Below, piece after piece: positions 1 through 64,000 of a stretch of DNA of 64,000 nt (positions within the stretch are counted from its first letter, which is position 1; every line of letters begins with the position of its first letter). Below the pieces are notes generated by a model. It saw nothing but the letters and a program-made list of their open reading frames with translations, had not been told where the DNA came from and did not search any database. The stretch spans positions 1,488,001 through 1,552,000 of the forward strand of contig NW_026943819.1 of assembly GCF_035594765.1 (NCBI RefSeq), in the 5' to 3' direction. The position numbers and the translations under genes were made by a program. The DNA is from Anolis carolinensis (taxonomy: Eukaryota).

Positions 1-423
1 TAATAATAATAATAAGGGTTGTAAAAGAAGAAGAGACCCCTTGGGTTATTTAGCCCAACCCCCTTCTGCCCTTGTGCCGTGGGGGCCGGATAAATAGCTT
101 CGATGGGCCGCATCCGGCCCCCGGGCCTTAGTTTGGGGACCCCTGTTGTACTGTATCAATATATTGTAATATTATTAGTATAATAATAGTATAAATAGTA
201 TAAATACATTCTCCTTTGGCCAACGTGGCCAAGCTTTGATCAATGTGGTCATCCTTTGGTCAATCTGGCTGTCCTTTGGCCCGTATGACCTCTAGAGCCA
301 CTGTCTGTTCTCCTCCTTTGTCCCAGGCTGCTTTGCGTCCAATGTGTGGGAGAAATGTAATAAATAAATAATAATAATCTCAGGAAAGGGAACCGTCAAA
401 ACTGCGTTTCTCAGAAAAGAGGC

Positions 424-502
424 TGCACCTGTTGCCTCTCTGATGTCGTCCCGTTACCTAAGTCTACGCAATGGGGAGAGGCCTCTGCCCACAGACTTCC
501 TT
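424..502 (+). promoter_or_regulatory. CD3 gamma/delta proximal promoter motifs (E-box CACCTG; CCCACA plus ACTTCCT RUNX/ETS-like)
   Basis: Motifs lie 80-160 nt upstream of the ATG in unique sequence; no TATA box seen. Confidence 0.35.
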
Positions 503-583
503 TGCGGAGAGGAGTGTTCTTGCTACGCTCAGAGCGATACTCATTTGGTTTCTGCAAGCCGAGTGGCACCGAGGGACCCAAGG

Positions 584-1054
584 ATGGGAAGGGGCCGGCT
601 CCGCTTGCCTGTTGCTGCCCTTGGGTTGCTCTTTGCAGGTAGGGCTCCAAGGAAGAGCGACATTGAGATCCCAAGTTGCTTTTAGGGGCTTGCTTCTTGG
701 CGCCTCTCCCGTCTTTGTCTTCTGCTCCTCGCCTTGAAATAGCCCCACTGATGTGCTCGGACTGTGTTTGGTAAGATGTCTTGTCTTCTTTTCAGGGGCG
801 GTTGTCGTTTTCGCCCAAAAGTCTGCTTCTGAAACAGGTACGGCTCGTCCTGCCTTCTATGGGGAGGGAAGGCTGGGTTCTTTGTACACCCACAGAGGCC
901 ATTGTGTGGGAGATGCCAGAGTCCAGAATCGAAAGTCTCTTTCCCGCATCCCCAAAATGCACAGACTGGGCCTGCTTGAGGAGGCAGGTTCCTGATGAGA
1001 CTGGTTCTGTGTAAATGGAGGCACCTGATGTGGCTTGGCCTACAGGGCTGCTCC

Positions 1055-1094
<40 letters not shown>

Positions 1095-2441
1095 CTTTAT
1101 TTTTATACCCCGCCCCATCTCCCCAGAGGGACTTGGAGCGGCTTACATGGGGCCATGCCCGACAACAATACAACAGCAGCAATAAAACAATAAAACAAAT
1201 ATCGAGAATAAAACAAATGTCGCATCAGTAAAACATCAACATCAGTAAACAGTCATAAAAGTTGGCAAACAGCATAAAATGATTAAAAACGGGAAAGCTA
1301 AAAACATGGATCTGGGCCAGAGTGCAGAAAGCTTCGACATGGGAGAGGTAGTTTCACAGTTAAACTTCCCTCTGCCCTCCTCATTCCCAGCCCTCCTCTC
1401 TCACCCCCCTTTTCAGGGCTCTCCATCAAGGTGAAGCAGAATGGAAGGAACGTCACCCTGCAGTGCAGCGGAGGGAGCGGAGGGAGCGAGCCGTTCACGT
1501 GGGAGAAGGACGGGCACGTCTTGGATGACCACAAGGGAGAGTTGCTGCCCTTGGGCTCCGAAATGGATGACCCCAGAGGCTCCTTCTCCTGCTCTTCTGG
1601 GGACCAAACCGCCTCCCTGCAGGTCTTCTTCCGGAGTGAGTATGCCTACCTTCTTCCCCCTTTGTTGTCTCCCCAAAAAGCCATGAGAGTGGCACCCCGG
1701 AATATGAGACCCCAGGCCTGTGTTGCCAAGAGGTGAGGCTCTTCCTCACCTTTCAGAAGAGCCTGAAAACTTGGCTCTTCTGAAAGGCCTTTGGTAACGG
1801 ATTGACCTGTTGCCTATCTCATTTATTATACCTTGTTCCTTTAGCAGGCCATAGTGTATGCCTTTGCCAGCACTTTAACGGGACAATAGTTCTGGGATCT
1901 ACCTCACCCTGATTGAATCTGACACTAATTGTACTTTTTTGGCCCAGTTCTTTTTTTAGAGCCGACCCAGGATTTTATCATAGTACAGTAGAGTCTCACT
2001 TATCCAACATAAACGGGCCGGCAGAATGTTGGATAAGCAAATATGTTGGATAATAAGGAGGGATTAAGGAAAAGGCTATTAAACATCAAATTAGGTTATG
2101 ATTTTACAAATTAAGCACTAAAACAAATTTGACAGAAAAAGTAGTTCAATACGCAGTAATGCTATGTAGTAATTACTGTATTTATGAATTTAGCACCAAA
2201 ATATCACGATGTATTGAAAACATTGACTACAGAAATGCGTTGGATAATCCAGAACGTTGGATAAGCGAGTGTTGGATAAGAGAGACTCTACTGTATATTT
2301 ATTGTATCTTGACCTATGACTTGTTTTGTTGTTGATTGATTGTTTTATTGTTATGTTTGTATATTGTTTGTGACCTGGGCTTGGCCCCATGTGAGCCGCC
2401 CCGAGTCCCTTCGGGGAGATGGGGCGGGGTATAAAAATAAA

Positions 2442-2490
<49 letters not shown>

Positions 2491-3674
2491 TGTTATTATT
2501 ATGACCCCCTGCTCTGCACTCTTCCTTCCTTGCCCCACAGTGTGCCAGAACTGCATCCACCTCGATGTCCCGACCATCGTGGGGATTGTGATAGCCAGCC
2601 TTGTGGCCACCCTGTTCCTGGCCGTTGCCGTCTTCTTCCTGGCTGTGGAGGAGCCCAGCCTGCGGTCTCAAGGTGAGAGGCGGGTGGGTGCTTGGTGGGG
2701 CCGGAAGCCTTCCTTCTCCTCCATGGTGGTGCCTGGTCTTTATTTATCGGATCAGAGGGTACAGTTGTAATGTGTTTAAAAAATCAAAGTTAAAAACTTG
2801 GCATGATACTAAATGTCCTTTGACCAGAAGCTTGCCACTTGGAGCGCCTCTGGCGTTGCTATAAGAAGGTCCTCCATTGTGCACTGCATTGTAATAGGTG
2901 GTCTGTGGTTTGCTCTTCTCCACCGTCACATGTCGTGGACTCCACTTTGTGGCCCCATTTCCGAAGGTTGGCTCTGCATCTCGTGGTGCCAGAGCGCCAT
3001 CTCTTCAGCGCCTTCCAAGTCGCCCTGTCTTCTGTGTGCCCAGGAGGGAGTCTCTCATCTGGCATCAGCCACTGATTGAGGTTCCGCGTTTTAGCCTGCC
3101 ACTTTTGGACTCTCGCTTGCTGAGGTGTTCCTGCGAGTATCTCTGTGGATCTTAGAAGACTATTTCTTGATTTAAGACGTTGGCGTGCTGGCTGATATTC
3201 GAACAGAGGATGGGCCAGAGATGTCACTGCCTTGGACCAAGCACTGCTTTGTCGGGAGTGCTTTAGTTGTGCTTTCCTTGTATAATAGCATAGAGAGATG
3301 GGTGTCCTTTAGAAGTCCCTTCCAACCATTTACCATTTATGTGTTTTAAATGCAATTTTTTATCCTGTATTTTTGTTTTAATTGATATATTGTATTACTG
3401 TTTTATCTTTTTATAGTGTGATTCGTATTATGTTGCCTATATTTTGTCCTATATTGTTTGGGCCTCTGCCCCATGTAAGCCGCTCCGAGTCCCTGCAGGG
3501 AGATGGTGGCGGGGTATAAAGTTTTATTATTATTAACTCTAGTATTCAATAATAATAATAATAACAACAACAACAACAACAACAACAACAACGATGCTAC
3601 TCGTCATCGTCTCACTCGTTCAGTCGTTTTCGACTCTTCGTGACCGAGTGAGACGACGACGAGTAGCATCGTTG

Positions 3675-3706
<32 letters not shown>

Positions 3707-4501
3707 GAATACTAGAGTTAATAATAATAAATAATAAAACTTTATTTACTACTCCTTGTTAATAATGATGATGCTGGTCTTGAGGCTGTTGTTATGGTCT
3801 TCTGCCTTTCTTCCAGCAGACACCTTCTTCGTGTACATGATTTCATTCCCAGGTTGTGCCTGGTAACATAACACGCACAGACATCTCCCTGGGCAGCAGA
3901 AAGGATGCTTTGTCTGTGGTAATGGGGCTCTGAAGAGGACCTTCCCTATGGGGCCTCCGAAAAGTCCCCTTGCCCAGTCAATGTGGGCACGCTTCTCCTT
4001 TCTCTGCCTGGCTCCCCTTGGCTGACCCAGCCTTTCCCAGGGTCTAAGGTTTCCTCTTTTCTCTTTTGTTCTTTCTCTCCTTTTGTTAGCTTCCGATAAG
4101 CAGAACCTGCTGGCCAACGAGCAGCTCTATCAGGTGAGTGCATCGGTTGCCACAAGGCTGGCTTCGGCCTCCCTGCCATTGTGGAGCCTTTGGCTGGGCC
4201 GCTCTTCCTATGCTTGGGGAGACCACGAGCAACTGTTGCCTTTGCCCCGGGCCGTTGGTGGCTTGGCTCAGCCTCCGAGCTCAGAAGACTGGCCTTTGCT
4301 CCTGTATCTTGTTCTTTCGTGGCCTCCTGGGCCGTCCCATGGCTGCTGTTGGTCCCTAACCGTAATCCTTGGGTGCCTTTCCGCCTCTGCCCGTTCCTTG
4401 AGCATGGCTTAACGCAGGCCTCTCTTCCCCACCAGCCCCTTGGAGAACGCAACAACGGGCAGTACAGCCAAGTCGGGGTTGCCAAGACGCGCCGCCGGTG
4501 A
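584..4501 (+). CDS. CD3D: T-cell surface glycoprotein CD3 gamma/delta chain (non-mammalian CD3G/CD3D type, in the CD3D position), 6 coding exons, 185 aa
   Basis: Exons 584-638, 796-837, 1417-1635, 2541-2672, 4090-4133, 4436-4501; all GT-AG and in frame (558 nt). Contains a leader, an Ig domain (VTLQC..FTWEKDG..DPRGSFSC), the RMCQNC CxxC stalk, a TM helix, the DKQNLL di-leucine motif and the ITAM YQPL-x7-YSQV. Convergent with CD3E, as mammalian CD3D is. Confidence 0.93.
1986..2293. mobile_element. Tc1/mariner (pogo/Tigger-like) MITE family A
   Basis: TIR CAGTAGAGTCTCACTTATCCAA with TA TSD. Other copies: 8866-9189, 12618-13265 (with inner copy 12823-13145), 14384-14706, 18304-18623, 23248-23570, 25046-25351, 37290-37609, 43558-43865, 49310-49632, 54978-55320, 57194-57490. 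Confidence 0.85.
2742..3232 (-). mobile_element. Vingi/ingi-like non-LTR retrotransposon, 3' fragment
   Basis: ORF 2859-3227: HPLFEYQPARQRLKSRNS..LPPGHTE..TWKAL..WG..C..EEQT.DHLLQC; short TAAA tail. Confidence 0.65.
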
Positions 4502-5478
4502 AAATGGGGCGCAGGAGGGGAGCATCCAGTTTGCCCCTGGCGTTCCTGCCAATCTCGATCTCTTCACCTTGAGCAGATCACAACAGTTTCTGCTTCTTTT
4601 ACCAAGACGTCCAGATGGGAAATGGCTCCAGGCAGTAGAATAGGAAGCCAGGTTTGAGCCAAATGATTTGTATACTGATATTTCTATTTCTGCCCCTGCC
4701 TTATGGAATGCCTTGCCGCCCTATATGAGAGCCATGCGTGAGTTAGGGCCTTTTACCCTAGCACTCAAGACCTGGCTCTTTACTAGAGCTTTTAATCTAT
4801 GTTAATTTTATCAATATTTGTATGTATGTATTTTTATCCTTTACAATTTTATCTTGTAAATCGCCTAGAGCATCTTGGATGGAGGGCGATTAATAAGTAA
4901 TTAAATGATGATGATGACGACGATATATTTAGTTTCACAGCATATTACATACCATTTTGGAGAGACTGAATGTACACCTGTGTGTCGCTAACACATTTTA
5001 GTTGGAGTCTTGTTGATATATGTCTGATATATGTTCTATACTGAAAACTGCTCTGTGTAGCATTTAAATCTGGATGATTGCAATCTATAAATCTTTATAC
5101 TCTGTAAGTTACTACTCTGTAAGTTACGACCAATACTGACTGAATTTGGTCATCAGTTGTATTATTATTTCTATTATTGTTAACATTATTATGTATATGA
5201 TGCTCTAATATACATATTGTGTTCTATGCTTTGAACCTTTATCGTGGTGCATATTTTTCAGATATTGTTTAGAGTAGAATAGGAAGCCCAAAATAGTTTG
5301 CTGTGCACTCATTTTGTAAAGTGATCCCCTCTGTCTCGTTAAGAAAGGCATGGGCAAACTTGGGCCCTCCTGGTGTTTTGGACTTCAACTCCCACAATTC
5401 CTAACAGAAGGGTTCAGTTTTGTGTCTCCTTGTAGCTCAAGTGGGGCCTCTTGCGTGCCATGCCCACCCCTTTCCCTC

Positions 5479-5484
5479 AATAAA
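5479..5484 (+). terminator. Probable polyadenylation signal of CD3 gamma/delta
   Basis: First AATAAA downstream of the stop codon, followed by T/GT-rich sequence. Confidence 0.5.
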
Positions 5485-5569
5485 AGTATTGCTTGCTTTC
5501 CAAAACCCTTGCGTTCTGGAGTGCGTGGCCAAAAGGGCCAAGATGGAACTGTGCCCCCAAAATTATTTA

Positions 5570-5710
5570 GTGGGGAGTCAGCAATGTGCACAAAGTGTGT
5601 CCATAGTGCGATGTTGACTCATGCAGCATCCTTTCTGCCTCGGCGGGGGCGTTGTTTGCGCCTCTCTCGAAGCGCAGCTGCACTTGCGCTCCGACCACAT
5701 CCTGTGGAAC
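5570..5710. promoter_or_regulatory. Candidate T-cell enhancer between the convergent CD3 genes
   Basis: AP-1 TGACTCA 5615-5621, E-box GCAGCTGC 5674-5681, overlapping RUNX-ETS ACCACATCCTG 5694-5704. Confidence 0.45.
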
Positions 5711-5884
5711 ACGAACAGAGAGCAGGGGAGGTGTGGGGAGCAAAGCGCAGTGGGGCTCCTCCGTGGGGCCACCGTTCAGCCTCTCACTGTAGTGGCTGCT
5801 GGCGCTTCCTCTCCTTACATTACGGCCATGCAAGCCTTCGACAATAAATCAAGAAAGACAGCATTTTGGCTACGATCAGTTATT

Positions 5885-5890
5885 TTTATT
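5885..5890 (-). terminator. Probable polyadenylation signal of CD3E
   Basis: TTTATT on + (AATAAA on -) in unique sequence about 700 nt past the CD3E stop codon. Confidence 0.5.
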
Positions 5891-5950
5891 AACACACTTT
5901 GCCTTGTAAGCAAAACCAAAGGGAAACACACACCCATATATATATGTATA

Positions 5951-6364
5951 CCCTGTTTCCTCTAAAATAAGACATCCCCAGAAAATAAGACCGAGTAGAG
6001 GTTTTGCTGAATTGCTAAATATAAGGCCTCCCCGAAAGTAAGACCTAGCAAAGTTTTTGTTTGGAAGCATGCCCGGCGAACAGAACACCAGAGCATGCGG
6101 GATCGGTAAATATACAGACCATAGAGTGTTGTACATGGAAATATTGGTAGTAACAAGAAATTCTTGATAGGATTCACAGTTTGTCTGGTTATGCTGGTTT
6201 ATGATGACAACTACTGCACAGTATATAATAAATGTTCATTTTTTGTTCAACAACAAATGTGAATTCTTCATGGAAAAATAAGACATCCCCTGAAAATAAG
6301 ACCTAGAGCATCTTTGGGAGCAAAAACTAATATAAGACACTGTCTTATTTTTGGGGAAACACGG
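5951..6364. mobile_element. Tc1/mariner-type MITE in the CD3E 3' UTR
   Basis: TIRs CC(C/G)TGTTTCC..AAAATAAGAC at both ends; TA flanks. Confidence 0.75.
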
Positions 6365-6583
6365 TATGTATGTATATGTATATATGAATGTATGTATATT
6401 TTGGAGGGAGTTTGCAGTCTGAAATGTGGGGTCTGTCGCCAAGGAGGACACTCTGGTCTTAGGAGCCAAGGCCAGTGGGACCAAGGAGGCCAGGAACAAC
6501 GGTCTGTGGGTCACGGCTCTTGCCTCCCAAGTGGGTCTCTTGACTGATGTCCATTGCTGCTGGCTGGTCTCTCTCTGTTTCTC

Positions 6584-8719
6584 TCAGAAGGCCCTGCCCC
6601 CCAGGCCGGCATAGACCTCCCGCTGGCCTTTCCGGATAGGCTGCAAGAGCAAAGAGGGAGGGTGGCTCAGTTGAAAGGACCATAAGCCAGAAAATAGTAA
6701 ACTTTTCCCTATGTAGCTTTGCCTCTGCACATGCCCCTCCCTTCCTGTGAGCTGGTACCTTTCTAAGGGGCTGTTCCAAAGAGAGAAGAAAGCTCAGAGT
6801 AAACAAGTGAGGTCACAGGCATCAAGTAGGTGTGGAAGGTGAGGAAGACCCTCGGCCATTGGTCAATTTTAGATAAGCCAAAGGTATATAATCTTTGTTT
6901 GCTACGCACATGTTGCGACGGCCATTTGCATGGTACGGACCCACTAAAGTGGGTGCCTACAGCTGTTTTGCCTTATCATCAGCTGTGATAACAATAAAAG
7001 GCTTGTTTTATTGCTCTCTTGGGATTCTCTCCTTTTCTTCCCCTCCAGGCTAGTCTCCAACACAGTCGCTGGGACCTTCTCTCAATAGGGGATGCTACCC
7101 AATGGCTTTTTGAGAGACCCCCAAGTGGCTGCCTGGGGAGGCCGCGGGGTCTGGCTAGCCACCCCAGACCCCACCTCCTGCTTCTGGGGGTGTCTCTCTC
7201 TTGGGAGGGGTCTCGGTCCCAAGCAGCCTCCTCCTGCCCTCCTCTCCCCCCAACAAGCCAGTCAGGACTTACCTCGTAGTCTGGGTTTGGGACGGGTGGG
7301 GGGTGATCCGCCTTCGGGCCTGGAACGGAAACCAAAGTGAGTTGGGGGATATGGGGCAGCTGCCTCCCAGCCCCAGTCCTTGGGGAGCCCTCCTTCTCAT
7401 TGGGCAAAAGGCTTCCTCCTTCAACAAGCTGGAATGTGTCCAGAGGAGGACGACTCAAAGGATCAAAGGTCTAGAGAACAAGCCCTATGAGGAGCTGGAT
7501 GGCCATCTGTTGGAGGTGCTTTGAATGTGATTTTTGTTAATGTGGGATTTGTGTATTGATAGTGTTTAAATCCAATTTGTGCCATGCTTGTATTGCAACT
7601 GATTGCATCATCAAGAATGTACCATAGTGTGGAAAGAGTTAATTGCCAAGAAGCTGTGATGACCTTGATGTGTGGCTGGAACTAGGGAGTATCCAGACAC
7701 AAGTATGTGTGTATATTGATTGCGTCAGTTCAGTCGAGTTCTGTCTGCCTAGAGTTTGAGTCAAGTCCTGTGTTCATCTATCGTCTGTTAGTCTGTGTTG
7801 ATACAGTAAAACTTTGTAAATAGTTTTACCAACGTCTCTGAGTGTCTCTTCGTTCCATCAGACTGCTAATACTCTGGCAATTGTCCTGCTTCTTGGCAGA
7901 ATGGGGTTGGACTGGACTCTTTCAACTCTAGGATTCTAGGATTCTCCATAGCCATAGTCTTCCTTCCCCAGCTAACGGGAGAAATCTCAGGACAAGAGCA
8001 TCGCCTTGAGAGCAATGTGAATGAAATGTGTGTGGACATTTTTGTGAGAGATTGTTGTGAACTCTCCTTTTCCTGCCTCCAACTCTTATGTGAACCCCAT
8101 GCTCTTTGCAACCATGAGTGCATCACACTTGATGACACTGTGATGGAATTTCCCCTTGTGACATTGCCAAATCCCTAGTCTGCGGTTCATACAATCATAA
8201 GAGTTGGAAGAGACTTTGTGGGCCATCCAGTCCAACCCTGTCCTGCCAAGAAGCAGGAAAACCGCATTCAAAGCACCCCCGACAGATGGCCATCCATAGC
8301 CTCCAAAGAAGGAGCCTCCACCACACTCCAAGACAGAGAGTTCCATTGCTGCTCTCTCTTTCACACAGGATGAATTACTTTTGATCTTGCAAGGGAAGGG
8401 GATGCAAAGTACTGTATATACTTGAATATAAGCCGACCCGATATAAGCCGGGCCACCTAATTTTACCACAAAAAAACTGGGAAAACATTGACTCCAGTAT
8501 AAGCCGAGGTTGGTAAATTTGAGAAATAAAAATAGATACCAGTAAAATTACATTAATTGAGGCATCAGTAGGTTAAATGTTTTTGAATATTTACAAAAAG
8601 CTCAAATTTAAGATAAGACTGTCCGACTCTGATTAAATCATTATTCTCATCTTCTTCAATGTAAATGTGCTTATGTGTCCTTTTAATAATAATAATAATA
8701 ATAGAGTAAAATAATCCAT

Positions 8720-8778
<59 letters not shown>

Positions 8779-11360
8779 TACAGGAAAAGAATACATGTAA
8801 TAATAAATAGATTAAAATAATAAATGCAATAATAATAAGATCAGAGTGAAATAATAAATGTATTACAGTAGAGTCTCACTTATCCAAGCCTCGCTTATCC
8901 AAGTTTCTGGATTATCCAAGCCATTTTTGTAGTCAATGTTTTCAATATATCGTGATATTTTGGTGCTAAATTCGTAAATACAGTAAATTACAACATAACA
9001 TTACTGCGTATTGAACTGCTTTTTCTGTCAAATTTGTTGTAAAACATGATGTTTTGGGGCTTAATTTGTAAAATCATAACCTAATTTGATGTTTAATAGG
9101 CTTTTCCTTAATCCCTCCTTATTATCCAAGATATTCACTTATCCAAGCTTCTGCCGGCCTGTTTAGCTTGGATAAGTGAGACTCTACTGTAATAATAATA
9201 AAAATAGAGTAAAATAAATGTAATAGTAGCAACAATAATAGAGAAAAATAATAAATGTAATAATACCAATAATAATAGAGAAAAATAATAAATGTACCAT
9301 ATATTCTCGAGTATAAGCTGACCCAAATATAAGCCAACCAGAACCCTCACCCGATTATAAGCCGAGGGGGGCTTTTTCAGTCTTAAAAAAAGGGCTGAAG
9401 AACTAGGCTTATACTCGAGTATATACAGTACATCTTTGTGATAGTTGATGATTCCATTAGAGATGGTGAAGGGGCCATAAGCCAGAAAATAGTAAACTAT
9501 TGCTTATGTAGCTTTGCCTCTGCATATGCCCTTCCCTTCCTGTGAGCTGGTGCCTTTCTTCAGGAAGTTCCAAAGGGAGAAGAAAGATCAGAGTAAACGA
9601 GTTAGGTCATAGGTATCACTTATGGGTGTGGAAGGTGAGGAAGATCCTCAGGCATTGGTCAAATTTTAGATAAGCCAAAGGTATATATTCTTTGTTGCGA
9701 CAGTCTTTTGCATAGTATGGACCCACTAAAGTGGGCGCATACGGCGATTTGCCTTGTCATCAGCTGTGATAACAATAAAAGTCTTGTTTTATTGCTCTCC
9801 TGGGATTCTCTCCTTTCCTTCCAACAATGGAAGGAGAAGCGGCCACTCACCCGGAGGCCTCCCACGGGCGGCTCCCACGCCGTCTCCTCCCCGGAAGCGG
9901 GCTTTGCGGTTCTTGCAGCAAAAGTAGACCAGGCAGAGGACCCCCAGGGTCAGGAGGAGGTCCGAGACGATGATTCCGGCCAGGAGCCCGAGGCCCAGCT
10001 CCACGCAGTCCTGGCAAACTGCAAGAAGGGTCACTCAGTAGGACATCCCGTGGCCTTGCTCTCCTCCCTCCAACCACAGTCTGCCCCCCAGCACAGACCT
10101 TTGACCTTCAGGAAGAGCTTGCTGCTTCCGCAAGTACACTCTTCCCTGCGCTCGACAATATCCGTGAGGATCAAAGGGTTGCGATGCTCCTTCTGATTGC
10201 TACACTGGATTGTTGCATCTGTGGGGCAGCTGAGGGTCACGGTGCCCTTCCAGACGTCCACTCTGATCTCTGAAGAGAAGCAATGAGAAGGCAGTGGGGG
10301 GAGAGGAAGGATTGCATGGGCAAACTTGGGGACTTCAGGTGTTTTGGACTGCAACTCCCACCATTCCTAACAGCCTCAGACCCCTTCCTCCCCCCCCCCC
10401 CCCAGCTGCTTAAGTGGCTGGGGGGAAAATCCAGCACTACGCTGGCAAAGATACTGGTGGGTACTGGCCCCCCCAAGCCCACCCCAGTTGTTTTCCCCAG
10501 TCTACCCAGTGCCTGCTCTTCCCTGAATAAGGGCCCTTCAGTCTTCCCAGAATAAGGGAATAAGGGCAAGAACTGTTCTGAGAAAGCTGCACAGATCCTT
10601 ACCGTTGGCAACGCTGCTGCAAGCAGGGCCAGCTGCAAAAGAAAGAGAAGGCACCAATGAGGAGGACATAGGCATCGCTTGGCAATGGATCTTGGGTGAA
10701 GAACTGAGCTTGCTTCCTTTTTGGACTTGTGGGTCGCAGGGCTCTTTTGGGGACCTTTGTGGGCCCGACTCCAGGAAGCAGAGGGAGAGACCCTGTTGGA
10801 CCCTTGGGCTGAGTCGCTGGGTTGCTGTGAGTTTTCCGGCCATGGAAGCCTCCGACGATACAAAACAGCAGGGTCCTTTCCCCAGCTATCTTTGTTTCCT
10901 TCCTCAAATGGGGTCGGCAGGAGTCCGTTTGTGGCCTTGTCTGGCCTGCGGGCATCACCCCAGAGAGGAAAGCCCACCACTGCTGTCTGGTGGGATTGCA
11001 GGGAAGTGGGTTGGGAAGGCCTCGGCAGTTCTCTCTTCCTATGGAGCATTGTCTTGACCGAAGGGCATCACGCTGTGCTCAAAGGCCCCTTATGCCAAGG
11101 GGAAGGTGGGCTCAGAGCCACAATTGCCCTTCCAGTGCTGGCCAATGCCCCCTGCCTTTCAGGGGTGAGGGTCTTCCCAAGGATGGGATACCCCTTGCCC
11201 TTGCTATAGCTCTGCCCCAATGCCTCTGTCCTCCTCTCCCAGTCCCACATTGCCTACTCTGCATTGGGATGCCAACCCCCCACCCCAGATACACATTGCC
11301 TCCCATGGGATGCTTACAGAGAAGGGCCAGCAAGGCTGCGACAAGGGCCCCGCGACGCAT
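6584..11360 (-). CDS. CD3E: T-cell surface glycoprotein CD3 epsilon chain, 6 coding exons, 171 aa
   Basis: Minus-strand exons 11360-11318, 10632-10603, 10269-10099, 10018-9851, 7319-7273, 6640-6584 (516 nt, in frame). Has the VCQDC stalk, a TM with Asp (GIIVSDLLLT), basic KNRKAR, proline-rich PPPVPNPDY and the ITAM YEPI-x7-YAGL. The 30-nt exon 2 is the least certain. Confidence 0.94.
6672..7062 (+). mobile_element. Solo LTR, family X
   Basis: TG...CA ends, 4-bp TSD CAGT, internal TATA and AATAAA; homologous to 9467-9826. Confidence 0.8.
7535..7879 (+). mobile_element. Solo LTR inserted in a CR1 3' fragment (CR1 about 7422-7940)
   Basis: TG...CA ends, 5-bp TSD ATTTT/ATTGT; the CR1 sequence resumes exactly across the insertion. 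Confidence 0.65.
8412..9428. mobile_element. Tc1/mariner (Tc2-like) non-autonomous transposon containing MITE A; second copy at 25471-26115
   Basis: TIR CTGTATATACT(C/T)GA(G/A)TATAAGCC with TA TSD. Confidence 0.8.
9467..9826 (+). mobile_element. Solo LTR, family X
   Basis: TG...CA ends, 4-bp TSD ATGG, internal TATA and AATAAA. Confidence 0.8.
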
Positions 11361-12095
11361 CTCCCTGCTGGGCCCTCTTTTCCGTGGGGTGAAGGGGCCC
11401 AAGGGCAGAGCCTGTTGCTCGTGACGCAGTGCCAGGCAGGTGTGCTCTCTTCTCTCTCTCTCTCTCGCTCTCTTCTGCAAAAGCGACAGCCCTGCCAGGA
11501 AGTGCAGAAAGGGGGGGGGGCTAAGAAGAGGAGGAGGAAGAGGAAAACCTTTGTCACCTTCAACAAGTGGCCCTGACCTCAGCTCTTCAAATGCTTACAT
11601 TTCAACAAATGCATTCACACCAAATGCATTCATATTCAACCAACACTGACAGCTGGCTCTTCTAAGGATGCCTCCAACTTTGCAAATTGATGGCGAGCTG
11701 CAGAGCAGGCCTGGGCGAACTTCGGCCCTCCGGGTGTTTTGGACTCCAACTCCCACCATTCCTGACAGCCTTGGGCCCCTCAGCCATGACGATAAGCGAA
11801 AATGATTTTGGTCGCTGGTTTATATATTGTTATAATATTGTTGTTTTGCTCTGTCTCACATTCTTGAATTGCATTTTTGTGAAATTACATTTTAAAAACA
11901 GTGTCGTTCGGGCTCATCCCCATGTAAGCTGCCTGAGTCCCTTCGGGGAGATGGAGGCGGGGTACAAAAATAAAATAATAATAATAATAATAAAAATAAT
12001 AATTATTATTATTATTTGTATCACAGAATCACAAGTTGAACACTTCCCAAGTGTTTAGGACTGTGTGATGTATGATCATTATGATTTTGATTTTG

Positions 12096-12146
<51 letters not shown>

Positions 12147-12568
12147 TCGTATCACAAAATCACAAGCCAAATACTTCCCAAGTGTTTAGGACTGTGTGAT
12201 GTATGATTATTATGATTTTGATTATTATTATTATTATACAACATTGTATGACACAGCAAACAAGATAGATATGCTGGATTTTGTATCACAAAATCCCAAG
12301 TCGAACACTTCCCAAGTATCTAGGACTGTATGATCTTGTTGTTATTATTATTTATTATTATTTTATGACACAGCAAACAAGATAGACATGCTGGATCTTG
12401 TATCACAAAATCACAAGTCGAACACTTCCCAAGTGTCTAGGACTGTGTGATGTATTTTCGGATGATGCGTGCAAATCCGTCAGGTGGCCTTTTGCAGTTG
12501 GCAGATCATGATTTTGTCAATGTCTATTGTTTTCAAATGCCAGCTGAGATCTTTTGGCACAGCACCCA

Positions 12569-12618
<50 letters not shown>

Positions 12619-13533
12619 AGTAGAGTCTCACTTATCCAAGCTAAATGGGCTGGCAGAAGCTTGGATAAGCGAATATCTTGGATAATAAGGAGGGATTAAG
12701 GCAAAGCCTATTAAACATCAAATTAGGTTATGATTTTACAAATTAAGCACCAAAACTTCATGTTATACAACAAATTTGACAGAAAAAGTAGTTCAATACG
12801 CAGTAATGTTATGTTGTAATTACAGTAGAGTCTCACTTATCCAAGCCTCGCATATCCAAGCCTCTGGATAATCCAAGCCATTTTTGTAGTCAATGTTTTC
12901 AATATATTGTGATATTTTGGTGCTAAATTCTTAAATACAGTAATTACAACATAACATTACTGTGTATTGAACTACTTTTTCTGTCAAATTTGTTATATAA
13001 CATGAAGTGTTGGTGCTTAATTTGTAAAATCGTAACCTAATTTGATGTTTAATAGGCTTTTCCTTAATCTCTCCTTATTATCCAAGATAGTCGCTTATCC
13101 AAGGTTCTGCCGGCCCATTTAGCTTGGATAAATGAGACTCTACTGTACTGTATTTAAGAATTTAGCACCAAAATATCACAATATATTGAAAACATTGACT
13201 ACAAAAATGGCTTGGATTATCCAGAGGCTTGGATAAGCGAGGCTTGGATAAGTGAGACTCTACTGTATTATTATTTTATGGATTCATGGCCATTAAGGGG
13301 GCAGCCAGACCCTGAGCCTGCTTTGTGTTGGGGGAGAGAGAGAAAGAGAGAGCCGGGGCATGTGCAGAGTGCCCAGGAAACGAAAGGCAGAGTCTCTGCT
13401 GGACTTCCTGGTTGGAGGGTTGGGAGGGGAGGGGCAGAGGTGTTTGGGGAGGAGGAGAGAGAGAGCCGGGCTCGGGTTCCGCCAGGTGTGTTCCGGAGGT
13501 GCCAGAAGGGGCTCTGCCTGCCTTACCTGCGCC

Positions 13534-14776
13534 ATGGGCGTCTCACCTGGACTCACCTGGAGGGGCTTCCTGCTCCTGCTGCTGGGTAAGCCTCGCCAAG
13601 AGACCCCTCGACTGGGAAAAAGGCGAAAGAGGAAAGAAAGAGGGAGGAAAGAGGGAGAAGGGAAAGACCTGGGCCTCCCAGCCAGGGATTTCCAGGTAAA
13701 GAGGGCGGAAGGTCCCGTGACTCTGCCTTCCACCTCGGCTCCAGTCCTTCGTATTGTCGAAGGTCTTCCATGGCCGGAATCGCTAGTTTGCTGCGAGTTT
13801 TCCGGACTGTCCGGCCATGGCTCCAGAAGCATTCTCTCCTGACGTTTCGCCTGCATCTGTGGCAGGCATCCTCAGAGGTAGGAGCCTCCGGTGGCCTAGG
13901 GGATAAAAGCCTCGTGACTTGAAGGTTGGGTTGCTGACCTGAAGGCTGCCAGGTTCGAATCCCACCCGGGGAGAGCGCGGATGAGCTCCCCCTGTCAGCT
14001 CCAGCTCCATGCGGAGCTCCAGCTCTATCAGCTCCAGCTCCCACAAGGATGGTAAAACATCAAAACATCCGGGCAACGTCCTTGCAGACGGCCAATTCTC
14101 TCACTCCAGAAGCAACTCAGGTTGCTCCTGACACAGAAAAAAAAAATCCTCAGAGCTTGTGAGGTCTGTTGGGAACGAGGCAAGTGGGGTTCCTATATCT
14201 GTGGAGTGATGTCTGTTGGAGGCAAGTGGGAATGTTGCCATTGGCCACCTTGATGAGCACTGAATAGCCTTGTAGCTTCAAAGCCTCTAATATCCTAGGC
14301 TTTCGGGAAGAGATATTCAGAGACGAATCCCAGACGCTTGGACCTAATGAGTTTGTGTGCTGTACATGTAATCTATCATACTACAGTAGAGTCTCACTTA
14401 TCCAAGCCTCGCTTATCCAACATTCTGGATTATCCAATGCATTTTTGTAGTCAATGTTTTCAATACATCATGATATTTTGGTGCTAAATTTGTAAATACA
14501 GTAATTACTACATAGCATTACTGCGTATTGAACTACATTTTCTCTCAAATTTGTTGTAGAACATGATGTTTTGGTGCTTAATTTGTAAAATCATAACCTA
14601 ATTTGGTGTTTAATAGGCTTTTACCTAATGCCTCCTTATTATCCAACATATTCGCTTATCCAAGGTTCTGTCAGCCCGTTTATGTTGGATAAGTGAGACT
14701 CTACTGTAGATCATTCAGGGATGATCCTATCAAAGGCAACCTGACAGCCTAGCAGCCCATTCCCTACAGAAGATAA

Positions 14777-14825
<49 letters not shown>

Positions 14826-15018
14826 CCACCTCTCCTTCGGCTCAGGTATTTCCCTTTCCGCAAATAACTTATTTTCATAGGTTAATGTTTAAATTTTATA
14901 ATTGGTGTATGTTTTGTTTACTCATGTATTGTTTATTGCCACTGTTTTTATCTGATATTATCTGTTAGCCGCCCCAAGTCCCTTTCGGGGGAGATGGAGG
15001 CAGGGTATAAATAAACTG

Positions 15019-15056
<38 letters not shown>

Positions 15057-15164
15057 AATACTCAAGGAATAGATCATTTAGGGACAATCTCATCTAAAGT
15101 AACCTGAAAGCCTATTAGCCCCAGCCCATTCCCCACAGTTGATAGAGGGATAAATAGATAGATA

Positions 15165-15210
<46 letters not shown>

Positions 15211-15599
15211 CCTCCTCTCTTTTGGCTCAGGTAACCTGGAAGCCTACCAGTCCCAGCCCATTCCCTACAGTTGACAGAGAGATACATATGTTATTTGAGT
15301 GATTATATTGTTTCTGTTTATGTGATTGTTTTAGTCAATTGTTATGTTGTTTTTTTGGTATTCTTATAGCATTTTATAGTGTTTCAGTGTTTTATTTATT
15401 CAATGTTTTATGCTGATTTTATATTGGAAACCGCCCTGAGTCCCTCAGTAACTTTTACTTACTTACTTAATACTTACATAGATAGATAAAATAATAAGGA
15501 TAATGATAATAATAATAATTCACCTCTCCTTCGGCTCAAGTAACCTGAAAGCCCTATCAGCCTCAGCCCCTTCCCCACAGTTGATAGAGAGATAAATAG

Positions 15600-15655
<56 letters not shown>

Positions 15656-16832
15656 CACACAGTCCTAGACACTTGGGAAGTGTTTGACTTGTGATTTTGT
15701 GATATGAAATCCAGCATGACTATCTTGTTTGCTGTGTCATACAATAAAATAATAATAATAATCCACCTCTCCTTCGGCTCAGGTAACCTGAAAGCCTATC
15801 AGCCCCAGCCCATTCCACACAGAAGATAAATAGACAGATGGAATACTACTAGTACTACTACTACTACTCCACCTCTCCTTCGGCTTAGGTATTCCGTGTG
15901 TATTCCGGCAAATACGGAATAGATAATTCAGGGACAATTCTATCAAAGGCAACCTCAAAGCCTATCAGTCCCAGCCCATTCTCCGCAGAGGATAAATAGC
16001 TAGATGGAATACTACTATTACTCACTACTGCTCCACCTCTCTTTCAGCTCAGGTATTTATTTCCCTTTCCGCCCAGCCAGTACTCATGGATTAGATAATT
16101 CAGGGACAATCCTATCAAAGGCAACCTCAAAGCCTATCAGCCCCAGCCCATTCCCCACAGGGGACAGGAAATCCCATCACCCGAGGACCATCTAACCCAG
16201 GCTGGCCCTCCCACCAGCAGTGACCACGGTCATCACCACCCTCAGCTGACACCTCTTGCAACACTTCCTTGCTCCCATTCTTTGGGCCTCTTTTGCAACC
16301 TCTTCACCCGGATGTCATGTTGGAGTGAGTTCATGGCCTCTCCCTCCGTAGTGGGGCTCCCCATGTGTCACTACACAGAGAGGGAGGGGCTTTGGATGGG
16401 GGGCTGTTCCTTGACTCTGGACCCCAGGGCTTCCTGCCCAGTCTGGGAGGGGAAAGGGACTGGATTAACTGGTGGGCAGCTCCTAATAATAATAGTAATA
16501 ATAATAATAATACAAAATCCAGCATATCTATCTTGTTTGCTGTGTCATGCAATAATAATAATAATAATGATAATAATAATAATAATATTTTTGAAGTCAA
16601 AAATCAGAAACTCCTCAAAGCACAGCAGACAAAAAATCAATACAAGATAACCGCACTACAAACTAGAGCTGACAGCTGGCACAACAAAACACTGAATGGA
16701 AAGCTCCTCGACAAAATTGAAGGAAAAGCTGATAAGGAGAAGACCTGGCTCTGGCTCACGAATGGGACCCTGAAGAAGGAGACAGAAGGCCTGATCCTTG
16801 CAGCCCAGGAGCAAGACATCAGGACAAAGGCA

Positions 16833-16884
<52 letters not shown>

Positions 16885-16978
16885 GAAGACCTGGCTCTGG
16901 CTCACGAATGGGACCCTGAAGAAGGAGACAGAAGGCCTGATCCTTGCAGCCCAGGAGCAAGACATCAGGACAAAGGCA

Positions 16979-17024
<46 letters not shown>

Positions 17025-17118
17025 GAAGACCTGGCTCTGGCTCACGAATGGGACCCTGAAGAAGGAGACAGAAGGCCTGATCCTTGCAGCCCAGGAGCAA
17101 GACATCAGAACAAAGGCA

Positions 17119-17167
<49 letters not shown>

Positions 17168-19938
17168 GAAGACCTGGCTCTGGCTCACGAATGGGACCCT
17201 GAAGAAGGAGACAGAAGGCCTGATCCTTGCAGCCCAGGAGCAAGACATCAGGACAAAGGCAATCAAGGCCAAGATCGAAAAATCAGCTGATGACCCAAAA
17301 TGCAGACTGTGCAAGGAAACTGATGAAACCATGGATCATATCCTCAGCTGCTGTAAGAAAATCGCACAGACAGACTACAAACAGAGGCACAACCATGTGG
17401 CCCAAATGATCCATTGGAACTTATGCCTCAAGTCCCACCTCCCAGAAGCAAAGAACTAGTGGGATCACAAAACAGCAAAGATAATGGAAAATGAGCACGC
17501 AAAAATACTGTGGGACTTCCGAATCCAGACTGACAAAGTTCTGGAACACAACACACCAGACATCACAGTTGTGGAAAAGAAAAAGGTTTGGATCATTGAT
17601 GTTGCCATCCCAGGTGACAGTCGCATTGACGAAAAACAACAGGAAAAACTCAGCCGCTATCAGGACCTCAAGACTGAACTTCAAAGACTCTGGCAGAAAC
17701 CAGTGCAGGTGGTCCCGGTGGTGATGGGCACACAAAAGATCTCAGCCGGCATTTGGAAACAATAGACATTGACAAAATTACGATCTGCCAACTGCAAAAG
17801 GCCACCCTGCTGGGATCTGGGCGCATCATCCGAAAATACATCACACAGTCCTAGACACTTGGGAAGTGTTCGACTTGTGATTTTGTGATATGAAATCCAG
17901 TAGAGCTATCTTGTTTGCTGTGTCATAATAAAATAATAAGTTTATTTGTATCCTGCCACCATCTCCCCCGGAGGGGACTCGGGGCGGCTCACAGAAATAT
18001 TAGATACAAAACAATAACAATGTACAATACATCAATAAACAATAACATGCACCAATTATAATATTTAAAACATTGACCAGAAAAATGAAATACACTTACT
18101 GAAATCATAGAATTAAAAACAGTGACGTTGCAATGATAGATTAGCAAAGTGCACATTAAAAGTTGCGAACTCAGAAACATAGATAAAGTGCCACAGATTC
18201 GTTTGTAATGTAACACGATCTCACGATTTTACAAAATGCATTGGGTTGTGGGTGAACTACAACTCTCATCGTGCCAGTTTAACCCCCTGTAACTCCATCA
18301 GTACAGTAGAGTCTCATTCATCCAATGTTCTGGATTATCCAACGCATTTTTGTAGTCAATGTTTTCAATACATCATGATATTTTGGTGCTAAATTCGTAA
18401 ATACAGTAATTACTACATAGCATTACTGCCTATTGAACTACTTTTTCTGTCAATTTTTTTTGTATAACATGATGTTTTGGTGCTTAATTTGTAAGATCAT
18501 AACCTAATTTGATGTTTAAATAACCTAATTTGATGTTTTCCTTAATGCCTCCTTATTATCCAACATATTCGCTTATCCAACATTCTGCCGGCCCGTTTAT
18601 GTTGGATAAGTGAGACTCTACTGTACTTAAAGTTTGTGATGTTGGACAAGTTCTCTCTGGAGGCACCATCGGTGGGGTTGAGTGTGCTCTCTGTCCGTAG
18701 GGTAAACTATAACTCCCACTATGGTGAGTCCGTCCCTTCAGACCCCTCCACTAGGTTGAGTTAAGTCGAGGAGGTTCCATGTGCCAAGTTTGGACCAGGT
18801 CTATCATCGGTGGAGGTCACAATTTCCCTGGTTGTGGGTGAACTACAACTCCCAGAAAGGAAGATCAGTTCTCCCAAACTCTTCCAATAATCACATCTCA
18901 GCATATCAGGTATGTGTGTTCCTTCCTGGGCCAGAGTGCAACTCTCCTTGCTTTCTTCCAAGGTCTCTGGACGGTGTCTTCCATGGAGATCTACACGCCG
19001 GGCTCCTTGGAGGTTCTGAACGGGACCGACGTGCGGCTGAAGTGCACCTTCCGCAGCCGGGAGCCCGTCGGGCAGCGGCTGGTCATCTCCTGGGACTTCC
19101 AATCCCGGGACAAGAGCCAAACGGAGTTTGTAAGTTGCCTTCTGCCTTCGGGATGGGAGCCTGTTCTTTCAGGAGACGTTTGATGGCTGTGGGGGGCGGG
19201 GGTTCCTCCACAAGTAGAGGAATAAGATGATGCTGACTCTACACCCTGATCAAAGTGGCCCCTGGTCAAAAAAGGTTGGAAACCACGGGTTTAAATGAAT
19301 AATAATAATAATAATAATAATAAAACTTTATTTATAACCCGCCACCATCTCCCCAATGGGGACTCGGGGCGGCTTACATGGGGCCATGCCCAGACACGAT
19401 ACAATATAACAAAATAAAACAATATATCATAACACAATATAATAGTACAAAAATAATCATATACATTACAACACAAATCAGAGCAGACAGGGCGGGCCAC
19501 ATGAACATTTAATTAAAAACTCGGGAGAGAGAGGCATATAAATAAAGAGAACAGGGGTATAAGACGGAACAGTCCAAACAGTCCAAAGAATAAAATCCAA
19601 GGGGAGTAATCAAAGGTATATAACATTTACTCCCCGAAGGCACATCGAAAAAGCCACGTTTTTAGATCTTTCTTAAAAGCCAATAAGGTGGGGGCTTGCC
19701 TGATCTCAGAGGGCAATGAATTCCACAGTCGGGGGGCCACAGCAGAAAAGGCCCTCTCTCTCGTTCCCACTTATATGAATCCATATAAGCACATATTAAA
19801 GTAGGAGTCTCCAAACCAGGGGTCCCCAAACTACAGCCCGCGGGCCACATGCGGCCCATTGAAGCCATTTATCCGGCCCCCACAGCACAAAGGCAGAAGG
19901 GGGTTGGGTTAAATGGCCCAAGGGGTCTCTTCCAACCC

Positions 19939-19994
<56 letters not shown>

Positions 19995-22579
19995 AACATT
20001 GAGGCTGGGAGGCCATCTGTCAGGGGTGCTTTGCTTGTGCTTTTGGTCCACAAAGGCAGAAAGGGGTTGGGCTAAATATATTATTATCATTATTGCTCGG
20101 TGGCCAGCTATAGTCCGGCCCTCCAGCGGTCTGAGGGATTGTAAACTGGCCTCCAGTTTTAAAAGTTTGGGGACCCCTGCTCCAAACTATGGCCTGTGGG
20201 CCTGATGTGGCACAACTTGACTATCTGATTGGCCCAAAATAAGTCCAGACTTCCCATTGAAGCACTGGCCAATTTATGTTGGTGGCGCAGTGAGCTGCTG
20301 AACTTGCTGACCGAGAGGTCGGTGGTTCTATTCCTGAGAGTGGGGTGAGCTCCTGCTGTTAGCCCCAGCTTCTGCCAACCTAGCAGTTCGAAAGCGTCGG
20401 AGCCCCCGGTGGCGTAGTGGATTAAAGCCTTGTGACTTTAAGGTTGGGTTTGCTGACCTGAAGGCTGCCAGGTTCGAATCCCACCCGGGGAGAGCGCGGA
20501 TGAGCTCCCTCTATCAGTTCCAGCTCCATGCGGGGACATGAGAGAAGCCTCCCACAAGGATGGTGGGAGGCTTCTCTCATGTGCCCGCATGGAGTTGGAG
20601 CTGGAGTTGGAGGGGACGTTGCCCAGGGCAAAGTCCCCTGGGCAACATCCTTGCAGAAGGCCAATTCTCTCACACCAGAAGTGACTCAGGTTGCTCCTGA
20701 CACGAAAAAAAAGTTCGAAAGCAAGCAAATGTGAGTAGATGAATAGGTACCGCTCTGGCGGGAAGGTAACATTGGTGCTCCATGCAGCCATGCTTGTGAC
20801 CACATGACCTTGGAGGTGTCTACGGACATCGTCCAGCCCTTCAACACTGTTNNNNNNNNNNNNNNNNNNNNNNNNNNNNNNNNNNNNNNNNNNNNNNNNN
20901 NNNNNNNNNNNNNNNNNNNNNNNNNNNNNNNNNNNNNNNNNNNNNNNNNNNNNNNNNNNNNNNNNNNNNNNNNNNNNNNNNNNNNNNNNNNNNNNNNNNN
21001 NNNNNNNNNNNNNNNNNNNNNNNNNNNNNNNNNNNNNNNNNNNNNNNNNNNNNCAGGATCAAGCCTATCCGCCGCAGACGGGCCGCTTCTCGGGCAGAGT
21101 CACCTGGGACGGCAATGCATTCAAGAGCGACGCCTCCATCATGCTCTGGAACGTCGGCCCCGGGGACAATGGGACCTTCTTCTGCCACATCAAGAACCCC
21201 CCGGACGTCGATGGGGTGGCCGGAGAGATCGAGCTGAGCGTCGTCCTGAAAGGTCCGCCCGAGCGGGAGACGGAGGGTGAGGGGAGGGGGCCAAGGGCAT
21301 GGGCACCCCCTCCCCACATACACACCCTGCTTCTTCCCTTTTCTCCTCCTCACAGTGAGCTTCTCGGAGATCCACGTTTTGGCCCTGACCATCGGTGGGG
21401 CCTGTGCTCTGATGATTGCCGTGGTGGTCGTGGTGGTGGTCTGCCGGCAGCGACGGAAGGCCGGGAAGGACCAGGCGGAGGAGACGGAGATGTAAGTGCC
21501 AGGGGGTGTGTGAGGTTCTCTTCTTCAGCACCAAGACACTCTGGGTAGATTCAAACAGATTTATTGTACGGAATACCAGAATCTTCTCTGTAGCCCATTT
21601 ATATAGGGGCTCTCACATACCAGAGGGCAATTGAGGTTTTTATGGCTGGCCAGTTTTATGGCTGGCATCTGTTCTTTGTCAGAAAGCATCAAGACACATG
21701 CTGGGTAGATTCAAACAGGTTTATTGTACGGAATACTAGAATCTTCTCTGTAGCCCATTTATATAGGGGCTCTCACATACCAGAGGGTAATTGAGGTTTT
21801 TATGGCTGGCCAGTTTTATGGCTGGCATCTGTTCTTTGTCAGAAAGCATCAAGACACACGCTGGGTAGATTCAAACAGGTTTATTGTACGGAATACCAGA
21901 ATCTTCTCTGTAGCCCATTTATATCGGGGCTCTCACATACCAGAGGGTAATTGAGGTTTTTATGGCTGGCCAGTTTTATGGCTGGCATCTGTTCTTTGTC
22001 AGAAAGCATCAAGACACACGCTGGGTAAATTCAAACAGGTTTATTGTACGGAATACTAGAATCTTCTCTGTAGCCCATTTATATAGGGGCTCTCACATAC
22101 CAGAGGGCAATTGAGGTTTTTATGGCTGGCCAGTTTTATGGCTGGCATCTGTTCTTTGTCAGAAAGCATCAAGACACACGCTGGGTAGATTCAAACAGGT
22201 TTATTGTACGGAATACTAGAATCTTCTCTGTAGCCCATTTATATAGGGGCTCTCACATACCAGAGGGAATTTGAGGTTTTATGGCTGGCACCTGTTCTTT
22301 GTCAGCGCTTGCTCTGTGTCCGGAGATGTCATAAGATCGGAGATCATGACATCGTGGGATCGAGGGGGCAATGGGGCAGCGGGCCTTGTTGGTGGGGTGC
22401 TGGGTCTCTCTTTGGTGCAAAGGGGTCCTTATGGGCCAAGCCCCCGCCTCATCCCTTGGCTGCCTCTTCTGTCCTGACTTCTGCTCTTTGTCTCCCCAAA
22501 CGCCAGGCCGGAGAAGGAGAAGCTGCGCAGAGTCCCGGAAGAGGAGAGGGAGGCCACACTGCCCGGAGGGGAGGCCTGA
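13534..22579 (+). CDS. MPZL2: Myelin protein zero-like 2 (EVA1), 5 coding exons, about 212 aa
   Basis: Exons 13534-13585, 18963-19129 (167 nt), [gap]21054-21252, 21356-21491, 22507-22579. IgV domain [56 protein letters not shown], followed by [17 protein letters not shown]. About 12 nt at the start of exon 3 fall in the N gap. Confidence 0.92.
14708..16160. repeat. Diverged minisatellite with (TAA)n spacers, MPZL2 intron 1
   Basis: About 7 copies of AACCTGAAAGCCTATCAGCCCCAGCCCATTCCCCACAG..TCCACCTCTCCTTCGGCTCAGGTA. Confidence 0.8.
16591..17927 (+). mobile_element. R4/Dong-clade non-LTR retrotransposon, 3' part, with internal tandem duplications
   Basis: CRLC..DHILSCC zinc knuckle and the PD..D restriction-like endonuclease ([15 protein letters not shown]); flanked by (TAA)n; one in-frame stop. 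Confidence 0.85.
19817..20179. mobile_element. hAT-superfamily MITE; larger copy at 34695-36188, partial copy at 1-145
   Basis: TIR CAGGGGTCCCCAAACT with 8-bp TSD CTCCAAAC; the second copy has TSD (T/C)TTTGGAG. Confidence 0.85.
20852..21053. other. Assembly gap; further gaps at 50123-50311 and 51043-51358
   Basis: Runs of N. Confidence 1.
21532..22305. repeat. 160-bp tandem repeat, about 4.8 copies, MPZL2 intron 4
   Basis: Unit starts CAAGACAC..CTGGGTAGATTCAAACAG at about 21532, 21690, 21850, 22010 and 22170. Confidence 0.95.
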
Positions 22580-23624
22580 GTCCCCTCACTCACTCCCTCA
22601 CTCTCTCACTCATTCTCTCACTCACAAGACCTTCGTGACATGGACACTTGAGAGGAGAGTGCAGACTGGGAGCACTTGCTACATGGCACCCCCCCAAAAA
22701 GGAATGGAATAAGCCCCTTGGAGACCATCCCAAAAAACTGGAGCCACCTCTTTCGAAGCCAGCCTGGACCCTTCAGACTTCTTCTCCAATTCATCTTCCT
22801 CTTCTGCTTCACCTAATCCGGAGGTTCTCCTGCAGAGATTTCTAAAGGAAAGGGCCGATAGCAATGCGCACCCCAAACTCTGAGGCCCAAAGACTTGGTG
22901 CCCACAAACCCTTCAGTATTTATGTTGTCGAACGCTTTCATGATCGGAATGACTGGGTCGCTGTGAGTTTTCCGGGCTGTCTGGCCATGTTCCAGAAGCA
23001 TCCTCTCCTGACGTTTCACTCACATCTATGGTAGACATCCTCAGAGGTTGTGAATCAATCAGGGCTGGCTAACACCTCCGAACAAAGGATTCCCCCAGGC
23101 AGCAACTGCCAGGCTTTGGAGCTGCAAGTCTATTTAATGCTAACCAAGGTGGCCAATTGAAACATTCACACCTGCCTCCAACAGACAAGAGTTCTTTCTC
23201 CAACCCTGAACATTATTCAACAGAGATGTTTTATATATATATATATACAGTAGAGTCTCACTTATCCAAGCTAAACGGCCCGGCAGAACCTTGGATAAGC
23301 GAATATCTTGGATAATAAGGACGGATTAAAGAAAAACCTATTAAACATCAAATTAGGTCATGATTTTACAAATTCAGCACCAAAACATCATGTTATACAA
23401 CAAATTTGACAGAAAAAATAGTTCAATACACAGTAATGTTATGTTGTAATTACTGTATTTATGAATTTAGCACCAAAATATCACGATATATTGAAAACAA
23501 TGACCACAAAAATGGCTTGGATAATCCAGAGGCTTGGATAAGTGAGGCTTGGATAATTGAGACTCTACTATATATATTTGTGTGTGTGTGTGTGTGTATA
23601 TATATACACACACACACACACACA

Positions 23625-23657
<33 letters not shown>

Positions 23658-26188
23658 TCACTTGCCTTGTTTCCAACAGACCTCCCTGCAAATACCCTCA
23701 CTGATTGACTTGAACTTAATTGTTGCAAGGCTATTAGTTGCTATTAATTGCTAATCAAGCTGGCCAATGGCAACATTCACATTTGCCTCAAATAGACAAA
23801 GAATTCTTTCTTGCACCCTAGACATCATTTCACAGATATATATACACACATACACACACTCCACTTGCCTCGTTTCTAACAGACCTCTATGCAGAGACCC
23901 TCACTGATGGACTTTGCAGCTTGCAAGGCTATTCAATGCTAATCAAGCTGGCCTATTTGAACATTCACACTTGCCTCCAGCAGACAAAGTTCTTTCTCCC
24001 ACCGTGGACATTATTCCACGGATATATAAACATCACGTGCCTAGTTTCCAACAAACTTCTCAACCTCTGAGGATGCTTGCCATAGATGTGGGCGAAACAT
24101 CAGGAGAGAATGCTTCTGGAACTTGGAAAACTCACAGCAACCTTCAGTATTTCTTTTCATGTTTTGCTTCCTAGGTCCCAGTGGTCTGTTGACAGCAGGG
24201 GAGGGAAACATACCATGGACCCTGAACTGCATCTCCCATCGCTCCTTGCTGCCTAGGACTGATGGGAGTGGCTGGACAATTGGGTTTTCCCCAAACCCTT
24301 CTTTCCAGCCCGCCCTTTGCCCCACGGCTGTATGTCCGAGGGGTCATTTCCCCGCAGGCTCTGCAAATACTGCCTTTGCCCGTCGCTGCAAACCGTGTAG
24401 GACGTTAAAAACAACATGTTACAATAGAGTGACTTATTTTTCATAATGTAATTTATTTTTCAAGATGTATGCAAATAAATTTGCTAGACTTTGGTAGTAA
24501 AGAGCGGGGAGCTCATGGACATCTGTTGGGGGTGCTTTGATGGTGCATGTATAAAAGGATAGATTAGCATGGGCAAAGTTGGGCTTTCCCTCCAGGTGTT
24601 TTGGACTGCAACTCCCACCATGGAGCTGGAGCTGATAAAGGGAGCTCATCCATGCTCTTCCCCGGGTTGGATTCCCTCAGGTCAGCAACCCAGCCTTCAC
24701 AGCCTTCAAGTCAGCAGTCCTGCCAGCACAAGGGTGGTGTGATGGCTCAAAAAGCCAACGGGAGGAGGCAGCTCAAAAGATCAAGGGCTGGGAGAACAAT
24801 CCCTATGAGGAGCGGCTGAAAGATCTGGGCATGCTTAGCCCATTGAAAAATGGCGTGGTGCGATAAGTTTACTGGAATTTTTGCAATTGATTCTGGAATT
24901 TATTTATTATTTATTTATTTGCAACATTTTTACCCCGCCTTTCCTCACCCGTAGGGACTCAAGGCGGCTTACAGGGTTGGCAAAATCCAATGGCCAAACA
25001 ACAGAATTCAATCAAATCAAACAGCACAATTGCATCAATTAAATACAGTAGTCTCTCACTTATCCAAGGTTCTGGATTATCCAACGCATTTTTGTAGTCA
25101 ATGTTTTCAATACATCGTGATATTTTGGTGCTAAATTTGTATATACAGTAATTACTACATAGCATTACTGCGTACTGAACTACTTTTTCTGTCAAATTTG
25201 TTGTCTAACATGATGTTTGGGTGCTTAATTTGTAAAATCATAACCTATTTTGATGTTTAATAGGCTTTTTCTTAATCTCTCCTTATTATCCAACATATTC
25301 GCTTATCCAACGTTCTGCCGGCCCATTTAGTTTGGATAAGTGAGACTACTGTACTTAATAAAAACAGTATACAAAGTTTAAAACACATAAATAGTTCGGT
25401 CCATTCATCCAAATGGTCTTAGACCTCGCTTTTGGATGATGTGTCTCATCATTGGGATTTATTTTAATTACCGTATACTCAAATATAAGCTGCCCCGAAT
25501 ATAAGCCAAGGCACCTAATTTTACCACAAAAAAACTGGGAAATCATTGACTCCAGTATAAGCCGAGGGTGGTGAATTTCAGAAATAAAAATAGATACCAA
25601 TAAAATGACATGAATTGAGGCATCAGTAGGTTAAATGTTTTTGAATATTTACATAAAGCCCAAATTTAAGATAAGACTGTCCAACTCTGATTAAATCATT
25701 ATTCTCATCTTCTTCAATGTAAATGTGCTTATGTATCATTTTAATAATAATACAGTAAAATAATACATGTAATAATAATAATAAATACTGGAAAATAATG
25801 CAAGTAATAATAGAGTAATATAATAAATGCAATAATAATACTAATAATAAGATCAGAGTGAAATAATAAATATGTTAATAATAATAATAAAAATAGAGTA
25901 AAATAAATGTAATAGTAGCAAAATAATAGAGAAAACTAATAAATGTAATAATACCAATAATAATAGAGAAAAATAATAAAGGTACCATATATTCTCGAGT
26001 ATAGGCTGACCCAAATATAAGCCAACCAGGACCCTCACTTGAGTATAAGCCGAGGGGGGCTTTTTCAGTCTTAAAAAAAGGGCTGAAAAACTAGGCTTAT
26101 ACTCAAGTATATACATTATGTTTTATGTATATATTAATTTTAATTTTAATCCTATTTCAGGTTTTTTGTGTCCACCTTAAATGCCTTA

Positions 26189-26520
26189 AGACGCCCTGGT
26201 GGCAAAGTGTGTTAAGGTACTGAGCTGCTGAACTTGCAGACCGAAAGGTCCCAGGTTCAAACCCCGGGAGCGGAGTGAGTGCCCGCTGTTAGCTCCAGCT
26301 CCTGCCAACCTAGCAGTCTGAAAACATGTCAACGTGAGTAGATCAATAGGTACTGCTCCGGCGGGAAGGTAACGGTGCTCCATGCAGTCATGCCAGTGGC
26401 CACATGACCTTGGAGGTGTCTACGGACAACGCCGGCTCTTTGGCTTAGAAATGGAGATGAGCACCAACCCCCAGAGTCGGTCACGACTGGACTTAACGTC
26501 AGGGGAAACCTTTACCTTTT
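26189..26520 (+). mobile_element. Sauria SINE, full length; another copy at about 20281-20851
   Basis: tRNA-like head, (ACCTTT) tail, TSD AAATGCCTTA. The family is lepidosaur-specific. Confidence 0.85.
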
Positions 26521-26612
26521 AAATGCCTTATGCCAACCAGCTGTGGATAGACCAACTTGGTCTTTTCCAGTATGCCAGCTATAGCTGCTATTGCAGTGTA
26601 AATGGGTAGAAA

Positions 26613-26666
<54 letters not shown>

Positions 26667-27045
26667 ACACAGTCCTAGACACTTGAGAAGTGTTCGACTT
26701 GTGATTTTGTGATATGAAATCCAGCATGTCTATCTTGTTTGCTGTGTCATAATAAAATAATAATAATAAGTTTATTTATATCCCGCCTCCATCTCCCCCG
26801 AAGGGGACTCGGGGCGGCTTACAGCAAAATCAAAAAACAAGCAATGATAAAATATGACACATCAAAGGACAAAAACAGAAACCAATAACAAAATATACAC
26901 AATAGGCCAAAAAACACAACACAGAATTAAAACATCGAATTAAAAACAATGAGGTTGCAATAGTGGATAAGCAAGGTGCACATTATGAGTAAAAAATTCG
27001 TAAATAGATAAAGTGCAATAGAGTCATTTAAGATCGCATTAGGTC

Positions 27046-27311
27046 GGAGCCTCCGGTGGCCTAGGGGATAAAAGCCTTGTAACTTGAAGGTTGGGTTGCT
27101 GACCTGAAGGCTGCCAGGTTCGAATCCCACCCAGGGAGAGTGTGGATGAGCTCCCTCTATCAGCTCCAGCTCCATGCGGGGACACGAGAGAAGCCTCCCA
27201 CAAGGATGGTAAAATCATCAAAACATCCGGGCGTCCCCTGGGCAACGTCCTTGCAGACGGCCAATTCTCTCACTCCAGAAGCAACTCAGGTTGCTCCTGA
27301 CACGAAAAAAA
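27046..27311 (+). mobile_element. tRNA-derived SINE with poly(A) end; copies at 13881-14146, 20399-20711, 62840-63630
   Basis: B-box GGTTCGAATCC and 3' end GTTGCTCCTGACACGAAAA; TSDs ATCGCATTAGGT, ATCCTCAGAG and AGTTCGAAAGC. Confidence 0.8.
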
Positions 27312-27627
27312 TTAAAATCGCATTAGGTAGGGAGGAGTCCTGAATAATATCAAGCAATCAGGAAAAGAGCGAGGTAATGATAATGCGAATAATTAAAATG
27401 TAGTGGAGATTGGGCTTGCACTTCTGGAGGGACTCTTAAGGTTTAATTCACCTGAGCAAACCAGGTTTTTTTTTCTTGGATCTGAACAATGTCGGGGGTG
27501 GTTTGAACCCCTCAAGCGGCCCCTCGGCTCCAAGGCTTGGGGAGGGAGTCCCGCGAGGCCCCGCCCCTTCCTGCCTCACCTGCCCGGCAGGTAGGCGTCC
27601 CAGGAAGAAGCCAGGAGGGTTTCCGGG

Positions 27628-28325
27628 ATGGGGGCCGAGCCGCGCCGAGCCCGGACCCCCCTCCTGCCGGGGCTGCGGATCCTCCTTCTCGGTGAGGGGG
27701 GGGAGCATATGGGGAGGGGGGCGAGCCAGGTGGTGGGGAAACCCTCCCACCTGGAGCCCTTGGAAGAGCGAGAGGGGGGGAGGATGATGTCTGATGAAAG
27801 CCCGACATCCACCGGCCCTCCCGCCTTCTCGAATGGGAAAGGGACTCTTCGGAATTGTCCAGGGCTCCCTAAACTGGGGGTCCCTGCCCCCCTCCCCAAA
27901 CCCCACCTTTGTCAACAGGAAAAATATCCCCAACGCCCCCTCGTGGCCCTTTGAGATAGCACAGCGGGTCTCTTGTGCTTTGTTTACAATGGTGCTCAAC
28001 AGGAAAATTGACTTGTCTAGCAAGCCTTGCAGATGCTGGTTTGTTGTCACTGGGTTTAACTCAGCTATGGGCAAATTTGGACCCTCCAGGTGTTTTGGAC
28101 TTCAACTCCCACCATTCCTAACAGCCTCAGGCCCTTTTTTTTTTTACAGCAGCTGAGGATATGATCCATCAGTTTCCTTGCACAGTCTGCAGTTTGGGTC
28201 ATCAGCTGATTTTTCGACCTTGGCCTGAATTGCCTTTGTCCTGATGTCTTACTCCTGGACTGCAAGGATCAGGCCTTCTGTCTCCTTCTTCAGGGTCCCA
28301 TTCATGAGCCAGAGCCAGGTCTTCC

Positions 28326-28356
<31 letters not shown>

Positions 28357-31300
28357 TATTATTATTATTATTAATTGCCTTTGTCCTGATGTCTTGCTCC
28401 TGGGCTGCAAGGATCAGGCCTTCTGTCTCCTTCTTCAGGGTCCCATTTGTGAGCCAGAGCCAGGTCTTCTCCTTATCAGCTTTTCCTTCAATTTTGTCAA
28501 GGAACTTTCCATGCATTGTTTTGTTGTGCCATCTGTCAGCTCTAGTTTGTAGTGCGGTTTTCTTGTACTGATTCTTTGTCTACTGGGACCCTGAAGAAGG
28601 AGACAGAAGGCCTGATCCTTGAAGCCCAGGAGCAAGACATCAGAACAAAGGCAATTAAGGCCAATTGTGTCGGCAGAGAAGTCAGTGGCCCCAATCCAAG
28701 CCCGGTTTCAGTACTAAGTTGATGGTCAAAGGGGGACTGGTTGGTAAAACTCCCCAGTATTGTGTCATCCTATAATGTATTAGAGACTTGAAGTAACTTT
28801 GGGCAATGGTTACCTAGTGGTGAGGTCACAGCAGTATCTTTGATTTTTGTACCTAGGGGTCTGATGGGGGAGAGAGCCACTGGCTTTGTTTTGGGGAAGG
28901 GTCTTTGTCCCCTCTGAGGCTCAGTGGGGTCACCTTTGTGTCTCTCGGCAGCAGCCGTGGCCGGAGCCCGCTCCTTGGAGATCCAGGTTGACCCCAGAGT
29001 CCAGGCCTTTGTGGGGGAGCCGGTGACCCTCAAGTGCTGGTTCAGGTCCTCCGCCCCCCTCACCGAGAAGCTGACCGTTGACTGGACCTTCCGACCACGA
29101 GCCGGGGGCAGCGTGGAGCCCGTGAGTGCAGGCGGAGGGGTGGGGAAGGCAGGCCTCTGAGATCCAAGTTGACCCACTTGACACCTCTGCTGCCCCTCCC
29201 CAGGTCTTCCACTACCAGTCCCAGGCCTTCCCAGCACAGGGGGGCACCTTCCGGGGCCGTGTCCTCTGGGCCGGAGACGTCAGCAAGAGCGATGCCTCCA
29301 TCCGCATCTTGAATCCCTCGCTGGACGACAACGGGACCTTCACTTGCACTGTAAGGAATCCTCCAGACGTGCAGCACAACATCCCCCAGACGCTGTTGAC
29401 CGTCACTCTCAGAGGTGAGGCCCTGCTTCTGGGAAGGAGAACTCCTACTGAGAAGTCTGTGTGTGATCAGGGTGAAATGCAGGCTTTAGATCGGAGAGAA
29501 GTGCCAGCAGTTGACGAGAATATTTTGGATTTCAATATTCATCCGTTAGCAACAGGGAAATATCTATTTCTCTTAGGAATCAACCTTCAGCTGAAGGGGA
29601 GTTTTCCCATGATATCGGATTAGGACTCTGCAGGGAGAGAGTGAAGGATTGATTAATTGGGCTTAAATTAAGTTCCTGTTTCAGCTCTCAAGTTTATGAT
29701 TCACGTTTCCTGTGTTTGCCTATGTTCCTGGACAGGACTGTAGCGAGGGGGGGGGGAGGTTTTAGGGGTTCAACCCCCCTCCCCCCCCCGAAATTTTTCA
29801 GGTTAAAAAAAAAACCCTGGTTTACTCATGAATTTTAATTGGTTAACCAAATCCCCATGCTAAGTCTATGAGATGTAAAACATTAAGAGTCCCTCCAGGC
29901 ATTATCTCAAGCAGATATTGACAGGTCTGAACCTGGGGGGCAGCTGGGTCAGGAGTTCAACCCCCCCCCCGAAATTTTCAAAACCCCTCCCGAAATGTTT
30001 TTCTGGCTACGGCCCTGTTCCTGGATGAGTTTAGCTTTGGAAAAAGTTCCTGCTTTCATGCTTATGAATTTATGCCCGTGATCCTGACTTCCTTGATTTC
30101 ATGTACTTTGCCATTTTTGGGCTACTGTTCTTTTGTATATGGACTGCTGCTATTTTATAACTTATCTTCTACTATTCTTTTGGGAAATGCTCTTTCCCTC
30201 CCTTTTGTATATGCTTTCTAAAACAAACTGTTGTAGTTAGTACTACTGGACTTTGGTGTGGCCGGGCGAAAAGGTGTCTTGAGGTTGGAGGGCAACACTG
30301 ACCCTCTTCGATCTGGCCTCCTGCCCAGGTGCCTCCTTCCAACTGACCTCTGCCGGACTGCTCTCCCTCCTGGTCTTCCTCCCTTCGGCTGTGGTGGTGG
30401 CCCTGCTGCTGGTCCGGATGGGAAAGAAGTCTGGGCTGCTGAAAGCCAAGAAAAGGAAGTTTGGCTACAAGAAGTCCTCCATCGAAGTCTCCGATGAGTA
30501 AGGAACTCATTCCCTTTTTCCTGGCTGGGGGTTTTGTGGGGTTCGCCTTATTTATTTATTTCCTGGTGGGTTTTGTGGATCCACCCGCAGCTCCATTCTG
30601 CAATTCCCCAGCACTTTAATGGGAACAATAGTTTATTTATTTATTTATTTATTTATTTGCAGTATTTATATTCCGCCCTTCTCACCCCGAAGGGGACTCA
30701 GGGCGGATTACAATGAACACATATATGGCAAACATTCAATGCCAACAGACAAACAACGTACAGTATAGACAGACACAGAGGCATTTTTTACATTTTTCCA
30801 ACTTCACGATTCCGGCCACAGGGGGAGCTGTTGCTTCACCGTCCACTAGAGACTGTACTTCCTCATTCCTTTCCGGCATGTTGCTGGCAGTTTTATGGTG
30901 TTGTAAATTAGTTAAACTAGCCTCCCCGCATAAAGCGTATCTAAATTTCCCTACTTGACAGATGCAACTGTCTTTCGGGGCTGCATAGGTCAACAGCAAG
31001 CCGGGCTATTTAATGGTCAGGGGCTTAACCCGACCCGGGCTTCTACTCATGACCTCTCGGTCAGTAGTGATTTATTGCAGCTGGTTACTAGCCAGCTGCG
31101 CCACAGCCCGGCCTTTAGTTCGGGTATCTACCTCTCCCTGATTATAACTGACACTATTTACACTTTCTCTGGCCCAGTTCTTTTTTGGAGCCAACCCAGG
31201 ATTTTGTCATAGTATATTTATTATTATTGTATGTGACCTCATTTGTTTTATGACTTGTTTTATTGTTGATTGACTTGTTTTATTGTTGTGTTTTTATATT

Positions 31301-31976
31301 ATCTGTTGCCTGGGCTTGGCCCCATGTAAGCCGCCCCGAGTCCCTTTGGGGAGATGGAGCGGGGTATAAAAATAAAACAAGATAGATATGCTGGATTTTG
31401 TATCACAAAATCACAAGTCAAACACTTCCCAAGTGTCTAGGACTGTGAGATGTATTTTGTCAAGGAACTTTCCATGCAATGTTTTGTTGTGCCAGCTGTC
31501 AGCTCTAGTTTGTAGTGCGGTTTTCTTGTACTGATTCTTTGTCTGCTTCTTCTTGTTCTTCTTCTTCTTCTTCTTATTATTATTATTATTATTCCCCTCC
31601 AATTCTCTTGCACTCTCTCTCAGCCCAGAGCCTCCTGGATGCCGGGAAAAGCTGGCCAGATGCTGCCTGCGGTGCCTGGTAAGTGGAACCCGCATTTGTC
31701 TATGCATTTGCTTAAGCGGTTGAGGGAGAAAAGGAAAGGGCCTGAGGCCAGGAATTGTGGGAGTTGGAGTCCAAAACACCTCTAGGCCCAAAATTTGCCC
31801 ATGCCTGCTATATAGCAAAATGTGCTGTATAACCCAGGAACAAAAATGGTGTTGCATTCTGGGATAGGCTGGATATTAGGGTGGATATTCTCTGACCAAG
31901 CTCCCGCCTGCACCCATTTCCTCCTCTCTCTTTTCTGCTTCCTGTTCAGGACACAGATGATGATGATCCCTACTGA
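27628..31976 (+). CDS. MPZL3: Myelin protein zero-like 3, 6 coding exons, about 230 aa
   Basis: Exons 27628-27691, 28955-29121 (alternative NAGNAG start 28952), 29204-29414, 30329-30497, 31624-31678, 31950-31976. Motifs LEIQVDPRVQAFVGEPVTLKC, NPPDVQHNIP, LLSLLVFLPSAVVVALLLVRMGKK, GYKKSSIEVSD and the C-terminal CLRCLDTDDDDPY. Confidence 0.93.
29733..30017. mobile_element. hAT-type MITE in MPZL3 intron 3
   Basis: CAGG..GTAGC TIR, perfect 8-bp TSD TTCCTGGA. Confidence 0.8.
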
Positions 31977-32247
31977 CCGGACGGGGAGAAGCCTGCCATT
32001 TAGGGGTTCAGCGGAGACCTGCCTTGGGAGACACTGCTGTTCTCCTACTTCTTGGCTGTCGGTCTCTCTCTCGATGTTTGGACTGGGACTGGGGTTTGCT
32101 GCCAACCCCGGCTCTTTTGGGGGGACCCCTTGTATTCCTTCAGCCCCTTGAAGTGGTCAGTGGCTCCTAGTAGCCTTGCTGGAGGCCCCATTCGGCATAG
32201 AGACAATACACAGGGCAATGGGGCCAGGCTCCGTCCCAAGGGTCCCT

Positions 32248-32253
32248 AATAAA
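32248..32253 (+). terminator. Probable MPZL3 polyadenylation signal; other candidates are MPZL2 24474-24479, SCN2B 45958-45963, SCN4B 62771-62776
   Basis: AATAAA in unique (non-repeat) sequence downstream of each stop codon. Confidence 0.55.
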
Positions 32254-32649
32254 CCTCTCTCTCCAGCTCAGTCTGCTTTCCTTTTGCTTTGGTGGGAGGA
32301 ATAAGAGGGGGGGGGGGATCTTGGGAGACAAGGGTGAAGCCTGTGCAGACCCCCAGGGTGAGATAATGGGGCATGCGCTGCTGCAGGGGGTCCGTGATTT
32401 CCATTGCATTCTGTAACCTCAGCTTTGAATGACTTTGAACATTAGGAAGAACTTCCTCACTGTGAGGGCTGTTCAGCAGTGGAACTCTCTGCCCCGGAGT
32501 CTGGTGGAGGATCCTTCTTTGGAGGCTTTGAAGCAGAGGCTGGATGGCCATCTGTCGGGGGTGCTTTGAATGCGATTTTCCTGCTTCTTGGCAGAATGGG
32601 GTTGGACTGGATGGCCTTTGGATCCCTTCCAACTCTAGTCTCCGGTGAT

Positions 32650-33669
32650 ATATCTATCTACCTGTCTATCAATTTATCTGTCTATCAATTTGGCTGGCTG
32701 TCTATCATCATGTCTATCTGTCTAACTATCTATCATATCTGTCTGTCTATCTATCATCATGTCTATCTATCTATCTATCTATCTATCATATCTGTCTGTC
32801 TGTCTATCATATCTATCTATCTATCATCATGTCTATCTATCATATCTGTCTGTCTGTTTGTCTATCAATTTATCTGTCTGTCTACCATCTGTGTGTATCA
32901 TCATGTCTATCATACCTATCTGTCTGTCTGTCTATCTAGCATCATATCTATCATAGCTGTCTATCTATCAATTTATCTGTCTATCATATCTATCTGTCTA
33001 TCATCATGTCTATCTATCTATCTATCTATCTATCATATATATCTGTCTGTCTATCTATCTATCTATCATATCTGTCTGTCTATCATCATGTCTATCTATC
33101 ATATCTGTCTGTCTGTCTATCATCATGTCTATCATATCTATCTGTCTGTTTGTCTATCAATTTATCTGTCTGTTTGTCTATCAATTTATCTGTCTATCAT
33201 ATCTGTTTGTCTATCTATCATGTCTATCTATCTATCATATCTATCTGTTTGTCTATCATATCTATCTATCTATATCTATCTGTTTGTCTATCTATCATCA
33301 TGTCTATCTATCTATCTATCATATCTGTCTGTCTATCATCATGTCTATCTATCATATCTGTTTGTCTGTCTATCATCATGTCTATCATATCTATCTGTCT
33401 GTTTGTCTATCAATTTATCTGTCTGTTTGTCTATCAATTTATCTGTCTATCATATCTGTTTGTCTATCTATCATGTCTATCTATCTATCATATCTATCTG
33501 TTTGTCTATCATATCTATCTATCTATATCTATCTGTTTGTCTATCTATCATCATGTCTATCTATCTATCATATCTGTCTGTCTATCATCATGTCTATCTA
33601 TCTATCTTATCTGTCTGTCTGTCTATTTATCATATCTATCTATCTGTTTGTCTGTCTATCTATCATCAG

Positions 33670-33702
<33 letters not shown>

Positions 33703-33722
33703 CCTACCATCTCTACCATCTC
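32650..33722. repeat. Complex (TCTA/TCTG/TCA)n microsatellite with block duplications
   Basis: About 1.07 kb of low-complexity sequence; source of the spurious 418, 341 and 235 aa ORFs. Confidence 0.95.
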
Positions 33723-33769
33723 TCTGTGTATTTAAAGGTGCTTGGAGGGCTGGCTTGGCCCTTGCCCTT

Positions 33770-34620
33770 GCTCCCCGCACCCGCCCCTCCCTCCCTCCCT
33801 CCCTCCCTCCCCCTCACTTCCGCCAACCATAGGCTCGACCTCCTCCCCCTCCCCCTCCCAGTCCCCCCTCCCATCCCGTGCGCAGCCCCCCTCCCGAACC
33901 GCCCGGCCATCTTGGCGCAGGAGAAGCGAGAAGGAGAAAGAGACAGAGGAGGAGGAGGAGGAGGAGAACCCGCCCCCTTGGAGCCCCCCACCCTCCCTCC
34001 CTCAATCACCAGGATGGCTGCGCGCGCCTGACCTCCCCCCTCCCTCCCTCCCTCCCTCCTTCTCCAAGACCCTCCCCTTTTCCCCCCAATTGCCGGGATG
34101 CTCCGCGACGCCCCTCCGGCCTTGGCCGCCCTCCTGGGGGGCGTCCTGTGCCGGCTCCTCTTCGCCTTCCTCTCCAGCGGTAAGTGGGTGGCCTTTGGGG
34201 GAGGGGGAGGAGGGAGGAGGGGGGGAGACCCCTTGGAGTGACGCAGCAGGGGCCACAACCCCCCCCCCCCCTTCCTCCTCAAGGATTGGACAGAGTTGCT
34301 TCTGGGGAGCTTTGGAGGGTCGCTCTGATGGGGGTGAGGGTGGGGAGGGGTCCAGGAGCCCCTCGATCCCAAGCAGAGAAGGAAGCAAAGAGAGAGAGGG
34401 AGGGGGGGGACCTTCAAGGGGAGGGGGAGGCGGGGCCTGGGCCTGGGCCAGCACCCTGGTCAGCACCCTTCTGCAGAGACTGCGGCAAAAAGGGAGAGAA
34501 AGGAAGGAAGGAAGGAGGGCAAGGAGGTCTCCCAGGCCATTGGCCCCTAGTGTCCTGCCAGGCTGCGCATGCGCCCCCCTTCCCAGGCCCCTTCCCCTTG
34601 CGAAATAGCCCTCCCCTGCC
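33770..34620 (+). promoter_or_regulatory. SCN2B CpG-rich promoter and first-intron control region
   Basis: GC boxes, ETS CACTTCCG at about 33815, YY1-like GCCATCTTG 33906-33914, RE1-like site 34447-34467, NRF1 TGCGCATGCGC 34564-34574. Confidence 0.6.
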
Positions 34621-35129
34621 CTGCCAGGAATGGGGTCATATGTCTGGGAGGGGAACAAGGCTCAGGGCCAGGAAAAACAAGCAAAGTTTTGGAGCAGGGG
34701 TCCCCAAACTATGGCCCGTGGGCCACATGCGGCCCATTGAAGACATTTATCCGGCCCTCGCAGTGGCGGCTGCCTCCTCCTCTTGGCTTGTTTATCATGG
34801 TATTTTAATCATTATTTAATTAATTATTAAGGGGTGCTTTGCTAGTGCTTTTGGTGCACAAAGGAAGAAGGGAGTTGGACTAAATGGCCCAAGCGATTTC
34901 TTCCAACCCTCATTATTATGATTATTATTATTGACAGAAGGACACAGCATAACACAGCAAATGAGATAGATATGCTGGATTTCGTATCACAAAATCACAA
35001 GTTGAACACTTCCCAAGCATTTAGGACTGTGTGATTATTGTATGACACAGCAAACAAGATAGACATGCTGGATTTCGTATCACAAAATCACAAGTCGAAC
35101 ACTTCCCAAGTGTCTAGGACTATGTGATG

Positions 35130-35191
<62 letters not shown>

Positions 35192-35527
35192 ATTGAGGCT
35201 GGGTGGCCATCTGTCAGGGGTGCTTTGCTTGTGCTTTTGGTGCACAGAGGCAGAAGGGGGTTGGACTCAATGGCCCAGAGGGTCTTCTAACCCTCTTATT
35301 ATTATTATTATTATTAATTATTATTATAATTTTATTGTATGACACAGCAAACAAGATAGATATGCTGGATTTAATTTCACAAAATCACAAGTCGAACACT
35401 TCCCAAGTGTCTAGGACTGTGTGATGTATTTTCGGATGATGCGCGTAGATGCCAGTAGGGTGGCCTTTTGCAGTTGACAGATCGTAATTTTGTCAATGTC
35501 TATTGTTTCCAAATGCCGGCTGAGATC

Positions 35528-35578
<51 letters not shown>

Positions 35579-37704
35579 ATTGAGGCTGGGTGGCCATCTG
35601 TAAGGGGTGCTTTGCTTGTGCTTTTGGTGCAAAAAGGCAGAAGGGGTTGGACTAAATGGCCCAAGGGGTCTCTTCCAACCCTCTTTATTATTTTTATCAT
35701 GGTTGTGATTATAATAATAATAAATAATAATAAAACTTTATTTATATCCCGCCACCATCTCCCCATGGGGACTCGGGGCGGCTTACATGGGGCAGTGGCC
35801 CAAACAACATAAGAACAAAATATAAGCAACACAATACAATCACAACATAAAAAGATAAAACAATAATACAATGTATCAATATAAACAACAATACAAGATA
35901 AAAATTTCATTTAAAACACATAATGGTAAGACCGTAATAAAAACAGGATAAATTATTAAAAACCCACTGGGGCTGATTAATTAATGACTATCTCCGAAGG
36001 CCTTATTATTATTAACATTGAGGGTGTATTTGTTCCCCTTTTGGTTTTTTTTACTTCAAAATAAGATATGTGCAGTGTGCATGGGAAATTGTTCATAGTT
36101 TTTTTAATAAAAAAAACGATAGTCTAGCCCTTCAGCTGTCTGAGGGACCGTGAACTGGACCCCAGTTTAAAAAGTTTGGGGACCCCTGCTTTGGAGGGCC
36201 TTCTGCTGCCAGATCTCAACCCAGGTGTGGTCACCCTTTATTAGGGGACACCACATAGTGAAACCCTGCTGTTTACTAGCCCATAAGTTGTCAGATACAT
36301 CCATCTCAAAGATTTTGTCTCTCATCACCTTCTTGTCCAACTGCAATAGGGTTGTTGTTATTGTTGCTGCTGCTGCTCAGTCACATAATTGTTTCTGACT
36401 CTTCATGACTTCGTGGACCAGTCTAGGCCAGAGCTCCCTGTCAGCCGTCAAGGTCCAGCCAGTCACTTCAAGGATACCGTCCATCCATCTCGCCCTTGGT
36501 CGGCCTCTCTTCCTTTTTCCTTCCTTTTTCCCCAGCATCATGATCTTTTCCAAGCTTTCCTGTCTCCTCATGATGTGGCCAAAATACTTCAGCTTTGCCT
36601 CTAACGTTCTTTTTTCCAGTGAGCAGCCACAGGGCATTATTTCCTGGAGGCTGGACTGGTTGGATCTTCTTGTGGTCCAAGGCACTCTCAGGATTTTCCT
36701 CCAACACCAGAGTTCAAATGATCAAAGGTCTGGAGAACAAGCCCTATGAGGAGCGGCTTAAAGAGCTGGGCATGTTTAGCCTGCAGAAGAGAAGGCTGAG
36801 AGGAGACATGATAGCCATGTACAAATACGTGAAGGGAAGTCATAGGGAGGAGGGAGGGAGCTTGTTTTCTGCTGCCCTGCAGACTGGGACGCAAGGGAAC
36901 AATGGCTTCAAACTACAGGAAAGGAGATTCCACCTGAACATCAGGAAGAACTGCCTCACTGTGAGAAGGGCTGTTCAACTCTCTCCCCCGGACTGTGGTG
37001 GAGGCTCCTTCTTTGGAGGCTTTTTAAGCAGAGGCTGGATGGCCATCTGTCGGGGGTGCTTTGAATGCGATTTCCTGCTTCTCGGCAGGGGGCTGGACTG
37101 GATGGCCCATGGGGTCTCTTCCAACTCTACTATTCTATGATTCTATGATTCTATAAAAGCGTCTATCTTCCTTTGCTCAGGCTTCCTTATGGTCCAGCTC
37201 TTGCATCCATAGGTCACTATGGGGAATCCCATGGCTTTGACTATGCGGACCTTCCTTCGTTGCCAGTGGGATGTCTCTGCTCTTCACTACAGTAGAGTCT
37301 CACTTAGCCAAGCTAAATGGGCCGGCAGAAGCTTGGATAAGCGAATATCTTGGATAATAAGGAGGGATTAAGGAAAAGCCTATTAAACATCAAATTATGT
37401 AATGATTTTACAAATTAAACACCAAAACTTCATGTTATACAACAAATTTGACAGAAAAAGTAGTTCAATAGACAGTAATGTTATGTTGTAATTACTGTAT
37501 TTACGAATTTAGCAACAAAATATCACGATATATTGAAAACATTGACTACAAAAATGGCTTGGATTATCCAGAGGCTTGGATAAGCGAGGCTTGGATAAGT
37601 GAGACTCTGTTTTATATTTTATTATATTGTATTGCTTTGGGCATGGCCCCATGTTAGCCACCCCGAGTCCCCGCTGGGGAGATGGTGGCGGGGTATAAAT
37701 AAAG

Positions 37705-37764
<60 letters not shown>

Positions 37765-40700
37765 TGTATTTTGTCCAGGTTGGCCATTGCTCTCCTCCCA
37801 AGATGGAAACATCTTCTGATTTCCTGGCTGCAATGATCTTCGCGCCTAGAAATATAAAGTCTGTCACTGCCTCCACATTTTCTCCTTCTATTTGCCAGTT
37901 AGCAATAGGTGTAGTTGCCATTGTTGTTATTGTTAACACATCGACATAGTGATGGCGCAGGGCCAACCAATATTGCTCCATCAAGCACTGCTTTGTTCTA
38001 CTCTCCCCCTGAAGACACAGGTCCACAGTCTGGACTGATCACTGACCCTGGAACCCCAGGTGTCGGTGGTGGCCAGGAGCACCTTTGCACAATTAAAACT
38101 CATGCGCCAGCTGGGCCCGCACCTTGAGATGCCAGATCTGGCCATGGGAGTTCACGCCTTAGTCACATCCCGTTTGGACTACTGCATTGCTCTCTATGTG
38201 GGGCTGCCAGTTTGGAAGCTTCAACTAGTTCACAGATGGGCAGCCAGATTAATAACAGGAGCCCTGTACAGGCAGAGATCCACTCTTCTAAAGGCCATCT
38301 AGTCCAACCCCCTTCTGGCTTCATGCAGGAAAAACATAATCAAACCTTCCTTGCTTAGTTTCTCCATACCTCACAACCTCTGAGGATGCCTGCCATAGAT
38401 GTGGGCGAAACGTCAGGAGAGAATGCTTCTGGAACATGGCCATACAGCCTGGAAAACATACAACCACCCCATAATCAAAGCATCCCCAAAAGATGGCCAT
38501 CCTACCTCTACTTATCTGCTGTGAGCAGATCTGCGTTTTTCCATCTACGTCAGGCTAGGCAACTGGCTCCCTACCTATCTAGGAACGACCTGGCGACGGT
38601 GATCCAGGCGACGGTCATCTCGAGGCTCGACTACTGTAACGCCCTCTACATTGGCCTTCCTCTGTCAGTGATCCGGAAACTGAAGCTGGTGCAGAATGCG
38701 GCGGCTCGTCTTCTCGCCGGGGTGCCGGCGAGGTGGCGTATCACCCCAATTCTTCAACAGCTGCACTGGCTGCCGATCGAGTACCGGATTACTTTCAAGA
38801 TACTGGTACTAACTTTCAAGGCCTTACATGGTCTGGGGCCGGCGTACCTGAGGGCCCGCTTATCCCCCTACCAACCCCAGAGATTACTTCGGTCCAAAGA
38901 CCAAAATTTGCTGGAAGTCCCTAACATACGGACTTATCCTTTGTCTTCTACTAGGCAGAGAGCCTTCTCGATTGTAGCCCCTCAATTGTGGAATGCCTTG
39001 CCAGTTGAAACTCGAACCACCCGAGACCTACTTGCCTTTCGGAAAGCCTGCAAAACCTTGCTCTTCCGACAAGCTTTCAATGGGTGAAAAACTCGGGGCT
39101 ATGTCTGTTTTTATTGTTGCTTTTATTGTTGTTTTTATTGTTATTTTAAAGCCAAGTGTATTGTTTTAATCTATTTTTGTAAACCGCTCTGAGCCAAACT
39201 GGGAGTAGCGGTATATAAGTTTAATAAATATATATAAATAAATAATAGCAATAATAATCATCATCATGATGATTATGATGATTATTGGCCCCTTGCTAAA
39301 CCCATCCTTGGCTCCTTCTCTCACAGTGCCCAGCATCCAGGCCATGGAGGTGATGGCCCCGCCCACCATCTACGCCCTCAACGGCTCCTCCATCCGCCTC
39401 ACCTGCACCTTCAACTCCTGCTACCAGGTGGAGAAGAAGCAGTTCTCCCTCAACTGGACCTACCAGGGTTGTGACAACTGCACAGAAGAGCTGGTGAGTT
39501 TTATCGCAGTGGCAGATCCTCCCTGGGCTTTGTTTTCCTCTCCTCCCCAGGTCCAAGCAGAGACTGGGCAAAGCAGGGGAACTAGACCAATGATGGGCAA
39601 CCTTTTGCACTTGGTGTGTCAAAATTCACCAAAATACCTAGCATGACTTGGGTGGTGTGTCACTTTGAGAAAAAAAAACACCATAATTTTGCAATATGTA
39701 TAGTTTAAATAACAAAAATGTATAATCTATATATAAAAGAGTGATGGCATCACGGCGACCCACAAAACAACAAAACTACAGGCCCCCCAACCTCGAAATT
39801 TGACAACACAACCCATCATCCACGCCTCTAGGTTGATACAACAAAAAGAAAAGAAAAATAAAGTCCTAATTAGAGAGAGAGGAATAATTGTTTTTATCCA
39901 ATTGCTGCCAGTTAGAAGGCTAAGCTCCTCCAACTTGGTCTCCTAGCAACCCAATAAAAAATAATAAAAAACACTAAAAAATTAATACAATAAAATACTA
40001 TAATAACAGAAAATAACTAAAAATAATACAAGAAAATAATAAAATATAATAAATAAAAATATAACTTACAATAAAATTAATAAAAAATTGCAAATAACGT
40101 CAAATAAAAATTACACAACAATTTTTAACCAATACCACCACCACTTTGCCACAGCAACGCGTGGCCGGGCACAGCTAGTATATATATATATAAATGTAAT
40201 GTGCATAATTCCCATGGAGTAAACAACAAAACCACTGGACAAAATCACACCAAATTTGGCCACAAAAGACATAGTCATCCAATCAATCTGCAGGCAGCAG
40301 TGTGTCAGCAAAAATGACTAGGCGTGTCAGTGCTGACACGCGTGTCATAGGTTGGCCATCACTGAACTAGACCCTGGTCCAAGCAGAGATTGGGCAAAGC
40401 ATGGGAACTAGACCCTGGTCCAAGCAGGGGAGCGGGAAAAGCAGGGGGCCGGGCTGTGGCGCAGCTGGCTAGTAACCAGTTGCAATAAATCACTACTGAC
40501 CGAGAGGTCATGAGTTCGAAGCCCGGGTCGGGTTAAGCCTACGACCATTAAAAAAAAATAGCCCCGGCTTGCTGTTGACCTATGCAGCCCCGAAAGACAG
40601 TTGCATCTGTCAAGTAGGGAAAATTTAGGTACGCTTTATACGGGAGGCTAATTTAACTAATTTACAACACCATAAAACTGCCAGCAAAACACGAGGAAAA

Positions 40701-40915
40701 GGAACGAGGAAGTACAGCCACTACTAGACGGTGAAGCAACAGCTCCCCCTGTGGCCGGAATCGTGAAGCTGGAAAGATGTTAAAATGCCTCTGTGTCTGT
40801 CTAAAGTGAATGTTGTTTGTCTGTTGGCATTGAATGTTTGCCATATATGTGTTCATTGTAATCCGCCCTGAGTCCCCTTCGGGGTGAGAAAGAAGGGCTG
40901 AATATAAATATTGTA

Positions 40916-40960
<45 letters not shown>

Positions 40961-42946
40961 CAGGAAGCAGAGGGACTAGTGGATGGTGAAGCAACAGCTC
41001 CTCTTGTGGCCGGAATCGTGAAGCTGGAAAAATGTTAAATGCCTCTGTGTCTGTCTATACTGTATGTTGTTTGTCTGTTGGCATTGAATGTTTGCCATAT
41101 ATGTGTTCATTGTAATCCGCCCTGAGTCCCCTTCCGGGTGAGAAAGAAGGGCGGAATATAAATACTGTAAATAAATAAACTAGACCTGTTTCTCCGTCCC
41201 TTGCCAGTTCCTGCAGTTCAAGCTGAAGGTGATGCCCATGGAAGAGAACCGCTTTGGGGACCGCATCGAGTTCACTGGGAACCCCAGCAAGAACGACGTC
41301 TCCTTCACGCTCCGCAACGTGCAGCTGGAGGACGAGGGCACCTACCACTGCTACGTGATGAACCCCCCCGACCGGCACAAGGGCCACGGCAAGATCCAGC
41401 TCAGAGTCATCACCGAAGGTCAGGGCCTGGTCTTGGGGGTGCAGCCCCCCTTAAAGCCCTGGTCCAAGCAGGGAGCGGGCAACGCAGGGGAACCAGAGCA
41501 GGCCTGGGCCAACTTCGGCCCTCCCTCCGGGTGTTTTGGACTTCAACTCCCACCATTCCTAACAACCGGCTGCTAGGAATGGTGGGAGTTGAAGTCCAAA
41601 ACTCCCAAAGAGAAGGCCGAAGTTGGCCCATGCCTGAGCTAGGGGAAAGTCCCCAAGGCACCCTTGAATGAGAAGCACCCGCAACATCTTTCCTTTTTGT
41701 TTGCACTCTGCATCTGCTCCGGAGCTGTCGATGCCTCAGCTTTGAATGACTTTGCTGTGCATGAAGGAGCATACACTGTTATGTTACGTTGCAGAAGCAC
41801 TCTGTGATATTTATTTTTTGCAGTATTTTGTGTTATGTTTTGTTTGCTTGTGTCTTGTTTCTGTGCCTCTATCTAGGTCATCTCAGCAGGGAGAGACCCC
41901 CCAGTGCCATCTCTTTAAGGCTGAGAGAGTGTGACTTGCCCAAAGTGACGGGGATTCAGACCCTGGTCTTGCCCGACACTCAAATTATTCTGTCGGTTCA
42001 CTTTGGTTTGGGCAATAGTAATATAAGGCTCTTCCAGACAAAGCCCTATACCCCAGGATCTTATCCCAGGCTTCCTGCTTTAAAGTGGATTATATGAGTC
42101 CACACTGCCAGATAATCTGTGATAAGCAAAAAACTTGGCATCAATGTTTCATTGAAGGCTTGCATGGCCAGAATCACTGGCTTGTTGTGCATTTTCCGGG
42201 CTGTATGGCTATGTTCCAGAAGCATTCTCTCCTCACGTTTCTCCAACATCTATGGCAGGCATCCCCAGAGCATGTCACAACCTCTGAGGATGCCTGCCGT
42301 AGATGTGGATGAAACGTCAGGAGAGAATGCTTCTTGAACATAGCCACACAGCCCTGAATACTCACAGCAACCGAACCTGGGATCACATCCTGGGATATAG
42401 GGCCTTTCTGGAAGAGCCCTTAAGTGGGGTGTTGTGTGGTGTCCGGCCTGTGTGACCATTGCGCTTGAGCAGCATTTTCTCCTGACGTTTCGCCTGCATC
42501 TGTGGTTGAGATCACTGCTGAGTTTGCACCAACTTATCATTTGAGGCTCGAATTGCTTTTGTAATTTCCTCATGGCTGTCATGCTGCTTTCGTGTATTTT
42601 ACCATTGTTATTATATGATTGTTTGGAGGCCGTGTGTTTTGCCTTGGCGCCGTTCCGCATTCTGCTCAGGAATGAGACCCCCCCCCCTCTCCAACTCCAT
42701 TCTGGGCGCTGACCCCATTGTGGGGGTCCCGTGTGTGTCTCCACAGAGCCCCCGGAGCGCGACTCCACGGTGGCGGTGATTGTGGGGGCCACGGTGGGGG
42801 GCTTCCTGGCCGTGGTCATCCTGGCGCTGGTGGCCGTCAAGTGCGTCCGGCGGAAGAAGCAGCAGCGGCTCAACACCGACGACCAGAAGACGGAGGAGGA
42901 GGGCAAGACCGACGGAGAAGGGAACCCCGAGGAGGGGGCCAAGTAG
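34098..42946 (+). CDS. SCN2B: Voltage-gated sodium channel beta-2 subunit, 4 coding exons, 219 aa
   Basis: Exons 34098-34179, 39327-39493, 41208-41418, 42747-42946. Motifs MEVMAPPTIYALNGSSIRLTCTFNSCY (alpha-linking Cys retained), CDNC, PPERDSTVAVIVGATVGGFLAVVIL and RRKKQQRLNTDDQKTEEEGKTDGEGN. Confidence 0.96.
36370..37920 (-). mobile_element. BovB/RTE LINE 3' fragment interrupted by CR1 (36719-37153, +), MITE A and an L2-type tail
   Basis: Peptide PWTTRRSNQS..LKYFGHIMRR..LEK.MMLGK.EGKRKRGRPR.RWMD. The CR1 insert encodes LENKPYEERLKELGMFSL and ends in (ATTCTATG)n. Confidence 0.85.
38505..39245 (+). mobile_element. L2-clade LINE 3' fragment (ORF2 C-terminus); older L2 piece at 38030-38280
   Basis: Peptide SRLDYCNALYIGLP..LKLVQNAAARLL..LHWLPIEYRITFKIL. 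Confidence 0.85.
39588..40364. mobile_element. hAT MITE containing Helitron-like insertion(s)
   Basis: TIR CA(A/G)TGATGG(G/C)CAACC with 8-bp TSD AACTAGAC. Inner element 39726-40178 has 5'-TC, a subterminal hairpin GCCAC..GTGGC and 3'-CTAG, inserted between A and T. Confidence 0.75.
40448..41178 (+). mobile_element. tRNA-derived SINE with L2-like tail and duplicated 3' half; inverted copy at 30635-31112
   Basis: Head GCCGGGCTGTGGCGCAGCTGG, box GAGTTCGAAGCCC, (TAAA)n tail. Confidence 0.75.
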
Positions 42947-44012
42947 ACTGATTGCGGGAGGGACCCCCACTCCTGCCCATACACACCTCCCAAGCCCCCT
43001 CCCTCGTGTGTCTCCTGGGCCACAGAGACAGAGAAGCCCCTTCCCCTTTGACTGCCTTCCCCTCTCTCTATCTCCCTTTCAGAGGGGTCTCTGCCAAGAA
43101 TGGGGAGGGGTCTCCACATTCTGAACCGCCCCTTCTCCCCTGGGTTGTTCCATGCCAAGTGGTCTAAACCTTCCTACCACCATGTCTCCAGTTTTGTTCA
43201 CATTTGAGCTATAGCGCCAGTCAGGTTTTCAACTAGGTTTCCCCAAATGTGAGGTCTCTGAGTGCAATAATTGCTGATCTAGACCCTCTGATTGGAAGGG
43301 TAGTCATTTAACAAAATGCCATTTTTGGGGTCTAATAACATTTTATATTTTGTGCAGAGAGAGAAAAGAGGGAGCAACTTTTTCCAAAAGGGACATCTGC
43401 GTTCTCACCAAAGGTCCCTCACAGTCCTGGTAGTCACTGTATGGCTATCCTGGTTTCAATGTGATACATAATGTACTTTGACCTGAGTAAATGGATAGTT
43501 AATGTGTTGTTGAAGGCTTTCCTGGCCGGAATCACTGGGTTGTTGTGCATAATAATACAGTAGAGTCTCACTTATCCAAGCTAAACGGGCCGGCAGAACC
43601 TTGGACAAGCAAATATTTTGGATAATAAGGAGGGATTAAGGAAAAGCCTATTAAAAATCAAATTACATTATGATTTTACAAATTAGGCACCAAAACATCA
43701 TGTTATACAACAAATTTGACAGAAAAAGTAGTTCAATACGCAGTAATGTTATGTTGTAATTACTGCATTTACGAATTTAGCACCAAAATATCATGATATA
43801 TTGAAAACATTGACTACAAAAATGCACTGGATAATCCAGAAGCTTGGATAAGCAAGACTCTACTGTAATAAGATGTATTACTCTCCTCTTCCCTCTAATA
43901 ATAATAACAACAATAATATAGTTTATCACCTGCCTCTGCCCTCTAATAATAAGAGGAATTTATTACCTCTGCCAATAATACTAATAATATAATGTATTAC
44001 TCATCTCTCCCC

Positions 44013-44080
<68 letters not shown>

Positions 44081-44928
44081 TGATCATTTATTGCCCCCTC
44101 CCTAATAACAATAATATGTATTACTTGACTCTGCCCTCTAATTATAATAATAATTACAGTATAAGAAATGATGGGTTGCTGTGAGTTTTCGGGGCTGTAT
44201 GGCCATGTTCCAGAATACTTCTGGCACATGGCCATATAGCCCGGAAAATGCACAACAACCCAGGATATTTAATGTTTGCATGGCAAAACAAAAACATATA
44301 AGTCTTGTAAAAAAATCTCTTTCCGATGATATTATTGAAAAGCATATTCATACTCTTTTTAAATAATTGGCTTCGAACTTTGGCAGGTTTTACCATTTGC
44401 AATGAAAGTGTGCCAAATTTGAAGAGATCCCGCAAGGCGGTTATAGATACTAGCTAGTTGCAAATCCGGCAGTGTTATGTTCAGCATAAGCAGAATGCTT
44501 GGCCAAAATTCCAAGCCCGTATCTTGGTTTGCATGGAAATTGTTGCAGTTTGAATTCTGGTCAAAATTTGTCACAACGCATTGCGATGCATACTTTGGGT
44601 CAACTTGTTTAGCTGGGTTTTGCACCCATAGGTTAAAATTAATTCCATTGGAATCCGCAGACAAAAAAACTGCACAGGGTTTCAATTTCTTAGCCATCCT
44701 TATACTTTTAGTTTCTATTTATTTATGTATTTACTGACAACATTTATATCCCACCCTTCTCACCCCAAAGGGGAGTCAGGTTATATGCAGGTTATATGTC
44801 CATACAATATATTATATTATTAGCATAGCACAATATTGGCATTATATATTACTATATTGTACTATACCACTATACTGCAATATTATTAGTAATATTACAT
44901 GTAATATATAATATACAATTATAATAGG

Positions 44929-44988
<60 letters not shown>

Positions 44989-45342
44989 TGTATGACACAG
45001 CAAACAAGATGCTGGATTTCGTATCACAAAATCATAAGTCGAACTCTTCCCAAGTGTCTAGGACTGTGTGATGTATTTTCGGATGATGCGCACAGATCCC
45101 AGTCGGGTGGCCTTTTGCAGTTGGCCGATTGTAATTTTGTCAATGTCTATTGTTTCCAAATGCCAGCTGAGATCTTTTGGCACGGCACCCAGTGTGCCCA
45201 TCACCACCGGGACCACCTGCACTGGTTTCTGCCAGAGTCTTTGAAGTTCAATCTTGAGGTCCTGATAGCGGCTGAGTTTTTCCTGTTGTTTTTCATCAAT
45301 GCGACTGTCACCTGAGATGGCAGGTGACAGTCGCACTGACGA

Positions 45343-45395
<53 letters not shown>

Positions 45396-46105
45396 TTATC
45401 AGACCCCAAAAATGACATTTTCTTAAATGACGACCCTTCCGATAAGGGGGTCTAGACTAGCAACCAGAGACCTCATATTTTGGGAAACTTAGTTTCATGG
45501 CTGGCTGGTGCTACAGTTAAAATTTGCACACAATTGAAGAAGATGATGGTGGGAACTTTTTATAAATTGGAGACCCCTTGGCATGGAACGACCCCCCTCC
45601 CTTCCCACAGAAGCACAACCCACGACTGCCAAGAGAACTCACTGCCAGGGGGGCAAGGCCGAAGCCTCCTCCGATAACCCCCCTCCCCATAAAAAGACAA
45701 AACAGACCCCCCTCAAATAGCCCCCCACTCACCTGGCGAAATCCCGGCTTTGGGGGGATGCTGCTGCCTCCAAACAGGCCTTGTGCCCCCTCCTCCTCCT
45801 CTTCTTCCGATGATGATGATGGTGATGATGACGGTGACGATGCCCTTTGCCCCCCACCCCACCCCGCCTTCGCAGCGCCCCTTCTTTCCTTGCCTGCGCC
45901 GTGTTTCGGGATCGCCACCGCTGTCCGTCTGTCCGTCCGTCCGTCCATCTGGGAATGAATAAAGCGGGGTGCGCCTCTCTTTTTCTGTCTCGGGCAAAGA
46001 GATGCCTCCAATTCTTTCCATTCGGGGGGAGAAAGGAGGGGTAAGGCAGGGAAAGAGGAGCCGGGTGCCTCTAGGCATGTGCAGAGTGCCTCGTCCAAAA
46101 GCATT

Positions 46106-57800: not shown

Positions 57801-60800
57801 GTTAACTAGCTTTCTAAGCTAGCACTAAGGAAGGTAAGTAGGTAAAAATAACAAAAATATCTAAATAGCTACATTTTGCCAGGAGAGTGGCAAATGTGTT
57901 CTTAGCTAGAAGGCAAAAGGAGAAAAAATATAACTACTGACCACATGTTCCAGCCTTTTGGGGCAATTCACATTCCAATCTAGATAGTTGCCTCATCCTT
58001 AAAAGGGTTCACATTACTATATCAACAATGTGGGAGTGGATGTAAACAGGAAAGAAGAGAGAAAACAGCAAAGGCCTATCTAGGCATGCATGGAATATAG
58101 AGAGAGGTTTCCCTCAGGCTAACTTGTCCACTACATAACTAATAGATGAAACTTGCGTAGTCCAGGATTTTGATATCCAACACCCACATTCTCTTGATTT
58201 CCAACAACCCCATGTTTTGGACTGTGCCATTGCTAGAGGGAGGGAGGGGGCCATAGCTCCCCAGCTGCTATGCCCACCCTTGGCTTTCGCGGCTCACTGG
58301 ACCAACCCCTGACCTCTTGGTGTCCTCTTGGCAGCTGATCTTCAAAGGAGTGGTGAAGAACAAGGACTCCAAGCCGGAGCCCTACCCAGAGTTCAGGGAG
58401 TGGTTCAAGTACATGATGCCCCCAGACATCGCCCTCAGCAAGGACAACCGGGAGTTCAACATCTCCCTCATTCTCCTCGACGCCGACTTCAGTGACTCCG
58501 GGAAGTACACCTGCCACGTGAAGAACCCCAAGGAGAAGAACGCCATGCACAACGACACCATCACCCTCAAGGTGGTCGTGGAGCGTGAGTAGGCTCTAAG
58601 CAGAGGCCGATGCGCCACAGGTCCCCTGATGCGCATGTGCTTTCCTTGGAGGAAAGCCTTCCTTGCGCAAGGCGGTCCTCTCTCCCTCCTTCTGCAACAA
58701 CCATGGTCCTGCCCTGCTCCTCATACAGTGAGGAGGCGCATGAAGGCAGGGCTTCTCCGCTTGGCCTCTTTCTCACCCCACTCTCCCCCTCCCTCACCAT
58801 CTCTTCCCCTGCAGTGGAGAAAGTGGACAAGACCCTCACCATCATCATCGTCTCCGTTGTGGGCGGCGTCATCGGCCTCCTCATCCTCATCATGGTGGTG
58901 AAGAAGCTCACCCTCTTCATCCTCAAGAAGATGCGGGACAAGAAGTGAGTGTGCCTCTGAAAAGGCAGGTGTGTCCTCACCCTCCTACAGTCCCCCTCCC
59001 CACAAGAGCAGACCCCTCCCCCCTTTTGTTCCTCTGCCCTTCTTCCCTCTCTCTGTCTGCCTTTATCCTCCCAAACCTGTGGTCTGTAGACCACCAGTAG
59101 TACACAAGAACTAAAATATGCTTCGCGGCCTCACTGTTATTACTACAGTTACTATTACTTTATTGGTGTCTTTGCTTTTTGGACTGTTCCCGAGGTTATT
59201 TGAGGTGCTGATTCAGAAAATTGCATTGGATAGACCACATCACCTCTAGATGATTAAATATAGTTTTCTGTGGGTGAGGAGGTAGCGACTACTGGATGGC
59301 ATATGTTCTGTATCAGAAACTAGAGCTGATGTGGTCTTTCCAATGCAGTTTTCTGAATCATAGAATCATAGAATAGTAGAGTTGGGAGAGACCTCATGGG
59401 CCATCCAGTCCAACCCCCCGCTAAGAAGCAGGAAATCACATTCAAAGCACCCCCGACAGATGGCCATCCAGCCTCTGCTTAAAAGCCTCCAAAGAAGGAG
59501 CCTCCACCACAGTCTGGGGCAGAGAGTTCCACTGCTGAACAGCTCTCACAGTGAGGAAGTTCTTCCTGATGTTCAGGCGGAATCTCCTTCCTTTCCTGTA
59601 GTTTGAAGCCCTTGTTCCCTTGCGTCCTAGTCTGCAGGGCATCAGAAAACAAGCTTGCTCCCTCCTCCCTATCACTTCCCTTCACGTATTTGTACATGGC
59701 TCTCATGTCTCCTCTCAGCCTTCTCTTCTGCAGGCTAAACATGTCCAGTTCTTTAAGCCGCTCCTCGTAGGGCTTGTTCTCCAGACCTTTGATCATTTTA
59801 GTTGCCCTGCTCTGGACGCTTTCCAGCTTGTCAACATCTCCCTTCAATTGCAGTGCCCAGAATTGGAATCAGCACCTCAAGTAACCAAACGAAATCTAAA
59901 GTTGACCAAAAACTGATTTGTAACCCTTTTGGTACTAATGTTGGAGAGTGGTCCCTGGTCAAAGTGGTTCCCGGTCAAAGTTGACCCTAGTCTGGTGGTT
60001 CCCGGTCAAGGTGGTCCCCAGTCAAAGTGGTCCCTGGTCAAAGTGGAACCTATGGAGACCAAAATCCACTGCTTGTGGTAATATGAAAATAACCAAATAA
60101 ACTCAATGTATATATTACAATAACATATATCCAAAAAACAGGACTGTTCCCATGGCATAGAAGTAGAAACCAGCGGTTCTTCTCTTGAAGTATAAGGCCA
60201 AGTTTTTCATGTGAGTTCTTTTCATGTCCTCTTCTTTATTACATATGAGTAGACTCCAGTTCTCATATAACTTGATTCAAACCTGCAACCGGTTTCGACT
60301 CACAGGAGTCTTTGTCAGGCGGTTGGGTCTACAAATAATACATATCATAAATATATACATGCAATTAAATAATTTGTACAGAAAGTTTACGAAAAAGTTT
60401 ACAAAAAAGTATATTCAGGCACTTTACTTACTTCAATAATCAACAAAGGTTCAACTTTTGAGGTGAGAAATTCACCATCAGTTTTCTGAATAGGTGGATC
60501 CCGTGAGTCGAAACCGGTTGCAGGTTTGAGTCAAGTTATGTGAGAACTGGAGTCTACTCATATGTAATAAAGAACAGGACATTTATTCACATGAAAAACT
60601 TGGCCTTATACTTCGAGAGAAGAACTGCTGGTTTCTACTTCTATGTGATTGGAACAGTCCTGTTTTTTGGATATATGTTATTGTAATATATACATTGAGT
60701 TTATTTGGTTATTTTCATATTACCACAAGCAGTGGATTTTGGTCTCCACAGTTTAAGGGGAACCCATTGTTCTTTTAGGTATCACTCAAAGTGGAACCTA

Positions 60801-60995
60801 GTCAGGTGTCTCCGGTCAAGGTGGTCCCCGGTCAAAGTGGTTCCCGGTCAAGAAAAGGTTGGGAGCCATTGTCCTGCCAACCCCTTCCTTCTCTCTCCGT
60901 GCAGGGAGTGCCTGGTGAGCTCCTCGGCCAACGACAACACGGAGAACGGTCTGGCCGGATCCAAAGGGGAACAGAAGACTCCCAGCAAGGCCTGA
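51766..60995 (+). CDS. SCN4B: Voltage-gated sodium channel beta-4 subunit, 5 coding exons, about 223 aa
   Basis: Exons 51766-51805, 56226-56386, 58335-58584, 58815-58944, 60905-60995. Motifs LEVSVGK..NGTDVLLPCTFTSC, DSGKYTCHVKNPKE, TM, KKLTLFILKKMRDKK and KECLVSSSANDNTENGL. The exon 2 donor (GAG|GTCCGT) was chosen by reading phase. Confidence 0.94.
52305..54200. repeat. 118-bp tandem array, about 15 apparently identical copies plus a diverged first unit, SCN4B intron 1
   Basis: GCACGGGTCACTATGC recurs every 118 nt from 52531 to 54183; identical 93-aa ORFs recur at 118-nt spacing. Confidence 0.97.
57576..58182 (-). mobile_element. Solo LTR, family Y
   Basis: TGTTGG...CCAACA ends, 5-bp TSD CCCAC; reverse-complement homology to 62919-63437. 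Confidence 0.8.
59358..59870 (-). mobile_element. CR1 LINE 3' fragment; smaller CR1 pieces at 8190-8350 and 32437-32635
   Basis: Peptide DVDKLESVQSRATKMIKGLE..YEERLKEL; octamer tail. Confidence 0.85.
60053..60785. mobile_element. Penelope-like inverted-repeat element; related element at 56691-57048
   Basis: About 255-bp inverted arms; 15-bp TSD TCAAAGTGGAACCTA (14-bp TSD AAAGTCAGATCTCT for the other); degenerate hammerhead motif. Confidence 0.65.
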
Positions 60996-62918
60996 GGCCC
61001 CAGACGCGTGTGGCTCCGACCGAGGTCCACCCGTCACCGCAGGAAGCGTTAGGGACCTTGAGACTCTGGGCGGAGGTGCGAAGGGACACGGGGGCCGCCT
61101 CCAAAGGACTGTCTGGCGTGGCTCCGGAAGGGACCCTGGACTGGAGCACCGTACCCGGCGCTGCTTCTCAGATAAGACTGTTGGCACGGGGCTTGCGGCC
61201 ATTCGGCGGCAGAGCCGGAGGGGGCTGTGGGTGGGTGGGCATGCGCTCAGGGGGGTCTTGGGCCGGGTTGGAGCCGGGGGCAGGCACGGCAGGGAAGGGG
61301 TACCAAAACAGGGGGGCAGGTGGGCCGGCGGGGTCTCACTCAGTATGGGGCAGCAGCACCCTCTTCCCTGCCAACCTGCGCAGCCAAAGGCCTCTCCTCC
61401 TCCTCCTCACCAAGGATGTCTATGGGATGGCGGAGGAGAGGCCGATGGGACGGAGGAAGGAAGGGAGCCCACGGTCCTGCTCCTGGGCTCCAGAATTTGG
61501 CTGCAAGGGCCAAGCACAGCCCCCACCCCCACCCCAGCACCATCCCCTTGCCCAGGTGGAGGGTCCTGGGGTGGGACTTCTCTTCTTCTCCTTAGACGCA
61601 TGAGGGCTAATTATATTTTTAATATATATATATATATATATATATCTCTTTTAATATATAAATATATAGGCAAGCCTTTTCAGCACCTCCAATCTGTCCG
61701 GGGCCCTTTTGTGGCCCTTACCCTTGGCAGGGGTGATGTGCCCCCCCCCACCCCAGAAATGCAGAGGCAGAGCTTGATTCTTTAACTCTCAGCAATCCAT
61801 TTCCCGCACCCTTTTCCATGAACGCTGGCTGAGACGCTCCTGCCAATGCCACTGCTTGTGGGGTGCAGCAGGAGGGGCCGCCCGGCACCCCACACTCCCC
61901 ATGGGGCAGAGGCCTGCCTTCCTTGCCCTGCCCTGGCTTTAGAAGAGCCCCGTCCTTCCTCTGTGCCTCAGTTTCCCCGGCTGCACGCGGGGAGAACCAT
62001 TCTGACATACCTCAAGGGAGGGAGGGAGCGAGGAGGCTCAGTGCTTGACCCTTGCTGTGGAGACCACTACCTTTGGTGGTAGTGGGCAGGGCAGCACCGC
62101 TCCTCCCTCCCTTGCTCTCCGGTGAGCAGCATCAGGGATGGTCAAGCTCCAGGCTGCTCCCAGCTTCGACCAGGAGGAGATCCAGGCCACCTGCTCCGCG
62201 CATGCTCTTTCTCTCCCCCCCCCGGACCCCCGGTCCCCACACTGCTGCATGGATGTGTGGACAGCAATAACAGCACAAGCGCCGGCCAGGGCTTTGCGGA
62301 ACAGGCGGCCGGCGCGTCAGGCGTATTTATCTAGCTTCCTCAGGTCAACCAATTCTCTTCAGTCCAAAGACAAGACCCCCTCCCCATTGTGCCCGGCAAG
62401 ACTCCTTCCTCGGAGCCAGGGAGGGGTGCAACGGGCAGCATTTGGCAATAACTGAAGAAGGGACAGGGTCCCCTCTTGGCCTCCAGCCTCAGAGAGTCCC
62501 AGGGCATTTGGGTGGGGGTCTCCCACCCCAAAGGCAAGGTGGGCCTGGGCCACGAGCCAACGCCAGGTCTTCTGCACTTTTTCCTGCACCTATGGCAGAA
62601 AGGACTTTTGGGTGGGGGTCTCTCTCCCACCCTTGGTGGGCACAATGGGTGTGGGGAGGGGGCCTGCATGTGCGCACACAGGGCAGCGAGCCAGAACAGA
62701 GGCTGGATACACCTGGGAGACCTCTCTCTTTTGCACTCTTGAGCTGTAGTTGGCTTTGTTCTTTGGATGAAATAAACAAGATTTATGTTTAATACCAAGA
62801 CTTTTCCAGACTGTTTTCCTTTCTGATCCATGGGGATAGGAGCTCCCGGTGGCCTAGTGGGCTAACCCCTTGTGACGTGAAGGTTGGGTTGCTGACCTGA
62901 AGGCTGCCAGGTTCGAAT

Positions 62919-63437
62919 TGTTGGGAATCACCCTGGACTACTCAAGTCTAAATGTAGTCAGATAGATGATAAAGTTAGATTGAGGGAATCCTTTTCCCGT
63001 TTCCAAAGTATGCCTAGATAGGATTCACCATTGTTTCCTGCTTCCCGTCCTATTTGACGTTGCTAGAAATGTGATCTCTCCTAGGGCTTTGACGTAACTT
63101 CCCCAGTTTGGCCTTTGGAATGTTTATGGCCCTAGAGAAGAAGCGACCCACGAGGCTTGGTCGGTCGCCATTCAAGCTTCCTGCTTTGTTCCAGAGAGGA
63201 CGCACTAGTTAGCTCCAAACCTTTTCTATCCATCAATGGATTTCTTTTTACCTCAATAAATGCTTTTAAACTTTAAAGCTAACTTTGCATCCCTTTGCCT
63301 TCCTGAAGACACAGAGGCCTTCCAGAACTCACACCGCGTAAGTCTCACCGCTGTTGCAATTTTTACTCTGCTCTTTTAATGGGAATTTACCTCATAAAGA
63401 GGGTGATTAGAGCTTAACGGCTCGCCCATTCCCAACA
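62919..63437 (+). mobile_element. Solo LTR, family Y, inserted in a SINE (about 62840-63630)
   Basis: 10-bp terminal inverted ends TGTTGGGAAT/ATTCCCAACA, TSD (C/T)GAAT, internal AATAAA; the SINE continues on both sides. Confidence 0.8.
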
Positions 63438-64000
63438 TGAATTCCAGCTGGGGAGAGCACGGATGAGCTCCCTCTATCAGCTCCAGCTCCATGCGGAGAC
63501 ATGAGAGAAGCCTCCCACAAGGATGGTAAAAACATCAAAACATCCGAGCATTCCCTGGGCAACGTCCTTGCAGACGGCCAATTCTGTCATTCCAGAAGTG
63601 ACTTAGGTTGCTCCTGACATGTAAAAAAATTCATGGGGATGTCTGCATGGATCCAGAGCAGAGGCCTGTCAGAACTGGGCAGCTGGTCCTCTCTCTGGCC
63701 CGAATTGGCCCGAGGCACACTTCCCAGGGGGTCCCGAGGGTCCCAAGAGGGAGACGGGCCTCGAGACACCCTAGAAGCCCAGGCGAGGCTGTCCCGCTTT
63801 GACCATATCCTGAGGAGAGATGCCTGGCAAGGTCGAAGGCGGGAGGAAAGGAGGGAGACTGCATTGCAGGTGGATCGTGTCAATCAGGGGAAGCCACCGA
63901 TGCCCTGAGTCTGCAAAACCTGAGCCGGGCTGCAGAGGACACGCAGCGTGACCTGGAGGCCTCTCCATGGGGCCAACGGAAGCAGAATTTGAGTTGAGAA

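Follow-up and report, generated by a model that had tools for sequence, protein, structure and literature searches.

Assembly of the TCR in the membrane follows a rule in which each basic transmembrane (TM) residue of the receptor is held between a pair of acidic ones, which makes three basic and six acidic residues for the whole complex. This basic/acidic pairing is an organising principle for the TCR and for many other activating immune receptors, and it rests on mammalian mutagenesis, where loss of either acid is deleterious. In CD3 dimers, replacing either acid leads to an assembly defect, and the CD3 ectodomains add to assembly specificity (PMC1440944). In human T cells, mutating the TM acid of CD3 gamma is likewise reported to affect assembly of the receptor (PMC2120718). 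The DAP12-KIR system, where the two acids of the adaptor dimer were varied, gives a graded picture: Asp/Asn dimers are impaired, and Asp/Ser or Asp/Ala dimers assemble at very low levels (PMC1440944). For the homologous DAP12-NKG2C triad, a simulation study proposes a productive state with one protonated, neutral Asp hydrogen-bonding a charged Asp (bioRxiv 10.1101/2020.12.22.424036); such a singly protonated clamp makes a neutral H-bond donor at one of the two positions plausible.

In this study, we analysed a CD3 gamma/delta gene in a stretch of 64,000 nucleotides from Anolis carolinensis (the window). The gene is complete on the plus strand, with six exons, canonical splice sites and an open frame of 185 codons plus stop, which bears out the preliminary description in that the gene outside the TM residue is intact. 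Exon 1 (584-638), found by tblastn to P0001 and delimited by frame and a GT donor, carries the start codon and signal peptide MGRGRLRLPVAALGLLFAG; exon 2 (796-837), lying between an AG acceptor and a GT donor within a tblastn match at 783-929 and in frame, carries the end of the signal peptide and the mature N-terminus. Both agree with the public model P0004. Exon 3 (1417-1635), covered by the spliced contigs of runs X19 and X20, encodes the Ig-like ectodomain, of CD3 type according to Pfam: its translation scores 52.6 bits against PF16681 and 38.8 bits against PF16680, both above the cut-offs. Exon 5 (4090-4133), reached through the joint 2672>4090, encodes SDKQNLLANEQLYQ, with the first ITAM half, and is 100% identical to P0001 in tblastn; exon 6 (4436-4501), reached through the joint 4133>4436 and recovered by tblastn in the same frame, encodes PLGERNNGQYSQVGVAKTRRR and ends in the stop TGA at 4499-4501. 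To represent this gene, sequence searches used single exons or the public models P0003 and P0004, the exons being joined solely for the frame check. The ITAM region, YQPL-GERNNGQ-YSQV, is split between exons 5 and 6 and ends in Val, where the motif calls for Leu or Ile; the Pfam ITAM profile gives the public model P0003 20.1 bits, below its cut-off of 22.2. Squamates vary in this second half: YSQV at window positions 4436-4501 (Val vs the canonical Leu/Ile), YSHV in A. sagrei, Sceloporus and Erythrolamprus, and YSHI in most other squamates.

Exon 4 (2541-2672, plus strand) comprises the CxxC stalk, the TM helix and the juxtamembrane segment. Its AG acceptor ends at 2540 and its GT donor starts at 2673; read in frame from 2543 it translates as CQNCIHLDVPTIVGIVIASLVATLFLAVAVFFLAVEEPSLRSQ, with the core CQNCIHLDVPTIVGIVIA-S-LVAT. 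The stalk motif is CQNC, at 2543-2554, and the Met placed before it in the preliminary description is a split codon, A|TG, spanning the junction of exons 3 and 4. Residues 1-37 of the exon align without gaps to residues 93-129 of CD3 delta and 104-140 of CD3 gamma (HMMER against PDB sequences, 6jxr and relatives), so that a Ser falls on CD3 delta residue 111, an Asp, and on CD3 gamma residue 122. Thus, 14 residues after the CxxC motif, where an Asp or Glu is conserved, the anole gene has Ser in DNA and mRNA contigs alike, encoded by AGC at 2597-2599 with no variant in four runs, while the Thr at i+4 is retained (ACC, 2609-2611). The window closely matches public A. carolinensis models, and over exon 4 two of these, P0003 and P0004, are identical to it. 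The preliminary description had read the site in the same way, namely as a Ser in place of the acid, in ungapped alignment to human CD3D and CD3G, with the i+4 Thr kept and at a distance of two base changes from Asp (GAC to AGC); codon, alignment to the PDB chains and contigs agree with it, an Asp codon being GAY.

With the A. sagrei protein as query we retrieved 98 sauropsid CD3 gamma/delta proteins. Further ones came from a profile search against 1.84 billion representatives, with species names assigned through cluster look-ups; searches with the TM region gained no further taxa. Ser is present in 17 of 17 non-gecko squamate sequences, from 15 named species plus the skink transcript P0016. 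They include iguanians (Anolis carolinensis, A. sagrei with two models, Sceloporus, Pogona and Phrynocephalus), lacertoids (Podarcis, Zootoca and the amphisbaenian Rhineura), anguimorphs (Elgaria and Varanus), snakes (Candoia, Erythrolamprus, Pseudonaja and Crotalus) and skinks (Lerista and P0016, the latter sister to Lerista with 98/96 support). The acid is kept in all four gecko sequences, as Asp in Gekko kuhli and a gecko-like transcript and as Glu in Eublepharis and Sphaerodactylus, and the tuatara, turtle and bird sequences returned have Asp without exception (78/78). In the gene tree geckos are sister to the clade of all squamate Ser sequences (94/89 support). The preliminary description had presented the substitution as a trait of "the lizard"; this does not hold, since geckos retain Asp or Glu while snakes and skinks share the Ser. 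Across squamates, tuatara, turtles and birds, Ser is instead confined to non-gecko squamates and, judged from these alignments, fixed in every one sampled, so that it is no peculiarity of anoles. Non-gecko squamates make up most of the roughly 10,000 squamate species, in a clade roughly 200 million years old.

At the DNA level, the Ser codon could be read in eight members of the clade (seven named species and the skink transcript). The skink transcript uses AGT and the other seven AGC; in geckos, the outgroup whose codons were read, it is GAC (Asp) or GAA (Glu). The presence of AGC or AGT in all eight fits a single origin, and the codons fit a single two-step change from GAC, via AAC or GGC, in the stem lineage of the non-gecko squamates. 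All 17 sequences agree in the Ser column, where TM columns hold on average 3.2 different residues; the Ala preceding it is also invariant, and the i+4 Thr is found in 16 of the 17. Such invariance is the pattern that purifying selection would give, and not that of a freed position.

Loss of the TM acid is not unique to squamates, an idea that we rejected, and the acid is not universally conserved elsewhere, a point on which the preliminary description needs correcting. In chondrichthyans, a CD3 gamma/delta paralog clade (P0190 from Pristiophorus, P0221 from Mustelus, and P0216) likewise has Ser 14 residues after CxxC; the i+4 position is Thr in P0190, whereas P0221 and P0216 have Ser or Phe there. 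This clade is separate and nested among Asp copies (P0192, P0233 and P0170, from Narcine, Heterodontus and Amblyraja/Leucoraja), which points to an independent origin and loss of the acid, presumably alongside an acid-bearing paralog. Among protein models, Asn takes the place of the acid in the teleosts Coilia grayii (P0179) and Hypomesus transpacificus (P0219), whose gamma/delta-like proteins group together (92/89), and in a CD3D model of the shrew Sorex araneus (P0167). On the way from GAC to AGC, one of the two single-step intermediates would encode Asn. On sequence grounds the squamate case differs from these in that the sole gamma/delta gene is affected. A full-text literature search found no published report of the squamate Ser, although an earlier mention may exist.

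What, then, does a TCR assembled with such a chain look like? The explanation that we consider probable is that a single expressed gamma/delta gene exchanged its TM Asp for Ser in the stem lineage of non-gecko squamates, after the gecko split, that purifying selection has held the Ser since, and that the CD3 epsilon Asp together with Ser and Thr hydroxyls replaces the acid pair. With one gamma/delta gene serving both CD3 heterodimers, each TCR Lys would meet one carboxylate, that of the epsilon Asp, and hydroxyls; those facing the Lys would come from the gamma/delta Ser and two i+4 Thr, in place of the canonical acid pair. The Ser hydroxyl might stand in for the neutral, H-bond-donating member of the acid pair, leaving Lys(+), Asp(-) and Ser-OH in charge balance, although the shorter side chain of Ser may fail to reach either the Lys or the Asp. 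The gamma/delta-epsilon dimer would, at any rate, combine a Ser with an Asp and not two acidic TM residues. With four acids, if zeta is normal, the receptor of non-gecko squamates should assemble poorly on mammalian data, yet the residue is fixed and conserved. Since Asp/Ser pairs assemble poorly in mammalian systems, some compensation is implied in squamates, and Ser alone should not suffice, given PMC1440944 and PMC2120718. Lizard-specific helix packing or ectodomain contacts may offset the affinity so lost. A rewired intramembrane assembly code, as proposed in the preliminary description, is a reasonable inference from mammalian mutagenesis (PMC1440944). In its most specific form, that all non-gecko squamate TCR-CD3 complexes have four rather than six membrane carboxylates, with Ser as a neutral H-bond partner and packing that rescues the Asp/Ser pair, we advance it tentatively, and somewhat on the doubtful side.

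The strongest competitor is that the polar site of gamma/delta has become dispensable, CD3 and TCR being held together by ectodomain, stalk, the other helices and the epsilon Asp, with Ser as a tolerated filler. Constraint on the site would have eased, perhaps once gamma/delta T cells had been lost, and the level of surface TCR might be lower. The contribution of CD3 ectodomains to assembly specificity (PMC1440944) speaks for it, as does the Asn in teleosts and in the shrew model, which suggests that the position can be altered. So does the loss of TRG and TRD, which is reported as universal in squamates (PMC11754216) and would then predate the switch. However, a dispensable site should drift, and here the Ser is the same in every one of the 17 sequences amid variable neighbouring columns, with the flanking Ala and the i+4 Thr held as well. 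We therefore regard dispensability as unlikely, if still worth keeping in view. The link to gamma/delta TCR loss is in any case not a simple one. The TRE locus was likely present in the squamate common ancestor (PMC11754216); because TRG/TRD loss and TRE go back to the squamate ancestor while geckos keep the acid, both are older than the switch from Asp to Ser and show no strict coupling with it. Tight coupling of the Ser with gamma/delta TCR loss was rejected accordingly, geckos being without TRG and TRD (PMC11754216) and yet acid-bearing.

The compensation that the mammalian data call for could also reside in another subunit, such as a new polar or acidic residue in anole TRAC, TRBC, TREC or CD247, or in another stoichiometry, so that each site still sees two acids. 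The partner chains that were read make this improbable. In the window, the stalk and TM exon of CD3 epsilon (9894-10016, minus strand; six-frame scan) translates as ...GIIVSDLLLTLG, with CQDCVELGLGLLAGIIVSDLLLTLG as stalk plus TM, and keeps its Asp, with the codon GAC at 9960-9962, as the preliminary description had it. This Asp, within a DLL[LVI]T motif, is found in all seven squamate species read: Anolis (two), Pogona, Podarcis, Candoia, Varanus, Rhineura and Gekko, with Sphaerodactylus left out. Between the Ser clade and the geckos, represented here by Gekko, the CD3 epsilon TM shows no difference that could compensate, the segment being the same in both. For the receptor chains, where the preliminary description had suggested looking for compensating changes at the TM Lys and Arg of the same species, the comparison extends to a published alignment from the skink Tiliqua rugosa (PMC11754216, Supplementary Figure 4). 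Its TRAC retains both Arg and Lys, and Lys is also present in TRBC and in the new TREC chain. The usual basic residues are thus in place, and that alignment contains neither an added acid nor a compensating change in the TM segments of skink TRAC, TRBC and TREC (PMC11754216).

A third possibility, that a second gamma/delta paralog or an alternative, acid-bearing TM exon does the real work, fares worse still. It draws on the short upstream flank, only 583 bases of the window preceding the gene, and on the chondrichthyans, which as a group carry both Asp-type and Ser-type copies. Against it, CD3E lies tail-to-tail with CD3 gamma/delta in the window, on the minus strand, and the order UBE4A (-), CD3 gamma/delta (+), CD3E (-) recurs in eight squamate loci (A. 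sagrei, Podarcis, Pogona, Candoia, Varanus, Rhineura and the geckos Gekko and Sphaerodactylus). UBE4A is directly upstream and CD3E downstream in 8/8, with one gamma/delta exon set per locus and no second copy between them by tblastn with tuatara, gecko and anole proteins. Likewise, tblastn finds no other TM-exon match in the window apart from CD3E, protein searches return one gamma/delta gene per squamate species, and the mRNA contigs use exon 4. For the eight loci and the window, we accordingly rejected both a further paralog at the syntenic position and an alternative exon for the TM, and the single gamma/delta gene supposed in the preliminary description is confirmed there. We rate the whole possibility as very improbable, with a slim chance left for a dispersed paralog elsewhere in the genome, outside the syntenic slot. 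The same synteny, together with the gene tree, makes orthology clear, so the gene is a CD3 gamma/delta member by descent that lacks the TM-acid hallmark; by domain content, exon structure, synteny and tree it is a CD3 gamma/delta ortholog. Within the window itself, runs of N occupy 20852-21053, 50123-50311 and 51043-51358. Just past CD3E, the Pogona, Varanus and Rhineura loci contain a V-set Ig gene (L004 22807-25055, L008 20876-24145 and L009 25396-26073, respectively), presumably a neighbour of the MPZL2/MPZL3 type.

Public-run contigs were compared over 1300-4600 in four runs from four studies. Two runs gave unspliced genomic contigs across exon 4, and the other two, X19 and X20, gave spliced contigs of 789 and 803 nt, with the joints 1635>2541, 2672>4090 and 4133>4436, all GT..AG, which show that the gene is transcribed and correctly spliced. 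The AGC at 2597-2599 is unchanged in 4/4 runs, genomic (two) as well as spliced mRNA (two), with 0 mismatches across the TM exon in the spliced contigs. That an assembly error, a private allele or a pseudogene explains the Ser can therefore be dismissed with near certainty, for the four runs and studies are concordant and two include spliced transcripts, neither the frame nor any splice site is damaged, and the same residue recurs in independent assemblies of 14 other named species. Chance or miscall is likewise excluded because 16 further sequences from independent assemblies carry Ser, and the preliminary description was right to consider a single miscall unlikely.

Elsewhere in the compared region, four differences from the window appear among the runs. 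In the Ig exon, three runs have T>C at 1543, which turns Leu into Ser; the changes at 1568 (T>C) and 4498 (G>T) are synonymous, and that at 2695 (G>A) is intronic. The Ig exon of the public model P0004 differs as well, with GGSEGS vs GGSGGS. The intronic stretches 1966-2300 and 2743-3500 are high-copy interspersed repeats. In each of the four runs their summed contig depth climbs to between 1e5 and 1e6, and chimeric joints are numerous. Microsatellites of the type (ATT)n occupy about 2440-2495 and 3540-3720. Some predicted isoforms from distant taxa skip the stalk/TM exon and join the Ig exon straight to the ITAM exons (...FR-TSDKQ...): P0096 (Pogona isoform X2), P0151 (with a bird-like tail) and P0198 (with a mammal-like tail). 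Such isoforms would encode a chain without a membrane anchor.

Overall, a large and old clade with an invariant Ser, next to a gecko sister lineage that keeps the acid, provides a whole-clade natural exception through which the assembly rule becomes testable, and lets nature decide between two roles of the second acid, as a charge or as a neutral H-bond donor. The matched gecko and lizard sequences should be useful for finding the compensation. If the explanation through epsilon Asp and hydroxyls is true, squamates would offer natural evidence that one charged acid per site suffices, as the singly protonated clamp model proposes. The Ser is also a further T-cell trait that sets squamates apart from other amniotes, beside gamma/delta TCR loss and TRE gain, and it has relevance for the engineering of receptor-adaptor pairs with altered membrane codes.

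Compared with human CD3 delta and gamma (6jxr), the anole chain shares the Ig-like ectodomain, the CxxC stalk, a single TM helix, a putative ITAM, a gap-free stalk and TM segment and the i+4 Thr. It differs in the Ser that stands in for Asp111 of delta and for residue 122 of gamma, in the second ITAM half YSQV, and in that one squamate gene, not two, serves both dimers. The single CD3 gamma/delta genes of geckos, tuatara, turtles and birds (P0009, P0026, P0046, P0029 and about 78 turtle and bird sequences) are closer: they are orthologous, with the same exon structure and the A-x-x-x-x-T frame, and geckos also share the UBE4A / CD3 gamma/delta / CD3E arrangement. Yet all these chains keep Asp or Glu (gecko codons GAC/GAA), where non-gecko squamates have AGC or AGT. 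The Ser-type paralog of chondrichthyans has the same residue in the same register, but it arose independently and an acid-bearing paralog presumably stands alongside; in the teleost and Sorex variants the carboxylate is lost at the same position, but to Asn and not to Ser. The nearest functional parallel is found in the DAP12 Asp/Ser heterodimer mutants (PMC1440944), where an Asp and a Ser likewise face a receptor Lys at a positionally homologous site. Those dimers are engineered and assemble at very low levels, whereas the squamate Asp/Ser pair is natural and conserved, and hence presumably works.

Follow-up and report, generated by a model that had tools for sequence, protein, structure and literature searches.

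Does the extracellular Ig domain of CD3-epsilon in Anolis carolinensis hold a second disulfide bond beside the canonical one between strands B and F? The question is raised by one exon in the 64,000-nucleotide stretch of genomic DNA analyzed here (the window), which encodes four cysteines, Cys39, Cys47, Cys69, and Cys71. A preliminary description of this DNA had read the exon as a miniaturised CD3-epsilon domain in which the core Trp of strand C and the tyrosine-corner Tyr of strand F were both exchanged for Cys.

We determined the identity of the gene. The translation of window positions 10100–10267 (minus strand) reproduced the previously described Ig-domain string exactly, and the Ig exon was 100% identical to NCBI protein P0001, annotated as the T-cell surface glycoprotein CD3 epsilon chain of Anolis carolinensis (171 aa). 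The coding sequence is distributed over six exons, all with AG/GT sites and with a total length of 516 nt (Table 1); the first Glu of the Ig exon is encoded by a split codon, composed of the G of exon 2 and AG. In record 10 of RNA run X20, a spliced contig connects 11318 with 10632 and 10603 with 10269, and the acceptor and the reading frame of the Ig exon were thereby confirmed. Moreover, the Ig exon had 0 differing letters in RNA contigs of two other studies (X16 record 1; X20 records 9 and 10). Its letters are therefore the same in three data sets, and the TGT codons of Cys47 and Cys69 are not assembly errors. The CD3-epsilon identity, the exon, the frame, and the codon positions of all four cysteines given in the preliminary description thus held.

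Table 1. Features of the CD3E gene of A. carolinensis in window coordinates.
Feature	Position	Strand	Evidence and remarks
Coding exon 1, with the start codon ATG and the greater part of the signal peptide (MRRGALVAALLALL plus 1 nt)	11318..11360	-	gtaagc donor; joint in X20 record 10; matches P0001
Exon 2: 30-nt mini-exon (SGPACSSVAN) with Cys19	10603..10632	-	AG/GT; both joints in X20 record 10
Ig-domain exon	10099..10269	-	171 nt, phase 1-1, 56 whole codons; cag acceptor, gt donor; Cys39, Cys47, Cys69, and Cys71
Cys39, canonical B-strand Cys	10226..10228	-	in 119/120 aligned proteins, the exception being the truncated Phrynosoma fragment P0022
Ile45 (ATC), squamate Trp column	10208..10210	-	aligned by codon with TTC (Phe) of A. 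sagrei; in squamates, Trp is offset by 7 from the B-strand Cys
Cys47 (TGT), strand C, Trp+2	10202..10204	-	CGT (Arg) in the A. sagrei ortholog; Tyr in A. sagrei ordinatus
Cys69 (TGT), strand F, F-2	10136..10138	-	TTC (Phe) in the A. sagrei ortholog
Cys71, canonical F-strand Cys	10130..10132	-	in 119/120 aligned proteins, with the same exception (P0022)
80-nt intron separating the Ig and stalk/transmembrane exons	10019..10098	-	GT..AG, polypyrimidine tract
Stalk (CQDC, Cys83/Cys86), transmembrane helix with Asp101, basic juxtamembrane stretch	9851..10018	-	
Proline-rich sequence with the first tyrosine of the ITAM (PKADHPPPVPNPDYE)	7273..7319	-	
Last coding exon, with the second ITAM half (PIRKGQREVYAGLGGRAF) and stop codon	6584..6640	-	

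The remainder of the protein was consistent with this identity. Residues 75–169, comprising the transmembrane region and the tail, aligned to human CD3-epsilon chains with an E-value of about 1e-25 (phmmer). The membrane-proximal CxxC and a transmembrane helix carrying a single acidic residue were present, with Cys83, Cys86, and Asp101 invariant, and the last two exons encoded a proline-rich sequence followed by an ITAM (PPPVPNPDYEPIRKGQR..Y.GL), the columns of which were invariant in 33 orthologs; the Pfam ITAM match scored 20.7 bits, slightly below the cut-off. A single extracellular Ig-like domain with the conserved B–F pair Cys39 and Cys71 was found, with Pfam Ig_5 and Ig_4 scores of only 15–16 bits, below their cut-offs. 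When the exon peptide alone was searched against Pfam and PDB sequences, only a chance zf-UBR match and no PDB match were returned. The Ig and transmembrane exons of a CD3 gamma/delta gene occupy about 1.3–2.7 kb of the window on the plus strand, as expected for the CD3 gene cluster. Two other assignments were considered: that the gene is itself gamma/delta, given that its CQDCVEL stalk resembles that of CD3-delta, and that a plus-strand CDNC motif at 39470 marks epsilon. Both were ruled out by the PPPVPNPDYE and PIRKGQREVY exons of the minus-strand gene and by P0001.

The spliced junction between the Ig exon and the transmembrane exon was shown by no RNA contig; the single contig at this place (X20 record 9) spans 9879–10157 without a gap and retains the 80-nt intron. 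Read-through of this intron would reach a stop codon after KVKGLCWGADCGWREESKATGCPTE. At a likeness of at least 85%, contigs of two other organisms (X22 and X23) gave no coverage of the Ig exon; a 54-nt transmembrane match was all that appeared.

The size of the domain was then compared across species. Between Cys39 and Cys71 there are 31 residues, as the preliminary description had counted, whereas the corresponding spacing in human CD3-epsilon is about 48. Consistent with this difference, residues 3–66 of a structural model of the anole ectodomain (64 residues) matched residues 33–122 of the human chain (about 90 residues). However, a short domain is not special to the anole: the median spacing among 119 reptile and bird orthologs was 36, and comparably low values were found in Hemicordylus (30), Sceloporus (32), and several birds (33). 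Judged by these orthologs, a small Ig domain is the usual state in reptiles and birds, and the anole value results from an extra five-codon deletion before strand F relative to A. sagrei.

To place the two extra cysteines, we relied on the codon alignment with A. sagrei, which contained 34/42 identities compared with 26/45 in the ungapped arrangement and had a score that 0/2000 shuffles reached. In this alignment, Ile45 (ATC) stands opposite Phe (TTC) in the squamate Trp column, and Cys47 (TGT) stands opposite Arg (CGT) two residues further on, at Trp+2. The A. sagrei ordinatus protein agreed with the same shift (Q/Q, N/N, and Q/Q matches), and Ala43, Ile45, and Cys47 alternate in the manner of core-facing residues; Leu at Trp+2 in 33 orthologs fits the same pattern. 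The strand-C register hinges on the placement of a one-codon gap, and MAFFT protein alignments put Cys47 at Trp+1 instead, where it would point away from the core. No Trp occurs between Cys39 and Cys71, and the Trp column was already hydrophobic in relatives (Phe in A. sagrei and Leu in Pogona). By the codon alignment, Cys47 does not occupy the Trp position to which it had been assigned, and the closeness of TGT to TGG is thus a coincidence.

Cys69 does lie two residues before the F-strand Cys (F-2), as had been proposed, but it does not replace a conserved Tyr: it aligns with Phe in A. sagrei and with Tyr in Pogona and Varanus, and the 119 orthologs carry Leu (52), Tyr (34), Val (14), or Phe (13) at F-2, with Ala also seen. 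Trp+2 is variable in pleurodont iguanians, being His in Sceloporus, Arg and Tyr in the two A. sagrei sequences, and Cys in A. carolinensis. Cys at Trp+2 was found in no other of 118 orthologs, and the pair of Cys47 and Cys69 was likewise unique among them. As A. sagrei lacks both, the two cysteines arose on the same lineage. This part of the coordinated swap proposed earlier was upheld; the replacement of an aromatic core Trp was not.

The original form of that proposal, in which I-Q-C of the anole corresponds to mammalian I-L-W and Cys47 and Cys69 replaced the core Trp and the tyrosine-corner Tyr in a single coordinated change, is accordingly improbable in our estimation. The I-Q-C motif does resemble the hydrophobic-x-Trp motif of turtles, crocodilians, and tuatara (V-T-W and I-T-W), and the offset of Cys47 from the B-strand Cys equals that of Trp in turtles and birds, namely 8. 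In squamates, however, the Trp offset is 7, and the alignment with the nearest relative puts Ile45 in the Trp column with no shuffle matching it; the F-2 residue of that relative is Phe rather than Tyr. Moreover, at the Trp position, Cys47 would neighbor Cys71 directly instead of Cys69, and Ile45 would be left to pair past residue 71, with which strand F ends in the model.

The model, calculated with AF2, had a pLDDT of 81.6 and an Ig-like strand order, with strands at residues 27–31, 34–38, 45–47, 51–53, 57–60, 64–71, and 74–83. Its best structural matches in PDB were CD3-epsilon chains (Z 6.2–6.7, rmsd 2.2–2.6 Å, 63–64 residues), CD3 chains were also the top matches in Foldseek, and CD4 domain 2 was among the structural matches with a Z of about 5.3. 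In Ig folds, the strand-C Trp faces the F-strand Cys. It follows that Trp+2 and F-2 should oppose each other across the antiparallel C–F pair, their side chains both turned toward the core, as expected from the alignment and the model, and a second disulfide of the kind found in CD4 domain 2 is therefore plausible.

A fast-evolving Ig domain gained Cys47 and Cys69 on the A. carolinensis lineage, and we favor, at even chances, the reading that the two form a second, within-sheet disulfide. After the split from A. sagrei, an Arg/His/Tyr-type codon at Trp+2 of strand C and a Phe/Tyr codon at F-2 of strand F each changed to TGT, and the Trp column itself is now Ile45. The predicted cross-strand Cys47–Cys69 bond would lie beside the canonical Cys39–Cys71 bond and would help to stabilize a core that has neither Trp nor an aromatic residue at F-2. 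Disulfides of the cross-strand type are under strain and require a suitable pair of strands, and the occurrence of the extra pair in one species only (a co-occurrence of n=1) was counted against the bond.

The rapid evolution of the exon offers another explanation, namely that both cysteines are incidental by-products of weakly constrained change, which may be reduced, glutathionylated, or partly paired and have no stabilizing role. Exon 10269–10099 is the Ig domain of a genuine, transcribed, and fast-evolving CD3-epsilon ortholog: its dN was 0.285 compared with 0.058 for the rest of the gene, about five times higher, with an omega of about 0.6, which fits relaxed constraint, and the two A. 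sagrei sequences differed at 8 of about 37 residues from the B to the F Cys. The variability of Trp+2 in pleurodont iguanians and of F-2 across orthologs points the same way, as do the Trp+1 placement of Cys47 by MAFFT and the mutational ease of CGT to TGT at Cys47, a CpG transition. A single extra Cys is, furthermore, tolerated in three orthologs, Lerista, Hemicordylus, and turkey. Lerista has Cys in the Trp column alone and keeps Tyr at F-2, and Hemicordylus has Cys at F-2 but none on strand C to pair with it; genomic DNA of both shows an intact exon. Extra cysteines thus arise independently in relatives, which the preliminary description had named as evidence against its proposal, although the C-strand column concerned is the neighboring one. 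Against an incidental origin, core-side thiols on adjacent strands in an oxidizing compartment would normally pair, the number of cysteines is even, the letters agree in all three data sets, and the pair is unique among 118 orthologs with both changes on one short branch. We regard incidental cysteines as a serious possibility, though doubtful.

The four cysteines of the domain might also pair differently, as Cys39–Cys69 and Cys47–Cys71, or one of them might bond to another chain. Because Cys69 and Cys71 share one orientation on strand F, Cys39 would be within reach of each of them, and a Cys47 located at the Trp position would oppose Cys71 just as the two cysteines of CD4 domain 2 oppose each other. 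However, no full-length ortholog lacks Cys39 or Cys71. The Ig exon of CD3 gamma/delta encodes only the two canonical cysteines; it therefore offers no free partner, and the intermolecular bond was set aside. In CD3 structures, strands C and F also lie away from the G-strand dimer interface. We consider such alternative pairings very improbable. Outside the Ig exon, Cys19 probably lies at position -2 of the signal-peptide cleavage site, as judged from alignment A1 and the -3/-1 rule; it could survive cleavage, which would make the cysteine count of the mature chain odd.

The candidate bond was compared with known systems. Squamate CD3-epsilon proteins (A. sagrei, Sceloporus, Pogona, Varanus, snakes, and geckos; P0002–P0025) share with the anole the exon layout, the CxxC stalk, the transmembrane Asp, the proline-rich sequence, the ITAM, and a short Ig domain throughout, with 30–45 residues between the B and F Cys. 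The combination of a Cys at Trp+2 with one at F-2 is confined to A. carolinensis among them; the Trp is missing from A. carolinensis, A. sagrei, and Pogona alike. The ectodomains of human and mouse CD3-epsilon (PDB 1XIW, 3R08, 6JXR, and 9C3E) were the best matches to the model, with 25–27% identity, and share the B–F disulfide and the G strand leading into the CxxC; unlike the anole, human CD3-epsilon keeps the Trp and the F-2 Tyr; its Ig disulfide is the only one. Chicken CD3-epsilon (PDB 2MIM, an epsilon–delta/gamma heterodimer) is a sauropsid form that pairs with a single gamma/delta chain. Its type of domain is small like that of the anole (33 residues between the Cys in turkey) and has a non-aromatic F-2; birds nevertheless keep the Trp, and 2MIM, to which the Foldseek match of the anole model was weak, lacks the extra C–F Cys pair. 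A literature search on the structure or disulfides of reptile CD3-epsilon turned up nothing relevant.

The closest precedent is CD4 domain 2, in which Cys130 and Cys159 form a cross-strand disulfide between strands C and F that arose in steps, by way of orthologs with a single Cys (PMC4354306). CD4, too, is a T-cell surface protein, and its disulfide joins strands C and F within one sheet of an Ig-type domain, as predicted for the anole. However, the CD4 bond replaces a lost B–F disulfide and uses the canonical F-strand Cys, whereas the anole bond would come on top of the canonical one, at a distance of two residues. The CD4 bond has been shown to be redox-labile. The anole bond might be strained and redox-labile and tune folding of the TCR complex, gamma/delta pairing, or signalling, in which case a disulfide would have been caught soon after its birth, with the single-Cys states preserved in other lizards; we think this improbable.

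If the Cys47–Cys69 bond is real, an Ig domain that lacks the Trp and the F-2 aromatic residue would have been re-stabilized by a within-sheet disulfide. Next to CD4 domain 2, this would be another, independent case, and one that is dated by the lack of the pair in A. sagrei; the bond would lie in the chain that pairs with squamate CD3 gamma/delta. If it is not, the two cysteines would merely be another variable feature of a fast-evolving ectodomain. In practical terms, the supposedly conserved rules of the Ig core are loose across sauropsid CD3-epsilon, which matters for annotation, as Pfam Ig_5 misses the domain, and for the choice of antibody epitopes in reptile immunology.

CD3E was read in the window as six exons with AG/GT sites, 516 nt in total, corresponding to 171 codons and a stop. 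The Ig exon, with a cag acceptor and a gt donor, holds 56 whole codons that translate to IRVDVWKGTVTLSCPTDATIQCSNQKEHRNPLILTDIVERREECTCGSSKLFLKVK. Direct reading of this exon bore out the positions of the four Cys codons given in the preliminary description, namely the canonical B- and F-strand cysteines (C39 and C71) and two extra ones (C47 and C69), as well as the 31 residues separating C39 from C71. The uninterrupted open reading frame at window 10354-10034, limited to the residues of the Ig exon, was used as a query and returned a single protein at 100% identity, NCBI 'T-cell surface glycoprotein CD3 epsilon chain [Anolis carolinensis]' (P0001, 171 aa), on which all downstream protein-level analyses were based. 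The sequence of the cytoplasmic tail (PPPVPNPDYE / PIRKGQREVYAGL) unmistakably identifies the gene as epsilon, and P0001 residues 75-169 match human CD3-epsilon chains with E about 1e-25. Pfam scores on the Ig part (Ig_5, 15.6 bits; Ig_4, 16 bits) were each below the cut-off because this part is too diverged. CD3E of A. carolinensis is a known, already annotated ortholog. The TM/juxtamembrane stretch in exon 4 reads LCLVYFCCKNRK (C110, C115, and C116). A. carolinensis shares with A. sagrei and pythons a pair of neighboring cysteines at the cytoplasmic edge of the membrane, a place taken by C-S or F-S in most species; this pair is a candidate palmitoylation site.

Exons of A. carolinensis CD3E, in window positions
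Feature	Position	Strand	Basis
CD3E exon 1	11360-11318	-	read from window, AG/GT sites
CD3E exon 2	10632-10603	-	read from window, AG/GT sites
CD3E exon 3 (Ig)	10269-10099	-	read from window, AG/GT sites
CD3E exon 4 (stalk and TM)	10018-9851	-	read from window, AG/GT sites
CD3E exon 5	7319-7273	-	read from window, AG/GT sites
CD3E exon 6	6640-6584	-	read from window, AG/GT sites

Four public runs were compared with window 9780-11420. Record 10 of run X20 is a spliced contig with joints 11318->10632 and 10603->10269, and both gaps have minus-strand GT..AG ends. RNA evidence thus confirms exons 1 and 2, the acceptor of the Ig exon, and the reading frame, and the splicing agrees with the exon and frame first proposed. 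The Ig exon is covered by record 1 of run X16 (9787-10362) and by X20 records 9 and 10 with 0 differing letters, and thus both TGT codons hold in two further studies. None of the contigs in the four runs showed splicing from the Ig exon to the TM exon; we accepted this junction on the strength of its canonical splice sites, the NCBI model, and a ...KVK-VC..C junction conserved in all orthologs. X20 record 9 (9879-10157) retains the 80-nt intron 10098-10019 (minus strand), while this run has zero coverage of the two larger upstream introns, which have been removed by splicing. The unspliced intron may be partial retention or a low-depth artefact; its read-through reaches a stop after 22 extra residues, and the product would lack both stalk and membrane anchor. 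Copies of a short interspersed repeat (..GGAATGGTGGGAGTTGCAGTCCAAAACACC..) lie in CD3E introns at 10314-10389, about 10770-10880, and about 11700-11790, with a summed contig depth of up to hundreds of thousands in public runs and many spurious joints between copies, which should not be taken as splicing.

A CD3 gamma/delta gene lies tail-to-tail with CD3E, with its Ig exon (..NVTLQC..FTWEKDG..GSFSC..) at about 1302-1733 and its stalk/TM exon (VCQNCIHLDVPTIVGIVIASLVATL) at about 2530-2680, both on the plus strand. Its Ig domain retains the canonical Cys-Trp-Cys, and its TM carries Ser in place of the expected acidic residue. An open frame at 39400-39500 on the plus strand (..SCYQVEKKQFSLNWTYQGCDNCTEE..) resembles an Ig-like exon end followed by a CxxC-like motif; it is unrelated to CD3E and probably belongs to a neighboring Ig-superfamily gene of the cluster.

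A word search with P0001 returned 436 CD3-epsilon relatives, of which the best 120 were analyzed. In these, the median B-to-F Cys spacing was 36 (for example, Hemicordylus 30, A. carolinensis 31, Sceloporus 32, several birds 33, and A. sagrei 36). Reptiles and birds thus have a small Ig domain in general, rather than the special miniaturization first described, and the extra shortness in A. carolinensis results from a 5-codon deletion ahead of strand F relative to A. sagrei. At F-2, two residues before the F-strand Cys, the 119 orthologs scored there include 52 with Leu, 34 with Tyr, 14 with Val, 13 with Phe, and 2 with Cys; on these counts, the tyrosine corner is no rule in the family. Cys69 does stand at F-2, but its description as a replaced tyrosine corner fits less well, as only 34 relatives have Tyr there and A. 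sagrei has Phe. In squamates that possess the Trp, its offset from the B-strand Cys is 7; no Trp is present in A. carolinensis, both A. sagrei proteins (Phe, offset 7), Pogona (Leu), Lerista (Cys, offset 7), and Hemicordylus.

The register of the extra cysteines was examined by codon alignment with the gene of A. sagrei (L001) over the interval bounded by the B-strand Cys and a common GAG CAT. The gapless alignment gave 26/45 identities, and one codon gap per sequence gave 34/42, a score reached by 0/2000 codon shuffles. In the gapped alignment, ATC (Ile45) stands opposite TTC (Phe, the squamate Trp column), CAG (Gln46) opposite CGG, and TGT (Cys47) opposite CGT (Arg), a CpG transition; AAT CAG is common to both anoles, and the Cys69 TGT is opposite TTC (Phe). 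The A. sagrei ordinatus protein (P0002) agrees with this shift (F-Q-Y-R-N-Q versus I-Q-C-S-N-Q), with Tyr at the Cys47 site. Cys47 is therefore placed at Trp+2, a site highly variable among close relatives (Arg, Tyr, His in Sceloporus, and Cys), and the proposed Trp-to-Cys swap is not upheld, as Ile45 fills the Trp column. In MAFFT protein alignments, which do without the gap, Cys47 falls at Trp+1; we weighted the codon alignment above them because it follows the history between near relatives and yields an alternating hydrophobic face (A43-I45-C47). Over the stretch of about 37 residues from the B to the F cysteine, the two A. sagrei proteins, P0002 and P0003 (L001:3795-3978), show 8 differences, a very high ectodomain divergence within a species or subspecies, with TM and tail nearly identical.

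AF2 prediction of the ectodomain (P0001:21-92; 118-row alignment A2) gave a mean pLDDT of 81.6 with strands at 27-31, 34-38, 45-47, 51-53, 57-60, 64-71, and 74-83. Foldseek top matches were CD3 chains with weak E-values, and the best VIA-align matches were CD3-epsilon chains 9C3E_F, 1XIW_A, 3R08_E, and 6JXR_f (Z 6.2-6.7; rmsd 2.2-2.6 A over 63-64 residues; 25-27% identity), followed by CD4 domain 2 chains (Z about 5.3). The predicted model is a trimmed CD3-epsilon fold, its residues 3-66 covering what residues 33-122 span in the human chain.

Extra cysteines between the B and F cysteines occur in 6/118 orthologs: one in Lerista, Hemicordylus, and turkey, and two in A. carolinensis, Pelodiscus, and Paroedura. 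Lerista edwardsae (L003:1561-1800) has Cys in the Trp column and retains Tyr at F-2; Hemicordylus capensis (L002:4198-4400) has C-S-C on the F strand, neither Trp nor C-strand Cys, and a spacing of 30. Their Ig-domain Cys counts are odd, and their Ig exons are intact in the genome assemblies with proper splice sites. Single extra cysteines thus do occur alone, against the expected co-occurrence; the lineage-specific presence of the pair on strands C and F stands, but other lineages do show single changes. The two extra Ig-domain cysteines of Pelodiscus sinensis (P0023), which also lacks the Trp, and of Paroedura picta (P0064) lie at positions unlike the anole's and are possibly independent extra disulfides. 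The two anole cysteines could also be incidental in origin, with no structural role. Between the two anoles, dN is 0.285 in the Ig exon and 0.058 in the remainder of the gene, and omega is about 0.6 and 0.3, respectively; the underlying MAFFT codon alignment makes the Ig value slightly too high. Since, in addition, the family tolerates single extra cysteines elsewhere, only a single species is known to carry the pair, and the strand register depends on where one gap is placed, incidental origin is a serious rival, which we consider somewhat improbable.

The Trp on strand C of an Ig fold directly faces the F-strand Cys (antibody V-domain, heavy-chain 36/92 and 38/90); therefore, Trp+2 lies opposite F-2, both facing the core. 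As Ile45 occupies the Trp column, Cys47 and Cys69 would be direct cross-strand neighbors, a register that would suit a bond better than the Trp/F-2 diagonal first proposed. The CD3 gamma/delta Ig exon has only two cysteines and therefore offers no intermolecular partner. Cys19 (exon 2) probably occupies position -2 relative to signal-peptide cleavage, a placement resting on alignment with PVWG|E-type sites in relatives, which would leave the mature Ig domain with four cysteines. CD4 domain 2 has a cross-strand disulfide on strands C and F (Cys130-Cys159), which was gained stepwise through single-Cys orthologs as intermediates (PMC4354306), and anole Cys47/Cys69 would occupy the same class of strand-pair position. 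We infer that a Cys47-Cys69 bond is a candidate extra disulfide of anole CD3-epsilon, with the chances for and against its formation about evenly balanced.

What the first reader, a model, noticed from the sequence alone, without database searches (positions are those of the whole stretch)
32254..33900. JAML (AMICA1) is missing from its syntenic slot between MPZL3 and SCN2B
Seen: only about 1.6 kb with no N gap separates the MPZL3 poly(A) signal from the SCN2B promoter. It holds a CR1 fragment and a 1-kb TCTA microsatellite, with no Ig exons. Established: the mammalian order is CD3D-CD3E-MPZL2-MPZL3-JAML-SCN2B-SCN4B; JAML costimulates epithelial gamma-delta T cells through CXADR; squamates are reported to lack TRG/TRD. 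Inference: JAML was co-eliminated with the gamma-delta T-cell lineage, part of the same remodelling as the two CD3 changes.
Basis: partly seen in the sequence, partly recalled or inferred. Interest (0 to 1): 0.75.

Follow-up and report, generated by a model that had tools for sequence, protein, structure and literature searches.

The report
Lizards lost immune receptor gene JAML
An immune-cell receptor gene, JAML, is missing from its usual chromosomal spot in this lizard and is not annotated there in the bearded dragon, while tuatara, turtles, crocodilians, birds and mammals keep it, so it was likely deleted in lizard ancestors, possibly after they lost the gamma-delta T cells that it helps activate in mammals.

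Summary
MPZL3 and SCN2B are intact, and 1,844 gap-free bases separate the MPZL3 poly(A) signal from the SCN2B start. Most of this is a repeat fragment and a 1-kb TATC array. Tuatara, turtle, crocodilian, bird and mammal JAML queries find no JAML exon there or elsewhere in the window. Fused bird gene models show the order MPZL3-JAML-SCN2B, so the slot is not only mammalian. In the bearded dragon's NCBI annotation MPZL3 and SCN2B are consecutive genes and no gene is named JAML, which makes a mis-join unlikely. A JAML profile search listed 120 of 126 hits: birds, mammals, turtles, crocodilians and tuatara, but no squamate. That search would miss many diverged copies, so loss across all squamates is likely, not shown. 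In mammals JAML also serves neutrophils, monocytes and CD8 cells, and squamates keep butyrophilins. Verdict: a real, apparently unreported gene loss with an unproven cause.

The parts
27628..31976 (+). MPZL3 coding exons (27628-27691, 28955-29121, 29204-29414, 30329-30497, 31624-31678, 31950-31976), 230 aa; left flank of the JAML slot
   Evidence: AG/GT splice model; a 624-nt contig joins exons 2-3-4; groups with bird and camel MPZL3 domains
32248..32253 (+). AATAAA, likely MPZL3 poly(A) signal
   Evidence: sequence; use not shown
32254..34097 (.). Empty JAML slot, 1,844 nt, no N, no Ig-like exon
32436..32637 (+). High-copy retroelement 3' fragment (CR1-like; name recalled)
   Evidence: 90% to 59377-59575 and 86% to 36935-37129; summed contig depth of 1e5 to over 1e6
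32651..33706 (.). Degenerate TATC/TCTA microsatellite with a 253-nt higher-order duplication
   Evidence: TRF; 207-nt exact internal repeat
33707..34097 (+). GC-rich likely promoter and 5' UTR of SCN2B
   Evidence: sequence; function inferred
34098..42946 (+). SCN2B coding exons (34098-34179, 39327-39493, 41208-41418, 42747-42946), 219 aa; right flank of the slot
   Evidence: splice model; best PDB hit is sodium channel beta-2, E 6e-29; tree
18963..22579 (+). MPZL2 exons 2 to last (first exon not placed; an N gap cuts exon 3); context
51766..60995 (+). SCN4B, 223 aa; context
584..4501 (+). CD3 gamma/delta-type gene; context
6585..11360 (-). CD3 epsilon gene; context

Best explanation
JAML is absent from its slot between MPZL3 and SCN2B in this lizard, and it was likely removed by one old whole-gene deletion in a squamate ancestor after the split from the tuatara. 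Shown: the slot is empty here, is occupied in birds and mammals, and JAML exists in tuatara, turtles and crocodilians. Inferred: JAML sat in a same-strand tandem array of related single-pass V-domain genes; a deletion removed all its exons and spared both neighbours' regulatory ends. The repeat fragment and the microsatellite likely arrived later and are not the scar. The deletion is likely at least as old as the ancestor shared with the bearded dragon, and more likely than not sits on the squamate stem. It would have been fixed because selection on JAML was weak. [quoted passage not shown] The ligand gene CXADR, which has junction roles of its own, was kept.
For: There is no JAML trace in the interval or window with tuatara, crocodilian, turtle, bird or mammal queries. 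The crane model P0318 reads MPZL3-JAML-SCN2B in order; godwit P0265, fairywren P0150 and camel P0324 read MPZL3-JAML. In Pogona vitticeps (NCBI annotation) gene917_MPZL3, gene918_SCN2B, gene919_SCN4B and gene920_TMPRSS4 are consecutive; there is no JAML or AMICA1 in the all-gene table of 19,284 genes, and CXADR is present (PMC8049264). Tuatara P0383 is a true JAML: best PDB hit is mouse JAML, E 1e-22, it lies in the JAML clade at 96/98 and has the YITM tail motif. The profile search listed 120 of 126 hits: 52 bird, 53 mammal, 10 turtle, 3 crocodilian, 2 tuatara, 0 squamate. TRG and TRD deletions are squamate-specific and tuatara keeps both (PMC11754216).
Against: No genome was held, so a moved copy in this species was not excluded directly. 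Only two squamates have a read slot; the second rests on annotation numbering, which would look the same if JAML were there but unannotated. The 6 weakest hits were not listed and could be squamate. That search saw only proteins of 292 aa or more (chicken JAML is 289-294 aa). It listed no primate, marsupial or monotreme either. By simulation it catches only 22-46% of single-domain copies at 50% identity and 9-25% at 45%. The earlier profile search listed 120 of 166 and missed 17 known JAMLs above its cut-off.
Confidence: 0.68

Rival explanations
1. The reader's strong form (a special case of the best explanation): JAML was lost because gamma-delta T cells were lost, as one part of a dismantled epithelial T-cell surveillance module that also changed CD3.
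For: The pattern on the tree matches so far: tuatara keeps TRG, TRD and JAML, and the lizards examined lack JAML. JAML-CAR costimulates resident gamma-delta T cells in mice (PMC4105846). The ligand CXADR is kept, as expected of a partner with other roles. The CD3 gamma/delta gene here has Ser in place of the transmembrane Asp.
Against: It is one event on one long branch, so coincidence cannot be excluded. JAML is also on neutrophils, monocytes and some CD8 cells. Butyrophilins were kept. Reptile JAML has one V domain and no tested function. The tuatara models lack about 11 residues of the V domain and sit on a long branch, which may mean relaxation began before gamma-delta loss, or may be a model error. 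Nothing dates the CD3 changes.
Confidence: 0.3
2. The loss is younger and narrower (for example iguanians or toxicoferans only); other squamates keep a diverged JAML, so it is unrelated in time to the TRG/TRD deletions.
For: Both read slots are likely iguanian (species of the window from unchecked scan notes). Search sensitivity falls fast below 50% identity, 6 hits were unlisted, and tuatara JAML is already only 56% identical to tortoise in the V domain.
Against: No squamate appeared among 107, 120 and 120 listed hits of three searches, although the collection holds squamate proteins (rattlesnake SCN2B) and the third search reached tuatara and 53 mammal clusters.
Confidence: 0.22
3. JAML moved elsewhere in the genome and survives.
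For: No whole genome was held to exclude it. A moved copy could sit under a LOC number in Pogona.
Against: There is no JAML or AMICA1 symbol in the Pogona all-gene table, and only JAM2 and JAM3 match 'junctional adhesion' in its named cluster lists. No squamate hit came up in the protein searches.
Confidence: 0.06
4. Assembly mis-join: two TATC arrays flanking JAML collapsed into one and dropped the gene.
For: The array is 1 kb long with a 207-nt exact internal repeat, the assembly has N gaps nearby, and continuity across the array was not tested with reads.
Against: An independent assembly of another lizard has MPZL3 and SCN2B consecutive. The left flank is continuous in contigs from two studies. 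No JAML exon is left on either side.
Confidence: 0.04

Closest known systems
Squamate deletions of TRG and TRD (Morrissey et al. 2022, as cited in PMC11754216; AMPH-STARD3NL interval in PMC12841164)
   Same: A clean genomic deletion of an immune gene between conserved flanks, with the gene kept in tuatara and archelosaurs.
   Different: Those remove the receptor loci and are reported across squamates. This removes an accessory costimulatory receptor, and only two squamate slots were read here.
Butyrophilins in squamates (PMC12841164)
   Same: A gamma-delta accessory gene family tested for co-loss in the same clade.
   Different: The opposite result: butyrophilins were kept in all species tested, whereas JAML appears lost.
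Mammalian JAML/AMICA1 (PDB 3mj6; beta/MPZ subfamily, PMC10506104)
   Same: Same slot between MPZL3 and SCN2B, same V-domain clade and Y-x-T-M tail motif in reptile and bird orthologues.
   Different: Mammals have two V-set domains; tuatara, tortoise, crocodile and emu have one. The window has none.

Membership tests
JAML orthologue (any sequence in the window) | V-set domain that falls in the JAML clade | tested here: not met
   The three window V domains tested (MPZL3, SCN2B, SCN4B) fall outside the JAML clade. MPZL2 was not in the tree; its exons score far below orthologue level.
JAML orthologue (any sequence in the window) | Cytoplasmic tail with the Y-x-T-M motif | tested here: not met
   No significant hit to the tail part of the profiles in six frames; the motif is present in 11 of 11 outgroup JAMLs checked.
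JAML orthologue (any sequence in the window) | Position between MPZL3 and SCN2B on the same strand | tested here: not met
   The interval has no Ig-like exon; the position is confirmed for birds by P0318.
JAML orthologue (tuatara P0383, outgroup control) | V domain in the JAML clade plus tail motif | tested here: met
   its genomic position was not seen
Co-eliminated gene (lost with the cell type it serves) | Kept in relatives that keep the cell type | tested here: met
   Tuatara, turtles, crocodilians, birds and mammals; tuatara keeps TRG/TRD
Co-eliminated gene (lost with the cell type it serves) | Lost on the same branch as the cell type | tested here: inconclusive
   Two lizards read (window; Pogona); the protein search is only suggestive for other squamates
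Co-eliminated gene (lost with the cell type it serves) | Function confined to the lost cell type | tested here: not met
   For mammals, from the literature: also on neutrophils, monocytes and some CD8 T cells (PMC4105846). No reptile or bird data were found.
Co-eliminated gene (lost with the cell type it serves) | Repeated independent co-loss, or relaxed selection dated after the cell loss | not testable with these tools
   There is a single event and no squamate remnant to date.
CR1 retroelement fragment (32436-32637) | Match to a CR1 consensus 3' end | not testable with these tools
   No repeat library was available. High copy number is shown; Pfam is blank; the name is recalled.

The most novel reading that the evidence does not exclude
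All lizards and snakes are natural JAML knockouts: the gene was deleted on the squamate stem because gamma-delta T cells had gone. It would be the first accessory gene shown to fall with that lineage, and would imply that the ancestral single-domain JAML existed mainly to costimulate epithelial gamma-delta T cells, its myeloid and CD8 roles being later mammalian additions.
Probability: 0.3. Interest if true: 0.72.

Novelty: new member of a known kind. Interest (0 to 1): 0.5.

Why it matters
Squamates are the one large group of jawed vertebrates reported to lack gamma-delta T cells. The one accessory family tested so far, the butyrophilins, was kept. A lost JAML gives a contrasting case and makes a standing question testable: which partner genes depend on that T-cell lineage, and which have other jobs? 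It also bears on JAML's ancestral role, since reptile and bird JAML is a one-domain protein unlike the two-domain mammalian receptor now studied in wound healing and T-cell costimulation. If the loss proves narrower or unrelated, it is an ordinary lineage-specific gene loss.

Tried and rejected
No whole genome was held, so there was no genome-wide tblastn. Read contigs were laid only on 27600-32640; continuity across the array stays open. No RNA holder was listed as on record. The first two protein searches reached only birds and turtles among listed rows and are weak evidence of absence. The ESM Atlas gave taxa only to phylum. Rfam found nothing in 26000-36000. A fish protein named JAML-like (P0121) fell outside the JAML clade and was rejected as an orthologue. 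Weak interval matches (best E 0.18-0.3) were rejected as chance, and the only AG..GT candidates with a YxC motif were microsatellite translations. The GC-rich island at 47600-48220 and the N gaps between SCN2B and SCN4B were considered as a displaced JAML: only weak low-complexity hits (E above 0.3), and the gap contents cannot be read. Supplements that gave nothing usable: PMC10854053, PMC9203151, PMC10415409, PMC11948899, PMC8075977 (only 46,201 characters held), and PMC11260152 (a gecko marker list with MPZL3 but neither SCN2B nor JAML, uninformative). Unseen tables of these papers could bear on snakes and geckos. Morrissey 2022 was not held and may mention JAML. No complex prediction was sent: no binding claim is made.

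Full report
Observation. The window reads CD3 gamma/delta (+), CD3 epsilon (-), MPZL2, MPZL3, SCN2B, SCN4B (all +). MPZL3 splices to 230 aa ending at 31976, and a 624-nt contig of a probable RNA run joins its exons 2-4. SCN2B starts at 34098 (219 aa). Between AATAAA (32248-32253) and that ATG lie 1,844 nt with no N. They consist of about 180 nt of unique sequence, a high-copy repeat fragment (32436-32637; CR1 by recall), a degenerate TATC array (32651-33706) and about 390 nt of GC-rich promoter-like sequence. The animal is a squamate by sequence: its SCN2B shares residues with rattlesnake against birds and mammals. Unchecked notes on the same genome call it the green anole.

Getting real JAML queries. 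The window's SCN2B exon 3 has mouse JAML as its best non-SCN2B PDB hit. A search of cluster representatives gave a fairywren model, P0150, that fuses MPZL3 to a JAML domain. From it I obtained bird and turtle JAML, then crocodilian, tuatara and mammal JAML. A 27-row V-domain tree puts tuatara, crocodilian, turtle, bird and both mammalian domains in one clade (96/98), and the window's MPZL3, SCN2B and SCN4B outside it. MPZL2 was not in the tree, and the chicken SCN2B row has a long branch, probably from a poorly cut slice. Reptile and bird JAML has one V-set domain (4 of 4 scanned) and mammals two (2 of 2). All 11 checked carry a Y-x-T-M tail motif.

No JAML in the window. tblastn with 16 proteins and two profiles gave significant hits only on paralogue V-domain exons. 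The best match inside the interval had E 0.18. There is no pseudogene remnant at this sensitivity.

The slot is ancestral. The crane model P0318 contains MPZL3, JAML and SCN2B domains in that order; godwit P0265 and camel P0324 contain MPZL3 then JAML. These are mis-fused gene models, but fusion needs same-strand neighbours (inference). Tuatara P0383 is a true JAML; its position was not seen.

A second lizard. In the supplements of PMC8049264 (Pogona vitticeps, NCBI pvi1.1 annotation; I saw methods passages and search-hit rows), gene917 is MPZL3, gene918 SCN2B, gene919 SCN4B and gene920 TMPRSS4. JAML and AMICA1 do not occur in the all-gene table of 19,284 genes, and CXADR does. That the numbers follow genome order is inferred from such runs. 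An unannotated or gap-hidden JAML would look the same, but two independent assemblies failing at the same spot is unlikely. The left flank here is continuous in contigs from two studies; the array itself was not bridged.

How wide is the loss? A V-domain profile (turtle and bird rows) searched against proteins of 292-2000 aa gave 126 hits, 120 listed: 52 bird, 53 mammal, 10 turtle, 3 crocodilian, 2 tuatara, 0 squamate (tally; unnamed rows placed by nearest named relative). It recovered 54 of 58 already known JAMLs of that length. Against over-reading this: 6 hits below 99 bits are unseen; no primate, marsupial or monotreme was listed either; chicken JAML straddles the length floor; and a rough simulation suggests only 22-46% of single-domain copies at 50% identity, and 9-25% at 45%, share enough words. 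The full-length profile search listed 120 of 166, all birds and turtles, and missed 17 known JAMLs above its cut-off, among them 5 of its own 12 rows. So squamate-wide loss is favoured, not shown.

Mechanism. Shown: an empty slot with intact neighbours. Inferred: one whole-gene deletion in a tandem array of related genes, old enough that no breakpoint or remnant can be read. The repeat fragment, 90% identical to another copy in the window, is likely a later arrival. Why it was tolerated is the open part. PMC11754216 (abstract and passages) states that TRG and TRD were deleted in squamates and kept in tuatara, which matches JAML's pattern so far. [quoted passage not shown] PMC12841164 (first of four parts and passages) reports butyrophilins kept in squamates, so co-loss is not automatic. 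A bioRxiv preprint (10.1101/2023.09.04.556186, one passage) notes other squamate immune losses such as kappa light chains in some species, so a background of unrelated losses exists. The tuatara JAML models lack about 11 V-domain residues and have a long branch, which could be a model error or earlier relaxation. I put the causal link at about 0.3.

Novelty. Full-text searches for JAML with squamate, JAML-MPZL3-SCN2B (25), AMICA1 with lizard (28), JAML-reptile-chicken (45), JAML with snake (46) and squamate immune gene loss (60) listed no paper that reports the loss, judged from titles, abstracts and the passages read. The three squamate T-cell or butyrophilin papers I could search do not mention JAML. 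Morrissey 2022 was not held, and subscription papers are not covered. PMC10506104 (passages) places JAML in the beta/MPZ subfamily. The scan's own notes held nothing on this loss.

Verdict. Observation confirmed; interpretation partly supported. This is a real and apparently unreported loss of JAML in at least two lizards and likely in squamates, of a known kind (lineage-specific gene deletion), with a plausible but untested link to gamma-delta T-cell loss. Interest 0.5.

Noticed in passing
P0383, P0248, P0369, P0189 versus P0328, P0356: Reptile and bird JAML has one V-set domain and mammalian JAML two; both mammalian domains fall inside the JAML clade, which suggests an internal duplication in mammals or loss of one domain in reptiles and birds.
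   Followed up: partly
tuatara P0382/P0383: Both models lack about 11 residues in the middle of the V domain that are strongly conserved in turtles, crocodilians and birds; a splice-model error or real decay.
   Followed up: partly
window 2541-2672 (+): The CD3 gamma/delta transmembrane helix has Ser where human CD3 delta has the acidic Asp; CD3 epsilon keeps its Asp.
   Followed up: partly
window 10099-10269 (-): The CD3 epsilon Ig exon is only about 57 codons, against 73 for the CD3 gamma/delta Ig exon.
   Followed up: no
window 52399-54217: A 118-bp tandem array, 15.4 copies at 99% identity, in SCN4B intron 1; other arrays at 21536-22289 (160 bp x 4.7) and 46111-47326 (155 bp x 7.7).
   Followed up: no
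window 47600-48220: A GC-rich promoter-like island between SCN2B and SCN4B, about 3.5 kb before the SCN4B ATG, with no Ig homology; possibly an upstream SCN4B promoter.
   Followed up: partly
window 58335-58584: SCN4B exon 3 is 250 nt, against 211 nt for the matching exons of MPZL3 and SCN2B, so it likely carries an insertion in the V domain; not compared with other SCN4B.
   Followed up: no
listing; P0121: No amphibian or fish JAML orthologue was listed and a fish 'JAML-like' protein lies outside the clade; JAML may be amniote-specific, but the search is too weak to say.
   Followed up: partly
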